Below are positions 1 to 39,945 of a stretch of 39,945 bases of DNA, in pieces; the first letter of the stretch is position 1, and each line of letters opens with the position of its first letter. The notes below the pieces were generated by a model. The model saw only the letters and a list, made by a program, of their open reading frames with translations, was not told where the DNA came from and made no database searches. The position numbers were made by a program, and so were the translations under genes. Location of the stretch: positions 1 to 39,945 of IMG/VR virus record IMGVR_UViG_3300047160_003852; one strand, written 5' to 3'. The stretch is from a virus.

Positions 1-180
1 GGCGACGGCTCCGGCTACGGCTACGGCTACGGCTACGGCGACGGCTCCGGCGACGGCTCCGGCTACGGCTACGGCTACGGCTACGGCGACGGCTCCGGCG
101 ACGGCTCCGGCTACGGCTCCGGCTACGGCTACGGCGACGGCTACGGCGACGGCGACGGCTACGGCTACGGCGACGGCTCC
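1..180 (+). repeat. coding short tandem repeat GGC-[TAC|GAC|TCC]
   Basis: 60 consecutive codons alternate GGC with TAC/GAC/TCC, with no synonymous variation. Confidence 0.95.
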
Positions 181-531
181 AAAAAATATTGGGCTTCGCT
201 GCTGCCTGAATTTATCAAGAAATGGCCGATTGAGCAACAAAAGCGGGCCGCAAATTTGCAGAGTGAGGGTTGCACAATTGCCTATTGGCGCTCAGATAAA
301 AATGGAAAGCCATGCAACGGCGGTGCTGGAGAATCTGTAAAGCCAGGGCTCATCCAGAAAATATCCGGCCCGCTTAAACTTTGTGGTTCTCGCGCCCTCC
401 ACGCCACCGCTATACCGCCGCAATGGAAAGGTGAGCGCGTCTGGATCGTCGCACTGATTGGCGAAGTTAAATGGGAAGGCGATAAATGCGGCGCACTATG
501 CCGCGAAATCATCGGGGAATGCTTGCAATGA
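1..531 (+). CDS. 3' part of a (Gly-X)n low-complexity protein (X = Tyr/Asp/Ser) with a 116-aa Cys-containing C-terminal domain; the 5' part is 39638..39945 across the contig junction
   Basis: Frame 1 is open from nt 1 to TGA 529-531. Nt 1-180 encode 30 G-X dipeptides using only GGC/TAC/GAC/TCC. Nt 1-32 are identical to nt 39914-39945 and in phase with ATG 39638. The C-terminal KKYWASLLPEF...LKLCGSRALHATAIPPQWKGERVWIVALIGEV...CREIIGECLQ has ordinary globular composition. Confidence 0.8.
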   Translation, partial: GDGSGYGYGYGYGDGSGDGSGYGYGYGYGDGSGDGSGYGSGYGYGDGYGDGDGYGYGDGSKKYWASLLPEFIKKWPIEQQKRAANLQSEGCTIAYWRSDKNGKPCNGGAGESVKPGLIQKISGPLKLCGSRALHATAIPPQWKGERVWIVALIGEVKWEGDKCGALCREIIGECLQ

Positions 532-668
532 CCGAATATTCCTGGATGCAATCAGTTTGCTACGAACCCCGTCCCCTTCCCCGCCGTAAATACACATCCG
601 CATATATATCGCTATGCATTATAGCGGTTGAGGTTGGAACGCTTCTGGCTTTGATGGTGGGGAATTAG

Positions 669-1493
669 ATGGGCTGGGAACCAGTCACATATTGCCGGGA
701 ATGCGGTGAGCCCTTCGACGTTTACATGGCCCCTGAGGATCGCATCTGCGATTTCTGCAAAGAACTCTACGCCGACCGGGAATTAGACCTAGCGAAGGCA
801 ACCATTGCGAAGCATGAGGCGCCCAAGGCCACGCTTGATCCCCGCATCGAGGAAATCCGTACCCGCTACGGCTTGTCCCGCGATGACTTCTGGGAGCTAC
901 CTCAGAAGAAAGGCACATGGATTGCCAAACATGCCGCCCTGGAAGTTGCAGCGGCGAAAGCCAAGATCGTGTTCCTCGCCCCTCAAGTCTTGGAAGCGGA
1001 CGGTGCGGCCAAGAGTGTTGCGCTATGTGTGACCGGCACTCTCGATGAACGCAGCGAATGGAGTGTAGGCGAAGCCTCGCCGGCAAACAATAAGAATGCA
1101 TATCCGTATGCCATGGCAGAAAAGCGGGCCAAGGATCGCGTCATTCTGAAACTGATCGGGCTTCATGGCCTGATCTATTCGGAGGACGAGGCCGACGACT
1201 TCAAGCAGCCGACTAACGGCCATGCCAACGGACACGCCGCCACCGCGCCAGTAGATGAGGACGTAATGACCGGAACTCAAAACTGGATCAGCAAGCAGAA
1301 GGATATTCTGCTCGCCTATAACGACCTGGACGAGCTGACCTCGTGGCTCAAAAAGCACACGACCTACGGCACCCGTGAAGGCAATTGGGATCGTCCCACT
1401 CCGGGTTCAACATTGGACAAGCTGCTCAAATTCTCAGCCCCGATGTTTAACGACCTCAAAAGCTACTACTTCGAGAAATTGAGAGAAGTATGA
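669..1493 (+). CDS. hypothetical protein with N-terminal zinc ribbon; possible single-strand-annealing/DNA-binding protein (function tentative)
   Basis: SD-like GGTGGGG lies upstream of the ATG. N-terminus has CRECG...CDFC. The core ...GEASPANNKNAYPYAMAEKRAKDRVILKLIGL resembles the conserved strand-helix core of phage SSAPs. ATGA coupling to the NinB gene downstream. Confidence 0.55.
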   Translation: MGWEPVTYCRECGEPFDVYMAPEDRICDFCKELYADRELDLAKATIAKHEAPKATLDPRIEEIRTRYGLSRDDFWELPQKKGTWIAKHAALEVAAAKAKIVFLAPQVLEADGAAKSVALCVTGTLDERSEWSVGEASPANNKNAYPYAMAEKRAKDRVILKLIGLHGLIYSEDEADDFKQPTNGHANGHAATAPVDEDVMTGTQNWISKQKDILLAYNDLDELTSWLKKHTTYGTREGNWDRPTPGSTLDKLLKFSAPMFNDLKSYYFEKLREV

Positions 1494-1885
1494 GCCGCCA
1501 TCTCCTAATCCTATTCACCCCCAAAGACAGAGAACGCGCCTATCAATATATCATGCAGGCGCCGGTAGGAACTCGCATTGAGATAAAGGCCGTCAAGCGC
1601 AGCCTGCCGCAAAATGATCTTATGTGGTCAATGCTCAGTGAGATAGCGGTGCAGAAAGAACACCACGGCAGGAAGTACGCGCCCGATGTGTGGAAGGCGC
1701 TGTTCCTCAACGGCTGGCAAAAGGAAATATCCCTGATCCCGACGCTGGACGGATCAAGCCTATTGCCGCTCACGCGCACGTCCGATTTGAGCCGCGAGGA
1801 AATGACCTCGCTCATTGATTTTATAGATGCGTGGGCGGCGCAAAATGGCGTCAAGTTGAGCGGGCCGAATGAGGCTGCGGCATGA
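1490..1885 (+). CDS. ninB: NinB/Orf-family recombination mediator
   Basis: KRSLPQNDLMWSMLSEIAVQKEHHGRKYAPDVWKALF matches the lambda Orf/NinB signature (R-S-x-x-QN-x-x-W-x-x-L-x-D/E-I...HG...WK). ATGA overlaps on both sides. Confidence 0.8.
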   Translation: MSRHLLILFTPKDRERAYQYIMQAPVGTRIEIKAVKRSLPQNDLMWSMLSEIAVQKEHHGRKYAPDVWKALFLNGWQKEISLIPTLDGSSLLPLTRTSDLSREEMTSLIDFIDAWAAQNGVKLSGPNEAAA

Positions 1886-2343
1886 GGGCAATTCATCTTT
1901 CTGTCGATTACTTCAGGGACAGGTCCAACTTCCGCGAGAATGGCTGCTGGGAATGGCGCGGAGCGACGGGCGGCAACGGCTATGGTTCCATGCGGTCAAA
2001 GGGGAAAACCATCACCCCTCACCGAGCCGTCTATAAGCTCTTGCATGGCGAAATCCCCGCCGGGCTGCATGTCTGCCACCGCTGCGATAATCGCCTTTGC
2101 TGCAATCCCGACCACTTGTTCCTCGGTACTCGCAGCGACAACATGCAGGATTGCTTAACTAAGGGCCGCTTCAAGACCCCATTTGGGGCTGGCGAACGCG
2201 CTGGCCGCGCCAAACTCACGAATGAACAAGCCAAGGCGATCCGCAATGATCCGCGCCCTCATCGGGTAATCGCGGCAGAATATGGAGTGGACAAAAGCGC
2301 AATCGGCCATCTGAAACGCGGAAAGACTTGGGCTGGGATATGA
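1882..2343 (+). CDS. HNH_3-type homing endonuclease with C-terminal HTH
   Basis: CWEWRGATGGNGYG ... HVCHRCDNRLCCNPDHLFLGTRSDN is the HNH_3 signature. The C-terminal LTNEQAKAIR...VIAAEYGVDKSAIGHLKRGKTW is HTH-like. Confidence 0.85.
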   Translation: MRAIHLSVDYFRDRSNFRENGCWEWRGATGGNGYGSMRSKGKTITPHRAVYKLLHGEIPAGLHVCHRCDNRLCCNPDHLFLGTRSDNMQDCLTKGRFKTPFGAGERAGRAKLTNEQAKAIRNDPRPHRVIAAEYGVDKSAIGHLKRGKTWAGI

Positions 2344-2711
2344 GATCGACGCCTGAATGGGTCGGAGCCAGCGACGATCAGGTGCCCCCGCCAAGGGTAC
2401 GCTTGAGGGTCTTTGACGCGCTTGAGGGCCGTTGCCACATGTGCGCGCGGAAAATCATGACTGGCGAATATTGGGTTTGCGAACACATGGTTGCCATTTG
2501 CAACGGCGGTGAGAACCGAGAAAGCAACCTAAACCTTACTTGCCGCAACTGCGTCCCTCGCAAGAATGCCGCCGATCTAGCCGAAAAATCGCGCGTCAAC
2601 CGCATCCGTTCCAAGCATCTCGGCATCAAACAGACAAAGCGCCCATTTCCGAAATGCCACGATCCATGGGGCAAGGAACGCCGCGCCAATAGCAGGGATT
2701 CGGGCACATGA
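2340..2711 (+). CDS. HNH endonuclease (classic CxxC...H...N...CxxC type)
   Basis: RCHMCARKI...CEHMVAICNGGENRESNLNLTCRNCVPRKN. ATG 2340 forms an ATGA overlap with the upstream stop; an alternative ATG is at 2328. Confidence 0.75.
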   Translation: MRSTPEWVGASDDQVPPPRVRLRVFDALEGRCHMCARKIMTGEYWVCEHMVAICNGGENRESNLNLTCRNCVPRKNAADLAEKSRVNRIRSKHLGIKQTKRPFPKCHDPWGKERRANSRDSGT

Positions 2712-2806
2712 GCAAAGCATTTTGGCAATGGATAGCCTGGACAGTTTGGACGCTGCTGATCGTCGTTGCTGTATTGTTTGGTATTGCGAATGTTGCGTCG
2801 GATTAG
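2708..2806 (+). CDS. 32-aa single-pass membrane peptide
   Basis: ATGA overlap with the upstream stop. MSKAFWQWIAWTVWTLLIVVAVLFGIANVASD contains one hydrophobic helix. Below the ORF-track size cutoff. Confidence 0.5.
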   Translation: MSKAFWQWIAWTVWTLLIVVAVLFGIANVASD

Positions 2807-2816
2807 GAGCTTTCAC

Positions 2817-2963
2817 ATGGATGATTTTCCGCTTCGGTGGCATTGGGAGGGCGATCAGCGCATCTGCGATTACTGTCACGGCGAAGTGTGGGCATTCGAG
2901 GAAGGACATATCTGTTCACAGTGCCAGCGCAGCGATGGCGGCGAGAGCGGTCAAACGGATTAA
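2817..2963 (+). CDS. 48-aa zinc-ribbon protein
   Basis: AGGAG at 2805-2809 precedes ATG 2817. MDDFPLRWHWEGDQRICDYCHGEVWAFEEGHICSQCQ carries CxxC...CxxC. Confidence 0.6.
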   Translation: MDDFPLRWHWEGDQRICDYCHGEVWAFEEGHICSQCQRSDGGESGQTD

Positions 2964-2972
2964 ATGGAGCCA

Positions 2973-3071
2973 ATGATGAACGATTGGCCTGATCTTATTT
3001 TCTTCGGATTTTTGTCAATCGTCGCCATCTGCGTCGCCGCTGTAAAAATTACTCGCATTTTGAAAAGTTAA
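2973..3071 (+). CDS. 32-aa single-pass membrane peptide
   Basis: GGAG lies upstream. MMNDWPDLIFFGFLSIVAICVAAVKITRILKS. It ends immediately before the SD of the next gene. Confidence 0.5.
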   Translation: MMNDWPDLIFFGFLSIVAICVAAVKITRILKS

Positions 3072-3081
3072 GGAGGGACAA

Positions 3082-3306
3082 TTGTCGAACCGGACGCTGA
3101 TCGAAATTAATCACGACTTCGCCCATATGGTGAAAGAGAACCCGGAGCGGTTTGCCGAGGAACTTTATCGCTATCTCGGATCGGCCAGCGCTGAGAATGC
3201 AAGCAATCTGACCAAGTACGGCATTCGTCGCTTTGGCATTCGGCACCACTCGGAAGCCTTCGACATTAAATTCGGCTGCTTTAAAGCCGCCGAAACAGCC
3301 AGCTAG
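3082..3306 (+). CDS. hypothetical protein (74 aa, TTG start)
   Basis: AGGAGGG at 3070-3076 precedes TTG 3082. Protein-like composition (MSNRTLIEINHDFAHMVKENPERFAEELYRYLG...). Confidence 0.7.
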   Translation: MSNRTLIEINHDFAHMVKENPERFAEELYRYLGSASAENASNLTKYGIRRFGIRHHSEAFDIKFGCFKAAETAS

Positions 3307-3321
3307 GGAAAGGAGCCGTTC

Positions 3322-3498
3322 ATGCCAGAAATCTTCACAGCCTATGATGGTCACGGCGGCGCGATCCATCTTCACAAGTTGGAGCCGCATGAGATTGACG
3401 GCGACAAAAGGTTCTTTATCGAAGTGACTGGCGATCCGGCTTTGACGTGGCAACAGCTTGCACGACTGGCCGAAGCCGCTGGTCATCACGACAGATAA
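3322..3498 (+). CDS. hypothetical protein (58 aa)
   Basis: AAGGAG at 3310-3315 precedes ATG 3322. MPEIFTAYDGHGGAIHLHKLEPHEIDGDKRFFIEVTGDPALTWQQLARLAEAAGHHDR. Confidence 0.6.
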   Translation: MPEIFTAYDGHGGAIHLHKLEPHEIDGDKRFFIEVTGDPALTWQQLARLAEAAGHHDR

Positions 3499-3542
3499 GG
3501 AGCCAAATTTGCTGTGCAGCAAATATAGCGATTGGAGCAAAT

Positions 3543-3728
3543 ATGACCGTTGAAGAAATGTGCGAGAAGCTCAAGGACGTGAAGTCCTGGCAAGAGGCGT
3601 CGTCGCGGCAGCGCGGATCGTTTGGCCTTGAAATGAACGGGCGGCAATATGGCCAAGGCCCGCTCATCCAGGCATGGCTCTGGTTCGCGTCCGGCTGGAA
3701 TGCCGCCATTACTCAACCCCAAACCTGA
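3543..3728 (+). CDS. hypothetical protein (61 aa)
   Basis: Internal ATG of track ORF 3447..3728, preceded by GGAGCAAAT. MTVEEMCEKLKDVKSWQEASSRQRGSFGLEMNGRQYGQGPLIQAWLWFASGWNAAI. Confidence 0.6.
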   Translation: MTVEEMCEKLKDVKSWQEASSRQRGSFGLEMNGRQYGQGPLIQAWLWFASGWNAAITQPQT

Positions 3729-3738
3729 CGAGGGTCCA

Positions 3739-3933
3739 TTGCAGCTTTACAAAGTGTCTGAGGACAACGGCGCAAGCGAGCCGTGGAACCTCGAAAACCT
3801 GTGGCAGTTTGACGTTCAACTTCTCTTGAACCAATGGCTGCTGGGTGTGGCCCGCTGGAAGGGTTACGGCGGCGTCGTGTGGACGCTGCACCTTGGGCCT
3901 GTCGTTTTCAATTACTACCGCAACCACAATTAG
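3739..3933 (+). CDS. hypothetical protein (about 64 aa; start uncertain: TTG 3739 or ATG 3700)
   Basis: GAGGG lies 5 nt upstream of TTG 3739. Sequence ...QLYKVSEDNGASEPWNLENLWQFDVQLLLNQWLLGVARWKGYGGVVWTLHLGPVVFNYYRNHN. Confidence 0.5.
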   Translation: MQLYKVSEDNGASEPWNLENLWQFDVQLLLNQWLLGVARWKGYGGVVWTLHLGPVVFNYYRNHN

Positions 3934-3946
3934 CGAGGGCTTAATC

Positions 3947-4225
3947 GTGAAAGTTATTCAACTCCAAACATCTGGCTTTGTAATTTTCCACGCTGGTAAG
4001 ACCGTGGATGAGGATTTCGCCACAGAGGAAGCCGCATGGGAGTGGGCAGATGCTAATATTGATGACCAGGTTACTGATGCCCCGAATTGGTTGTCAGACC
4101 AGATAAAATATCGCGAGCCTGATAATGCCGGTTGCCCAGTTTGTAATGGTGACTGCGCCGGCACAAGCGCGCCATTTATTGAGTGTCCCGATTGCGGCAA
4201 GCCGGACTGTCACACCAACCATTAG
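3947..4225 (+). CDS. hypothetical protein with C-terminal Cys cluster (92 aa, GTG start)
   Basis: GAGGG at 3935-3939 precedes GTG 3947. The C-terminal CPVCNGDCAG...CPDCGKPDCH is a zinc-binding-like motif. Confidence 0.6.
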   Translation: MKVIQLQTSGFVIFHAGKTVDEDFATEEAAWEWADANIDDQVTDAPNWLSDQIKYREPDNAGCPVCNGDCAGTSAPFIECPDCGKPDCHTNH

Positions 4226-4477
4226 ATTTTGAAGCAATCGAAATGCGTGGGCACGAACCCAGAGGGAAAAACCACAGTACGGTGCGCGACCGCCCAAAGG
4301 TTGAAAACGGGGTAGAGCCCGTTCCGAGCGGGAGAACGGTAAGTGCGAACGGAGACGGGTGCCTTGGCACGGTGCAAGACCGGCCCGCATCACAACATTA
4401 GGAATGGAACCCTAAATGGCCACAGGCGATCCAGTTCTTTACCCCCACCCTTAGCCCCAGATGGATTTGGAGGCGCT
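4226..4477 (+). other. 252-nt non-coding gap rich in short direct repeats and hairpins (candidate structured RNA, iteron region or regulatory leader)
   Basis: No plausible ORF. 17-nt imperfect direct repeat ACGGTGC-NN-GACCG(G)CCC at 4279-4295 and 4369-4386. Motif GA(A)ACGG occurs 4 times (4303-4359). Hairpins at 4307-4322, 4319-4339 (mutually exclusive) and GUGC[CUUG]GCAC at 4359-4370. Confidence 0.5.
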
Positions 4478-4753
4478 ATGTACGATCTTCGCACGATTTG
4501 GGATGAGGAATGGCGCAAGGAAGCCGTTCGCGCTCCAGGCCTGATTTGCTCTGATGAGCGCATCCAGCGTGTTGGCATTGCCGCGATGCTTCGCGCCCAA
4601 GAACTGGTGTGGGAGGAAATCAACGGCTCCTGCGGCTGCGTATTCTGCGATATTGGCCTTAAACCATTCAAGGCCGAAAAGCTGTTTTGGCACAAGGCTA
4701 ACGGGCGTGATCCCGTTCGCTGCACGCAGCCCCAGATGGATTTGGAGGAATGA
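4478..4753 (+). CDS. hypothetical protein (91 aa)
   Basis: GGAGG at 4469-4473 precedes ATG 4478. MYDLRTIWDEEWRKEAVRAPGLICSDERIQRVGIAAMLRAQELVWEEINGSCGCVFCD... Confidence 0.7.
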   Translation: MYDLRTIWDEEWRKEAVRAPGLICSDERIQRVGIAAMLRAQELVWEEINGSCGCVFCDIGLKPFKAEKLFWHKANGRDPVRCTQPQMDLEE

Positions 4754-4980
4754 TGAGCGGATCGTTGGTTTGGGAACCCGCCGAGAGGAAGAAGCGAAGC
4801 CTGCCCCGCGCACTTAAGTGGGCGCTGCAAAAGCGGTATGGCGGCGATCCGAATGTGGTCATGGGCGAAGGTCACAGAGACTATCTGCGCGGCCTCATTG
4901 ACGGCGGTGTTGAGGGCGCCCAAGAGCTTCTGGATGCTATCGACAAGCACGGCGACGTTCAACTGAGTGTCGAATATTAG
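4750..4980 (+). CDS. hypothetical protein (76 aa; start ATG 4750 or 4753)
   Basis: GGAGG at 4744-4748. Overlaps the upstream stop (ATGATG). Protein-like composition. Confidence 0.7.
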   Translation: MMSGSLVWEPAERKKRSLPRALKWALQKRYGGDPNVVMGEGHRDYLRGLIDGGVEGAQELLDAIDKHGDVQLSVEY

Positions 4981-5017
4981 CCCCAGACAGTTATGCGGGA
5001 TTAGAGAGGAGAGGATT

Positions 5018-5116
5018 ATGGACAAGCGACAGGCACAACTCGAATGTGAGATGCGCGGCGGTCCATGTGCTGAGGATCGGGATGCGCGCCGTATCGCTGT
5101 AAACATACCAAAATGA
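5018..5116 (+). CDS. possible 32-aa peptide
   Basis: GAGGAGAGG lies upstream of ATG 5018. MDKRQAQLECEMRGGPCAEDRDARRIAVNIPK. Very short, so weak support. Confidence 0.3.
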   Translation: MDKRQAQLECEMRGGPCAEDRDARRIAVNIPK

Positions 5117-5221
5117 CTATCAGATTGGTAGGTCCAAATGGTAGCCGCCATTAAACAAATGGCCCCACTCTTTCAAGCGGGGCCAAGTCTTCGGCTGCAT
5201 CTGGGGGATAGGAGAAATGCG

Positions 5222-5356
5222 ATGAGATACGCGAGAGAGCAACAGCGATATTCTCCAGAGTGGGCGGGCCGGGCTGAGCTTGTTCCATCCCTCCCGATGC
5301 GGGCCTGGCTGCCGAACTGGCTTGTTAATCTTTTGTTTGTCTTAATGCGTTTGTAA
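5222..5356 (+). CDS. possible 44-aa protein with hydrophobic C-terminus
   Basis: AGGAGA precedes ATG 5222. ...AWLPNWLVNLLFVLMRL. Weak support. Confidence 0.3.
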   Translation: MRYAREQQRYSPEWAGRAELVPSLPMRAWLPNWLVNLLFVLMRL

Positions 5357-5400
5357 CGAAACCGCGATGTCTTGGTTAATAGCTCATAAAGGCTTTCGAT

Positions 5401-7272
5401 ATGGCTGCTGGTGATCCTGTAATTGGCGATAGCCCCATCACTTCGGCGCCGAGCCCAGTAACAGATGATCCCAACTTTCTCGTTCTCAGCCGTTCCTACG
5501 GTACGGTCTGCCATCTTGGTCTGCTCAATCCGGCGCCACCTAATGACGGCGATCCAAATCTTGCCCAAAATCTTGGGCCATATAACTATAATGGCACTAG
5601 CGCGGCCTGTCACTGGTGGAATGCACGCTGGTGTAACCGCAATGGCCCGATCAGGATCAACAAATCTCCCCGCCAATTAGTCGATGCTCGCCGCATGTTT
5701 CCTTATGGCGCAAGCCCTGTTCCGATCCCCTCGCAGCCGCCGCGCATTCTTTATAACCAGCCAATGGCGACAAGCTGGCTCACGATCTACATGCCCACGA
5801 CGGGAGAACGCCCCGATATTGGGTTGACCACGGACGCCAGCGCGTATGCCATGTTAGGAGGCGATCCGGGCAGCATGATCGATGCGGCTTTATCGGCTGA
5901 AAGTTGCCCGTTTCATTTTCGGGATCAATCCACGGACCAGCCGATAGATCTGATCCAATATCCGGGCGCCAACGCCTACGATATTCCCGGCCGTCAGGGC
6001 GCACCTTGGCTATGCAAAGGGCCGCCATTCCCGAGCCAGGGCGGATACTCGATGTATGGTGGAGGCTGGCAACCCCAGCAGGCGCATTTGACGGAGATGA
6101 GCTATGTCGCCCATGAATTCACGGGCGATCTCGGCTTCCTCGAGGATCTGCAATACGCGGCGAACTTTGTCCTGATAGGCGATGCCACACTAAGCAGCGC
6201 CCATGGAAAACCTATTCCCTATGGCGAATACCGTGGCCTGGCATGGGCGGTGCGAACCCTATTCATGGCCCATATCGCCACCAGGGATGCCGAATCCGCC
6301 GGCATAGCAACTGGTCCTGGGACGCCCTACAAGCCGTCCAGCTATTTCAAGACTTTGCTGGACAATACCCTGGCTTATTACAGCCCGATCATGTCCGATC
6401 CGGCCCAACAGATCTTTCATACCTTCGTGCCAGCTGGAACCTTTGCCCCCTGGCAATGCGATTACATGCTGCTAGCCGTGGCTTTTGGCGTGCTGACCGG
6501 ACATTCAGACTGGCAGCCGTTCTTTCTATGGCTCTTGCAGAATGCCATTGATCGACTTATTGGCACGAACGGTTATCCTCCTGCTTGGGCCGCTTATTAT
6601 CTGGATGGCACGCAGCCAAGCTGGGCGGCAGCGTTCAATGCCTTGCAACAGAATCCGCAGGGCGGGACACCGCCGACACCCGAACAGAGGGCCGCCCTCG
6701 CTGCTGATCCATTTAATGGCGGCATTCCACTGGGCACCCCAGAATATCTCCAAACCACCAGCGCTGTTATCGCCGCTGCTCAACACATCGATAATCTTGG
6801 CATTTGTGCGATCCGCGCAGCATTTCCGAATCTCGATCAGTGCTTTGTGACTGTGAACACAATGATTAAGAATAGCAGCCAGGAAGCCCGTCACGCTATT
6901 ACATCCGATGTTTCTGTTGTCCCCACTTCAATCCGTCAACCCTCAGGAGGAACTTCCATGGATCTTGTTACCGGCTCAGTTCATACGATCAGCGTTACCA
7001 ATCTCAAGGATGCACAGGGCAATGCCGTCACCAACCTGCCTGCATCGATGGTTTACACTTACACGCCTTCCGATGCTTCGCTAGTCACAATGGGCGCTCA
7101 GAACGCCGATGGTAGCCAGCCTTTTACGGTCGGCGCGACGCTAGGCTCTCTGACATTTACCGGCACGCTTGTTTATCCGGACGGCAGTCATGTTACCCTG
7201 ACGCCCATCACCGTTAACATCGTCGCCGCGGCTGCGCCCAAAGCTGTGACCGGCGATCTTACCATCACTTGA
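5401..7272 (+). CDS. large hypothetical protein (623 aa) with C-terminal Ig-like beta domain; possible glycan-acting enzyme (speculative)
   Basis: Long ORF with protein-like composition. The Trp/Tyr/Pro-rich helical middle part is followed by a C-terminal ~110 aa (TISVTNLKDAQGNAVTNLPASMVYTYTPSDASLVTMGAQNADGSQPFTVGATLGSLTFTGTLVYPDGSHVTLTPITVNIV) typical of bacterial Ig-like domains. Confidence 0.7.
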   Translation: MAAGDPVIGDSPITSAPSPVTDDPNFLVLSRSYGTVCHLGLLNPAPPNDGDPNLAQNLGPYNYNGTSAACHWWNARWCNRNGPIRINKSPRQLVDARRMFPYGASPVPIPSQPPRILYNQPMATSWLTIYMPTTGERPDIGLTTDASAYAMLGGDPGSMIDAALSAESCPFHFRDQSTDQPIDLIQYPGANAYDIPGRQGAPWLCKGPPFPSQGGYSMYGGGWQPQQAHLTEMSYVAHEFTGDLGFLEDLQYAANFVLIGDATLSSAHGKPIPYGEYRGLAWAVRTLFMAHIATRDAESAGIATGPGTPYKPSSYFKTLLDNTLAYYSPIMSDPAQQIFHTFVPAGTFAPWQCDYMLLAVAFGVLTGHSDWQPFFLWLLQNAIDRLIGTNGYPPAWAAYYLDGTQPSWAAAFNALQQNPQGGTPPTPEQRAALAADPFNGGIPLGTPEYLQTTSAVIAAAQHIDNLGICAIRAAFPNLDQCFVTVNTMIKNSSQEARHAITSDVSVVPTSIRQPSGGTSMDLVTGSVHTISVTNLKDAQGNAVTNLPASMVYTYTPSDASLVTMGAQNADGSQPFTVGATLGSLTFTGTLVYPDGSHVTLTPITVNIVAAAAPKAVTGDLTIT

Positions 7273-7374
7273 TGGTATGAGGTACATCCGCATTGTCATA
7301 AACATAGTCTTCGGCAAAAAGCCGAAGAAGAAGAAAGCCGTATCTGGCGATCTGACAATTACGTAGAGGCTTCA

Positions 7375-7839
7375 ATGAAAGTCGCAGAAAGAATGCGTCG
7401 CCCCAAGGCGACCGGATTCCCATGTCCATCCTGCGGCAGTCCGGCGTGGTGTATCGATTCGCGGGTCTCGCCGGCCGGATGGAGACGACGGCGCGGCTGC
7501 AATAAATGCGGGTTGAGATTCTCGACCTATGAGGTTGCGGCCGATGCTGGGAAAGGGTTCATGGCCGAAATTACTGCGCTGCAAACGTCATTGCAGCGGG
7601 CAATCGGGGCCATGGAAGATATGGAGGCCGTCTTGGAATTGGTCAAGAAAGCCGAGAAGATCCAAGAGGACTACCGCAGCGTCTATAACGGCGATCTGGA
7701 CAAGGTCTTAAGGACGCCCCGCAGCAGCAGTCAAGGCGGTATCAGCCAGGGCAGTAGCAGCGGCATCGCTGACCTCTGCGGCTGCCAAGACACTATCGAT
7801 TGTGGCTTGGTCGGTCGCGGAGAGCCCGCCCCTGACTGA
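7375..7839 (+). CDS. NrdR-like zinc-ribbon protein lacking an ATP-cone, with a coiled-coil C-terminal part
   Basis: FPCPSCGSPAWCIDSRVSPAGWRRRRGCNKCGLRFSTYEV aligns by eye with the NrdR N-terminal ribbon (CPxCxxxxxxVxDSR...RRRRxCxxCxxRFTTxE). GAGG precedes the ATG. Confidence 0.65.
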   Translation: MKVAERMRRPKATGFPCPSCGSPAWCIDSRVSPAGWRRRRGCNKCGLRFSTYEVAADAGKGFMAEITALQTSLQRAIGAMEDMEAVLELVKKAEKIQEDYRSVYNGDLDKVLRTPRSSSQGGISQGSSSGIADLCGCQDTIDCGLVGRGEPAPD

Positions 7840-7920
7840 ATTATAGACCGATATGATCTCGGCAATGGCCTGGGGCGCCTGGGCCAGAAGCGAGAGAATT
7901 GCTGTCACGATTGCCGGCAT
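7708..7920 (-). CDS. hypothetical Ala-rich protein (70 aa), last gene of the - strand arm
   Basis: ATGA-type 1-nt overlap with the upstream gene (7920). Overlaps the convergent NrdR-like gene tail by 132 nt, so one of the two 3' ends is uncertain. Confidence 0.45.
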   Translation of the reverse strand: MPAIVTAILSLLAQAPQAIAEIISVYNSVRGGLSATDQATIDSVLAAAEVSDAAATALADTALTAAAGRP

Positions 7921-8294
7921 CAGTGCCCTCCCGCCAAAAGACCGTTAACCTGAGAAATCAGCGCAGAAGCGCCCGCGATCTTGGCGTTGATGCCAGGCGC
8001 GTCCCCCAGGGCCACAAGATTGTCGGCAGCCTTCAGAAGCGCCTCGGATTGGTCCAGATAGGCCTTGGCCTGTACGGCACATTGAGCCTTGCAGATGTTG
8101 GCATTCGCTGCCGCGGCCAGGCCATCTGCCGCCGCTTCATGGAGGCCGTGGGCGGCGATCAGGCCCTTTTTCGCGGCCGCCATAGCATCAGGTGCGGCCT
8201 GGGTGACGGTCCCAGTTACTGCCGTTCCCAATGGCCCACACGATGGCGTCGAGATCAAGATGGCCGCTGCTAGAACAAAAACCTGTAATTGCAC
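7920..8294 (-). CDS. secreted/lipoprotein-like Ala-rich protein (possible o-spanin-like lysis accessory)
   Basis: GAGGTG SD lies 4 nt before GTG 8294. N-terminal MQLQVFVLAAAILISTPSC is a signal-peptide-plus-Cys pattern. Positioned in the lysis cassette. Confidence 0.5.
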   Translation of the reverse strand: MQLQVFVLAAAILISTPSCGPLGTAVTGTVTQAAPDAMAAAKKGLIAAHGLHEAAADGLAAAANANICKAQCAVQAKAYLDQSEALLKAADNLVALGDAPGINAKIAGASALISQVNGLLAGGH

Positions 8295-8302
8295 GAATCA
8301 CC

Positions 8303-8551
8303 TCATTTAGGATGCGGGCAATCTTGTGTAACATATTGGGGCAACGGTTGGGAACTCTCCGCGCTCGCAACCGCGACTTGGGCGCGTTTATGTTCACAGT
8401 GGGCCTGGACCGTCAGAGCGTCCTTTTGGACCCAGAGATGTTCCACTTTGTAATAGCTGGTCGATGCCGCCCAGCCTATCCCGAATACAATGATATACCG
8501 GGCGCAGACCGCGATGGCTTCCTCGACCCGTTTATTTATCTGCGCCTCCAT
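8303..8551 (-). CDS. small membrane-anchored protein (possible i-spanin-like lysis accessory)
   Basis: One hydrophobic segment (ARYIIVFGIGWAASTSYY) near the N-terminus. Lies between the holin-like and lipoprotein-like genes. Confidence 0.45.
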   Translation of the reverse strand: MEAQINKRVEEAIAVCARYIIVFGIGWAASTSYYKVEHLWVQKDALTVQAHCEHKRAQVAVASAESSQPLPQYVTQDCPHPK

Positions 8552-8975
8552 CGACCGGGCCGCCCTCCTCTGGCGGGATGTTAAAGGCTGGGAACCTCAG
8601 CCCGGTAGCACGCGACACGATTCCCCCTAGCGTCGTGAATAACCATGGAATTCCGGTTGGTCCCACATATCCGAAGGCGATGAGCATAAAGACAAGGATG
8701 GTTTCGGACGGAACCGACATAAGCTTCATTGCAACCAATACGAGAACTGAGATCGTCGCTGCACTTATCATACTAGCCGCCAACAAGGCAAAAATGCGGC
8801 CCCACCGAATGCCTTGAGGCTTGTCGATTTCGGCGGCTATCTCAAAGCCAATTCTGGCCAAGGCTCCCAGCATGGTAAAACCCGTCGCCATGAATATGGT
8901 TTCAAGGGAGAGCCCGAAAGGCGTGAACGCTAACATGCTGGCGAGGCTCAGCCCCCCTTTGATTTCCGCATTCAT
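8532..8975 (-). CDS. multi-pass membrane protein, putative holin
   Basis: At least 4 hydrophobic helices (LSLASMLAFTPFGL, IFMATGFTMLGALARIGF, IFALLAASMISAATISVLVLVAM, ILVFMLIAFGYVG). ATGA overlap with the endolysin gene upstream. Confidence 0.6.
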   Translation of the reverse strand: MNAEIKGGLSLASMLAFTPFGLSLETIFMATGFTMLGALARIGFEIAAEIDKPQGIRWGRIFALLAASMISAATISVLVLVAMKLMSVPSETILVFMLIAFGYVGPTGIPWLFTTLGGIVSRATGLRFPAFNIPPEEGGPVDGGADK

Positions 8976-9379
8976 GCAACCAACGCCGCCCCTTTTCTGT
9001 AAAATTTCTGATTACCAAACTGACCGACGAATGTCATGGTCGCAGCCCAGTCTGGGGGCGGGTTCATGCTGGCGGCGTAATAATGGGTAGCCCCATTGGT
9101 CGGATCAGCCTCGGCCTGAGCGTTAATCAGAACGGCTTTCAACTCCTGCAACATCGGATCAAGGTCCGAAAGAATGCAGGCCTCCCGGAAGTTTGGGTCA
9201 GCTGAAAGCCACCCCGAAAACTGACTTCTCCATAGGCAAACTGTGGCCAAATTCGGTCCCCATTGTCCCAATCTGACACGATTCCACATGACATGGGCGA
9301 CCGCCTGGCGTCCTTCCTGTGGCTCACCACGGGCCTCCTGCCATAAAGTCCGCGCGGCCGTATCGAGTATCCAGCTCAC
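8972..9379 (-). CDS. endolysin, SleB/CwlJ-type cell-wall hydrolase (Hydrolase_2 family)
   Basis: ARTLWQEARGEPQEGRQAVAHVMWNRV...SQFSGW matches the Hydrolase_2 signature (ARTxxxEARGE...AVAxVxxNR...QFS). Confidence 0.85.
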   Translation of the reverse strand: MSWILDTAARTLWQEARGEPQEGRQAVAHVMWNRVRLGQWGPNLATVCLWRSQFSGWLSADPNFREACILSDLDPMLQELKAVLINAQAEADPTNGATHYYAASMNPPPDWAATMTFVGQFGNQKFYRKGAALVA

Positions 9380-10095
9380 TTGGCTTCCAGCGCCTTAACC
9401 CGCGCCGTTAGCTCTTTGACCGCGGCGACGAGCAACGGAATCACGTCCGTGTAGGCCAGATGGAGAACGCCGTCTTTCGCGGTCACGGCTTCGGGAAGGA
9501 CTTTCTGCACGTCCTGGGCGATCAGGAACGCCCGAACCACCGATTCCCTATCGGTCATATAGCGGCCAGTGCAAGCTCTGAGACTGGCAAGTTTATCTGT
9601 TCCATGGTCTATCGGCACAAGGTCAGTTTTAAGTCGCTCATCTGAAATCGCCGCCCAGGAGGTTGCACCATTATTAAGGACGACCCCGCCAGATACACAC
9701 ACAATCTGGATACCGTTTCCATCGTTAGTGCTGACACTTCCGTTATAGGAAATCGTTGTTGTGTTTCCGAAGCCGGTCATGGTGATGGATGTGTTTGCTG
9801 CGATCCGAATCGCGCCATTGAAGAACGCGATTTCAGTGGAGACGGGTCCAGCCGAACCGACTGCAAGCTTGCCGGCTGAAGTAAAGGCAGACGTTCCACC
9901 AAAGGTTGCGCCAAGTACGAACGGAATCTGAGCAGTCGCAACCTGCTGCCCATCCTTGCAGATGCAATTGGTGAGTCCGGCGGCCAAATCCGTATTTAGC
10001 TGGTTGGCGACTGTCTCGGAGATCGTAGTGCCTGCCACGAAAGGAAGGCCGGTTCCGCTAATCTGAAATGTGCCTGTGCCATTGAAGCTTGACAT
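9376..10095 (-). CDS. tail fibre with C-terminal intramolecular chaperone (Peptidase_S74-type) domain
   Basis: SDERLKTDLVPIDHGTDKLASLRACTGRYMTD...LAYTDVIPLLVAAVKELTARVKALEAK is the S74 autoprocessing chaperone pattern. The N-terminal part is Gly/Thr/Ser-rich and beta-like. Confidence 0.85.
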   Translation of the reverse strand: MSSFNGTGTFQISGTGLPFVAGTTISETVANQLNTDLAAGLTNCICKDGQQVATAQIPFVLGATFGGTSAFTSAGKLAVGSAGPVSTEIAFFNGAIRIAANTSITMTGFGNTTTISYNGSVSTNDGNGIQIVCVSGGVVLNNGATSWAAISDERLKTDLVPIDHGTDKLASLRACTGRYMTDRESVVRAFLIAQDVQKVLPEAVTAKDGVLHLAYTDVIPLLVAAVKELTARVKALEAK

Positions 10096-10151
10096 TGCCT
10101 ACACCATGGTTATGTATACACTCATAGGACAACCAAATTTGCGGAGAGCCT

Positions 10152-10718
10152 ATGACGTACCGGGTTAAAGGAAAGAATTGTATTCTTTGTGGAAAGACGG
10201 CAATCGCGCGATCGCTCTGCCGGAATCACTATTCCGGCGCATACCAAAAGGGAACTCTTGATAACTTTCGCCTCAATACTTGCGAGGAAGCTTTTCACCA
10301 ACGATACAAGAAAACTGAAAGTTGTTGGATATGGACGGGGAAAAGAAACACCGCAGGTTACGGCATTTTTCTGCTGCCTGGGGAGATACAGGTGCGTGCG
10401 CATCGGCACGCATACGAGGTTTTTAAAGGTCCGATTCCGGATGGAATGATTATCATGCACTCCTGCGATAATCCTCCATGCGTAAATCCGGATCATTTGA
10501 GCGTTGGAACAAGGGCCGACAATAACTCGGACACGGCTAAAAAACGCCGCCATAATTACGGCTTGGATCACTGGAACGGCAAACTGTCTGCTGAGCAGAT
10601 CGAAGAAATTCGCAACAGCAAATCCACATGCCGCGCGCTTGCTGCAAAATTTGGCGTAACCTATGGCTACATATCGGCCCTTAAACGCGGAAAATCGCGG
10701 CCTAAAGGAACTCATTGA
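10152..10718 (+). CDS. free-standing HNH_3 homing endonuclease with C-terminal HTH, inverted relative to the surrounding operon
   Basis: CWIWTGKRNTAGYG...IIMHSCDNPPCVNPDHLSVGTRADN plus LSAEQIEEIRNSK...LAAKFGVTYGYISALKRGKSR; same architecture as 1882..2343. It is the only + strand gene between 7840 and 38647, is visibly more AT-rich than its neighbours, and is flanked by 56-nt and 79-nt gaps. Confidence 0.85.
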   Translation: MTYRVKGKNCILCGKTAIARSLCRNHYSGAYQKGTLDNFRLNTCEEAFHQRYKKTESCWIWTGKRNTAGYGIFLLPGEIQVRAHRHAYEVFKGPIPDGMIIMHSCDNPPCVNPDHLSVGTRADNNSDTAKKRRHNYGLDHWNGKLSAEQIEEIRNSKSTCRALAAKFGVTYGYISALKRGKSRPKGTH

Positions 10719-10797
10719 TTTAACCCCTCAGAAACTGTAATTTATATGCATGACGAATGATGCGCTGCGGCATTTCCTGGCAATCCCTCTGGCGTTC

Positions 10798-12576
10798 CTA
10801 TTCTGGGGCATTGTTGCCAGGGTTCTTCAGCATCGCCGCGAGCAGCGCAGGCGTGAGCCTTGGCGCCATTGACTGGACGCCCGCAGCGACCGCAGGAGCA
10901 TTAGCTGTGCTCGTCGCAATGGCGTGACGAATAAGAGCCTGCCCCATCCTTGTGCCACCCAAGGCAGCCAACCCGCCCAGAGCGGCCGCGCCTATGGCCG
11001 CGCCTTCGGTGCCGGGAATTCCCAAATGCTCGCCGCCGAGGCCCGCGCCGGCCAAGCCAAGCCCAGCTTGGACAAGGTGCCGGAACGGCGTCCCGCTGTC
11101 TGGCAGCTTGGACGGCAGAACAGTTAGCCCGGCCGACGACAAATCCTGCTGCAAAGCATCGGCCCGGGCGTTCTGGCCGCGCGTCCCGCCAGCCCTGACC
11201 GCCATTCCATATTGTGTCGGCGTCGGGATGCCCTCGGCCATATTCCGCTCTGCCGCCTGCTGTGGCCTTGCAAAATTCGCCCATCCCTCGTTTATCTTGG
11301 CAAGGCGGGGCGCCTCGTTGGGATTCTGACGGGCCAGGAAATCGTCAAACGCATCCTTCGCGTCAAAAAGAGCGTCAGCCAGATTCTTGTCATCGGGATT
11401 CTGACTTTTCGCATGGATCTGTGCCTGATGACGAAGGTTTGACTGAATATCCTTGATTGTATCGCCGGTATAAGTTGCGCCTCGGCCAGCCTTGGCGAAG
11501 ATCTGGTTCTTTAAAATATCATAGAGCTTGGTCGCATTATTTCCGGTCACGCCATATGACGGCGCGTCCTTGTTGATCTGGGTTATATCTCTAACCAATG
11601 TCGGGTCCGCGGTTCCGCTCATTCGGGACAGAACATCGTTGTAAGCATCTCCAAGCGCCCTATCGGTATGGGCAACTGCGTCGTTCCCTTCTAGCCCTGC
11701 GGGAAGTTTCTCGCCAATAGGCGCAAGCGATCGATTGAGAGACGCGCGCTGTAAACCAACTAATGAATCACGATAGCGATTGCCGATGATTTCCTTGATC
11801 CCGGGGATAGATGTTCCTGCATTCTCAAGACTCTGGACGGTTCCACCCAAGATTTGCCCAGCCGTAAGCGGAACGTCTTCCTTGAGCAATAGCGCAACCT
11901 TATCACGCAACTGCGGAGAAATAACTTTTCCGGCAATCGTCCCAGCACCGTGTAGCAACCCCCCAAGGCCAACACTTTCCTCGCCCTGCTTAATCTTCTC
12001 AGCCGCGAAATTCCCATTGTCATCGACTGGCTGCTGTGCGCCATAATATCCGCTCTGAAGCAGCGCGCGCCCCAAGGCTGCCGCGCGGGGAAATGCATTG
12101 GTGATGGTCGAACCAAGCCCAATCTCGCCGCCGAAATAGTTCGTCGGAGAAACCACGTTTCCAATCAGGCGCCCCGCATCGAAACCCTCCGGGTCGCCCC
12201 CGGTCGCGCGAACCGCTTGCTCTTGTGTGGCGTCCTGCAATTTGCGCCGTGCGTCCATATCCGCAGTTGCCTGATCGATGTATCGGCTGACAGGATTGGG
12301 TGCGAGACCGCCAGCAGACGCTAACCCGCTGCCGATATGGCCGCCAAGTTGCAATCCGCCGTAGACGGTGTCCATCACGCCATGCTCAAGACGCCCGACT
12401 GGGCTGGCGAGTAATTGCTGGCGCCAATCGGCGGAATTGTTTGGCGTAATTGCTGTTTCGGGCGCAGGAGGCGGCAATTGGCCAGCGGCGAGCGCGGCCA
12501 CAGGATCGGGCATTCCCGAGCCTTGGGCTTGCGCCAATGCAGAGACCGGATCGAGCGGCTGGCCCTCTCCACTCAC
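10798..12576 (-). CDS. large internal-virion/ejection-type protein (592 aa), function unknown
   Basis: Long Ala/Gly/Gln-rich ORF with a Gly/Ala-rich hydrophobic C-terminal segment. Lies in a run of four such genes between the tail hub and the tail fibre. Confidence 0.6.
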   Translation of the reverse strand: MSGEGQPLDPVSALAQAQGSGMPDPVAALAAGQLPPPAPETAITPNNSADWRQQLLASPVGRLEHGVMDTVYGGLQLGGHIGSGLASAGGLAPNPVSRYIDQATADMDARRKLQDATQEQAVRATGGDPEGFDAGRLIGNVVSPTNYFGGEIGLGSTITNAFPRAAALGRALLQSGYYGAQQPVDDNGNFAAEKIKQGEESVGLGGLLHGAGTIAGKVISPQLRDKVALLLKEDVPLTAGQILGGTVQSLENAGTSIPGIKEIIGNRYRDSLVGLQRASLNRSLAPIGEKLPAGLEGNDAVAHTDRALGDAYNDVLSRMSGTADPTLVRDITQINKDAPSYGVTGNNATKLYDILKNQIFAKAGRGATYTGDTIKDIQSNLRHQAQIHAKSQNPDDKNLADALFDAKDAFDDFLARQNPNEAPRLAKINEGWANFARPQQAAERNMAEGIPTPTQYGMAVRAGGTRGQNARADALQQDLSSAGLTVLPSKLPDSGTPFRHLVQAGLGLAGAGLGGEHLGIPGTEGAAIGAAALGGLAALGGTRMGQALIRHAIATSTANAPAVAAGVQSMAPRLTPALLAAMLKNPGNNAPE

Positions 12577-14525
12577 TGAATAGCCCCCATCGCCTTAAGC
12601 GCCTGCTGTTTTGCGAGAAATGCCTTGGCAGCCTGCGGCGTCTTTAGCTGGGTATGGGCAAAGTTAAGTTTTTCCTGCGGCGACATGAGGGAATATTGAA
12701 AGACCTTCGGATCAAAATTATTGCGCCACAACGACTCGAATTTGATCTGATTAGCTGGCGTCTGGCCGTTCTGGGCAAGGAACTGATCCTGGGCGTTCGC
12801 CTTTCCTTGCACAGCCAATTCAGCCGCCTTGCCCCATTTGGCGATCTGTTGAAGGGCAGCCGGGAACAGCTTATCATTCGGATTGGCATGAGCCATGGAT
12901 TCCATTTGGGCATCGGTGCCAGTCCCCCCCGCCGCCTGCCATGAACGAATTGCATTCTGGTAGGTGAATTTCTGCAATTCCTGAAACTTGGCAACATTAT
13001 CCTTTGCCTTTGCCATAAACGGCGAAAGGCCGGGAAGATTAGACGCATATCCCAGAACTGAATTCTGCCATTCCTGACCTGGGCCGGTTGCAACGCCACT
13101 TCCCGAAAGCCCGATAATGTTATCGAGGACATTGATTCGCATTGGCGATTCTGATGCGGCCTGGACAGTGGCGTCATGCCGGTCCGCCGCGTCCTTGGCC
13201 TGCCCTTGCATATAGGAAGCCTGCCCGGCCGGGAGTTCTGGAAGCATCGGCGTTGATTGAATCTGCGATCCGTAGCGATTGCCCGTCTCGTTCGGACGCA
13301 TGGCATCGATCAGGAGCCCTTTGACATTTGGATCGCGCAGGTTAAGCGGCTGGTTGGGATCAACGCCCAAGGATTTTGCCACGCTTGCCGCGTATTCCGG
13401 AGGTGCATTTGGCCCAGCCCATGCGCGAACTATTCCGCTGACGGTATTGATGCCTTTGTTGGCATAGTTGGTCAGGTTATCCCAAGCCGTACCGAACCCA
13501 GCCGTCGGCGTGGCATAGCGGGCTTCTTGCCCTCCCGGCTGCATATTGAGCGGATTGTTGGCGTTTATGTTGGGACCGCCAGGAACGGCATATTGCGGCT
13601 GGCCAGCGCCCGGCTGCGGAAGGGTAACGCCCGGAATTTGAGGACTGCCAAGCATCGCAGCCTGATTAGTCGCCACAGGCTGGTTATTGGCATCATAACC
13701 TATTGCGGGCGTCACGGACGCTTTGCCATAACCCTGAGCGGCCGCGGATCCCGCCACTCCCGCTGGGCCACCCGCGATCTGTACCAAATAAGGTTGCCCG
13801 TCTTGGCCTTGGATATAGCGATAACCAGGAGGCGCTTGCGGAGGAACATATGTTGTCTTGCCATCCGGCCCGATAAGGACATTACCAGCACGCCCAGTGA
13901 TGGTCCCGGCTTTGTTTAGAATGCCTCCTACCGTAGTTCTTTGGCTGCCAACATCCCCCGGCATCGCGAATGCGGCGTTCTTCTGCTCCGGCGTTGCCTC
14001 GAATTGCTTTGCCCATTCGGCCTGATAGCCGGTGGGGTTGGTCGTGAAATACCCAACCGCTTGCGCCGCAAGCATCCCAGGAATATGCGGAAGCCGGTCA
14101 TAAAGCCGTTGGAACCTCGGAGGCAGGCTATAATAGTCGGACGGTTTCTCATCCATCTGTTGTGGCTGTTGTACGGACGGAGCCGGAGGCGGTGCGAACT
14201 GATGCTGCGGAATCGGATTGCCTTCCTCGTCCACATTGGCATTAGAATAAGTTGGCGGGGATGCCTGCGGCGGCGTTCTTGCGGCCTGCTGTCCGGTTTG
14301 CGCGTCTGGTTGGTTATAATAGTCGGCAAGTTTCTGATCCGCGCGGCGTGAAAGAAATGCCCCGAGCAGGCGATTTCCCGCTTCGGCTAATCCGGCATAA
14401 CCACCCGTTCCCATCGGCTGCTGCATGAGCTGTTGTCCGAGGGCCTGCTGTCGCTGTATCGCCAGTTGGGCCGCGTAATCCTGCGGGTCATAGTAGGCAA
14501 AAGGATTCATGCCGGCGCTGCTCAT
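12573..14525 (-). CDS. large internal-virion/ejection-type protein (650 aa), function unknown
   Basis: Gln/Pro/Gly-rich N-terminal half. Contains a segment NNPLNMQPGG...FGTAWDNLTNYANKGINTVSGIVRAWAGPNAPPEYAASVAKSLGV seen by memory in virion-associated phage proteins. 4-nt overlaps on both sides. Confidence 0.6.
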   Translation of the reverse strand: MSSAGMNPFAYYDPQDYAAQLAIQRQQALGQQLMQQPMGTGGYAGLAEAGNRLLGAFLSRRADQKLADYYNQPDAQTGQQAARTPPQASPPTYSNANVDEEGNPIPQHQFAPPPAPSVQQPQQMDEKPSDYYSLPPRFQRLYDRLPHIPGMLAAQAVGYFTTNPTGYQAEWAKQFEATPEQKNAAFAMPGDVGSQRTTVGGILNKAGTITGRAGNVLIGPDGKTTYVPPQAPPGYRYIQGQDGQPYLVQIAGGPAGVAGSAAAQGYGKASVTPAIGYDANNQPVATNQAAMLGSPQIPGVTLPQPGAGQPQYAVPGGPNINANNPLNMQPGGQEARYATPTAGFGTAWDNLTNYANKGINTVSGIVRAWAGPNAPPEYAASVAKSLGVDPNQPLNLRDPNVKGLLIDAMRPNETGNRYGSQIQSTPMLPELPAGQASYMQGQAKDAADRHDATVQAASESPMRINVLDNIIGLSGSGVATGPGQEWQNSVLGYASNLPGLSPFMAKAKDNVAKFQELQKFTYQNAIRSWQAAGGTGTDAQMESMAHANPNDKLFPAALQQIAKWGKAAELAVQGKANAQDQFLAQNGQTPANQIKFESLWRNNFDPKVFQYSLMSPQEKLNFAHTQLKTPQAAKAFLAKQQALKAMGAIQ

Positions 14526-14815
14526 CAGCCGCCCCCGAAACTGAATAGCCCGGACAATCCCCGCGGCCCCATATAGGGCAACTGGCCGGAATTGATCGTC
14601 GTGGAAACCGGGCCGGACATTCCCTGATAGGTCGTATTGGCCGAGGGTGCAGGCGTGTTCTGGTAGTTATTGAATGCTTGTTTCTGTTGAAGCGCTTTCA
14701 GGATCAGCGCATTGCCGATGCCGCTGAACGGGCCATTGTTATTGCCCATCAGCGCTTGCGCCATCAAAGTCTTGGAGTCTGGTTGGCTGCCGTCGCTGTA
14801 GAAATATCCCGCCAT
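14525..14815 (-). CDS. small Gly/Asn/Gln-rich virion-type protein (96 aa)
   Basis: ATG 14813-14815 lies 1 nt after the upstream stop; the track ORF start 14854 would overlap the upstream gene. 1-nt overlap with the downstream gene. Confidence 0.55.
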   Translation of the reverse strand: MAGYFYSDGSQPDSKTLMAQALMGNNNGPFSGIGNALILKALQQKQAFNNYQNTPAPSANTTYQGMSGPVSTTINSGQLPYMGPRGLSGLFSFGGG

Positions 14816-14816
14816 G

Positions 14817-15716
14817 TCACGCCGCCAAGATAGCCGCGGCGCCGAGATTGCCACCGAGGCTAAAGAGGTTGTTCATTGCCTGTGTCTGCGCGTTATATTG
14901 TGCAAGCTGGTTCTGGTAGCCCTGGTTGGTAATTCCAGCAATATCCGTGTTCGCCTGGTTGGCAACTGGCGTCGCACTGAAGGAAGGATTTTGGACCTGC
15001 GCCCCAGAGATCAAAGAGTTGTACTCGTTCAAAGGTTGGTTTCGGAGAGCAAATAACTGCTGCATTCCTTGGGCTTGCGCCTGATTTTGCAGATCGGCGC
15101 TGGATAGCCCCTGGCCGAATAGCGTGTTCTGTTCCTGATTTCCGGCCTGCACAGCTTGCAATCCGGCATTGCCATATGCCGCCTGCTTCTGCTCGTTGAA
15201 CTGGTTCATGGCATTATTCCAGGCCTCGGAGCCTTGCGGAATGCCCTGGTTGCTCAGTTGATTTTGAAGTTGTTCCTGCGCTCGCGCATATTGCGGGTCG
15301 AGATATTGGGTCTGGCCCTTGTAGGCCGCGTCCTGCGCCTGTTGGATCTGTGATGAGGTATCGCCAAGATTGACCTTGGACGCAACGCCGGGAAGTTGGG
15401 AAGTGTCAATCGGGTTCTGATAAGAATTGGCAACTTGGCCCTGCATTCCTAGCGCGATATTGCCCAGATTCTGCTGGCCGGCTTGATAGGTATTGAGCAA
15501 TCCTTGTTCGACCGGACTGAGAGATGTGGTCTGCGAATACCGCGGAATCCCGCTCGAATCATAACCCGTGATGTCATAGGTGGACGAGCCATAAGGCGTG
15601 TACTGATTGATCCGGTTAAGAGTCGCATTGGCCTTGGCCGTGTCAATGTTACTGGCCGTCTGGGCTTGGGCGGTAACAGTTGGATCAGGCGCAGCGGGCG
15701 CGGAGGGCTTTCCCAT
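14817..15716 (-). CDS. Gln/Asn-rich internal-virion-type protein (299 aa)
   Basis: Strongly Q/N/A/G-biased but non-repetitive sequence (…QNQLSNQGIPQGSEAWNNAMNQFNEQKQAAYGNAGLQAVQAGNQEQNTLFGQGL…), in the structural operon. Confidence 0.6.
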   Translation of the reverse strand: MGKPSAPAAPDPTVTAQAQTASNIDTAKANATLNRINQYTPYGSSTYDITGYDSSGIPRYSQTTSLSPVEQGLLNTYQAGQQNLGNIALGMQGQVANSYQNPIDTSQLPGVASKVNLGDTSSQIQQAQDAAYKGQTQYLDPQYARAQEQLQNQLSNQGIPQGSEAWNNAMNQFNEQKQAAYGNAGLQAVQAGNQEQNTLFGQGLSSADLQNQAQAQGMQQLFALRNQPLNEYNSLISGAQVQNPSFSATPVANQANTDIAGITNQGYQNQLAQYNAQTQAMNNLFSLGGNLGAAAILAA

Positions 15717-16173
15717 TAGTTTGGCCTATCCATTTGCATTCCCTCTTGAGCATTCCCAGTAACAGGAGATCGACGCCGACCGAATGGCCTTCCCGGATCC
15801 GGCCCTCGGGAATGAACCCCAGATGGGCGGCGAATCGGATCGATGGCGCATTATCAGCGGCGATACTTACTCCTACCCGCCGCATGTTCCATTGAATGAA
15901 GGGAATCCGGAACGATTCGGCCAGAAAGGAGCGTGTTAGCCACCGCCTCCCTTCCGCTGCCGCAATGGACATTTCCACGCTGGCTTCCGGGTAATAGTGG
16001 TTATACACAGTTACAGCCGTAATTTCCAAGTCCTTTTCAAGGATCAGGCAACTGGCGGTTTCCCAATGACCCGGCCCAGCATTCAGGCGCGGAACAGCCC
16101 AGTCCAGCCCCCGAGCCCTTTGGTCCCCGATGATGCGCCAGGCTATAGCGTGCCCCCGTCGCTCATAACCCAG
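15685..16173 (-). CDS. GNAT-family N-acetyltransferase-like ORF; the only canonical start (TTG 16029) would truncate the fold, and the frame is open up to 16173
   Basis: C-terminal ...AAEGRRWLTRSF...RRVGVSIAADNAPSIRFAAHLGFIPEGRIREGHSVGVDLLLLGMLKRE fits the RimJ/RimL-like GNAT pattern (N-x-x-S-x-R-x-x-x-x-x-GF-x-x-EG). Upstream in-frame codons (..HAIAWRIIGDQRARGLDW..GHWETASCLILEKD) look like the missing N-terminal part. The ORF overlaps both neighbouring genes. Confidence 0.5.
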   Translation of the reverse strand: MGYERRGHAIAWRIIGDQRARGLDWAVPRLNAGPGHWETASCLILEKDLEITAVTVYNHYYPEASVEMSIAAAEGRRWLTRSFLAESFRIPFIQWNMRRVGVSIAADNAPSIRFAAHLGFIPEGRIREGHSVGVDLLLLGMLKRECKWIGQTNGKALRARCA

Positions 16174-17693
16174 TCAAAGGATAAAACCTGGACTTGAGAG
16201 CCGGTGGTTGCGATCTGCATATAAAGAGCTGCGGAGAAGCCTATCCCGTAGACCGTTTGCCATTCCTTCTGGACGGTCAGCCCCGAAGACCAAAGCCCAA
16301 CGCCCCATAAGGATGTCCCCCAGATCGCGCCACCCGGGCTGGAAAAAGTCGGCATCCCGGAAGGCAAGACCGTCTGGAAATCCAGGCTTATCCCAAGTGC
16401 CGGCGTAATCGCCCCGTCCGTCAGCATGATCGGGCGAAGCATGGTGAACCGCTTGTTCCGGTCCGTCCCGAAGTAATTGAACGCCGGCTCCATGCTACCG
16501 AAGATCTGGGAGCCGTTATCACTGCGACCTACGTCGGCCTGATAGGTAGCGCCATTGCCGCCATAAAATAGCTTATCGCCGCTGACCACGAAGCAGGCCG
16601 CGTTCCAGGGCGATTGCAAAAGCCCATAGGTACACCATGCCCCAGAAATCGTACTCTGAACATATTGATGGTATCGGCTGTTCGTGGTCTCTGGGACGTT
16701 GACGATGATCTTGTTGCCGAACGGGTAAACAACGCCCATCCAGCCATAATTGCCGGATGAGGCTGCCACGTCATTGTTCACAAGCTGCTGAATCTTGTAA
16801 CTGAGTGCATCCTTGGCTTGCTGGATACCGACCGAAATCACCCTTGCGACCGAAACAAGCCCATCCGAGCATATAATGATGGCATCGGCACCATACTTGA
16901 ACCAGCATCTGCGCCCGACCGGCTTGCCAAGCCGATATTGTCCGACAATGGCAAAGGTGGTCGATGATGCGGGGTCTGAGCCTTGATAGACGGCCAAGTC
17001 CCCTTCCGAACTCAGGAAGCCGATGTAATCATCAAAACTTGTCGCGCTGGACAGCGAGAAGGTCAGGATCGCAGCCAGAAATCCGCCGCGCGGGAATTGG
17101 GTGCTTACGTCCAGGGCGGTTGCGGCGCCCCCAACAGATTGCGTTCCAAGATACCAAGCCTTGGTCGTCCCGACTTCACAGAACCAAAGGCGATTTTTCC
17201 AGAGTTTGGGGCAGAACAGATTGGTGGTCGTAACGCCCGTTATTGCTGGACTGGACGCGCCATCTACCTTCACCCATGTCGCACCATCGTAATAGAGCGG
17301 CTTGTCTACCCCATTGCAGGCATAGAGAAACTGCCCGCCCGCAGTTCCGATATTGGTCGATTCCCAGCGTGCGTTGGTTAGGCCGGTTACAACTGCGGCC
17401 CCCACGGCTCCTGAAGATGTGCAGTCATAGACTGCCGTATTCGAGACCGCGAATAGATGTTCAACCCCACTCTTGTCATCATAGGGGATGAAACTTTCCA
17501 CCCAAGACGGAAGGCCGGTTGTGTAAGCTGTGGCGCCATTCCGAAGCTGGACAAAGGTCGGCTGGGGAAAGAAATTATCCAGAACCAGCGCGTCCGTCGG
17601 GGGCATTCCCGCCACGGAATCGACAGCGTTCAGGCCACCAATCGGCGCAGGCACCGATTGCGTCCTGCCGATGGCCGAACCGCGCTGTGCCAT
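16143..17693 (-). CDS. tail hub/nozzle-type structural protein (516 aa, beta-propeller-like composition)
   Basis: N-terminal ...PAPIGGLNAVDSVAGMPPTDALVLDNFFPQPTFVQLRNG... and recurring beta-strand blocks resemble podovirus tail tubular/stabilisation proteins. Position is between the adaptor-like and internal proteins. Confidence 0.5.
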   Translation of the reverse strand: MAQRGSAIGRTQSVPAPIGGLNAVDSVAGMPPTDALVLDNFFPQPTFVQLRNGATAYTTGLPSWVESFIPYDDKSGVEHLFAVSNTAVYDCTSSGAVGAAVVTGLTNARWESTNIGTAGGQFLYACNGVDKPLYYDGATWVKVDGASSPAITGVTTTNLFCPKLWKNRLWFCEVGTTKAWYLGTQSVGGAATALDVSTQFPRGGFLAAILTFSLSSATSFDDYIGFLSSEGDLAVYQGSDPASSTTFAIVGQYRLGKPVGRRCWFKYGADAIIICSDGLVSVARVISVGIQQAKDALSYKIQQLVNNDVAASSGNYGWMGVVYPFGNKIIVNVPETTNSRYHQYVQSTISGAWCTYGLLQSPWNAACFVVSGDKLFYGGNGATYQADVGRSDNGSQIFGSMEPAFNYFGTDRNKRFTMLRPIMLTDGAITPALGISLDFQTVLPSGMPTFSSPGGAIWGTSLWGVGLWSSGLTVQKEWQTVYGIGFSAALYMQIATTGSQVQVLSFDWVMSDGGTL

Positions 17694-17694
17694 T

Positions 17695-18642
17695 CTAGCT
17701 GTTCAACCCGCCATAGCCGGTATCGGGGATGTTGTCGTAATTCAGGAAGTGCAAGCCCGTGGCCACCGCATTCATCCGAAGATTGCGTGCAGCCCCACTG
17801 GTCGCAAGCTGGAAGTCCCTGGCTTCCTTCCATTGCTGCAATTCTTCGGCATAGTCGAATCCCTTGGCCCTCAGAAACCGCCATTTGATGCCCAATCTGA
17901 GGGTGTTTTCCGGCCATCGATAAAGGTCCGTGTCGGCGGCAAACCTACACACACCGCCGACAGCCGAACGCGCCACCCCATTTAAATCCGTACACCAGGC
18001 ATTCGAGACATATTCATAGGCGATCTGGTCAGTCTGGTTCGCGCCAGGAAGTGGCTGAATCTGCATCTGGTTCTGCACCACCCGAAACCGTATCCGAGGC
18101 CCAACCGGCGAAATCCCCGAGACGATGACTTCCCATTCCTGGGGAGAAAGCGGTCCCAACATCGGCCAGCGGAAGTTTCGATCCCAATAAGTTGCATTGA
18201 TGAAGGATCGAATATCTCCCGGCAACGGATAAAGGATTTGCCCGAATTGATAGGATGCGTTTGAATTGCTCGATGACGCCACCGCCGACATGGTGACGGA
18301 ATCAATTGTGGTCGAAAGTACCGTTGCAGATTGATAGACTCCGCCTCCGGCCACTCCGTATCCAGGCAAGATGCCGACCGTCGACGACATGGCCGTGATG
18401 ACCGGAGATCCCGCCGTCGTGGTCCCAGTGAAAGGACCAACAGGCAGCAAATTGAACGTATAAGTGGTGTTTAACTCAGGCCATCCGCCCCATTGGCCTT
18501 GAAGCTGAGAAAAGGTCTGGCCCTCCAGATTGGCGAGGGCCAGGAGTTGGGCGACTTGGGGGTCATTATTGCCTATCACCGAAATCGGCGCCGATAGGCT
18601 CAGTTCATTGCAGCAATCCTGGATCGTGGAAAGCAGCGACAT
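17695..18642 (-). CDS. tail/adaptor-type structural protein (315 aa)
   Basis: Synteny (immediately upstream of the hub-like gene, 1-nt spacing). The N-terminal helix MSLLSTIQDCCNELSLSAP...DPQVAQLLALANLEGQ is typical of phage adaptor/tail proteins. No specific family recognised. Confidence 0.45.
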   Translation of the reverse strand: MSLLSTIQDCCNELSLSAPISVIGNNDPQVAQLLALANLEGQTFSQLQGQWGGWPELNTTYTFNLLPVGPFTGTTTAGSPVITAMSSTVGILPGYGVAGGGVYQSATVLSTTIDSVTMSAVASSSNSNASYQFGQILYPLPGDIRSFINATYWDRNFRWPMLGPLSPQEWEVIVSGISPVGPRIRFRVVQNQMQIQPLPGANQTDQIAYEYVSNAWCTDLNGVARSAVGGVCRFAADTDLYRWPENTLRLGIKWRFLRAKGFDYAEELQQWKEARDFQLATSGAARNLRMNAVATGLHFLNYDNIPDTGYGGLNS

Positions 18643-19014
18643 TCATGCGCCCGCCATCACAATATAATTCAGTCCATCGATGCTGACGCAATCGGCTGCC
18701 TTCTTGGTGTTGAGACTGACACTGGCATTCAGCGAGCCGTTGTTGCATGTCCCGCCGACCGGAGGATAAATCAGCATCGTATTGTTGTCCCAATTGGCGA
18801 TGGTGAAGATGTCTCCAGGGTTTGTGCCGCTCGGAAGCCTGGCGCCGCTGTTACCGGGCGCAGTGGTGAAGACGCTTATATCGGCCGTTACACCGAATGA
18901 ATTCGTCTGGCTGCTAGAGCCTGTCGCAGTCAGATTATTGGCGACAACGCCCGTGATGTACTGGACGGCATTGCCCGCAATGCCTACCCCAACAAGATTA
19001 GCTGCCCGTGTCAT
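18643..19014 (-). CDS. small beta-rich structural-module protein (123 aa)
   Basis: Abuts the downstream gene and has a 4-nt overlap upstream. Gly/Thr/Asn/Ser-rich. Confidence 0.5.
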   Translation of the reverse strand: MTRAANLVGVGIAGNAVQYITGVVANNLTATGSSSQTNSFGVTADISVFTTAPGNSGARLPSGTNPGDIFTIANWDNNTMLIYPPVGGTCNNGSLNASVSLNTKKAADCVSIDGLNYIVMAGA

Positions 19015-19763
19015 GCTGCTTCGTCCTTTCTGGGGCGGCCGGGGCCGCGTTTGACAGTTGGAAGTGGCGCTTCCTCGAATATCTCACCCGGAAGTGGATC
19101 TGGGAAATTCTCGGCCAACGTCTGTTGCGTGATCTGGCCGCGGGCCGCCATCTTCTCGCCCATGGCGCGATTAAGGTCCGCCATCTGCTGCTTCATGGCC
19201 TCAAGTTCGCCTCTTAGGGCGTCGTTTTCGGCCAGCGCGCGCGAGACGCGCTTGGTCTTCTCATCGTCATTTCCCAGATAAGTCACGCAAAGCTCGCGTT
19301 CCTTGAATGCGCCCATTCCCAAGGTCTGGACGATACTGTCCGGAAGCGTCGAATACTGTTCTGCAGTATGGACGTTCTGGGCCTTTAGTTCCTTGACTCT
19401 GTGCGAGGCGATGAACTTGCACATTTCCAGCGGCGTCCCGTTTGGAACCTGTTCCTGCTGGGCTTTGAAGCGGCGATATTGTTCGGGAAAACGGTTGACA
19501 TGGGCCGGCCCATCCGGGGAATCCTGGAACGTGACTTGTTTGATAATGTCAGTCTTACCACCCGGGACGCTCATCCGGATCATTTCGATCTGCTTATAGA
19601 TTGCGCGGCCTTCCAGGGCGCTCTGAAACGGCTGGTATTCGTCGACAATGAAGAATTCCGCCGCAAGTCCACGATCCGAACCATGGCTGACAAAGGCCGT
19701 ATGCCCCGAAAACTGCCCAATCTTGGCTGCGCCGTCTGCGTCGAATGTCTGGTCGAAAACCAT
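19011..19763 (-). CDS. hypothetical structural-module protein with C-terminal AT-hook-like tail (250 aa)
   Basis: Central ...VPNGTPLEMCKFIASHRVKELKAQNVHTAEQYSTLPD (helix-hairpin-helix-like), a coiled-coil segment, and C-terminal KRGPGRPRK (GRP AT-hook core). Confidence 0.55.
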   Translation of the reverse strand: MVFDQTFDADGAAKIGQFSGHTAFVSHGSDRGLAAEFFIVDEYQPFQSALEGRAIYKQIEMIRMSVPGGKTDIIKQVTFQDSPDGPAHVNRFPEQYRRFKAQQEQVPNGTPLEMCKFIASHRVKELKAQNVHTAEQYSTLPDSIVQTLGMGAFKERELCVTYLGNDDEKTKRVSRALAENDALRGELEAMKQQMADLNRAMGEKMAARGQITQQTLAENFPDPLPGEIFEEAPLPTVKRGPGRPRKDEAA

Positions 19764-19771
19764 TTAGTCTC

Positions 19772-20926
19772 CTACGCCGTCATTTGGCTTGCGATTGCCT
19801 TGAGCAATCCGTCGCCGTGAACCACGACCTCACAGCCGGCATTTATGAAATCGGGCAGCATGATCTTAAAATCATCCGCCTGGCCAAGCAATTGGGGGGA
19901 AGTCCTGAAGGTGCGGCCTTCATAGGCCGCATCCACCGTCTTTTCATAGCCGCGCTGCTCGTAGGCATGAACCCGGTTCTCATAGGACGAATCAAGCCCG
20001 AACAGATGGAATTTCCGGTATCCAAGACCGTGGCCCAGAACCATGGCGCGGGAGGCCGCGGTTGATCCCCCTCCCACGATGTTGCGAAAGTTAACGTCCT
20101 TGATCGCCTTCATCCCTTCCCCGCCTGCGTGCCAGCAGACCAGGCTCGATCCAGCGGCGTCCAGAACGGATGGATTAACCTGTGACGCGTAATACCGGGT
20201 CATGCGGATATGCGGCGAAACGAATCGCAAGCATTCGGGAAGTGCGTCTAGCATTACATGGCCGTCCGGGGTGATTCCCTCCCGGAACAGATAATCCGCC
20301 ACCCCGTTGATTGCCCAGACCGTCGCTTCCCGGCTTAGAAGCGAGATGACGGGCAAATCCTCGGCTAGGCTCGGCGCTCCACCGCAGATAACCAGAATGC
20401 CATCGTGGGGTTCTACAGGCTCAAACCAACGGCAATTGAGACCCAGCGCATGGCGGATGTTCGCGCTCAGGTTTTCAAGGGGAACTGCGGGTATGAAGGA
20501 CATCTCTGCCGCCGTGCCACCCCCGATCTTGTAGACCTGTTGTGGCCAGCCGGGGATTTTCCCCGGATTATCGTCCGCAAAAACAACCACTTGGGCAGTT
20601 TTCGGGAACTCCCCGTTATAAAAAGCGCATTCGACGTTGCCTGATTTCAGGAGGCTATCCAGCCCCCGGACTATGCAGCACCCCAGCGGGAACATGATGG
20701 TTTCGCCGCGATCAGCCAACAAAGGCAGCTTGGTTATCCATGGGCCTAAGTCATCAGGCTCGTCCGTAAAGCAGATGAATCGGCCTTCGGTACCCTCGGG
20801 CAGATTCCTGGCGACCATATCGCGCAGGATTTCCACATCTGAGGCACCAAAGGCCGTCCCATCCCAGACGCAGCCGATGTCCAGCACAATCACACACCCG
20901 GTCCGACGTTGGGCCAGTTGAGCCAT
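19772..20926 (-). CDS. DUF115/MptE-like (Maf-type) domain protein with an extra ~150-aa N-terminal domain
   Basis: DGILVICGGAPSLAEDLPVISLL...VWAINGVADYLFREGITPDGHVMLDA ... GGGSTAASRAMVLGHGLGYRKFHLFGLDSSY fits the DUF115 pattern (GxGPSL ... N ... gI-PD ... D ... GGS ... G-x-D). The N-terminal part contains ...RFICFTDEPDD. Confidence 0.55.
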   Translation of the reverse strand: MAQLAQRRTGCVIVLDIGCVWDGTAFGASDVEILRDMVARNLPEGTEGRFICFTDEPDDLGPWITKLPLLADRGETIMFPLGCCIVRGLDSLLKSGNVECAFYNGEFPKTAQVVVFADDNPGKIPGWPQQVYKIGGGTAAEMSFIPAVPLENLSANIRHALGLNCRWFEPVEPHDGILVICGGAPSLAEDLPVISLLSREATVWAINGVADYLFREGITPDGHVMLDALPECLRFVSPHIRMTRYYASQVNPSVLDAAGSSLVCWHAGGEGMKAIKDVNFRNIVGGGSTAASRAMVLGHGLGYRKFHLFGLDSSYENRVHAYEQRGYEKTVDAAYEGRTFRTSPQLLGQADDFKIMLPDFINAGCEVVVHGDGLLKAIASQMTA

Positions 20927-21501
20927 ACCGGGATAACCGATCCGGTCGCCGTGGCGATGTTTGCCGAACGAATGCCGATGATGGTCCTAAGCACCGATGC
21001 CGTGGTCCTGACCCTGCCCGCCGTGACATTGGACACAAACAGCGGCGAGTTTGGCTGGGCCGTGATCGTCGCCCCCTTCAGCGCCACCGCGCGGCCATAG
21101 ACCATGAACCAGGTATACTGGACCGAAGTCGCATTCGACGCCACGGTATTGATGGCAAATGCCAGCGGGCAACCCGACTGAGCAGCGGCCGCAACCGTGG
21201 TCGATAGAACCACAATCGTGCCATCGCCCTTCCAGGTATAGGCCAAGCCTGGCGTTACCGTGGTTGAAGTCGGTACAGCCAGGAAGATGGCCTTCGCCGA
21301 ACCGCCATATGTTGCGTCATAAGAAAGCAGATCAGCCGTCTGGCCTAGCTGGGCTGCGATTACCGTTGCGGGAAGGGGAGTAATGCCTGGGGAGCCGATA
21401 TTGCCCGCCACATAAACGCCGGCCAGATCGGGAATGCCAATGACGTTACTGGCATATTTCCAGGTGGTGGCAGCCGGGAGGGTATAAGTCGTGATAGCCA
21501 T
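20890..21501 (-). CDS. beta-rich protein directly downstream of the major capsid gene (203 aa; possible decoration or capsid accessory protein)
   Basis: Starts 11 nt after the capsid stop. Thr/Ala/Val/Gly-rich. Confidence 0.45.
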   Translation of the reverse strand: MAITTYTLPAATTWKYASNVIGIPDLAGVYVAGNIGSPGITPLPATVIAAQLGQTADLLSYDATYGGSAKAIFLAVPTSTTVTPGLAYTWKGDGTIVVLSTTVAAAAQSGCPLAFAINTVASNATSVQYTWFMVYGRAVALKGATITAQPNSPLFVSNVTAGRVRTTASVLRTIIGIRSANIATATGSVIPVWLNWPNVGPGV

Positions 21502-21512
21502 GTTTGGTTCTC

Positions 21513-22493
21513 CTAGTTGCCGTTCAGGGTGCCCTGCAGGAAGCGATTCGAGGTCGTCATATTGCCGGCAAAACCGATCAATTTGACCATTGCGTCCTGA
21601 TTCACGGCATAGCGGTCATCGCCCAGAGGGACGAAATTCCTCGAGGCCGCGGGGCGGAAGAAAATATAGTTCGTGTTCAGCATGTACATAGTGTTCGTCG
21701 GACAACCGCCGCCAAACCCGCCGTCCAGAACCACATCGGCAGTCATGTATTTCAGGCTCTCGAAACCCGCCTGGGCCATTTCATCAGAAGCAATGCGCTG
21801 GATCGACTGCAGGCTTTCCATGTAAAGCCGGTAGTAATTATTGTCGGCCGGGATCAGGTCAACTTTGTCGTTGCCGCGCACCAGCTGGACCCAGAGCCGG
21901 TTCATGTAACTCAGGATATTGGCGGATGAGGCAGCCGCGCCGCCGTCCGTTACCGAGCGGTAGACCTTGTTCTGCCAGAAGGTATAGGTCGAAGCGTTGA
22001 TGCCGCCAACGGTGTTGGTATTGACCGCCGCAACCAGCGCCTGCAGACCTCCGATCTGGCGCCCGCCGTCTGCGGTGCCATCCGAGTAAATATCCACAGA
22101 AATGTTGTTCTGCATCGTGCGCTCGGCGTTCTTGATGCGTCCCGCCAAGAGCTTGATCGATGCCGCCTCGCCCGAGTTCTGGATCATCTCCAGACCGGAC
22201 ATGGAAACCGCTACCGCCGCCTGCGCATAATTATATTCGGCGTAAGTGAAGACGTCGGACGGTGAAATATCCAACTGCTCATAGCCGGAATAGCGCTTGT
22301 AGGTGCCGTTTTCGGCATACTCAAGTTCCTGCATGATGGTGCGGCCGCCATCGACCGTATCCACATTGCCTTTCTTGCGAAGGCGATTGAGCAGGGCGGT
22401 ATTTTTGGTGACGTTGTCCGCCGCTTTGCCGGTGCGCGACCGGAGCGTCGTGGCGACAATTTCGCCGGCGGTGACGGGGTTGTTCAAGGCCAT
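21513..22493 (-). CDS. major capsid protein (326 aa)
   Basis: Position directly after the scaffold-like gene, typical size, and the N-terminal pattern ...RSRTGKAADNVTKNTALLNRLRKKGNVDTVDGGRTIMQELEYAENGTYKRYSGYEQLD recalled from phage capsid families. The strongest-looking SD/spacing in the operon. Confidence 0.7.
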   Translation of the reverse strand: MALNNPVTAGEIVATTLRSRTGKAADNVTKNTALLNRLRKKGNVDTVDGGRTIMQELEYAENGTYKRYSGYEQLDISPSDVFTYAEYNYAQAAVAVSMSGLEMIQNSGEAASIKLLAGRIKNAERTMQNNISVDIYSDGTADGGRQIGGLQALVAAVNTNTVGGINASTYTFWQNKVYRSVTDGGAAASSANILSYMNRLWVQLVRGNDKVDLIPADNNYYRLYMESLQSIQRIASDEMAQAGFESLKYMTADVVLDGGFGGGCPTNTMYMLNTNYIFFRPAASRNFVPLGDDRYAVNQDAMVKLIGFAGNMTTSNRFLQGTLNGN

Positions 22494-22514
22494 CGGTCTA
22501 GTCCCTCTCTAGGG

Positions 22515-23609
22515 CTAGACGCGGCCTCGTATCTCAGCCAGCGCAGCCCGGATGTCGTCTTCGATGCTGCCGTGGGAGCCCGCACCATTTAGGGGCCTTG
22601 AAGACCCCGGGGCGCCGGTAACAGATACGGCAGCGTTCCTTGCTCTTTCGGTTTGAGCCCTTAGCTCCGAATTCCGCTTTTCCTGCGCTGCGTTGGACTG
22701 AGCAGCGATCAGACTGTTGCGGATTTCCGGGTCAGCCCAGATGGCCTTTTCGTAAGCCTCGTTGATGTCCTGGGCCTGCCCGCTTTCGAGAAGGACGCCC
22801 ATATGATAGCGAACCTTGTCGAAGTGCTCATGGCCAGGCTGAGACGAGAAGCTGTCGATATGGGCCAGAATGCCCTGGTCTTCCTGATTCCGAAGGTGAT
22901 TTTCCAGGCCCTGCAATCGCTCGTTCAAACCCCTGGTTTGCTGCTCATATTGAGCGTACCGCGGGTCTGAAGCGCCTTGCTGGTGGGCTAAGGACAAATC
23001 TACATTAAACTGTTGTGCTATGGCGTGCAAGGCCATTGATTTCTGAGCCGGCGTGCCCGTCCTGAGGACATATGCGGTCTGTAAGTAGTTCTCGTACGCC
23101 TTGTGAGGATCGGCACCCTCCGCTCGCATCATGGGAAGATAGGGAGTTGATGCCTCCATGACCTTACGCCCCAAATCCCGGGCCTCGTCATGGGCGAAAA
23201 GCTGTTTTGTCAGGGCTTCTTCGCGGCGCGTGGCTTCCTTTTGCGCCCATTCGGGCAGTTCACCCCATTTGGCCTTGGCTTCTCCGGTCCAGCCTTTTGG
23301 TGGATCGATGGCCGGGGCTGAAGCCGCTGCAGGTGTTTCAGCAGTAGTTTGTCCGATTTGCGCACCAGCTTTTACCCCTGCATCTTTCTCCGGGAGCGTT
23401 AGGGTCTCACGTTGCGGCTTGGCGTTCTTGGCGTTTTCTTCCGCTGATTTGGCAAAGCGGCCGGTTTCGTCGCGAGGCCGTTCCGGTCTGTCTAGGACAA
23501 TCTGAGGTTCGGGATCACCTTCCCCGCCCATAAGTTCATTTAAGGCGTTCTGGACATCGCCTGCAATGTCATCGACTTCGGCTTCTGGCGCGTCGCCTTC
23601 ATGGCTCAT
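22515..23609 (-). CDS. scaffolding protein (364 aa)
   Basis: Acidic N-terminus, long helical/charged Ala/Glu/Gln-rich sequence, located immediately upstream of the capsid gene. Confidence 0.65.
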   Translation of the reverse strand: MSHEGDAPEAEVDDIAGDVQNALNELMGGEGDPEPQIVLDRPERPRDETGRFAKSAEENAKNAKPQRETLTLPEKDAGVKAGAQIGQTTAETPAAASAPAIDPPKGWTGEAKAKWGELPEWAQKEATRREEALTKQLFAHDEARDLGRKVMEASTPYLPMMRAEGADPHKAYENYLQTAYVLRTGTPAQKSMALHAIAQQFNVDLSLAHQQGASDPRYAQYEQQTRGLNERLQGLENHLRNQEDQGILAHIDSFSSQPGHEHFDKVRYHMGVLLESGQAQDINEAYEKAIWADPEIRNSLIAAQSNAAQEKRNSELRAQTERARNAAVSVTGAPGSSRPLNGAGSHGSIEDDIRAALAEIRGRV

Positions 23610-23938
23610 CTTGAATCCCTCAATCGCTCGTAAACCTGGCGCACTTCGCGCTCTGTGACCTCTCGCCCATAATCCGCTTGCTGGGGTCGCCGTTCATTGC
23701 CGATTTCGATGTACCCATTGCGCTTCAGATATTCCCGGTGCTGACGCCTTCCCCCAATCTTGGGCAATTTCCCGCCAATCGCCACATCGCCTCCTACGGC
23801 CTGGTAGGGCTCAATATCCTTAATAATCTGAAGGCCACTTGCGGAAAAGGATCCATAATGGGACAGGCATTGGACAGGCCATGGCTCGCTCATGTCATGC
23901 CAGTCGCCGCAAATCTTGCAGAATCTCGAACGGCTCAC
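23606..23938 (-). CDS. hypothetical protein (110 aa)
   Basis: 4-nt overlaps on both sides. MSRSRFCKICGDWHD...IKDIEPYQAVGGDVAIGGKLPKIGGRRQHREYLKRNGYIEIG. Confidence 0.6.
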   Translation of the reverse strand: MSRSRFCKICGDWHDMSEPWPVQCLSHYGSFSASGLQIIKDIEPYQAVGGDVAIGGKLPKIGGRRQHREYLKRNGYIEIGNERRPQQADYGREVTEREVRQVYERLRDSR

Positions 23939-25104
23939 CCGTGCATTCCTCCCTGTGACGTGGGATGCGCCCCCGAGATGCTGCCATCGTCCGGCCCGAA
24001 TCCTATGCTATTGATATTAATACTGCTCCCTGAGGTAACTGCACCGCCAATGAGATTTGTCGGTGAAACGCTATCGGTATGAGTCGAATCAACCACGATT
24101 CCGCTGGTCCCGGACCAACTCACTGTCATATTTCCTGCAACGCCGCCATTCTGAAAAACAGCGGTAGCACTCGTCGTGACATTAGACCATGTTACGCGCA
24201 GAAGTTTTGCCGTCAGCGCGTAGGACGCATATGCCTGGGCATCACTTTGAGCAGTCGTGTCGGACATGGAGCCGCCGAACGGGAAATAGGCCGGCGTACT
24301 GGCAAGAGTATTGGTTCCAGCCGCACTGCAAGTTCCATCCATCGCCGATGTCGCGCCGACAAATGAAAATGTCCAACTGCTCATATTTCCAGACGCATTG
24401 GTCGATGAAAACGCCACGCATAGGAGATCGCCCGCGGCGCAGCTATCGGTATGCGTGACATCCACGACCAAGCCGGTTGTTCCGCTGCCGGGACTGAGCG
24501 TGCTGTTGGCGGTACTCCCATTCTTGTTGAGATTAACGGTAATCGTGCCGGAACTTGAACCCGTAATGAAAATTGCGAATTGGGATACAGTTCCGGATTG
24601 CTCTATTCCCTGTTGACAGGCAAAATTGGGAGACAACTGCGGCGAGCCGCCACCATTGCCGCCCATCGCAGTCGTATAGCGCGGCGTGGTACTGAAATTC
24701 ATGCTTGGTGTGCCACTGCCAGCACCTGATCCCTGCAGCGTATAGGGCGTTACCGTATTCATCTGGACGTTGATATGCGTGACGCTCGCAAATCCGGTTG
24801 TGTAGGTGTAATCAACCAAATTCCCGGCAACGGCGGTATCACTATGCGTTGTATCTGTGATTCTGCCGGTCTGCCCGACGCAGACCTGATTTCCGTTCAC
24901 GGCATTAATGCGGAACGTCAATGTTCCGTTGACGAGACCACCAATAAATTCCGCTGATTGGTTTGAAAATGTCGCGCCAATCTTCATGGTGATCTGCTGG
25001 GCTAAAGACGGAGAACCCGTCCACTGGCCTCCGCCCACCACAGCCATGAAGCCGCTGCCAATGCCGTTCTGGTTCCCAGCAGAAATCAGCAGTTGATTGG
25101 TCAT
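23935..25104 (-). CDS. beta-rich protein with three internal domain repeats (389 aa; fibre/receptor-binding or decoration candidate)
   Basis: Recurring motif GRITDTTHSDTAVAGNLV / GLVVDVTHTDSCAAGDLL / GIVVDSTHTDSVSPTNLI, spaced about 120 aa apart. Confidence 0.55.
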   Translation of the reverse strand: MTNQLLISAGNQNGIGSGFMAVVGGGQWTGSPSLAQQITMKIGATFSNQSAEFIGGLVNGTLTFRINAVNGNQVCVGQTGRITDTTHSDTAVAGNLVDYTYTTGFASVTHINVQMNTVTPYTLQGSGAGSGTPSMNFSTTPRYTTAMGGNGGGSPQLSPNFACQQGIEQSGTVSQFAIFITGSSSGTITVNLNKNGSTANSTLSPGSGTTGLVVDVTHTDSCAAGDLLCVAFSSTNASGNMSSWTFSFVGATSAMDGTCSAAGTNTLASTPAYFPFGGSMSDTTAQSDAQAYASYALTAKLLRVTWSNVTTSATAVFQNGGVAGNMTVSWSGTSGIVVDSTHTDSVSPTNLIGGAVTSGSSININSIGFGPDDGSISGAHPTSQGGMHG

Positions 25105-25562
25105 TGCTTATGCTTGTCGCAGGTTCTGTCATGGGGATGGGTATGGGGATGCAACACGATGTCTTTTTCGCCCCGTTTATGATGATCGAATACAAAATGC
25201 TTGACGCACCCGCATTCCAGTTGGTTCCGGTTGCCATGGACCTGATCTATTCCCGTGAATCCGAAGTCCGTGTGATCGCGACCCTGCAGGAATTTTACTG
25301 CGGTATGGACATCGAAAACGTGCGTGATGCAATCGCGCCTATCCTGCTCTTTAGCAGTCAACATGCTATTGGGCGCAAGATCGGCAGGAATAGGAACGTC
25401 GAGATTATAACGCGCGTTGGCAAGGCGAATGAATGCCTGGCGCAAAAGTTCCAGATCGGCCTGGGCGCGGTCGGCCAGATCTGGATGCTTGTCCAGCACT
25501 TCCATCTGGAATTTCGCCGTAACCGGATAATCCTTTCCGTTGATCGTGATTTTGCCGGTCAT
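25101..25562 (-). CDS. hypothetical protein with His-rich C-terminus (153 aa)
   Basis: 4-nt overlaps. C-terminal HFVFDHHKRGEKDIVLHPHTHPHDRTCDKHKQ. Confidence 0.55.
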   Translation of the reverse strand: MTGKITINGKDYPVTAKFQMEVLDKHPDLADRAQADLELLRQAFIRLANARYNLDVPIPADLAPNSMLTAKEQDRRDCITHVFDVHTAVKFLQGRDHTDFGFTGIDQVHGNRNQLECGCVKHFVFDHHKRGEKDIVLHPHTHPHDRTCDKHKQ

Positions 25563-26983
25563 GTCTTGGTTACCTGGAGGGCTATAGTGCAGCGCTGGAT
25601 TGTTGCTGCGCTGTCCACATTGAAGGCCAGAATATCGCCAGCATTTACTGTCGTGGTCCAGCCCGAGAGCGTGGTATCGTTGGCCTTTGTCGCACTGGAA
25701 ATCGTCGGGGGGGCTGAAGCGGTAATCTTGTCGGCCGCGACTGGATGGGTGGCCCCAGCATCAAACTGCGCATAGGTGCATTTCCAGACATTGACGACGA
25801 TGGAGCCGGATTGGTCTGCCAATAGCGTCGATCCAGTGATGGTGCAGGCAAAATCGACGACCAGATAACCCTTGGTTCCGGTCGTGATAGCCGAGCCGCC
25901 ACCATCGATTACGTAATAGAGATCGGCGAGCTTGAGGTTTGCCTTGACGGTTGCTGCCAATGCCGAAGTGGTAACGTCGCCAGTTAATGCCCCCGTCGAA
26001 GCCGCGGTCAGCCTGCCCTGCTGGTCGACCGTAATCGTGCTGATGTTGTAGGTTCCAGGCGTTACCGCCGTATTGGGCAGATCCGTGGCAATCAGGCTGC
26101 GGAACGTGGGAGTTGCCGCGCCCCCGCTGGTCGGGCCGGCAAAGACGGTGTTGGCCGATTCATTTGCCAGGGTGACGGCCAGCGTGCCCGAGCCAGTTAT
26201 GGGCGAGCCAGATACCGACAAAATGGACGGAACGGTCATCCCGACGCTGGTGACAGTCCCGCCGCTGCCCGCGGCGGATAGCGTGCCGCCTGAGAAGGTC
26301 AGGCCCGAGCCCACTGTGACATTGGAGAATCCGCCACCCCCGTTGCCGGAAAGGATCGATGAACCGGAGGTCAGCGGTGCATAAGAAAGACTTGGGATAT
26401 CTGCGGCGACTAGTGATCGGAATGAGGGCTGGGCGGCCGCTCCGGTAGTTGGTCCGGCCCAGACAGTGTTGGCGTTCTCATTCGCCTTTGTAAGCGTCAA
26501 AGTGCCGGAATTGACGATGGGCGATCCCGAAACCGTGAACTCGGCCGGCGCGGCCAGGGCGACACTGGTCACTGTGCCAAGCCCGACGCCTCCGGAATTC
26601 ACAGCAAAATATCGTACAACCAGGAGCGTTGCCGTAACCTGAACCACCGAAACCGAATAAGCCGCATTGAGTACAAACGGCGCATTCGTCGCATATCCAT
26701 AGAAACTGGTGTTGTTGGGCGGATAAACGTTAATGCTCGCGAGCGTAATGTTGGTGATTTCGATCTCGTCACCATAAAGCAGCGGATCGCCGCGCCCCAT
26801 TCCCGGGCTGAGAATGACGCCGCCAGAGCCGGCGTTAACGATTTGCCGGGTAAGAGGAGCAAGGAGGGTAGCTGTTGCCTGGCTTGAGCCCGCCGCGGTC
26901 ACAAATGGAGCAATCTCCCCACAGATCGCATCGGCATGGAGGGGAGACGATCCAGTTCGCTGAATGTTGGCTTTTATGGCCAT
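25559..26983 (-). CDS. tail fibre protein with two copies of the GTVTSV...SGSPIxxSGTL...FRSL fibre repeat (474 aa)
   Basis: GTVTSVALAAPAEFTVSGSPIVNSGTLTLTKANENANTVWAGPTTGAAAQPSFRSLVAADIP and GTVTSVGMTVPSILSVSGSPITGSGTLAVTLANESANTVFAGPTSGGAATPTFRSLIATDLP are a repeat widely seen in phage tail fibres. Confidence 0.75.
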   Translation of the reverse strand: MAIKANIQRTGSSPLHADAICGEIAPFVTAAGSSQATATLLAPLTRQIVNAGSGGVILSPGMGRGDPLLYGDEIEITNITLASINVYPPNNTSFYGYATNAPFVLNAAYSVSVVQVTATLLVVRYFAVNSGGVGLGTVTSVALAAPAEFTVSGSPIVNSGTLTLTKANENANTVWAGPTTGAAAQPSFRSLVAADIPSLSYAPLTSGSSILSGNGGGGFSNVTVGSGLTFSGGTLSAAGSGGTVTSVGMTVPSILSVSGSPITGSGTLAVTLANESANTVFAGPTSGGAATPTFRSLIATDLPNTAVTPGTYNISTITVDQQGRLTAASTGALTGDVTTSALAATVKANLKLADLYYVIDGGGSAITTGTKGYLVVDFACTITGSTLLADQSGSIVVNVWKCTYAQFDAGATHPVAADKITASAPPTISSATKANDTTLSGWTTTVNAGDILAFNVDSAATIQRCTIALQVTKT

Positions 26984-26986
26984 GTA

Positions 26987-27274
26987 TCAGACATAACCGA
27001 CGAAATAACTGCCCGAGCCGCTTACGACATTGATCGCCAAGCCCGTTGAAAACCCGAGATCGAGCGAATAGCGCGTTCCAGCTGCCAGTGTGATCTGGCC
27101 GGTCAAATTCGTGCCCGTCGCGCCAGTTGGGTCCGTCCCATCAAAGACCTGAATGATTAGCGAAGTCGAGGCCGTGGCGAAGACATAGCCGCAGATCCCG
27201 AAGCCGGTCTTGACCAGTTTGCTCGCCGTCTGGGTTCCGCTGGACTGAAATGAGAGAAGATTACCTGTCGACAT
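26987..27274 (-). CDS. small beta-rich protein (95 aa)
   Basis: Compact ORF between two fibre-like genes. Gly/Thr/Ser-rich. Confidence 0.5.
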   Translation of the reverse strand: MSTGNLLSFQSSGTQTASKLVKTGFGICGYVFATASTSLIIQVFDGTDPTGATGTNLTGQITLAAGTRYSLDLGFSTGLAINVVSGSGSYFVGYV

Positions 27275-27283
27275 CTAGTCCCC

Positions 27284-28606
27284 TCAGGAATGAAGCAGGA
27301 TCAATTCCAGATCCTCGTCTTCGTCATCGTCTGTTGCGGTTTCTACACGGAATTCTTGGGGTTTAACAGGGGTGGGGAAAGCCAGTTCCCGGATTTCGGC
27401 CTCAATGCTGCGGGCATCTGCCAGCTTGGCAGCTTCCCGGTCATCTTCCTGCCGGCGCCGCTTACGTTCCTCTTTCTTAAGATTGCGAAGCTGCTTTTCG
27501 GTAAGGGGCAGGAAATGGCCGCCCTGGCTCGTCGAATCGGCGCCCTGTACCCCAACATTTCCGGTCTGGGTTTGGGCCTGAACGCCGGTCAAGGCGAATG
27601 CCTTATCGCCGCCTGCTATAACACCGACTGTGCCGGCCGAAGAAGTGGTCGAAACGCCTGTTAACCCCAAGGTGAGCAGTTGGGCCGTGCTAACGCTGCC
27701 GACTGCGGACGTGGCTGCAGTTCCGGTCAGGGGAGCGGTCAGAAGCTGGCCCGTTCCAATCGATCCCGCGGCCGAAGTGGCCTGCACGCCCGTCAGGGCA
27801 AGCGTAACACCGCCCCCGCCTGAAACCGTGTTGGTCCATATTCGCCGCGGCGGCCGGAACATCTCGAATGGCCGCTCGTAAAGCCGTTTTACTTCGCCAT
27901 AGGTGAGTTGGCTGCCCTGATAAAACCTTGCAAAATGGATCGCCCAACTTGTTGCGGATAAGTCGCCTGCAGTGTGATAAGTCGAATAAAAGAAGTTCGC
28001 GCTGCTCGTCGCATCCAGGTTGGCGCCAGCAGTCCCAGTCCCGAGGACAGTATTCACGTAATAAGTGGCTTGGTTTCCTGTCCCTGCATAGGTGAACACG
28101 AAATGATATGTCTGCCCGATGGTTAAGCCGACGAGCGGCGCGGGACTAAGCGTGAAGGCTGTCGTTCCACTCCAAAATACGAGATTGAACGTCCCGGAAG
28201 TTGCAGCCGCCTCGATGTCCCAGCCACCTGAGACGCCGCCGCCCTGTGCTGCTCCAAAATCAAATACGCGGGAGTATTGGGCGTCTGTCCCCAGGCATGT
28301 GAATAGTATTTCGATGCTGAAGGCCTGACTGCCATCGCAAAAAGCCGACCGGGCTGGCCAATACAAGGCAGAGCCCGTGGTGCTGGGGCGGACTGCTTTT
28401 CCAGGAGCGCCAGCCATTACCGCATTTATCTGTCCAGATGCGACAGTTCCGGGGATGCCGGAGATCATTTCTGGAATCTGGATTGGCGCCCCATAGTGCG
28501 CGGCGATGCAAGCCGTCACTTTTCGCCCGATTGGGTGCGAGCGGTCTATTGTCGAAGCATAAGCCGGTTGAAGGGCAAATTTCTTGCGAACGATGGGCCG
28601 TGGCAT
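27284..28606 (-). CDS. LamG/concanavalin-like domain protein with four LTG-type repeats and a highly charged C-terminal tail (440 aa)
   Basis: N-terminal ...FCDGSQAFSIEILFTCLGTDAQYSRVFDFG...FNLVFWSG...GQTYHFVFTYAGTGNQATYYVN fits the Laminin_G_3 pattern. Followed by LTGVQATSAAGSIG / LTGTAATSAVGSVS / LTGVSTTSSAGTVG / LTGVQAQTQTGNVG, then KKEERKRRRQEDDRE...DDDEDEDLELILLHS. Confidence 0.6.
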   Translation of the reverse strand: MPRPIVRKKFALQPAYASTIDRSHPIGRKVTACIAAHYGAPIQIPEMISGIPGTVASGQINAVMAGAPGKAVRPSTTGSALYWPARSAFCDGSQAFSIEILFTCLGTDAQYSRVFDFGAAQGGGVSGGWDIEAAATSGTFNLVFWSGTTAFTLSPAPLVGLTIGQTYHFVFTYAGTGNQATYYVNTVLGTGTAGANLDATSSANFFYSTYHTAGDLSATSWAIHFARFYQGSQLTYGEVKRLYERPFEMFRPPRRIWTNTVSGGGGVTLALTGVQATSAAGSIGTGQLLTAPLTGTAATSAVGSVSTAQLLTLGLTGVSTTSSAGTVGVIAGGDKAFALTGVQAQTQTGNVGVQGADSTSQGGHFLPLTEKQLRNLKKEERKRRRQEDDREAAKLADARSIEAEIRELAFPTPVKPQEFRVETATDDDEDEDLELILLHS

Positions 28607-29101
28607 TTAGGCCACCGTATATTTCAACTCGATATAGTAGATGTTCGTTACGCTTAACGTCATCCCTGAATTATTGACCATGGCGATTCCCCATTTGGGA
28701 GGAAGCACGCCGTTAAAACACGCTGCCACGGAGAATGCCTGACTGTTGATTGCCACGTTCTGGGTCGAATAGGGAATGACGCCCAGAAGCGGGAGATTCG
28801 GAGGCAGCGAGGTGATGTCCGGGAAGGTGACCGTTCCCTCTGTTCCATCGATGGCGGCTGCGCCTGTGCTGGAATAGGCTGTGCCTTCAATCAGTGAATA
28901 GGCATAGAGATAAATTGCCTTGTTCGCACCCGGGGCCGTATTGACCGCAGCAAGTTCGACCTGGACCAGCGCGTCGTCATATAGGTTAGTGGAATTGTCG
29001 ATTGCATTGGATTTCCAGCCGCCGGTGGCCGAGGACGTAAGATTAGCATTCGTCTTGGTGAACGCTGTTGCTGTTCCAAAGAATTCCGTAATTGTGGCCA
29101 T
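28607..29101 (-). CDS. beta-sandwich-like structural-module protein (164 aa)
   Basis: Abuts the LamG gene and has a 1-nt overlap upstream. Composition is typical of jelly-roll virion proteins. Confidence 0.5.
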   Translation of the reverse strand: MATITEFFGTATAFTKTNANLTSSATGGWKSNAIDNSTNLYDDALVQVELAAVNTAPGANKAIYLYAYSLIEGTAYSSTGAAAIDGTEGTVTFPDITSLPPNLPLLGVIPYSTQNVAINSQAFSVAACFNGVLPPKWGIAMVNNSGMTLSVTNIYYIELKYTVA

Positions 29102-29466
29102 CAGCTAACCCCTCCGGCCGTCCACGTGTTGGTCGTATCCATGAAGGAGCCATACCGCGACCAATTGTTCGTGGCATTTATCGTTGCCTGGAACGCCGTC
29201 CAGATCGCCTGAAGCCGGGCCTCGGCGGTCAGCAATGTATCACCCGCCTGCATGGCCGTTACGTCCACGAACTCCGTTACGGACCCATTTTGCAGTGCGG
29301 TATTATCCGCGGGCTGGGCATCTTTCCAGGCGCTGATCATGTTGGCCTGCTTGGCAGCGTAGAATGCCTGGCGTGTAGCGGGAACGTCCGCCCACATCAG
29401 ATAACGGAACATAAGCGGGCTTGTCCCGATCTGCTCCAGAACGATGACTCTCTTGGTAATCGCCAT
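29101..29466 (-). CDS. hypothetical structural-module protein (121 aa)
   Basis: Tight packing. Mixed alpha composition (…RQAFYAAKQANMISAWKDAQ…EARLQAIWTAFQATINATNNW). Confidence 0.5.
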   Translation of the reverse strand: MAITKRVIVLEQIGTSPLMFRYLMWADVPATRQAFYAAKQANMISAWKDAQPADNTALQNGSVTEFVDVTAMQAGDTLLTAEARLQAIWTAFQATINATNNWSRYGSFMDTTNTWTAGGVS

Positions 29467-29892
29467 TTATGCGATCCCCAGCAGGGCAGTCCCGGCCGCA
29501 TTGACCGGCATTGTGAGGGTAAGCGTGCCGGCGGTCACGGTCTGGGCGCCGAACGTGTGGCTGGAAACCGCGGCATTCGTCCGCGTGGAATCATAGATCA
29601 GCATGCAGTCGAAGGCCGTTGGGAGAGTCACGGCCGTATAGACGATGCTGGCCGATGGCGTCCAAACCGCAGTCGAACCGGAAAGGCTTGCCGCGTTGGC
29701 ATGGGTAACAGTCACGCCGCCGGCTGAATAGTTCGTGCCCGATACCTCACCCGTCGCGGAATAGGCCGTCGTTGAGGCGCCAATAGAAGCCGTAGTCAGA
29801 TACAAAGCTGCCTTGATGGTATCGCCGTTAGGCACGATAGCTGTCAGTGCATCCAATTTGGCCTGGTTGGTAAACGCCTGCGAGTTAGCCAA
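29467..29892 (-). CDS. beta-rich structural-module protein (141 aa)
   Basis: Abuts the downstream gene. Thr/Ala/Ser/Gly-rich. Confidence 0.5.
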   Translation of the reverse strand: MANSQAFTNQAKLDALTAIVPNGDTIKAALYLTTASIGASTTAYSATGEVSGTNYSAGGVTVTHANAASLSGSTAVWTPSASIVYTAVTLPTAFDCMLIYDSTRTNAAVSSHTFGAQTVTAGTLTLTMPVNAAGTALLGIA

Positions 29893-30082
29893 GGACGGCC
29901 TCCGTTGCCTGAATTTCCGTGCCTTTTTTCAGCACGATGTCAACCGAACGATGAACAAGTTCGTCGCCGTCATAATACTCAACCCAAGTCGTGTGTTCGT
30001 TTTCGTTATCGATAGTCCCCCGGGCACAGCGCAGCTTGTCGGCATCCATGAGGCCCTTGGTGGTATTCACGAACCTAGTCAT
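29885..30082 (-). CDS. small hypothetical protein (65 aa)
   Basis: 8-nt overlaps with the portal stop and the downstream start. Confidence 0.5.
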   Translation of the reverse strand: MTRFVNTTKGLMDADKLRCARGTIDNENEHTTWVEYYDGDELVHRSVDIVLKKGTEIQATEAVLG

Positions 30083-32675
30083 TCTTGAGCCCCTTCGCCA
30101 GCTCGGCCGGATTCTGCTTGATCCTGACCCCAGTTGGCTTGCCGGTCTTGGGATCGCGGACGATTTCCTTCTCGGACGTTACTGCTTTATGCAAATTCTG
30201 GATGCTCCGGGTATTCTGGGCATGGGCTTGAGCCAGATTATTAATGGCCTGCGCCGCGCCCTTGAGATGTGCCAAGATTTCGTCGGTTTTGTCGTGGGAC
30301 ACGGGCTTTTCCACTTCCTCGGCTTGAGCAATCGCCTGGGCTTCTTCCTGCTCGCCAGATGTGGCGCTGGCATTGATGCGGGCAACCTCAATGGCCTGCT
30401 CCTTGGCTATTTCGGCCTTCATCTTGGCGATATTGTATTGCGTAGTGCTCTCCATCTCGGCCAGCGCCTGCTTATGAATCCATTCATCGCGCTGTAAATC
30501 GGCCTTACGCTGGGCTTCTCGAGCCGATGCCTGGTCTTCTGTCTGTAGCTCTATGATCCGACGCTTGGCCTCAAGTTCGTTCTCTTGCGCGTCTTGCTGG
30601 GCTTGCAAAGTCTGCTTGGTCTGCTCAACTTGGGCGTCCAAAGCGGCCTTTTGCTGATCTAGCTGAAACTCTTGCTGCATCTTCTGGCTGTTGGCCTGCG
30701 CATCCGCCTGTATCTTCTGCTGATTTGCTTGCGCGTCAGCTTGGACCTTCATCACCTCGGGATTAGGCTTTGGCTGCGGATTGGCTGCTTCCTTCTCCTT
30801 CTTCTGGATATAGGAGGCAATCGAGGATTCGAGTTCCTTGCCTACTGGGAAAGCCCGCACTGCGAACTGTATAATCTGTCCCACCAGCGGAACAATGTCT
30901 GGGTCTTGGGCGCCAGCCTGCGTGGCCTGGTTCATTAGTTCGCTCATGCCCTTGACGAACTCAACCCGGTCAGCCTTTTCCTGCTGCTCGTCTGGTCTAA
31001 TAATCGAATCGGTCTCAATATCGATCCGAAAGCAGCGCATGGCGTTGTTGCGCATGAGCCCGAGAACATCCTCCCAGGTGGGAGCCTGCATCATGTCCTC
31101 GAACTGCTCCGGGGTGGTATTGGGCGGCAGCGGGGGCGGCTGCACTGCGCCGGCACCCATTGCCGCCATTTGCTTGGCTTGGACATAAGCCTGCTTTTCC
31201 TGGGCACTCAGAAGCCTAACCCCGGAAATCATCTTGATTGTGCCGTCGCTGAAGTGGTTGCAGATCACGTCGACCGTCAACCGGACAGTTTCACGGATGA
31301 AGCGCTGCACCTCTTGTTGATGGTCTGAGATCCGGTTCCCATGATATGCCGATTTGATGCCTTGTGCTTCGGCGGTCTCATTAGGATCTGAGACGCCGCG
31401 AACTACGTCTGATATGCCCGTGATCTCATCGAGGTCTTTCTTGACCTGATCCCTCGTCTCATAAGCCGCAAGAATGGCTTGGGCGATCATCTGAATATCC
31501 AGAAGGTCTATTACGCCTTTCAGCCCTCCTTTTTCGCCTGCTAGGACCGACCAATTGGCAACGGGTATGGTTTCGTTTTCTGTTCCCTCGTTGAACATGC
31601 GCTGGATGCCTTCGGCGGATGCGTCGTGCACACCCACGATCTTGAGGCACCGCGTCATCTGGGCAATGCGGTTGGTCAGTTCGTCCAATTGCGATGCCTG
31701 GTCCTGATATTCCTTATAGAGTGGGACCGGGATCAGGCTGTCATTGGCCAGATTGGCAAATAGCGGCCGCGGAGATGGGAAGAAATTGTCTAGCCTGAGC
31801 GGATCAGGCCTCAGATCGGCAATGTCCGGCCGTCCCATATTGAGCCAGACGGCAATCTTGCGGTTCTTGTCCCAGCATTCATAGACGACGGATTTCTGTA
31901 TGCCGTTATCGATCGTCTTACCGCTTGTGTCCTTCTGGACGTAATCCATTGGCCAGTTAGCGAGCATATCGCGGGCTTTCTGGGCACCATATTGCTTGAC
32001 GAGAGGCTTAAGGAACCTGTCCTTGAGCTCCCGTTTGGTCATATAGACCTTACGCCAGACCAGCCAGACTTCATCCCAAGTCCGGCAGATGTTATGGCCG
32101 TAATCTTCCCTGTGGATATAGTCGGCAACCACTTCCTCGTAAGCCAGAACTTCTGGTGCTAACTGCTCGTCCTCGTCATCGCCGCGGTCGGTGCTATTGG
32201 TTAACGGTCCACCGTCAGACTCGAAGTGGGGGACGTATCTGATCCAGTTGGTTCCTCGTCCAGGCAGCAGGTAGTCCAGCACACAGGCGCGCGATACTGC
32301 GGAAAAACGGTCGGTATCGCAGAAATAGCTTGCGCATCTTTCCATGACATCGGAAGCAACTCGCCCAATGGGATCAGCGTCCTTAAATCTCCGCTGGATG
32401 TCTGGCTTCGGGTTCCGGGAATAGAGGGCTGGGAGCAGGTTTTGGGTGTTCGACCACAGACTATTGAATCGCCGCTCCTTGCTTTCGACATCGCCATCCC
32501 CCCCTCTGTCGTCCTTGTACCGTTTCAGGATCGATTTGGCCTGGCGCGTCCATTTCTGGGTCTCACGTTCGTAGAGTTCTATTTCCTCGATGTAGCGGGC
32601 AGCCTTCCAGAGTTCCTGACTGTCCGGATCTTCGCCCTGGGATGCGGCGATATTGGTTAATGCATCGTCAGCCAT
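30075..32675 (-). CDS. portal protein with a ~250-aa C-terminal coiled-coil extension (866 aa)
   Basis: 1-nt overlap with TerL. N-terminal ...RRFNSLWSNTQNLLPALYSRNPKPDIQRRF... is a portal-like motif. The C-terminal Gln/Ala/Glu/Lys-rich helix includes the duplicated QADAQANQQKIQADAQANSQKMQ. Confidence 0.8.
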   Translation of the reverse strand: MADDALTNIAASQGEDPDSQELWKAARYIEEIELYERETQKWTRQAKSILKRYKDDRGGDGDVESKERRFNSLWSNTQNLLPALYSRNPKPDIQRRFKDADPIGRVASDVMERCASYFCDTDRFSAVSRACVLDYLLPGRGTNWIRYVPHFESDGGPLTNSTDRGDDEDEQLAPEVLAYEEVVADYIHREDYGHNICRTWDEVWLVWRKVYMTKRELKDRFLKPLVKQYGAQKARDMLANWPMDYVQKDTSGKTIDNGIQKSVVYECWDKNRKIAVWLNMGRPDIADLRPDPLRLDNFFPSPRPLFANLANDSLIPVPLYKEYQDQASQLDELTNRIAQMTRCLKIVGVHDASAEGIQRMFNEGTENETIPVANWSVLAGEKGGLKGVIDLLDIQMIAQAILAAYETRDQVKKDLDEITGISDVVRGVSDPNETAEAQGIKSAYHGNRISDHQQEVQRFIRETVRLTVDVICNHFSDGTIKMISGVRLLSAQEKQAYVQAKQMAAMGAGAVQPPPLPPNTTPEQFEDMMQAPTWEDVLGLMRNNAMRCFRIDIETDSIIRPDEQQEKADRVEFVKGMSELMNQATQAGAQDPDIVPLVGQIIQFAVRAFPVGKELESSIASYIQKKEKEAANPQPKPNPEVMKVQADAQANQQKIQADAQANSQKMQQEFQLDQQKAALDAQVEQTKQTLQAQQDAQENELEAKRRIIELQTEDQASAREAQRKADLQRDEWIHKQALAEMESTTQYNIAKMKAEIAKEQAIEVARINASATSGEQEEAQAIAQAEEVEKPVSHDKTDEILAHLKGAAQAINNLAQAHAQNTRSIQNLHKAVTSEKEIVRDPKTGKPTGVRIKQNPAELAKGLKND

Positions 32676-34156
32676 CAGATGCGTTCCTCTTGCCGCTTCC
32701 GTGGCTTGAATAACTCGTGCGCCGTCATCTCGTGCAGGAATCTCGGCTGCATCTCAGACCTGGGTTTCGGCCGCACATAGGGCCGCGACATGCAGGCATA
32801 ACGCCATTCGTCGGCGGCGTGGTCTTCGCTATCGGTATTCACATCCTCGACGCGGTTTTCGTCATGCTGCAGAAGCGGAATGGTGCGGATACTGTCCAGG
32901 CAATTGGAGAAGCAATAAATCATGGGCCTGCCGTTTTCCCCCATCATGCGGGACCGCATCTGATCCCATCCCCCCATGGCGCCCTTTGCGGCCACCCTGG
33001 CATTATCAGCCCTGCGGAAGGCAAGCTTGTGCGAGACAAACATGCGCTCCGCAATCGACGGGCCGCCATCTGAGGCAAACGCCGCCGGATCAAGCACACG
33101 ATAGTTTATAAGTTCCCCAGATTCCAGATGTAAAATCCGGCTGGCCACTTCCTCAGCCGGCAGCTTCAGCCCCGTATTTGGCAGGCTGTGAGCATCTGCG
33201 CAGCCATAGTATTCGCGGTAACGGACCAATGCGCCCTTGGGGATGACGAACGAATCGGGCGTCTCATAGTCATCCCCGGCGACCGCCCACCAGCCGAATG
33301 AGAACGGCCTGGCCGATCCCCAGTCGCCAGACATGAACTTCGTCCACCAATCTGGAAGCTGGCACGGCCTTAAGATCATGGCGCCGGACCAGCAATTGAA
33401 GAACGCGCCGGCTATGATGTTCCAATCGCCCTCGAGCCACGCCTTTCGCAGTGCATCATTGCCGTGTGTAGCGGCTAGAATCCGGGTCCGGTAGTCCGGG
33501 TCGTGTCTTAAGAGAATGGCATTGTCCACCAGACGAGAGGGGATGAACATTCGGGTAAAGCCGGATTCGGGGTCGAGATAGGGCTTTCGCGGTGCAACCG
33601 GGTCAATGTACCGTGTTTTAACCCACGCATGTCCAACACCTCCGGGATTGCCGGTGAGACGGACGCTACATGGAACACCAGTCGCGGATCGAAGTGTTGA
33701 AAGCATTCGTAGCAACCCGGAGGGCGTGGGGTATTCCGTGACCTCATCGAAGGAAATGCCAGTATATTGGTGTCCGTGGTATCGCCCATAGTCTTTCTCG
33801 TTCTCGATGTAGCGCATCTTAACACTAGCGCCGTTTGGCCAATACCAACAGTTCGAGAACGGATAGTCCACCGATTGCTGGGTTTTGAAGATGGCGCCCG
33901 TGTTTGGGAATATCTCCATGGCCCTGGACTGGAGCTCCTCTAATTCAGGGTAGGTCTTGCGGAACATGATTCCACGCCAGCCGTTCTTGTGCCGGATTGC
34001 GCCATCTTCCTGATAGCCAAGCTGGAAGTCTGATTTGCCACCTCCACGTTCGCCGCCATAGAACAGTTCATCAACCCAATCGGCCTCGATGGCGTCGCGT
34101 TGGGGGCCGGGCTGCGGGAACCATTGCCTCAGTCTGGTGAGTGGAGCGTCAACCAT
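32675..34156 (-). CDS. terL: terminase large subunit
   Basis: Walker A-like GGERGGGKS, Walker B-like GISFDEVTEY, nuclease-half acidic motifs (DWGSARPFS..., DSEDHAADEWRY). Synteny with TerS and portal. Confidence 0.9.
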   Translation of the reverse strand: MVDAPLTRLRQWFPQPGPQRDAIEADWVDELFYGGERGGGKSDFQLGYQEDGAIRHKNGWRGIMFRKTYPELEELQSRAMEIFPNTGAIFKTQQSVDYPFSNCWYWPNGASVKMRYIENEKDYGRYHGHQYTGISFDEVTEYPTPSGLLRMLSTLRSATGVPCSVRLTGNPGGVGHAWVKTRYIDPVAPRKPYLDPESGFTRMFIPSRLVDNAILLRHDPDYRTRILAATHGNDALRKAWLEGDWNIIAGAFFNCWSGAMILRPCQLPDWWTKFMSGDWGSARPFSFGWWAVAGDDYETPDSFVIPKGALVRYREYYGCADAHSLPNTGLKLPAEEVASRILHLESGELINYRVLDPAAFASDGGPSIAERMFVSHKLAFRRADNARVAAKGAMGGWDQMRSRMMGENGRPMIYCFSNCLDSIRTIPLLQHDENRVEDVNTDSEDHAADEWRYACMSRPYVRPKPRSEMQPRFLHEMTAHELFKPRKRQEERI

Positions 34157-34434
34157 TGTTCGCGGGTGAGGGTTGGGCGTTCCACCACTTCGAGCGGTTG
34201 TAGATCAGGCGCTTGGCCGAGACCAATAGACTGGGACGGCTTGCCATGGCCGCGATCCAGCAGGCTGTTGATAGCCGCCACTCTGGCCTGTTCGCTCTCA
34301 GCCTCTTTAGCGAGCCGTGCAAGCTCTTTTATCGCCATAGGGGTATGGATACGGCATAAGTCCTGAAGCTCCTGTGTGGCTTTGTTTTTTATGCCCTTGG
34401 GGCGACCTTGGCCGGATGTGGATGATTTTGCCAT
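34129..34434 (-). CDS. terminase small subunit candidate (101 aa from ATG 34434; alternative TTG 34464)
   Basis: Immediately upstream of and overlapping terL. N-terminal basic GRPKGIKNK motif followed by helical segments. Confidence 0.55.
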   Translation of the reverse strand: MAKSSTSGQGRPKGIKNKATQELQDLCRIHTPMAIKELARLAKEAESEQARVAAINSLLDRGHGKPSQSIGLGQAPDLQPLEVVERPTLTREQWLTLHSPD

Positions 34435-34442
34435 TGGGCCGC

Positions 34443-34471
34443 AATTAGCCGCATTTTGCCGCAAACGTCAA
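34443..34471 (-). promoter_or_regulatory. sigma70-like promoter candidate for the packaging/structural operon (possibly giving a leaderless or near-leaderless TerS mRNA)
   Basis: On the - strand: TTGACG (34471-34466), 17 nt, CTAATT (34448-34443), 8 nt, ATG 34434. There is no SD before this ATG. Confidence 0.3.
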
Positions 34472-34480
34472 TTTACACGA

Positions 34481-34496
34481 TGTTTCACGTGAAACA
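34481..34496. promoter_or_regulatory. perfect 16-bp palindrome TGTTTCACGTGAAACA
   Basis: Lies in the 65-nt intergenic gap, 4 nt after the methyltransferase-fusion stop and 10 nt upstream of the putative -35. Confidence 0.6.
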
Positions 34497-34499
34497 ATC

Positions 34500-35699
34500 C
34501 TATTGGCATATGGCGAGCATCTTCTGTCCTGTTTGGTTGGCTTCGGACAGCCGGCCGCCTGATTTGGAGCATAGGATCCTTACGCTGTCGAAGTGCGGGC
34601 GCAACAATGCCTCGAATTCTGGCCGGCTATACTCCTTGATGTGATGGGGACAGACCGGAATCGAGCCATTGCCGTTCTGGGGGGTGGAGATGAACAACTT
34701 TCCGCTTGGGGCCAGAAGACGGCGTGTTTCGGCTAGGAAGCGATCGGCCTCGATCGGCTGCAGATGCTCGATGAATTCCATGGCTGTGACGGCGTCGGCC
34801 GATGCTGATTCAACTGGCAAATCAAGGGCATTTCCCTTTTTATAGAACAGGTTCGGGTGCCTGTTGTTGCGGCGATTCCTTGCGATGAGACGGCCGTCTA
34901 GATCGACGGCTGTTACACATCTCGCTTTTGCAGCAAGAATGCGGGATCCATGGCCATTGCCGCAGGCTATGTCCAGGACGTGATCGGCTGGCTCGATTTC
35001 CGCCGCGGCGATTTCATAGCTTTCTGAGATGGGGTTGGAGATGCTGCTGGCATTGGTTTCGTCAACGCTGATCCGTTCGTCTTTGAATATGCCCGCGGCT
35101 AGGGCGCGGACATTATTACGGAATTCGTCGGTGTAGGCCGGGCTATGGGGATAAACTAGGGCTCGAAACCAGTCCCCCTCCGATTCGATATATGAGCAAA
35201 ATCTGGCAAGTCGCGCGGGTCGATCTTCAGCAGGATAACTATCAATCGCCTTCGCCACATGATCGAGCAGTTTGCGCTCGTATATTTTCCCCGCGAAATC
35301 CGGGCTGAAATCGTCAGGCATCGAGACATAATGGGCGTTGCTCTGGTGCAGAAATGCGAGCATGTTGGCGAGCAAGTCAGCGTCCGTGAAGCAATGCTGG
35401 CCCATGACATGGATGACCTCGTCCGCGCCCGTGACTTCAATCGCTTGGCGGCAGCGTTCGAGGACATTTTCGGCCGGGCCGAAGTGGCAATGAATCCTGT
35501 GCTTGTCAGCAAGCTTAAGGAACACTGTGTTGCCGCGGCAATCCGGAACGGCCAGGATGACTTGGTCGATTATGGGCATTGCCTTGAGCTTGGCGATGAC
35601 ATGCTCGATAACGAGCTTGCCATCCAGAGTAGCCAGGGAACGGTCTCTTGCGCCGTCCCAGCCGAGGTAATGGGCTTGGATGAGGCCGCAGACGGTCAT
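34500..35699 (-). CDS. fusion protein: N-terminal SpsF-like cytidylyltransferase-fold domain plus C-terminal class I SAM-dependent methyltransferase
   Basis: N-terminus: GLIQA...LATLDGKLVIEHVIAKLKAMPIIDQVILAVPD...HCHFGPAENVLERCRQAIEVTGADEVIHVMGQHCFTDADLL parallels SpsF/CTP_transf_3 (IQAR..LxGKPxIxHVIERxK..IDxVVVAT...FRGSExDVLxR...VRITGDCPLIDP) but with diverged catalytic positions. C-terminus: VLDIACGNGHGSRILA...VTAVDLD...ADAVTAMEFIEHL...LLAPSGKLFISTP carries methyltransferase motifs I-III. Confidence 0.65.
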   Translation of the reverse strand: MTVCGLIQAHYLGWDGARDRSLATLDGKLVIEHVIAKLKAMPIIDQVILAVPDCRGNTVFLKLADKHRIHCHFGPAENVLERCRQAIEVTGADEVIHVMGQHCFTDADLLANMLAFLHQSNAHYVSMPDDFSPDFAGKIYERKLLDHVAKAIDSYPAEDRPARLARFCSYIESEGDWFRALVYPHSPAYTDEFRNNVRALAAGIFKDERISVDETNASSISNPISESYEIAAAEIEPADHVLDIACGNGHGSRILAAKARCVTAVDLDGRLIARNRRNNRHPNLFYKKGNALDLPVESASADAVTAMEFIEHLQPIEADRFLAETRRLLAPSGKLFISTPQNGNGSIPVCPHHIKEYSRPEFEALLRPHFDSVRILCSKSGGRLSEANQTGQKMLAICQ

Positions 35700-35968
35700 A
35701 GGGGGCGGATTATGCTTGGCCGGAATTGAACGATTGGGCTCCCCGCATCCTTTTTGCGCTGCACTTCCATGACCTCATTCCAATAGACGTTCCACATGGC
35801 CAAGAACATCTCAGCGCAAAGAAGGTCATCGGTAATGACATTAGCTATATCAAGAGCCGGATCCAATTCCGTCAATTCGTTCATCTTCGCTTTGCCCGCA
35901 TCGATCATGGATCGGCTGATGGCGAGTTTCGGCGGCCGAATTCTGTGATTTCCGGTCTTGTCGGTCAT
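35696..35968 (-). CDS. hypothetical protein (90 aa)
   Basis: ATGA overlaps on both sides. Protein-like composition. Confidence 0.6.
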   Translation of the reverse strand: MTDKTGNHRIRPPKLAISRSMIDAGKAKMNELTELDPALDIANVITDDLLCAEMFLAMWNVYWNEVMEVQRKKDAGSPIVQFRPSIIRPL

Positions 35969-36132
35969 TTTGCTTTGAGCGCTTTGCCGAGGCGCTTCGG
36001 GTCAGGACTAGATTTAATGCCTTCTCCGGCCATCTTCTGAGCCGTTGCGACTGGAATCTTCTCAGCCATGGGGAACTTAGCCCCGTGGGCCCGGGCTTCA
36101 AATAAACGATGTTGGGCGGGTGACCAGGGCAT
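35965..36132 (-). CDS. small hypothetical protein (55 aa)
   Basis: Not in the ORF track (under 60 aa). ATGA overlaps with both neighbours. MPWSPAQHRLFEARAHGAKFPMAEKIPVATAQKMAGEGIKSSPDPKRLGKALKAK. Confidence 0.55.
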   Translation of the reverse strand: MPWSPAQHRLFEARAHGAKFPMAEKIPVATAQKMAGEGIKSSPDPKRLGKALKAK

Positions 36133-36341
36133 CAGCGCCCATTCCCCTTCAGGGCAATGCCTAGCTTCCTGCGGGCCTTGGCCTTGATTTCTTCCTCAGT
36201 CGACTTGCCGATGTTGCCGGCGTTGTAGCTGCGGGTTGCGCCGCCTATTGCCAGACGGGCGTGCTTGTCGTCCCCGATTGGGAAACTGCCGTGTGGACCG
36301 GCTTTCGGGCCAGGAACGTCAGACGGGCCGAGCTTGGACAT
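36132..36341 (-). CDS. hypothetical protein (69 aa)
   Basis: Abuts the upstream gene. ...GSFPIGDDKHARLAIGGATRSYNAGNIGKSTEEEIKAKARRKLGI. Confidence 0.6.
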   Translation of the reverse strand: MSKLGPSDVPGPKAGPHGSFPIGDDKHARLAIGGATRSYNAGNIGKSTEEEIKAKARRKLGIALKGNGR

Positions 36342-36536
36342 TCAATCCCCCATTTCCACAACCATGGTATTGCCGATGAAATGCGTTTTCGGACCGGATA
36401 AAGTTACTTCCGGCAGAGAGTTCTCAAGGATAAGTGCCCGCAGCGCAACAGATTTTTGCCTGAATTCCTGCGATTCGGCAGCCTCAATCATATCATCGAA
36501 TAACGCGCGGATCTGGGCCAAATCGTTTCGCGGCAT
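36342..36536 (-). CDS. hypothetical protein (64 aa)
   Basis: ORF directly downstream of the terminator at 36573-36599. No SD. A TTATGT hexamer lies 7 nt upstream of the ATG. Confidence 0.5.
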   Translation of the reverse strand: MPRNDLAQIRALFDDMIEAAESQEFRQKSVALRALILENSLPEVTLSGPKTHFIGNTMVVEMGD

Positions 36537-36572
36537 GTGAAAAACATAACGCGGTTAATGATTTGTTTCCAT

Positions 36573-36599
36573 AAAAAAAGCGCCGACGGGTGCCGGCGC
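36573..36599 (-). terminator. rho-independent terminator (- strand)
   Basis: On the - strand, GCGCCGGCACCCGTCGGCGC (6-bp GC stem plus an extra pair) is followed by TTTTTTT. Lies just downstream of the small membrane ORFs. Confidence 0.6.
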
Positions 36600-36625
36600 A
36601 GTCGAAGACGTGTTGAGCAATTAAC

Positions 36626-36814
36626 CTATAGCACGATATGCCCGCCAGGCTCCAGCCCCAGCAGCACGTGGATAAGCCAGATCACCGCAATCACGACGAT
36701 CAAGATTTGCACAATCAATGCGAACGGAGGTGGAAGCGGAATAAGTGTGATAACCTAATAAATTAAGCCCAGAACCAGAGCTAAAATCAGAACACTGATC
36801 AGGATCGATAACAT
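36626..36814 (-). pseudogene. two-TM small membrane protein frame (19 aa + 42 aa) interrupted by one in-frame TAG
   Basis: GGGAGG lies 5 nt before ATG 36814. MLSILISVLILALVLGLIY-TAG(36755-36757)-VITLIPLPPPFALIVQILIVVIAVIWLIHVLLGLEPGGHIVL-TAG, all in the same frame. The second part has no upstream start of its own. Confidence 0.45.
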
Positions 36815-36839
36815 TGATTCCTCCCTGTTCTAGCGGGGA

Positions 36840-37481
36840 GATAACTCCAGTCGCCGCTTCGCGGCGTAGAAGATTCTTTCTATCGCCTCGCTTCGCTTCG
36901 CTTGCGCCTTATGGGCGCTCGCTCGCGAGGCGACTGACAGACCTTTAAAGGCTTATCGTTTGAGTTCAGATCGGTTGTGACCAGGCATAGGAAGACATAC
37001 CCCGCTTTTGGCGTGGTATGTTCCTAGCCTGGGGCCATCGTTTTGAGACGAGTCGGCGCTTACAGGCGATCCGGTCGGGAAGTTCCGCCGCACCTTGGCT
37101 GCTACTGTTTGTGGATAACTTCATCCACCCCGGTCTTGCGGCCCCAGCCTTTCGGACCACCGCTGCACATATGCCGGACCCCCGCGTAGTGCCTGCCAGC
37201 GCCCCACCCACGGGAATTACAACCCAATGGGGAACCGTCAAGCCGATGCGGGATTGATAAGGGAGCCGCAGGTTGGTATATACCGCTGACGGCCTACCCC
37301 GATGCAGCCACATCGGTTTGAACGCCTCCGATTCATCGTCGGGGGCGTTCGCGCATCAAGCGCCCAGGTATTGCAACTGTCAAGTCTCAGGATTAGGTTT
37401 GCGGGGCAATGCCAACCCCATTGCTGTTCCTTCGGACCCAGCGACAGCCCCGGCAGCCCCAAGCGTCGGGGCTGTTCCTTT
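36840..37481. other. ~640-nt ORF-free, GC-rich, hairpin-dense region (candidate large structured RNA and/or replication origin)
   Basis: All six frames give only Arg/Ser/Pro/Gly-rich shadow ORFs. Stable hairpins at 36852-36866, 36883-36933, 36995-37021, 37111-37128, 37265-37293, 37299-37316, 37321-37348, 37406-37424 and 37454-37474. Long-range 8-bp complementarity 37029-37036/37140-37147. TTCGGACC repeated at 37151 and 37431. Confidence 0.6.
37110..37128. promoter_or_regulatory. perfect DnaA-box 9-mer (TTATCCACA, - strand) inside a 6-bp-stem palindrome that carries a second, 7/9 box on the + strand
   Basis: + strand tGTGGATAACTTCATCCACc. The reverse complement of 37110-37118 is TTATCCACA. 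37121-37129 TCATCCACC matches 7/9. Confidence 0.4.
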
Positions 37482-37482
37482 T
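37454..37482 (+). terminator. terminator-like hairpin on the + strand (CAGCCCC-N7-GGGGCTG followed by TTCCTTTT)
   Basis: 7-bp GC-rich stem with a T-rich tail on the + strand only. Lies exactly at the 3' end of the - strand gcrA-like gene, so it may instead be an mRNA-stabilising or bidirectional element. Confidence 0.35.
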
Positions 37483-37934
37483 CAGAAGTATTGGCGGTCG
37501 TTCTTGCGCCCCCTGAATTGCTGCGGCTGCGTCCGGACATAGGCGATTGCCTGGTGAAACTCGCAATAAGGCCCGTGCATAACCGCCGGATGGCCACAAC
37601 ATTGGATTTCCAGGCCTTCACCATGGGGCCAGCGGCATAAGCCGAGCTTCGGAAAATCCCCCACAGGACCGCACGGCACGGGTTCCTCGGGCTTGTGGCT
37701 CGAGGGCATGGGCTTTGGCGCAGCTGGGGCGTGGGGATGACGCGGCAACCTCAGGCGCGGTTCCTGGCGCTTCTTGAGCTTCATCCGGGATACGAGCCCC
37801 AACACAGCCGATCTCGTGACGATAACGCCAAGTTGTGACTTTAGTTGGCTGGCCACTATCGACGCGCTGCAGCCTGAATCCCATGCTTCCCGGACCAGGG
37901 CCTTGATCTCGTCGTTATGGTGTTGGCCCGACAT
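37482..37934 (-). CDS. gcrA: GcrA-family cell-cycle regulator homologue (150 aa from ATG 37934)
   Basis: N-terminal W..E.IKALVREAWDSGCSASIVASQLKSQLGVIVTRSAVLGLVSRMKL and C-terminal CRWPHGEGLEIQCCGHPAVMHGPYCEFHQAIAY match the GcrA pattern (SASQIAxxLG..SRNAVIGKxHRL ... CxWPxG...FCG....PYCxxHxxxAY). GGGAGG lies 6 nt before ATG 37934. Confidence 0.85.
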   Translation of the reverse strand: MSGQHHNDEIKALVREAWDSGCSASIVASQLKSQLGVIVTRSAVLGLVSRMKLKKRQEPRLRLPRHPHAPAAPKPMPSSHKPEEPVPCGPVGDFPKLGLCRWPHGEGLEIQCCGHPAVMHGPYCEFHQAIAYVRTQPQQFRGRKNDRQYF

Positions 37935-38154
37935 GGGAATCCTCCCATCTTTTGTGCGCTGCAGCAATTATCATGGCGCCCTCGATCTCATTGGCTTTGC
38001 GGCGGATTACGGCCAGAGACCGCCCGGACATTGCAGCAATATCCCGGTAAGCCGCAGGCCGTTCATGGTAAACCAATGTTAAGGCCGCTTTTATCCACAG
38101 GATTTCATGGGGCGCGAAACCCACCCGGACCTGATCTCCGAATCTGTCAATCAT
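37915..38154 (-). CDS. hypothetical protein with HTH-like segment (79 aa)
   Basis: 8-nt overlap upstream. AAYRDIAAMSGRSLAVIRRKANEIEG is HTH-like. Confidence 0.55.
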   Translation of the reverse strand: MIDRFGDQVRVGFAPHEILWIKAALTLVYHERPAAYRDIAAMSGRSLAVIRRKANEIEGAMIIAAAHKRWEDSHVGPTP

Positions 38155-38323
38155 TGTCGCCCGTCTGCCTGAAGCGTTTAGCGCGTTCCTGGCGGCGTTC
38201 CTGCTTGGAGGGCTCCGGATGGTCCACTTCCCAGCGAATCGCCGCGTGCAAGGCTGCGGCTTTGGGATTTGGCCGCTCGGTCGGTCGGCCAGGCGCGAAT
38301 AAGAGATGCGGCCGATGTTTCAT
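38147..38323 (-). CDS. hypothetical basic protein (58 aa)
   Basis: Internal ATG 38323 forms an ATGA overlap with the upstream membrane-peptide stop. MKHRPHLLFAPGRPTERPNPKAAALHAAIRWEVDHPEPSKQERRQERAKRFRQTGDND. Confidence 0.5.
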   Translation of the reverse strand: MKHRPHLLFAPGRPTERPNPKAAALHAAIRWEVDHPEPSKQERRQERAKRFRQTGDND

Positions 38324-38451
38324 GGCATCGCCGCTTCGACCGTCGCGATAGCCTTGTGGACGATCTGAATGGTTCCAAGGACGGCCAGTCCACCAATGGC
38401 CAGGGAAAACGCCAAAAGCCCCACCAATACCCAATCCAGCCCCCGAAGCAT
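38320..38451 (-). CDS. 43-aa single-pass membrane peptide
   Basis: GGAGGG lies 4 nt before ATG 38451. MLRGLDWVLVGLLAFSLAIGGLAVLGTIQIVHKAIATVEAAMP. Below the track cutoff. Confidence 0.55.
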   Translation of the reverse strand: MLRGLDWVLVGLLAFSLAIGGLAVLGTIQIVHKAIATVEAAMP

Positions 38452-38467
38452 GAACCCTCCGTTAAAT

Positions 38468-38647
38468 TTAGTTCATTGTTGAAATCTCTGAAGCCAGAAG
38501 TTCCATCAGCTTAAGAACGGGCCGAGAGGGCTTGGCGCCCCGCTCCAACCTCGAGACGGTTCCTTGGTTCACGCCCAGCCGTTCCGCCATCTCGGCCTGT
38601 GTTAGCCCAAGCCTGGTCCTGATAATCTCGCAGCGGGTCTTTTTCAT
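38468..38647 (-). CDS. XRE/Cro-type helix-turn-helix regulator (59 aa), first gene of the - strand arm
   Basis: MKKTRCEIIRTRLGLTQAEMAERLGVNQGTVSRLERGAKPSRPVLKLMELL is a canonical HTH_3 pattern (LTQxxxAxxLGVxxxxVSRxERG). Divergent from the + strand arm. Confidence 0.85.
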   Translation of the reverse strand: MKKTRCEIIRTRLGLTQAEMAERLGVNQGTVSRLERGAKPSRPVLKLMELLASEISTMN

Positions 38648-38776
38648 GCGAATCCCTTTTGGCGCATCATGCCAGAAATAATTCGTTATGCAAGCGACAT
38701 TTATGCTTGACGCATAATCCAGGGATGATAATGTGGCGTCACTGGATGGGTCCAGCGAGACTAGAGGGAGGATCAG
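38648..38776. promoter_or_regulatory. divergent promoter/operator region between the two genome arms
   Basis: Palindrome TTATGC-N5-GCATAA (38701-38717) overlaps a + strand -35 TTGACG (38707-38712). -10 TAATGT (38729-38734) follows a 16-nt spacer. A third TTATGC half-site is at 38686-38691. GCAT-C-ATGC is at 38664-38672. GGGAGG (38766-38771) precedes ATG 38777. Confidence 0.55.
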
Positions 38777-38998
38777 ATGGCCCAGTTCTCTTGGAAAAAC
38801 GCCCCGGACCTGATGGACCGGCTTTCATCGACCCAGAACGCCCCCTGCAATTGCGTCATCGACATTATGACATTTGCGGGCTTCTGCACTTCACGCGAAC
38901 AGCTTGAGACACATGTTTCCCGCTACGAAGCGCGCGAAGCTGCGGCCATCCATGCCGCCGCCTACAAGCGTGCCGGCCGGAGGTCCGCCAATGTCTAA
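38777..38998 (+). CDS. hypothetical protein (73 aa), first gene of the + strand arm
   Basis: Strong SD. MAQFSWKNAPDLMDRLSSTQNAPCNCVIDIMTFAGFCTSREQLETHVSRYEAREAAAIHAAAYKRAG. Confidence 0.65.
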   Translation: MAQFSWKNAPDLMDRLSSTQNAPCNCVIDIMTFAGFCTSREQLETHVSRYEAREAAAIHAAAYKRAGRRSANV

Positions 38999-39278
38999 CG
39001 TGAGCCCCTTCCTCGACCAGCCATTGCGCTCCGAATCCGAAGCAAGACACGACCGCCATCTATCCATGATGGAAGTGATCCGCAGGGCTGCGAAGGCGGA
39101 AGCCCAGCCTCAATACAAGCCGTGTCCTTGGTGCGGAACCGACGCGCCGCTTCCAACACGAGAAGTTGGCATGCTCGTCTACACAATCAGGTGTGGCAAT
39201 GAGGATTGCTACGCACAGCCGTCAGTATATGGCGCGACTATAGAGCAGGCTTGGAGCCGCTGGAACTCCCGCGCATGA
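38991..39278 (+). CDS. Lar-family restriction-alleviation-like protein (95 aa)
   Basis: GGAGG lies 7 nt before ATG 38991. KPCPWCGTDAPLPTREVGMLVYTIRCGNEDCYAQPSVYGATIEQAWSRWNSRA fits the Lar-type pattern (CPFCG ... C..C ... A..xWNxR at the C-terminus). Confidence 0.55.
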   Translation: MSNVSPFLDQPLRSESEARHDRHLSMMEVIRRAAKAEAQPQYKPCPWCGTDAPLPTREVGMLVYTIRCGNEDCYAQPSVYGATIEQAWSRWNSRA

Positions 39279-39323
39279 AATTCAGCCGGCGCCTCGCGGT
39301 TCTTCTGGGGCAGGGAAAATAAA

Positions 39324-39635
39324 ATGGTATCGCATCCTTCACGCGAATCAAATGGCAAAGAGCTTTATGTCGTCGTTACGACTGCACATCGCGGCGTGTT
39401 TGGCGGCTATGCAACCGAGACAAACAGCAAGACAATCAATTTGCGGCTTGTCCGCAATTGTCTCTACTGGCCTTCGAATGTCGGCGGCTTTGTCGGGCTC
39501 GCAACATCTGGTCCGAATAGCCAAACCAAGATTGGCCCCGCCGTCGAAACTATGACGTTGCATGACGTGACGGCAGTTCTCAAATGCTCGCCCGATGCCG
39601 AGAAGGCTTGGGTTAGCGCGAACTGGAAGTTCTAG
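39324..39635 (+). CDS. hypothetical conserved-looking phage protein (103 aa)
   Basis: …ELYVVVTTAHRGVFGGYATETNSKTINLRLVRNCLYWPSNVGGFVGLATSGPN… has protein-like composition. Its stop lies 2 nt before the next ATG. Confidence 0.6.
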   Translation: MVSHPSRESNGKELYVVVTTAHRGVFGGYATETNSKTINLRLVRNCLYWPSNVGGFVGLATSGPNSQTKIGPAVETMTLHDVTAVLKCSPDAEKAWVSANWKF

Positions 39636-39637
39636 CC

Positions 39638-39945
39638 ATGCAAGCGGCCCAAGTCCTTTTTGGGGAAGTGCCCGAGCATTTTAACGGCTACGGCGACGGC
39701 TCCGGCTACGGCGACGGCTCCGGCTACGGCTACGGCTCCGGCGACGGCTCCGGCTCCGGCTACGGCTACGGCTACGGCGACGGCTCCGGCTACGGCTACG
39801 GCTACGGCTACGGCTACGGCTACGGCGACGGCTACGGCTACGGCGACGGCTCCGGCGACGGCTCCGGCTCCGGCTACGGCTCCGGCTACGGCTACGGCTA
39901 CGGCTACGGCTACGGCGACGGCTCCGGCTACGGCTACGGCTACGG
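39638..39945 (+). CDS. 5' part of the (Gly-X)n low-complexity protein (continues at nt 33 after removing the 32-nt terminal overlap)
   Basis: ATG 39638 lies 2 nt after the upstream TAG. MQAAQVLFGEVPEHFN is followed by an uninterrupted G-[Y/D/S] repeat to the window end. Confidence 0.8.
   Translation, partial: MQAAQVLFGEVPEHFNGYGDGSGYGDGSGYGYGSGDGSGSGYGYGYGDGSGYGYGYGYGYGYGDGYGYGDGSGDGSGSGYGSGYGYGYGYGYGDGSGYGYGY
39686..39945 (+). repeat. coding short tandem repeat GGC-[TAC|GAC|TCC]
   Basis: Same single-codon-per-residue repeat as nt 1-180. The last 32 nt equal the first 32 nt of the window. Confidence 0.95.

Follow-up and report, generated by a model that had tools for sequence, protein, structure and literature searches.

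The window analysed here is the whole 39,945-nt stretch of IMG/VR virus record IMGVR_UViG_3300047160_003852, and the gene under study lies across its two ends. Sequence comparison revealed an exact 32-nt overlap common to both ends. With the overlap removed, 39638..39945 and 33..531 join into 807 nt that encode, in frame, 268 aa and a stop codon, and with the overlap left in, the joined ends are out of frame. The encoded protein (hereafter, the G-X protein) comprises a 16-aa leader, 136 tract residues (68 strict Gly-X dipeptides), and a 116-aa domain, an organization that a preliminary description of the sequence had already recognized correctly. The G-X gene is real and is an early gene of an uncultured temperate phage. 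The features of the locus are as follows.

38468..38647, minus strand: divergent HTH repressor gene, with the G-X gene downstream of it
38874..39278: Lar (restriction alleviation), with the G-X gene about 360 nt downstream
39324..39635, plus strand: DUF6948 protein, 103 aa (Pfam PF22253, E 1.1e-21)
39638..39685, plus strand: start codon and 16-aa leader of the G-X protein, MQAAQVLFGEVPEHFN (translation, alignment A1)
39686..39945, plus strand: 5' part of the (Gly-X)n tract, a GGC-KMC hexanucleotide satellite that runs up to the contig end
1..180, plus strand: 3' part of the (Gly-X)n tract, in which 1..32 is identical to 39914..39945
181..528, plus strand: C-terminal 116-aa domain with six Cys, followed by the stop codon at 529..531

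Together with the DUF6948 gene, which comes first and here ends with a stop codon 2 nt before the G-X start, the G-X gene forms a conserved early cassette of two genes. In 65 of 68 loci, the ORF immediately upstream of the G-X gene encodes DUF6948, often overlapping the G-X start, and the same arrangement was found in three of four loci drawn from three DUF6948 relatives (45–50% identity). Downstream of the G-X gene are NinB and two HNH genes; a 274-aa ORF at 669..1493 had no family match. The preliminary description had placed the gene among host-takeover genes with a recombination module: the early arm and the adjacent Lar gene stand, and of the recombination module only NinB was confirmed.

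Both contig ends fall within the satellite, which contains four copies of the terminal 32-mer (at positions 1, 49, 39776, and 39914); therefore, the join is not unique and 268 aa is one solution. The length of 268 aa given previously cannot be fixed from this contig, and the 136 tract residues are the length that follows from the 32-nt join only, given that another copy of the 32-mer would yield a shorter tract and collapsed copies a longer one. For the same reason, the 32-nt end overlap was rejected as proof that the contig closes into a circle or that the tract has this length. Because any join in the hexamer register keeps the frame, frame preservation does not validate the assembly. The DUF6948 to G-X gene order across the window junction is nevertheless the order seen in 65 of 68 other loci, showing that the two ends are truly adjacent. 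We therefore regard it as extremely improbable that the tract, or the fusion of the window ends, was made by the assembler, even though the contig breaks inside the tract at a 32-mer that is not unique and related contigs are likewise cut inside the tract in 25 of 95 loci, and in L095 and L097–L099. The same architecture is found inside long contigs and in the 7.7-Mb Bradyrhizobium sp. ORS 86 record CP120699.1, and together with the matching gene order this largely refutes doubt about the existence of the gene, leaving the length alone in question. The tract is thus a systematic assembly breakpoint at which about a quarter of related contigs end, and neither 'circular' calls from short end overlaps within the tract nor database lengths of G-X proteins should be trusted.

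The tract in this phage is built from four codons (68 GGC, 35 TAC, 17 TCC, and 16 GAC) with zero synonymous alternatives, as the preliminary description had claimed, and this monotony is highly improbable given the window's own codon usage (log10 P = −53.6). The X residues are accordingly 35 Tyr, 17 Ser, and 16 Asp (12% of tract residues), with no Ala, Gln, or Asn, a net charge of −16, and 35 [G/S]Y[G/S] (GYG) triplets in 136 residues. TRF identified a period of 6 (GGCTAC) and, at 1..178, a higher-order unit of 48 nt; this unit (D-S-Y-Y-Y-Y-D-S) is present in 3.7 copies in the 3' part of the tract, and the pattern GGCKMC x3 matched 69 times versus 0 in shuffles. The satellite may be described as a GGC-TAC hexanucleotide with the one-base variants GGC-GAC and GGC-TCC. 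A role of the tract in RNA structure was rejected (tract RNA is less stable than all 200 shuffles, z = +4.0), as were RTX calcium-binding repeats of the GGxGxDxUx type (the tract has neither a GG dipeptide nor a 9-residue period). The sole Pfam match, TrAA12, falls on the low-complexity tract and was treated as compositional.

Strict Gly-X alternation over 136 residues, also found in most relatives, could suggest a silk-like protein whose stacked beta-sheets form a structural filament. However, alternation is a direct consequence of the hexamer DNA unit and is broken in some relatives (P0167 and P0070 have tracts of the GGGYGGG type), the frequent Asp residues are expected to work against the packing of sheets, and it is not obvious why a cytoplasmic phage protein made early would need to form a fibre, making a fibre former very improbable.

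The C-terminal domain is modelled as two helices followed by a beta core (AF2, pLDDT 93.9). Judging by profile alignments and this predicted structure, the beta core is a divergent DUF7666 domain. An hhalign comparison of the family alignment A2 (30 family sequences) with the DUF7666 alignment A4 (whose members carry PF24703) gave a probability of 96.2% and E 2.3e-9 over 77 columns, whereas the family profile compared to single DUF7666 or DUF5758 sequences gave a non-significant E of about 0.3; the homology is thus significant only in the alignment-alignment comparison. The Foldseek matches ranked highest in BFVD were to proteins of the DUF7666, pentapeptide, and ankyrin types (prob 1.0, TM 0.5–0.6 [~0.56], E about 1e-3), and Foldseek against PDB returned nothing below E = 2.9 with the domain model. 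The PF24703 HMM matched only 3 of 30 relatives (best E 0.0084), and with E ≤ 1 as the cut-off it gave no hit to the window domain, which thus falls short of the Pfam threshold. No match to the C-terminal domain came from Pfam as a whole or from PHROGs, NCBIfam, and PADLOC, and the PDB sequence profile search returned only noise (E ≥ 0.09). Thirteen positions are invariant in the 30 sequences of A2 (G63, P64, L73, H74, A75, P79, W82, G84, R86, W88, K102, R108, and E109). The six Cys that had been highlighted in the domain are indeed present here, but they are not a family feature: at least 90% of sequences keep C68 and most keep C114, whereas C31, C45, C103, and C107 are confined to particular lineages. 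The idea that the family is characterized by six Cys engaged in metal binding or disulfides was thus rejected. In relatives, the same domain adjoins other repeat arrays (pentapeptide, ankyrin, and AAWDAAR).

The G-X protein family comprises 294 clusters at 50% identity. Nearly all of the 37 close homologues combine the leader, a G-[YDS] tract, and the domain; an N-terminal G-X tract was seen in 92 of the 187 family proteins inspected, and a C-terminal pentapeptide array in 41. Tracts persist in homologues as distant as about 47% identity. Of the 69 relatives whose leader is 8–40 aa long, about half share the leader motif hydrophobic-[R/F/W]-G-x-x-P, and the pattern [RFWKQSHY]G..[PA] occurs in 35 of these 69 leaders. 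A relative is encoded in 110 IMG/VR stretches compared to 12 loci among 185,579 species (one genome each), which indicates that the family is mainly viral. Cassette carriers are temperate phages and prophages of soil bacteria, with Bradyrhizobium and Rhodopseudomonas as named hosts (including one prophage copy in CP120699.1, at 4,090,528–4,103,127), and the remaining cassette loci come from MAGs of several phyla.

The preliminary description knew of no characterized phage counterpart, and our database and literature searches agree. Contrary to the findings that would have refuted that description, homologues do carry the repeat, and the domain family is uncharacterized. Searches with the domain in INPHARED, PHROGs, PADLOC, NCBIfam, and PDB sequences gave nothing informative, and tblastn of the domain against 50,697 GenBank phage records found no match. 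The literature searched for DUF6948, DUF7666, and DUF5758 held no mention of any of them, and that on glycine-tyrosine repeats in phages held nothing relevant.

Comparison of tracts across loci showed that DNA uniformity is a general property. One Gly codon accounts for at least 95% of the tract in 82 of 84 loci, the dominant codon being GGC in 69 loci, GGG in 13, and GGT in 2. Pooled X codons of the related loci are TAC (1100), TCC (875), and GAC (696), with few synonyms (TAT 32, TCT 34, GAT 21, TCG 9, and AGY 0); in L026, all three X codons have switched to TAT/GAT/TCT. The other one-step neighbours of TAC are scarce at X (His 6, Asn 6, Phe 9, and Cys 15), such that Asp and Ser are 50–100 times commoner than these residues and than synonymous TAT. 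Tyr, Asp, and Ser are all present in 76 of 84 loci, and neighbour order along the tract is random (observed/expected 0.88–1.21). Selection thus appears, from codon and residue counts, to act on composition rather than on sequence, with X positions at about 40% Tyr, 25% Asp, and 30% Ser.

The shortest complete tract has 12 aa and the longest 158 aa (median 70), and very short tracts (6–10 dipeptides) are common among relatives. As proposed in the preliminary description, which also called for a survey of repeat length in related contigs, tracts expand and contract in frame: loci with identical (100%) domain DNA have unequal tracts (102 vs. 42 aa, 46 vs. 48, and 68 vs. at least 96), although collapse during short-read assembly could account for some of the differences between near-identical loci. 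Frameshifted copies occur only as apparent pseudogenes (L101). Slippage or unequal recombination most probably resizes and homogenizes the tract faster than point mutation builds up, so that its length and order would drift with the reading frame always kept. Phase-variable switching was rejected, given that the unit is 6 nt and length changes stay in frame. Of the earlier wording 'young or homogenised', only the second part stands: the satellite is homogenized, but the tract is not young, being an old family hallmark with continually renewed DNA.

These patterns could also arise if a neutral or selfish satellite occupied a tolerant linker, with the hexamer array growing because it always stays in frame and with all function residing in the DUF7666-like domain. 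Such a linker would account for tract lengths spread from 12 to 158 aa without a preferred value, for the random residue order, for the decayed or missing tracts of some full-length relatives (L103 and the 'other' class), and for the closest homologue (P0001, 73% identity), which has only seven dipeptides. It fits poorly with persistence of the tract to about 47% identity and in nearly half of the proteins inspected (92/187), with the strong enrichment of Asp and Ser units over other one-step mutants and over synonymous variants, with recurrence of the Tyr/Asp/Ser mix on arrays built on GGG, GGT, and TAT/GAT/TCT, and with relatives that swap the tract for other repeat arrays, not for nothing. 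We consider a purely neutral linker unlikely, albeit of appreciable probability.

The reading that we favour, with a confidence that falls just short of an even chance, is that the G-X protein is a host-interaction accessory protein, in which a composition-selected, probably disordered Tyr/Asp/Ser arm tethers a conserved effector domain. The tract would probably be a flexible, multivalent, acidic-aromatic arm (disorder is suggested by composition only), in which Tyr would provide contact points and Asp and Ser would keep the arm soluble. Early in infection, the arm may tether or present the domain, and perhaps the leader motif, to a host or phage macromolecule, possibly acting together with the Sm-like DUF6948 partner. 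Pentapeptide, ankyrin, or AAWDAAR arrays may fill the same architectural role beside the domain in relatives. Given that tract length varies more than 10-fold and the tract is sometimes decayed or absent, any length-dependent function must be loose.

The DUF6948 protein (AF2 pLDDT 90.3) had almost exclusively Sm/LSm chains among its top 50 Foldseek PDB matches (E 4.5e-3 to 3e-2, prob ~1.0, TM 0.4–0.55), and it is weakly predicted to be an Sm/LSm-like small beta-barrel, the E-values being marginal and the small-barrel fold very common. In eukaryotes, LSm proteins that have low-complexity tails promote the formation of RNA granules. By analogy, the G-X protein might be a condensate scaffold that, in the infected cell, undergoes FUS-type phase separation or gelation through its 35 GYG triplets, with the Sm-like partner possibly bringing RNA and tract length tuning the process. 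The triplets, the conservation of composition rather than sequence with Tyr set among Gly, Ser, and Asp in a sticker-and-spacer pattern, and the predicted fold of the partner are consistent with a scaffold, whereas the lack of Gln and Asn, the net charge of −16, the few contact points offered by the 6–10-dipeptide tracts that are common in relatives, and the weak Sm-like call on the partner make it quite unlikely. We also entertain, as a decidedly unlikely extension, an evolvable 'sticker-and-spacer' early protein of soil phages, in which the satellite would retune the number of Tyr contacts, and with it the strength of binding or condensate formation, within very few generations and which, together with an Sm-like and possibly RNA-binding partner, would build or disrupt a ribonucleoprotein-type assembly in the infected bacterium.

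The pentapeptide relatives bring in a further alternative. The pentapeptide beta-helix fold mimics DNA in MfpA and Qnr, and the acidic-aromatic tract might replace such a helix as a nucleic-acid mimic or anti-restriction decoy that sequesters a host defence protein able to bind DNA. In at least 41 relatives, this same C-terminal domain is joined to genuine pentapeptide arrays, these relatives show weak NCBIfam similarity to Qnr and MfpA, the tract is acidic, and the Lar-like restriction-alleviation gene lies about 360 nt upstream. Nonetheless, a mimic is improbable: Asp makes up only 12% of the window tract residues, nothing points to a rigid shape, known anti-defence families gave no match (neither PADLOC nor PHROGs provided a link to defence or anti-defence families), and Lar adjacency is not kept in L001 or L002.

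The tract is an unusually clean natural case in which synonymous DNA is kept uniform and composition, rather than sequence or length, is seemingly selected. This pattern recurs in >80 independent phage loci, and the signature sets 'functional low complexity' apart from junk and could serve to detect other genes of this kind. Uncultured soil phages commonly carry the cassette of DUF6948 and a (Gly-Tyr/Asp/Ser)n DUF7666-like protein, which is completely uncharacterized, and the prophage copy in Bradyrhizobium sp. ORS 86 offers an experimental starting point. Because domains of the DUF7666 type are also found in giant viruses and in many phages, always beside repeat arrays, the function of one member would annotate much viral dark matter. 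Should the sticker-and-spacer proposal be true, the cassette would be a bacterial-virus counterpart of eukaryotic LSm/low-complexity granules, with DNA slippage as the tuning knob.

Among known systems, the closest is DUF7666 itself (PF24703; phages, giant viruses, and bacteria), which shares a homologous beta core with a similar predicted fold, the motifs ..PG..(7-8)..GPL.lC..(G/A)LHA.. and ..DK..A..R, and a habitual junction of the domain to a repeat array. The window protein differs in having an extra two-helix N-terminal extension and in its array, which is (Gly-X)n and N-terminal to the domain in place of ankyrin, pentapeptide, or AAWDAAR repeats. Class B relatives (domain, PF00805 array, and C-terminal IPGW...G.L.K) have the same ALHAT-type domain (profile E about 1e-21 to 1e-36) and likewise combine a domain, a long repeat, and a short terminal motif. 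In these proteins, however, the order is reversed, with the domain first, and the repeat is of the folded beta-helix type; the A(D/N)LXX repeats of PF00805 are matched in class B, whereas the window protein, with its tract period of 2, has no such Pfam match.

Other parallels concern the tract alone. FUS-type low-complexity or prion-like domains resemble it in their regularly spaced Tyr flanked by Gly or Ser and in the weight of composition over order, whereas the window tract is distinguished by its lack of Gln and Asn, its 12% Asp, its DNA-imposed two-residue periodicity, and its bacterial-virus setting. The crystalline repeats of Bombyx mori fibroin are GAGAGS and GAGAGY, and strict Gly-X over >100 residues with Ser and Tyr among X is common to both proteins; in the G-X protein, X is Tyr, Asp, or Ser rather than mostly Ala or Ala/Ser, and the protein is intracellular, early, and fused to a globular domain. 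In-frame coding repeats of bacterial and phage surface or host-interaction genes also differ in length between otherwise identical alleles, and codon monotony in the G-X tract is consistent with slippage and concerted evolution. Unlike these repeats, the G-X tract belongs to an early cytoplasmic gene rather than to a surface protein, its 6-nt unit precludes on/off phase variation, and its synonymous sites are more uniform than its non-synonymous sites.

The last 32 nt of the window (39914..39945) are identical to its first 32 nt, and both ends lie in one tandem array. With one 32-nt copy dropped, 39638..39945 joined to 33..531 gives an 807-nt ORF (268 codons plus stop; hereafter, the G-X gene, X being the residue after each Gly of its tract), whose product consists of:

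N-terminus: 16-aa leader, MQAAQVLFGEVPEHFN
Middle: Gly-X tract, 136 residues in strict alternation
C-terminus: 116-aa domain with six Cys

The preliminary description of the join, leader, tract, codons, and six-Cys domain held in every particular for the window protein. The tract is encoded by 68 GGC, 35 TAC, 17 TCC, and 16 GAC codons with no synonymous alternatives; codons outside it (rest of the gene, large phage ORFs) are mixed (TAT 65%, GAT 53%, GGC 50%, TCC 20%), and given the codon preferences of the window, such uniformity has a probability of about 1e-54. The pattern GGCKMC x3 has 69 matches in the window and none in shuffles. Using Tandem Repeats Finder, we found a period of 6 (GGCTAC) at 1..178 and, over the same positions, a 48-nt higher-order unit (3.7 copies, 95% identity), suggesting that blocks of the hexamer array were recently duplicated. 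This 48-nt unit is GGCGACGGCTCCGGCTACGGCTACGGCTACGGCTACGGCGACGGCTCC, its X positions encoding D-S-Y-Y-Y-Y-D-S. No RNA-structure role for the tract was seen, as its RNA shows less structure than shuffled sequences do (z = +4.0).

The window contains four copies of the overlap 32-mer (at 1, 49, 39776, and 39914), and because every join that respects the hexamer register keeps the frame, the open frame is no evidence for the correct join. The 136 tract residues are merely the length that follows from the 32-nt join: another 32-mer copy would make the tract shorter, collapsed copies longer. That the window ends are truly adjacent follows from the order of the DUF6948 and G-X genes across the junction, which is the order in nearly all related loci. 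The genes around this two-gene cassette, which lies in the rightward early region of the window, are:

34500..35699, minus strand, 399-aa ORF with weak methyltransferase-like PHROG matches (E about 3e-5)
37482..37967, minus strand, GcrA-like cell-cycle regulator gene (PF07750, E 2e-15) in the lysogeny/early control region
38468..38647, minus strand, divergent HTH repressor-like gene, with the cassette downstream of it
38874..39278, Lar-like gene, before the cassette
39324..39635, DUF6948 protein gene (E 1e-21), just upstream of the G-X gene
528..668, plus strand, 46-aa ORF, its start in an ATGA overlap with the G-X stop codon
669..1493, plus strand, 274-aa ORF bearing CxxC...CxxC motifs at its N-terminus, beyond the G-X gene and the 46-aa ORF
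1490..1885, NinB gene, after the cassette
1882..2343 and 2328..2711, plus strand, HNH_3 and HNH endonuclease genes, after NinB

These neighbours support the earlier placement of the G-X gene as an early accessory gene; the structural genes are on the minus strand. The proposed recombination module was confirmed for NinB and not for the 274-aa ORF, for which Pfam, PHROG, and PADLOC gave no family. The GcrA-like gene fits an alphaproteobacterial host, and one is also found near the cassette in the related contig L095. The 46-aa ORF has a hydrophobic C-terminal half and no family match, and may encode a small membrane protein. The HNH_3 and HNH genes differ from each other and are adjacent, with a 16-nt overlap, directly after NinB, and the 399-aa ORF immediately precedes the genes for the small and large terminase. 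Cassette neighbours in the Bradyrhizobium ORS 86 prophage and a JGI contig include methyltransferase, HNH, ParB-like, and primase genes.

Searching with the domain alone, we recovered 37 proteins (50–73% identity), two of them annotated as ‘hypothetical protein’ in Bradyrhizobium; almost all share the domain together with a short leader and a G-[Y/D/S] tract whose length varies. An exhaustive profile search gave 294 clusters at 50% identity. An N-terminal G-X tract was present in 92 of the 187 proteins inspected, 41 have the domain first and then pentapeptide repeats (confirmed PF00805; hereafter, class B), and the remainder are fragments or other layouts. Relatives are encoded by 110 IMG/VR stretches versus 12 loci (Bradyrhizobium, Rhodopseudomonas, and assorted MAGs) among 185,579 species with one genome per species, and the G-X gene thus belongs to a real, conserved, and mainly viral family. 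No close relative was found among cultured phages (GenBank), from which the window phage is distant (large terminase identity at most 43%).

Tract DNA was analyzed in 84 related loci with at least eight dipeptides. A single Gly codon makes up at least 95% of the tract in 82 of them (GGC 69, GGG 13, GGT 2), and pooled X codons are TAC (1100), TCC (875), and GAC (696), with few synonyms (TAT 32, TCT 34, GAT 21, TCG 9, AGC/AGT 0); the tract of L026 has GGC with TAT/GAT/TCT throughout. Because the flanking domains share only about 47–66% amino-acid identity between related loci, this uniformity cannot reflect a recent shared ancestor of the tract DNA, and indicates that units are turned over continually inside each array (concerted evolution). 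The expectation that such a satellite would expand and contract was borne out by loci with 100% identical domain DNA (345 nt) and tracts of 102 vs 42 aa (L039/L043), 46 vs 48 aa (L069/L070), 68 vs at least 96 aa (L051/L053), and at least 140 vs 158 aa (L057/L063). Tracts also differ beside an identical DUF6948 protein (L095/L096, L098/L099). Length in this hexamer satellite therefore shifts quickly between loci, although part of the differences may be assembly collapse. Sequence breaks off in the tract in 25 of 95 loci and in four more contigs found via the partner gene; one of these four, the 39.7-kb L095, stops where the window does. Contigs listed as beginning or ending in the tract are L018, L020, L024, L027, L032, L034, L038, L045, L047, L049, L050, L053-L057, L059, L066, L080, L084-L088, L091, L094, L095, and L097-L099. 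The tract is a systematic assembly breakpoint, and database protein lengths are accordingly biased short. As to the existence of the tract, an assembly artefact is nevertheless extremely improbable. Complete tracts span 12 to 158 aa (median 70, n=70), among which that of the window, if 136 residues as joined, is the second longest and not unique. The closest homologue of the window protein (73% identity) has only seven dipeptides.

The X position is less often filled by Ala (GCC), Cys (TGC), Phe (TTC), His (CAC), or Asn (AAC). All of these codons are one base from TAC except that for Ala (two), so that GGC-TAC (Gly-Tyr) is the probable founding unit. At X, Asp and Ser outnumber Cys/Phe/His/Asn by a factor of 50–100 and are commoner than synonymous TAT. 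Mutation bias does not account for this, the steps from TAC to the Asp and Ser codons both being transversions; the Tyr/Asp/Ser mix therefore looks selected. All three residues are present in 76 of 84 loci (mean X composition: Y 0.41, D 0.25, S 0.30) and unit order is random (observed/expected 0.88–1.21), so that composition is kept and sequence is not. We regard neutral filler as an unlikely account of the tract, though one that retains some weight. Of the other readings, a nucleic-acid mimic or anti-restriction decoy is quite improbable, and a silk-like sheet former very improbable.

The domain was modeled with AlphaFold2 (pLDDT 93.9) with two helices leading into a seven-strand beta core, without resemblance to PDB entries by sequence or fold. 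The best matches among predicted viral structures (prob 1.0, TM about 0.56, E about 1e-3) were DUF7666, phage pentapeptide, and giant-virus ankyrin-repeat proteins. The Pfam DUF7666 model was a weak top match (3 of 30 relatives, best E 0.0084); profile-profile comparison with aligned bona fide DUF7666 proteins gave a clear match (probability 96.2%, E 2.3e-9, 77 columns), with the PG...GPL.LC..(A/G)LHA and DK..A..R motifs in register. The G-X protein thus carries a divergent DUF7666 domain with an added helical N-terminal extension, a homology to a family that is itself uncharacterised and receives no mention in the literature searched. H74, K102, R86, R108, E109, W82, and W88 are among the residues that do not vary across 30 aligned family sequences. 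The six Cys do not define the family: at least 90% of the sequences keep C68 and most keep C114, and the other four are conserved in the closest subclade only.

Domains of the DUF7666 type recurrently adjoin repeat arrays, namely ankyrin (giant viruses), pentapeptide (class B), AAWDAAR-like (the alignment of proteins carrying PF24703), and the Gly-X satellite (window family). In the PF24703 proteins (P0308-P0319), which are bona fide DUF7666 members from similar phage early regions, an AAW(D/A)AAR(D/A)AAW-type array follows the domain; L103 encodes one (1151..1786) as well as a cassette. The relative P0163 has an ALHAT-type domain and a short run of pentapeptides, and at its C-terminus a DUF5758 domain (E 2.9e-22) with a C..GIH.F motif of similar kind. 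One superfamily may include both DUF5758 and DUF7666; hhalign of the family profile against one DUF5758 sequence gave no significant match.

Of the 68 loci whose upstream sequence is long enough, 65 have a DUF6948 ORF immediately before the G-X gene, and the two often overlap; in the window, 2 nt separate the DUF6948 stop codon from the G-X gene. Among four loci sampled from three DUF6948 relatives (45–50% identity), a G-X/DUF7666-like gene follows in three, intact in L100, with a decayed tract in L103, and as an apparent frameshifted pseudogene in L101. The two genes thus constitute a cassette. In the L101 copy (3287..3907 of a 1.19-Mb contig, in a chromosomal prophage-like region), part of the tract is translated as (RV)n and (GT/GP)n, and the domain is frameshifted after about 33 residues. 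The fourth locus, L102, retains only a repeat in front of a DnaB-like ORF: the ORF called after DUF6948 (2382..3980) opens with (VT)n/(VP)n and runs into the helicase. This two-codon repeat may be a G-X-type satellite in another frame, left after loss of the G-X gene. In a few database chimeras (P0104, P0135, P0158, P0039), which may be real deletions or misassemblies, the DUF6948 N-terminal half (about 45–60 of 96 profile positions) continues straight into the DUF7666-like domain, of which part or all is present; the first three lack leader and tract and join near a ‘..YW.S’ stretch common to both proteins, and in P0039 the domain is complete and a short tract remains.

The DUF6948 model (pLDDT 90.3) retrieved almost exclusively Sm/LSm proteins in the PDB top 50, at marginal E-values (4.5e-3 to 3e-2; TM 0.4–0.55), and may with caution be termed an ‘Sm-like small barrel’. 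A FUS-like condensate scaffold with this predicted partner, the most interesting of the rival readings, is improbable. We tentatively prefer, at somewhat short of even chances, a flexible arm of selected composition that tethers the conserved domain. This multivalent, acidic-aromatic arm would make contacts through Tyr, stay soluble through Asp/Ser, and, early in infection, hold the domain to a macromolecule of the host or the phage, with the Sm-like partner acting together with the arm-bearing protein and other repeat arrays taking the place of the arm in relatives.

The finding is real and reaches further than the preliminary description could see. As that description held, it matches no characterised system; it is a further variant of the uncharacterised theme of a DUF7666 domain plus repeat array, distinguished by its DNA-satellite-encoded Gly-Tyr/Asp/Ser tract and its almost obligatory DUF6948 partner.

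Follow-up and report, generated by a model that had tools for sequence, protein, structure and literature searches.

A stretch of about 515 nt, running from ~37350 to ~36840 on the minus strand of the window (the whole 39,945-nt stretch of viral DNA analysed here), is best read from its sequence as belonging to an RNA family without earlier description, whose members are 520–580 nt long in related phages. The sequence evidence makes it probable that the region functions as a structured RNA; the fuller proposal, of an autonomous large non-coding RNA gene with both strand and autonomy as given here, is one we favour on balance and with less assurance. The large structured RNA put forward in a preliminary description of this DNA is supported by ORF-free homologues, by a fixed promoter–hairpin geometry and by at least six helices at corresponding positions that carry two-sided substitutions.

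An ORF-free gap of ~640 nt had been described in this arm of the genome. The absence of ORFs is borne out, and the gap is slightly longer, 667 nt (36815–37481). Each of the six frames contains 5–8 stops of at least two kinds, and stop-codon reassignment was rejected as an explanation, since no single reassignment opens any frame and TAG terminates 8 of the 26 genes of this phage. Neither Pfam nor PHROG matches any of the long ORFs that can be drawn mechanically in the gap (115 aa for the minus strand, 79–112 aa for the plus), and these show no protein conservation in relatives, where tblastn picks up only fragments, split between frames, that echo the first ~215 nt conserved as DNA; gene callers predict no gene in the homologous elements of the lineages L001, L003 and L172. 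The remainder of the arm is gap-free, as had been claimed, an apparent gap at 34157–34499 being filled by a small-terminase-like ORF.

Upstream of the element lies a gcrA-like gene, whose ATG at 37934 has GGAGG just 5′ to it, and the next minus-strand ORF below the gap, for a small membrane protein, begins at 36814. The counterpart of this ORF in L001 is a single intact 62-aa gene with TGG at the position of the in-frame TAG codon. The terminator at 36599–36570 is the first downstream of the element on its strand, its stem is identical in L001 (with T6 instead of T7), and beyond it ~28 kb of minus-strand genes extend down to 8532. The phage genome is ~40 kb and apparently complete, and many of its proteins are unannotated, so that an initiator may be unrecognised among them. 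Because a GcrA-like gene is present and GANTC sites are depleted, the phage probably infects Alphaproteobacteria. Four GANTC sites lie in the gap; a GcrA/CcrM link through such sites was considered and rejected, as their positions vary among lineages and none is near the L003 promoter.

The nine local hairpins reported earlier all fold where they had been placed (−4 to −29 kcal/mol), the 8-bp long-range complement between 37029–37036 and 37140–37147 has no mismatch and can be lengthened to 11 nt at 91%, and the duplicated TTCGGACC was found at 37151 and 37431, with a third copy outside the region at 36388. The region is GC-rich, as had been said (58–60% GC throughout, above the genome mean), and the (TCGCT)x3 repeat is present, one base away from its reported position, at 36888–36902. 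Against 100 dinucleotide shuffles, the MFE of the whole region has a z-score of −4.2 on the minus strand and −5.4 on the plus strand; 76 windows of 520 nt tiled over the genome have a mean z of −0.15 (sd 1.32), and just one of them, which is coding, falls below the region, placing the region second among 77 in folding energy. Single hairpins are unexceptional at this GC content, the best 36-nt hairpin being equalled in 49 of 100 shuffles, and so the structural signal lies in the ensemble and, above all, in conservation. Across the four lineages that carry the element, z is −4.18, −4.19, −3.63 and −3.49 on the sense strand; on the antisense strand it is −5.40 in the window, −4.61 in L001, −3.70 in L172 and −1.81 in L003. 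The ~95 nt directly after gcrA (37386–37481, with the hairpins 37406–37424 and 37454–37474) is outside the conserved RNA core and upstream of the putative promoter of the element. The hairpin pair within it (37406–37480) is terminator-like on the plus strand only; in L001 the corresponding two hairpins are predicted to be antisense-strand terminators, and no counterpart was found in L003 or L172.

Homologous ORF-free elements of 520–580 nt are present in three further uncultured phage lineages (L001, L003/L004 and L172), giving a sample of four lineages and five loci, and covariation statistics are weak at four sequences. Each element lies just downstream of a gcrA-like gene; the gcrA homologues P0002, P0005 and P0007 are 40–160 nt (L001, L172) or ~0.6 kb (L003) upstream of it, and the GcrA-like protein is 75% identical to that of the window in L001 and 40% identical in L003. 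The four share a common anatomy, comprising the promoter-like site, collinear helices P1, P2, P3, P5, P7, P8 and P9, which vary in sequence but retain pairing by compensatory substitution, and conserved unpaired motifs. Compared with the window, the L001 gap is conserved at both ends and diverged in the middle. L003 and L001 are alignable across the whole element (local score 36.5, null maximum 16.5), and the window and L003 share a 5′ block (32.5) and a 3′ block (27.5) with weaker collinear islands between them; L172, the fourth lineage, has all modules. Indels between homologues are of 1, 2 and 4 nt. The downstream neighbours differ, being the membrane ORF and terminator in the window and L001, a small terminase gene in L003 and a convergent HNH gene in L172. 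The 62-codon membrane ORF was not found downstream of the element in L003 or L172, and the short L172 contig has no terminase gene in view.

When 0.9 Mb of related phage DNA is searched with a covariance model of P1–P2, all five known copies score E ≤ 2.5e-14 and the next match E = 0.21. Absence of the region from related phages, which the preliminary description had named as evidence against its proposal, applies to some of them: four lineages keep the element, at least eight other loci fetched through gcrA are without a copy, and most of the gcrA-carrying phages examined lack it. The covariance model R1 found no match in L090, L091, L149/L150, L164–L171 or L175, some of these contigs being short. 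The gap of L090, considered as a homologue, holds an uncalled GIY-YIG ORF instead, and the ORF-poor 650 nt of L150 were set aside as not significantly structured (z = −1.5). BLAST, regex and covariance-model searches detected no element in 80 IMG/VR phages with a related large terminase (≤76% identity). Searched by BLAST, GenBank phages gave no real match to the element of the window, L003 or L172, PLSDB (72,556 plasmids) showed no similarity to the window element, and exact scans of IMG/VR with three short motifs gave no further copy. The exact P1–P2 motif matched JGI metagenome contigs 57 times, all by chance, the window's own contig and that of L003 not being returned, and the 13 exact matches of the P9 motif in GTDB genomes were likewise all due to chance. 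Two other candidates were dropped: a small conserved ORF beginning ‘MTA...’ in L001 and L003 is absent from the window and differs in length, and a cos/pac site would have no conserved position, the element lying ~2.4 kb upstream of the terminase genes in the window and adjacent to them in L003.

Table 1. Coordinates of the element, its helices and its neighbours in the window
Feature	Position	Strand	Description
gcrA-like gene	37482–37934	−	150 aa; PF07750, E = 2e-15; upstream neighbour, outside the element
Two hairpins, 37406–37424 and 37454–37474	37406–37480	+	GCTGTTCCTT after each; from a repeat and inverted-repeat scan and folds
Promoter-like site	37355–37384	−	−35 CTTGAC (37384–37379), 18-nt spacer, −10 CTTGAT (37360–37355)
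P1	37320–37350	−	5′-terminal two-part hairpin, 7 bp + 4 bp; conserved C/A mismatch, GAA in loop
P2	37299–37316	−	Hairpin CCGAUG-N6-CAUCGG, UGG in loop
P3	37264–37294	−	Variable hairpin with AU-rich tip, then C-rich, G-poor linker 37243–37263
P5 domain	37154–37225	−	Long irregular hairpin closed by GGGUU/GGUCC, three G–U pairs on this strand
GUGGAU-N6-AUCCAC hairpin	37111–37128	−	In poorly conserved middle segment; pair probability >0.7
P7	36981–37032	−	Long hairpin, 21 bp in the window, 10–13 bp in relatives
P7b and P8	P7b 36936–36957, P8 36882–36934	−	From folds and similarity to relatives
Core 3′ end	36840–36881	−	GAAUCUUCUAC, then P9 hairpin CGCCGC-GAA-GCGGCG (36852–36866)
62-codon two-helix membrane-protein ORF	36626–36814	−	Directly downstream; in-frame TAG at 36755–36757 (plus coordinates)
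Intrinsic terminator	36570–36599	−	8-bp GC stem + T7

At the 5′ end of the element, the outer stem of P1 has two-sided changes at 5 of its 7 pairs across lineages, and its covariation score of 0.363 compares with 0.182 ± 0.054 in shuffles (0 of 500 reach 0.363) and with a maximum of 0.186 in slid registers; the covariation of P1–P2 likewise lies above every shuffle and every slid register. The P2 stem is identical in three lineages and remodelled yet paired in L172. A P3 hairpin is found at matching positions in the window, L003 and L172 and is weak in L001, and the linker that follows it is alike in all four lineages (CCCUUAUCAAUCCC / CCCCCAAAAGCAACAC / CCCCAUCCAACAC / CCCCAACAACCC). A conserved CAUWGGG motif precedes the P5 domain, in which pairing of P5a and P5b reaches 88.9%, slid registers giving no more than 52.8%, with three two-sided changes, in a plain MAFFT alignment (A7) that was not fitted to structure. 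The P5 covariation score was matched by 36 of 500 shuffles, the statistics of four sequences being weak, and the P5c tip covaries (GUGG/CCAC, GCGG/CCGC, GCACAA/UUGUGC). The expanded inner part of P5 in the window is tentatively regarded as homologous to that of the relatives.

In its middle ~250 nt the window copy has diverged so strongly that homology is positional only, and the relatives show no clear counterpart of the hairpin at 37111–37128. P7 has a position common to all four lineages and differs in sequence among them; at 6 of the 11 positions of its core, at least one sequence departs from the commonest pair on both sides. Its G–U pairs on the minus strand (three in L001, one in L003 and one in L172) account for a sense fold that is better by 4–6 kcal/mol, and it is a top-four local hairpin in every lineage. 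The P7b/P8 3′ block aligns with L003 at a local score of 27.5 (null maximum 15.5), is also significant against L172, and folds at −20 to −30 kcal/mol in all four lineages. P8 consists of a 10-bp outer stem around the hairpin GCGCC-CAUAA-GGCGC and an (AGCGA)x3 purine run, and by its own ranking is a top-three local hairpin in every lineage; taken together, P1, P7 and P8 are the three most stable local hairpins in L001, L003 and L172 and rank 1, 2 and 4 in the window. P9 is identical in L001 and reads CCGC-GAA-GCGG in L003 and CUCCUC...GAGGAG in L172; it is no intrinsic terminator, since a U-tract is absent after the hairpin. In a hand-aligned table, which is biased by construction, two-sided changes occur at 32 of 50 pairs, and the consensus fold of a plain three-lineage alignment (without L172) is poor, at −63 kcal/mol with an unfavourable covariation term. 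Realignment with the covariance models R1 and R2 was acceptable for P1–P2; P7 kept one-column register errors and was therefore scored by hand.

The promoter-like site is separated from the P1 hairpin by 4 nt in all four lineages, with the geometry CTTGAC-18-CTTGAT-4 in the window and L001, CTTGCT-18-CTAGAT-4 in L003 and CTTGCG-18-TCAAAT-4 in L172. A scan for E. coli-type consensus promoters did not detect the site at 37384–37355, which resembles the alphaproteobacterial promoter consensus, CTTGAC-N17-CTATAT; as a pattern match, the minus-strand promoter before P1 is putative. None of the four lineages has a terminator or other defined 3′ end following P9, an unusual state for an RNA gene that stands alone.

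The earlier statement that the region matches no known RNA family agrees with Rfam scans of the window and its relatives, which returned no family. Rfam cmscan of the whole window gave zero matches at the gathering threshold, and at E ≤ 10 the region 36400–37700 gave just four unrelated sRNA models. Sub-threshold matches to osmY, F6, asX2, ncS025 and ctRNA_pGA1 (E 0.1–7, window and relatives) were dismissed as hairpin noise. The ROOL and GOLLD models matched neither the window nor the relatives, even at E ≤ 10; no group I/II intron, riboswitch, RNase P, tmRNA, SRP or 6S model matched in Rfam, HK022 put was not matched in these scans, and ARAGORN found no tRNA and no tmRNA in the whole window. 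The element has the features by which large ornate RNAs are recognised, being ORF-free, longer than 400 nt and rich in covariation-supported helices, the last drawn from four lineages only. A type I toxin–antitoxin locus (hok/sok-like) was rejected, as only the window and L001 pair the element with the membrane ORF and the candidate promoters on the antisense strand are directed away from the ribosome-binding site.

In the autonomous RNA gene that we favour, host RNA polymerase would start at ~37350 and the RNA would begin with the P1 hairpin; a 5′-terminal hairpin is a known stabiliser against 5′-end-dependent decay. The RNA would fold to a multi-domain particle, the product being RNA and not protein. 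Transcription would continue unstopped until 36599–36570, making the element the first ~515 nt of a ~780-nt transcript that in this phage would also carry the 62-codon membrane ORF. The element itself would be a self-contained RNA that either binds protein, as a scaffold or decoy, or assembles with itself into a particle like other large ornate phage-borne RNAs, and it would not act via whichever gene follows; autonomy is favoured because the element is complete beside each of three different downstream neighbours, of which one is convergent. Any specific molecular partner of the RNA would be a doubtful assignment.

The minus strand is tentatively taken as the transcribed strand. It is favoured by the fixed promoter-to-P1 spacing, which sits on this strand, by the G–U pairs of P7, P5a and P8, which become A–C mismatches on the plus strand, and by L003, which folds significantly in the sense orientation only (−3.63 vs −1.81); it is disfavoured by P1, which is 3–6 kcal/mol better on the plus strand in three lineages, as its conserved C/A mismatch turns into G–U there. 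The opposite assignment, in which the functional transcript is a plus-strand (antisense) RNA or both strands are transcribed, is improbable. Transcription would then begin close to what is here called the 3′ end of the element, cross it and end at the tandem hairpin–T-tract sites 37406–37480 beside the gcrA stop, consistent with plus-strand z-scores that equal or fall below those of the minus strand in the window, L001 and L172, with P1 as a perfect 13–14-bp plus-strand helix in three lineages, with the two terminator-like plus-strand sites in the window and L001, and with sigma-70-like sites at the 3′ end of the element (TTGTCT-16-TAAAAT in L003; TTGTCG-17-TAAATT, by eye, in L001). However, the window lacks this promoter owing to a 21-nt deletion relative to L001, the terminators are missing in L003 and L172, and P7, P5a and P8 lose 4–8 kcal/mol or three pairs on the plus strand, to which the modest antisense score of L003 and the promoter-to-P1 geometry of the minus strand are added. 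The main rival to an autonomous RNA gene, though an unlikely one, is a cis-acting late-operon leader, in which a promoter and long structured 5′ leader run into packaging and head genes and the nascent RNA, perhaps P1–P2, acts on the polymerase or the mRNA; it could make the late genes conditional by HK022 put-like processive antitermination or as a lambda PR′–6S–tR′ type of gate. In the window, L001 and L003 the element does lie where early genes give way to late ones, in the orientation of the genes downstream and not separated from them by a terminator, and the L003 small terminase start codon is ~55 nt past P9. Two stem-loops lie immediately past the start site, a strong intrinsic terminator ~250 nt downstream and ahead of ~28 kb of minus-strand genes (window, L001) gives a classic antitermination layout, and the order of regulator gene, promoter, leader, terminator and late genes parallels lambda Q-PR′-tR′. 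Yet the L172 element faces three convergent genes head-on and so has no co-transcribed operon to regulate, the downstream gene varies among lineages, and neither L003 nor L172 has a downstream terminator to overcome; moreover, 520–580 nt is several-fold above any known antitermination RNA, and in L001 a promoter-like site after the terminator suggests that the late operon may own a promoter.

The region had also been proposed as an origin, and this part of the preliminary description did not hold up, as there are no iterons or repeated boxes, no AT-rich unwinding block, no skew turning point and no plasmid similarity. A primer-RNA origin (like ColE1 RNA II, or using an R-loop as T4 oriF/oriG do), where a persistent RNA hybrid primes DNA synthesis, is very improbable. 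It would explain an RNA II-like form, in resemblance only (a promoter, ~550 nt, no ORF, 5′ stem-loops, no terminator), a mildly purine-rich 3′ 60–90 nt (0.62–0.67) and the possible antisense promoters, and a PHROGs scan of ten other window proteins (nine from the plus arm, one from the minus) found no initiator, helicase, primase or polymerase. Against it, the repeats are two-copy chance repeats, with no iterons or DnaA-box-like repeats among them and no AT-rich segment; the cumulative GC-skew extremes fall at 5432 and 25077, with no GC or AT inflection at 36.8–37.4 kb; Rfam RNAI/ctRNA models gave nothing above noise (a single L003 match to ctRNA_pGA1, E = 1); and none of the 72,556 plasmids is similar. 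Slighter still is the prospect of a non-functional spacer, a decayed-gene remnant or hypervariable insertion site with the chance hairpins of GC-rich DNA, where selection would act on the flanking promoter and 3′ motifs alone. The middle of the window diverges from L001 far more than the flanking genes do, individual hairpins are no stronger than those of shuffles, the naive-alignment consensus fold is weak and one coding genome window shows a still lower z, all of which a spacer would accommodate; it would not account for 520–580 nt kept ORF-free in four lineages, when phages rarely retain 500 nt of useless DNA, for the end-to-end alignment of L001 with L003 despite GcrA-like proteins 75% and 40% identical to the window's, or for P1, P5, P7 and P8 at homologous positions with different sequences and two-sided substitutions. 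A protein gene hidden by a frameshift or a reassigned stop is effectively refuted: the mechanical 115-aa ORF (36966–37313, minus strand) and the in-frame TAG of the neighbouring ORF are set against at least two kinds of stop in every frame, the use of TAG as a stop in 8 of 26 genes, the lack of Pfam or PHROG matches and of any callable gene in L001, L003 and L172, and homologues that lack protein-level conservation and differ by indels that are not multiples of three.

Very few bacterial or phage RNAs longer than 500 nt are known (ribosomal RNAs, group II introns, OLE, GOLLD and ROOL), and each is biochemically unusual. The candidate is compact and well delimited, with a predicted start, seven named helices and four natural variants for comparison; it belongs to a ~40-kb genome and sits where early transcription passes to the late genes. 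If real, it would offer a tractable system for what large phage RNAs do and would place such RNAs in phages probably of Alphaproteobacteria, where none has been described. A more speculative proposal, to which we attach a low probability, is a new class of large phage RNA active at the early-to-late switch, either as a polymerase-reprogramming device or as a self-assembling particle. The former would be an RNA-only device, several-fold larger than put, that reprograms host RNA polymerase during its own transcription; the latter would be a ROOL/GOLLD-like particle in alphaproteobacterial phages, genetically tied to a GcrA-like sigma-70 cofactor. Were this proposal true, a decision in the phage life cycle would be made by a folded RNA the size of a gene in place of a protein regulator.

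Among known systems, ColE1 RNA II is likewise ~550 nt, promoter-driven, highly structured, non-coding and terminator-less with possible antisense transcription, but the element has no plasmid similarity or Rfam RNAI match, and its antisense promoter candidates are at the far 3′ end and not ~110 nt from the 5′ end. HK022 put is a cis-acting RNA that makes RNA polymerase terminator-resistant. Like put, the element has two stem-loops at the start of its transcript, P1 beginning in every one of the four lineages 4 nt past the hexamer that resembles a −10 box, and in the window and L001 it heads to a terminator and a long operon; unlike put, which is ~70 nt, it is 520–580 nt with at least six more conserved helices, and the L172 copy has no downstream operon. 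Should it prove to be a leader acting in cis, no RNA element known to gate the late operon of a phage would come near it in size. The late region of lambda comprises the Q gene, the PR′ promoter, 6S RNA, the tR′ terminator and the late genes, and the same succession of transcription-factor gene, host-type promoter, untranslated leader, terminator and ~28 kb of late genes is seen here, also at the early/late junction. The lambda leader, however, is 194 nt with no conserved folded RNA, and the regulator here is GcrA-like, not Q-like, with the 62-codon ORF between leader and terminator. Phages and prophages carry ROOL and GOLLD, two large ‘ornate’ RNAs (Weinberg et al. 2017, PMC5737381) found as oligomers by cryo-EM (Kretsch et al. 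2025, PMC12286853). The element matches neither Rfam model even at E ≤ 10, has no tRNA genes nearby, whereas GOLLD often adjoins them, and has inferred hosts among Alphaproteobacteria, as against Firmicutes or rumen and lake taxa; it is known here from sequence, in four lineages, with no terminator-defined 3′ end. It shares with both that it is phage-borne and ORF-free, with many helices in ~500–800 nt.

From 38647 down to 8532 every gene of the window is encoded on the minus strand, and positions 36815-37481 form the sole real gap in this arm, since what looks like a 343-nt gap ahead of the gene for the large terminase contains a small-terminase-like ORF (34129-34464, minus strand, starting MAKSSTSGQGRPKG). 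This ORF probably encodes the small terminase subunit; the L001 gene at the corresponding place, matched by position only, matches phrog_15261 and, weakly, a small-terminase family. The window is an entire metagenomic contig of 39,945 bp. Both contig ends (1-80 and 39866-39945) lie inside one GGCTAC/GGCGAC hexamer-repeat tract and have a 32-nt identical terminal repeat in common, so the window probably represents a whole circular phage genome whose assembly broke within a repetitive gene. Translated, the tract would give Gly-Tyr-type repeats.

GANTC, the CcrM methylation site that is read by GcrA, is strongly depleted across the whole window (102 sites versus 164 ± 11 expected), which fits an alphaproteobacterial host with CcrM. 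The small membrane ORF downstream of the gap carries an in-frame TAG at codon 20 (36755-36757; TGG in the L001 homolog), beyond which the frame is still open and conserved. The TAG may stem from a recent nonsense mutation or a sequencing error, or may be read through; genome-wide reassignment is unlikely because 8 of 26 genes end in TAG.

Every frame of the gap holds 5-8 stop codons of mixed kinds, bearing out the preliminary description of an ORF-free, hairpin-dense island, whose nine hairpins, 8-bp long-range complement and repeats are all present with one-base corrections. Hairpin density alone is not convincing, as the window's best 36-nt hairpin is equalled in stability by 49 of 100 shuffles. 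The 513-nt core of the element (the folded stretch from ~37350 down to ~36840) has a minimum free energy (MFE) z-score of -4.18 on the minus strand and -5.40 on the plus strand, compared with a mean of -0.15 (sd 1.32) over 76 tiled 520-nt genome windows, one of which is lower than the element. Coding DNA at 22361-22880 (minus strand) scores -4.9, below the element, and 7281-7800 scores -3.6, both values being noisy with 14 shuffles each.

Neither the window nor its relatives match any Rfam 15 family at gathering thresholds, permissive thresholds return noise only, and no tRNA or tmRNA genes were found. Similar sequence is absent among 50,697 GenBank phage records and 72,556 plasmids, and no copy of the element was found in any of 80 phages whose terminase is related or at eight further loci carrying gcrA; scanning IMG/VR, JGI metagenomes and GTDB genomes for its motifs yielded no further copy. 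In L090, a further gcrA phage, the 520-nt 'gap' at 2110-2631 was rejected as a homolog, as it seems to hold an endonuclease ORF of GIY-YIG type (GLYVFTS...LYVGQSVNIARRWKGHE) that gene calling missed.

With the GcrA-like protein as query, protein searches turned up contigs of uncultured phages that have a homologous ORF-free stretch, which together with the window make four lineages (L002 is a fragment of L001, and L004 is the same as L003). The local alignment of L001 with L003 spans the whole element and scores 36.5, against 16.5 for the best of 50 shuffles; between the window and L003 the 5' and 3' blocks score 32.5 and 27.5, with weaker islands at the same offsets between them. As judged from alignment scores that exceed those of shuffles, the homology is real and not shared composition. 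The homologs differ by many 1-, 2- and 4-nt indels, which excludes a coding reading. L003 also encodes a second, 78-aa protein directly after its GcrA-like gene (8456-8692), with a weak match to PF07750, the GcrA N-terminal domain (E = 0.0013), and an Acb2/Tad1-like hairpin protein (PF24729).

Features of the minus-strand arm, of the element (parts in 5' to 3' order, as found in the four lineages) and of the homologous loci
Feature	Position	Strand	Description
Cro-like HTH gene	from 38647	-	first in minus-strand order
Several small genes		-	between Cro-like HTH and GcrA-like genes
GcrA-like gene	37934-37482	-	PF07750
Gap	36815-37481		667 nt, between GcrA-like gene and membrane ORF
Promoter-like site			CTTGNN-18 nt-CTTGAT/CTAGAT/TCAAAT; first part of element
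Same, window	-35 37384-37379; -10 37360-37355	-
P1			two-part hairpin; C/A mismatch, GAA in loop
P2			CCGAUG-N6-CAUCGG; UGG in loop
P3			variable hairpin
Linker			C-rich, G-poor
CAUWGGG motif			opens long P5 hairpin domain
Poorly conserved segment	S positions 202-322		~120 nt, between P5 and P7
P7			long hairpin
P8			hairpin domain with GCGCC-AUAA-GGCGC and purine-rich strand
GAAUCUUCUAC			between P8 and P9
P9			small hairpin
Membrane ORF	36814-36626	-	62 codons
Intrinsic terminator	36599-36570	-	3' of membrane ORF
Small genes, methyltransferase		-	3' of terminator, before terminase genes
Small and large terminase, portal and further genes	down to 8532	-	further genes structural by position only
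L001	1828-2509		ORF-free between called genes; GcrA-like 75% identical to window; then intact 62-aa membrane gene and same terminator
L003	9067-9676		ORF-free, after GcrA and two genes; GcrA-like 40% identical to window; then small terminase gene (phrog_309, E = 6e-50)
L172	2950-3555		ORF-free; GcrA-like 33% identical to window; then three convergent genes, first HNH

The promoter-like site, which resembles the housekeeping consensus of Alphaproteobacteria (CTTGAC-N17-CTATAT), ends exactly 4 nt short of P1 in all four lineages, none of which has a terminator after P9. A ~35-nt motif, GCGA.G..GACAG.AA.GGATTTT..GCTAGG, is found 3' of P9 in L003 (9613-9651), L172 (~3520-3560) and L001 (~2455-2480) and is lost from the window. 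It also stands alone in the element-free gcrA phages L167 (4110-4150) and L169 (3617-3652), 3' of an unrelated 232-245-aa gene, and could represent an independent late promoter or a site for protein binding.

Comparison of the lineages supports the earlier proposal of a large structured RNA through homologs and pair-preserving changes. Realigned to a covariance model, P1-P2 show two-sided change in 7 of 17 pairs and a covariation score of 0.363, reached by none of 500 shuffles (0.182 ± 0.054) and compared with at most 0.186 in slid registers. For P5a/P5b, scored on a MAFFT alignment fitted to no structure, 88.9% of cells are paired versus no more than 52.8% in slid registers, and three changes are two-sided; the four-sequence covariation score is still reached by 36 of 500 shuffles. 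P7 forms 10-21 bp per lineage from differing sequences, one position showing all four Watson-Crick pair types (UA, GC, CG, AU). A hand alignment of 50 pairs, biased because its helices were hand-picked, has two-sided change in 32 and pairing in 193 of 199 cells. Ranking of local hairpins is an unbiased pointer to selected folding: P1, P7 and P8 are the three most stable 36-nt windows in L001, L003 and L172, and rank 1, 2 and 4 in the window. Sense-strand z-scores in the four lineages, too few for formal significance of these folding statistics, are -4.18, -4.19, -3.63 and -3.49; the RNAalifold consensus was weak on a naive alignment of three lineages made before L172 was found.

Transcription of the minus, operon-sense strand is favoured by the conserved promoter geometry on that strand, by G-U pairs that become A-C mismatches on the plus strand (found in P7 of three lineages, in P5a, where the window has three, and in P8), and by L003, which folds significantly in the minus sense only (z -3.63 versus -1.81). 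That the plus strand is the transcribed one is improbable, although in three lineages P1 forms a better helix there, in three the plus-strand z-score matches or undercuts the minus-strand one, and the window and L001 carry two hairpin-plus-T-tract sites for that strand right after gcrA; sigma-70-like sites oriented for plus-strand transcription stand at the far end of the element in L003 and L001, but the window lost its own by a 21-nt deletion. Both strands may be transcribed. The two hairpins of the window (37406-37480) lie between the stop codon of gcrA and the promoter of the element, each followed by the same GCTGTTCCTT and terminator-like on the plus strand only; the pair is conserved in L001, absent in L003 and L172, and hints that an antisense transcript crosses the element.

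The element retains all its parts beside three kinds of downstream neighbour, one of which is convergent, and this suggests a self-contained module whose product would be the RNA itself. The chief alternative is a late leader acting in cis: the element makes up the 5' part of a transcript entering the next genes in the window, L001 and L003, and in two of these, the window and L001, ~28 kb of minus-strand genes follow behind a strong terminator, a layout that recalls lambda Q-PR'-tR' and HK022 put. The three convergent genes downstream in L172, and the element's size, speak against a leader. As for the suggestion that the island is an origin, repeats, composition, skew and plasmid similarity gave no positive evidence, and likeness to a ColE1-like primer RNA would be resemblance only. 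On the plus-strand arm (669-8273, 38874-39635), PHROGs and Pfam recognised no replication initiator, helicase, primase or polymerase; matches are limited to NinB and two HNH endonucleases (PHROGs) and a Lar-like protein (Pfam and PHROGs), and neither the 274-aa nor the 623-aa protein of this arm matches a PHROG.

The element is a candidate for a new family of large phage RNA, rare and seen in four lineages only. Although a member of neither family, it resembles in kind the large ornate phage RNAs ROOL and GOLLD (PMC5737381, PMC12286853).
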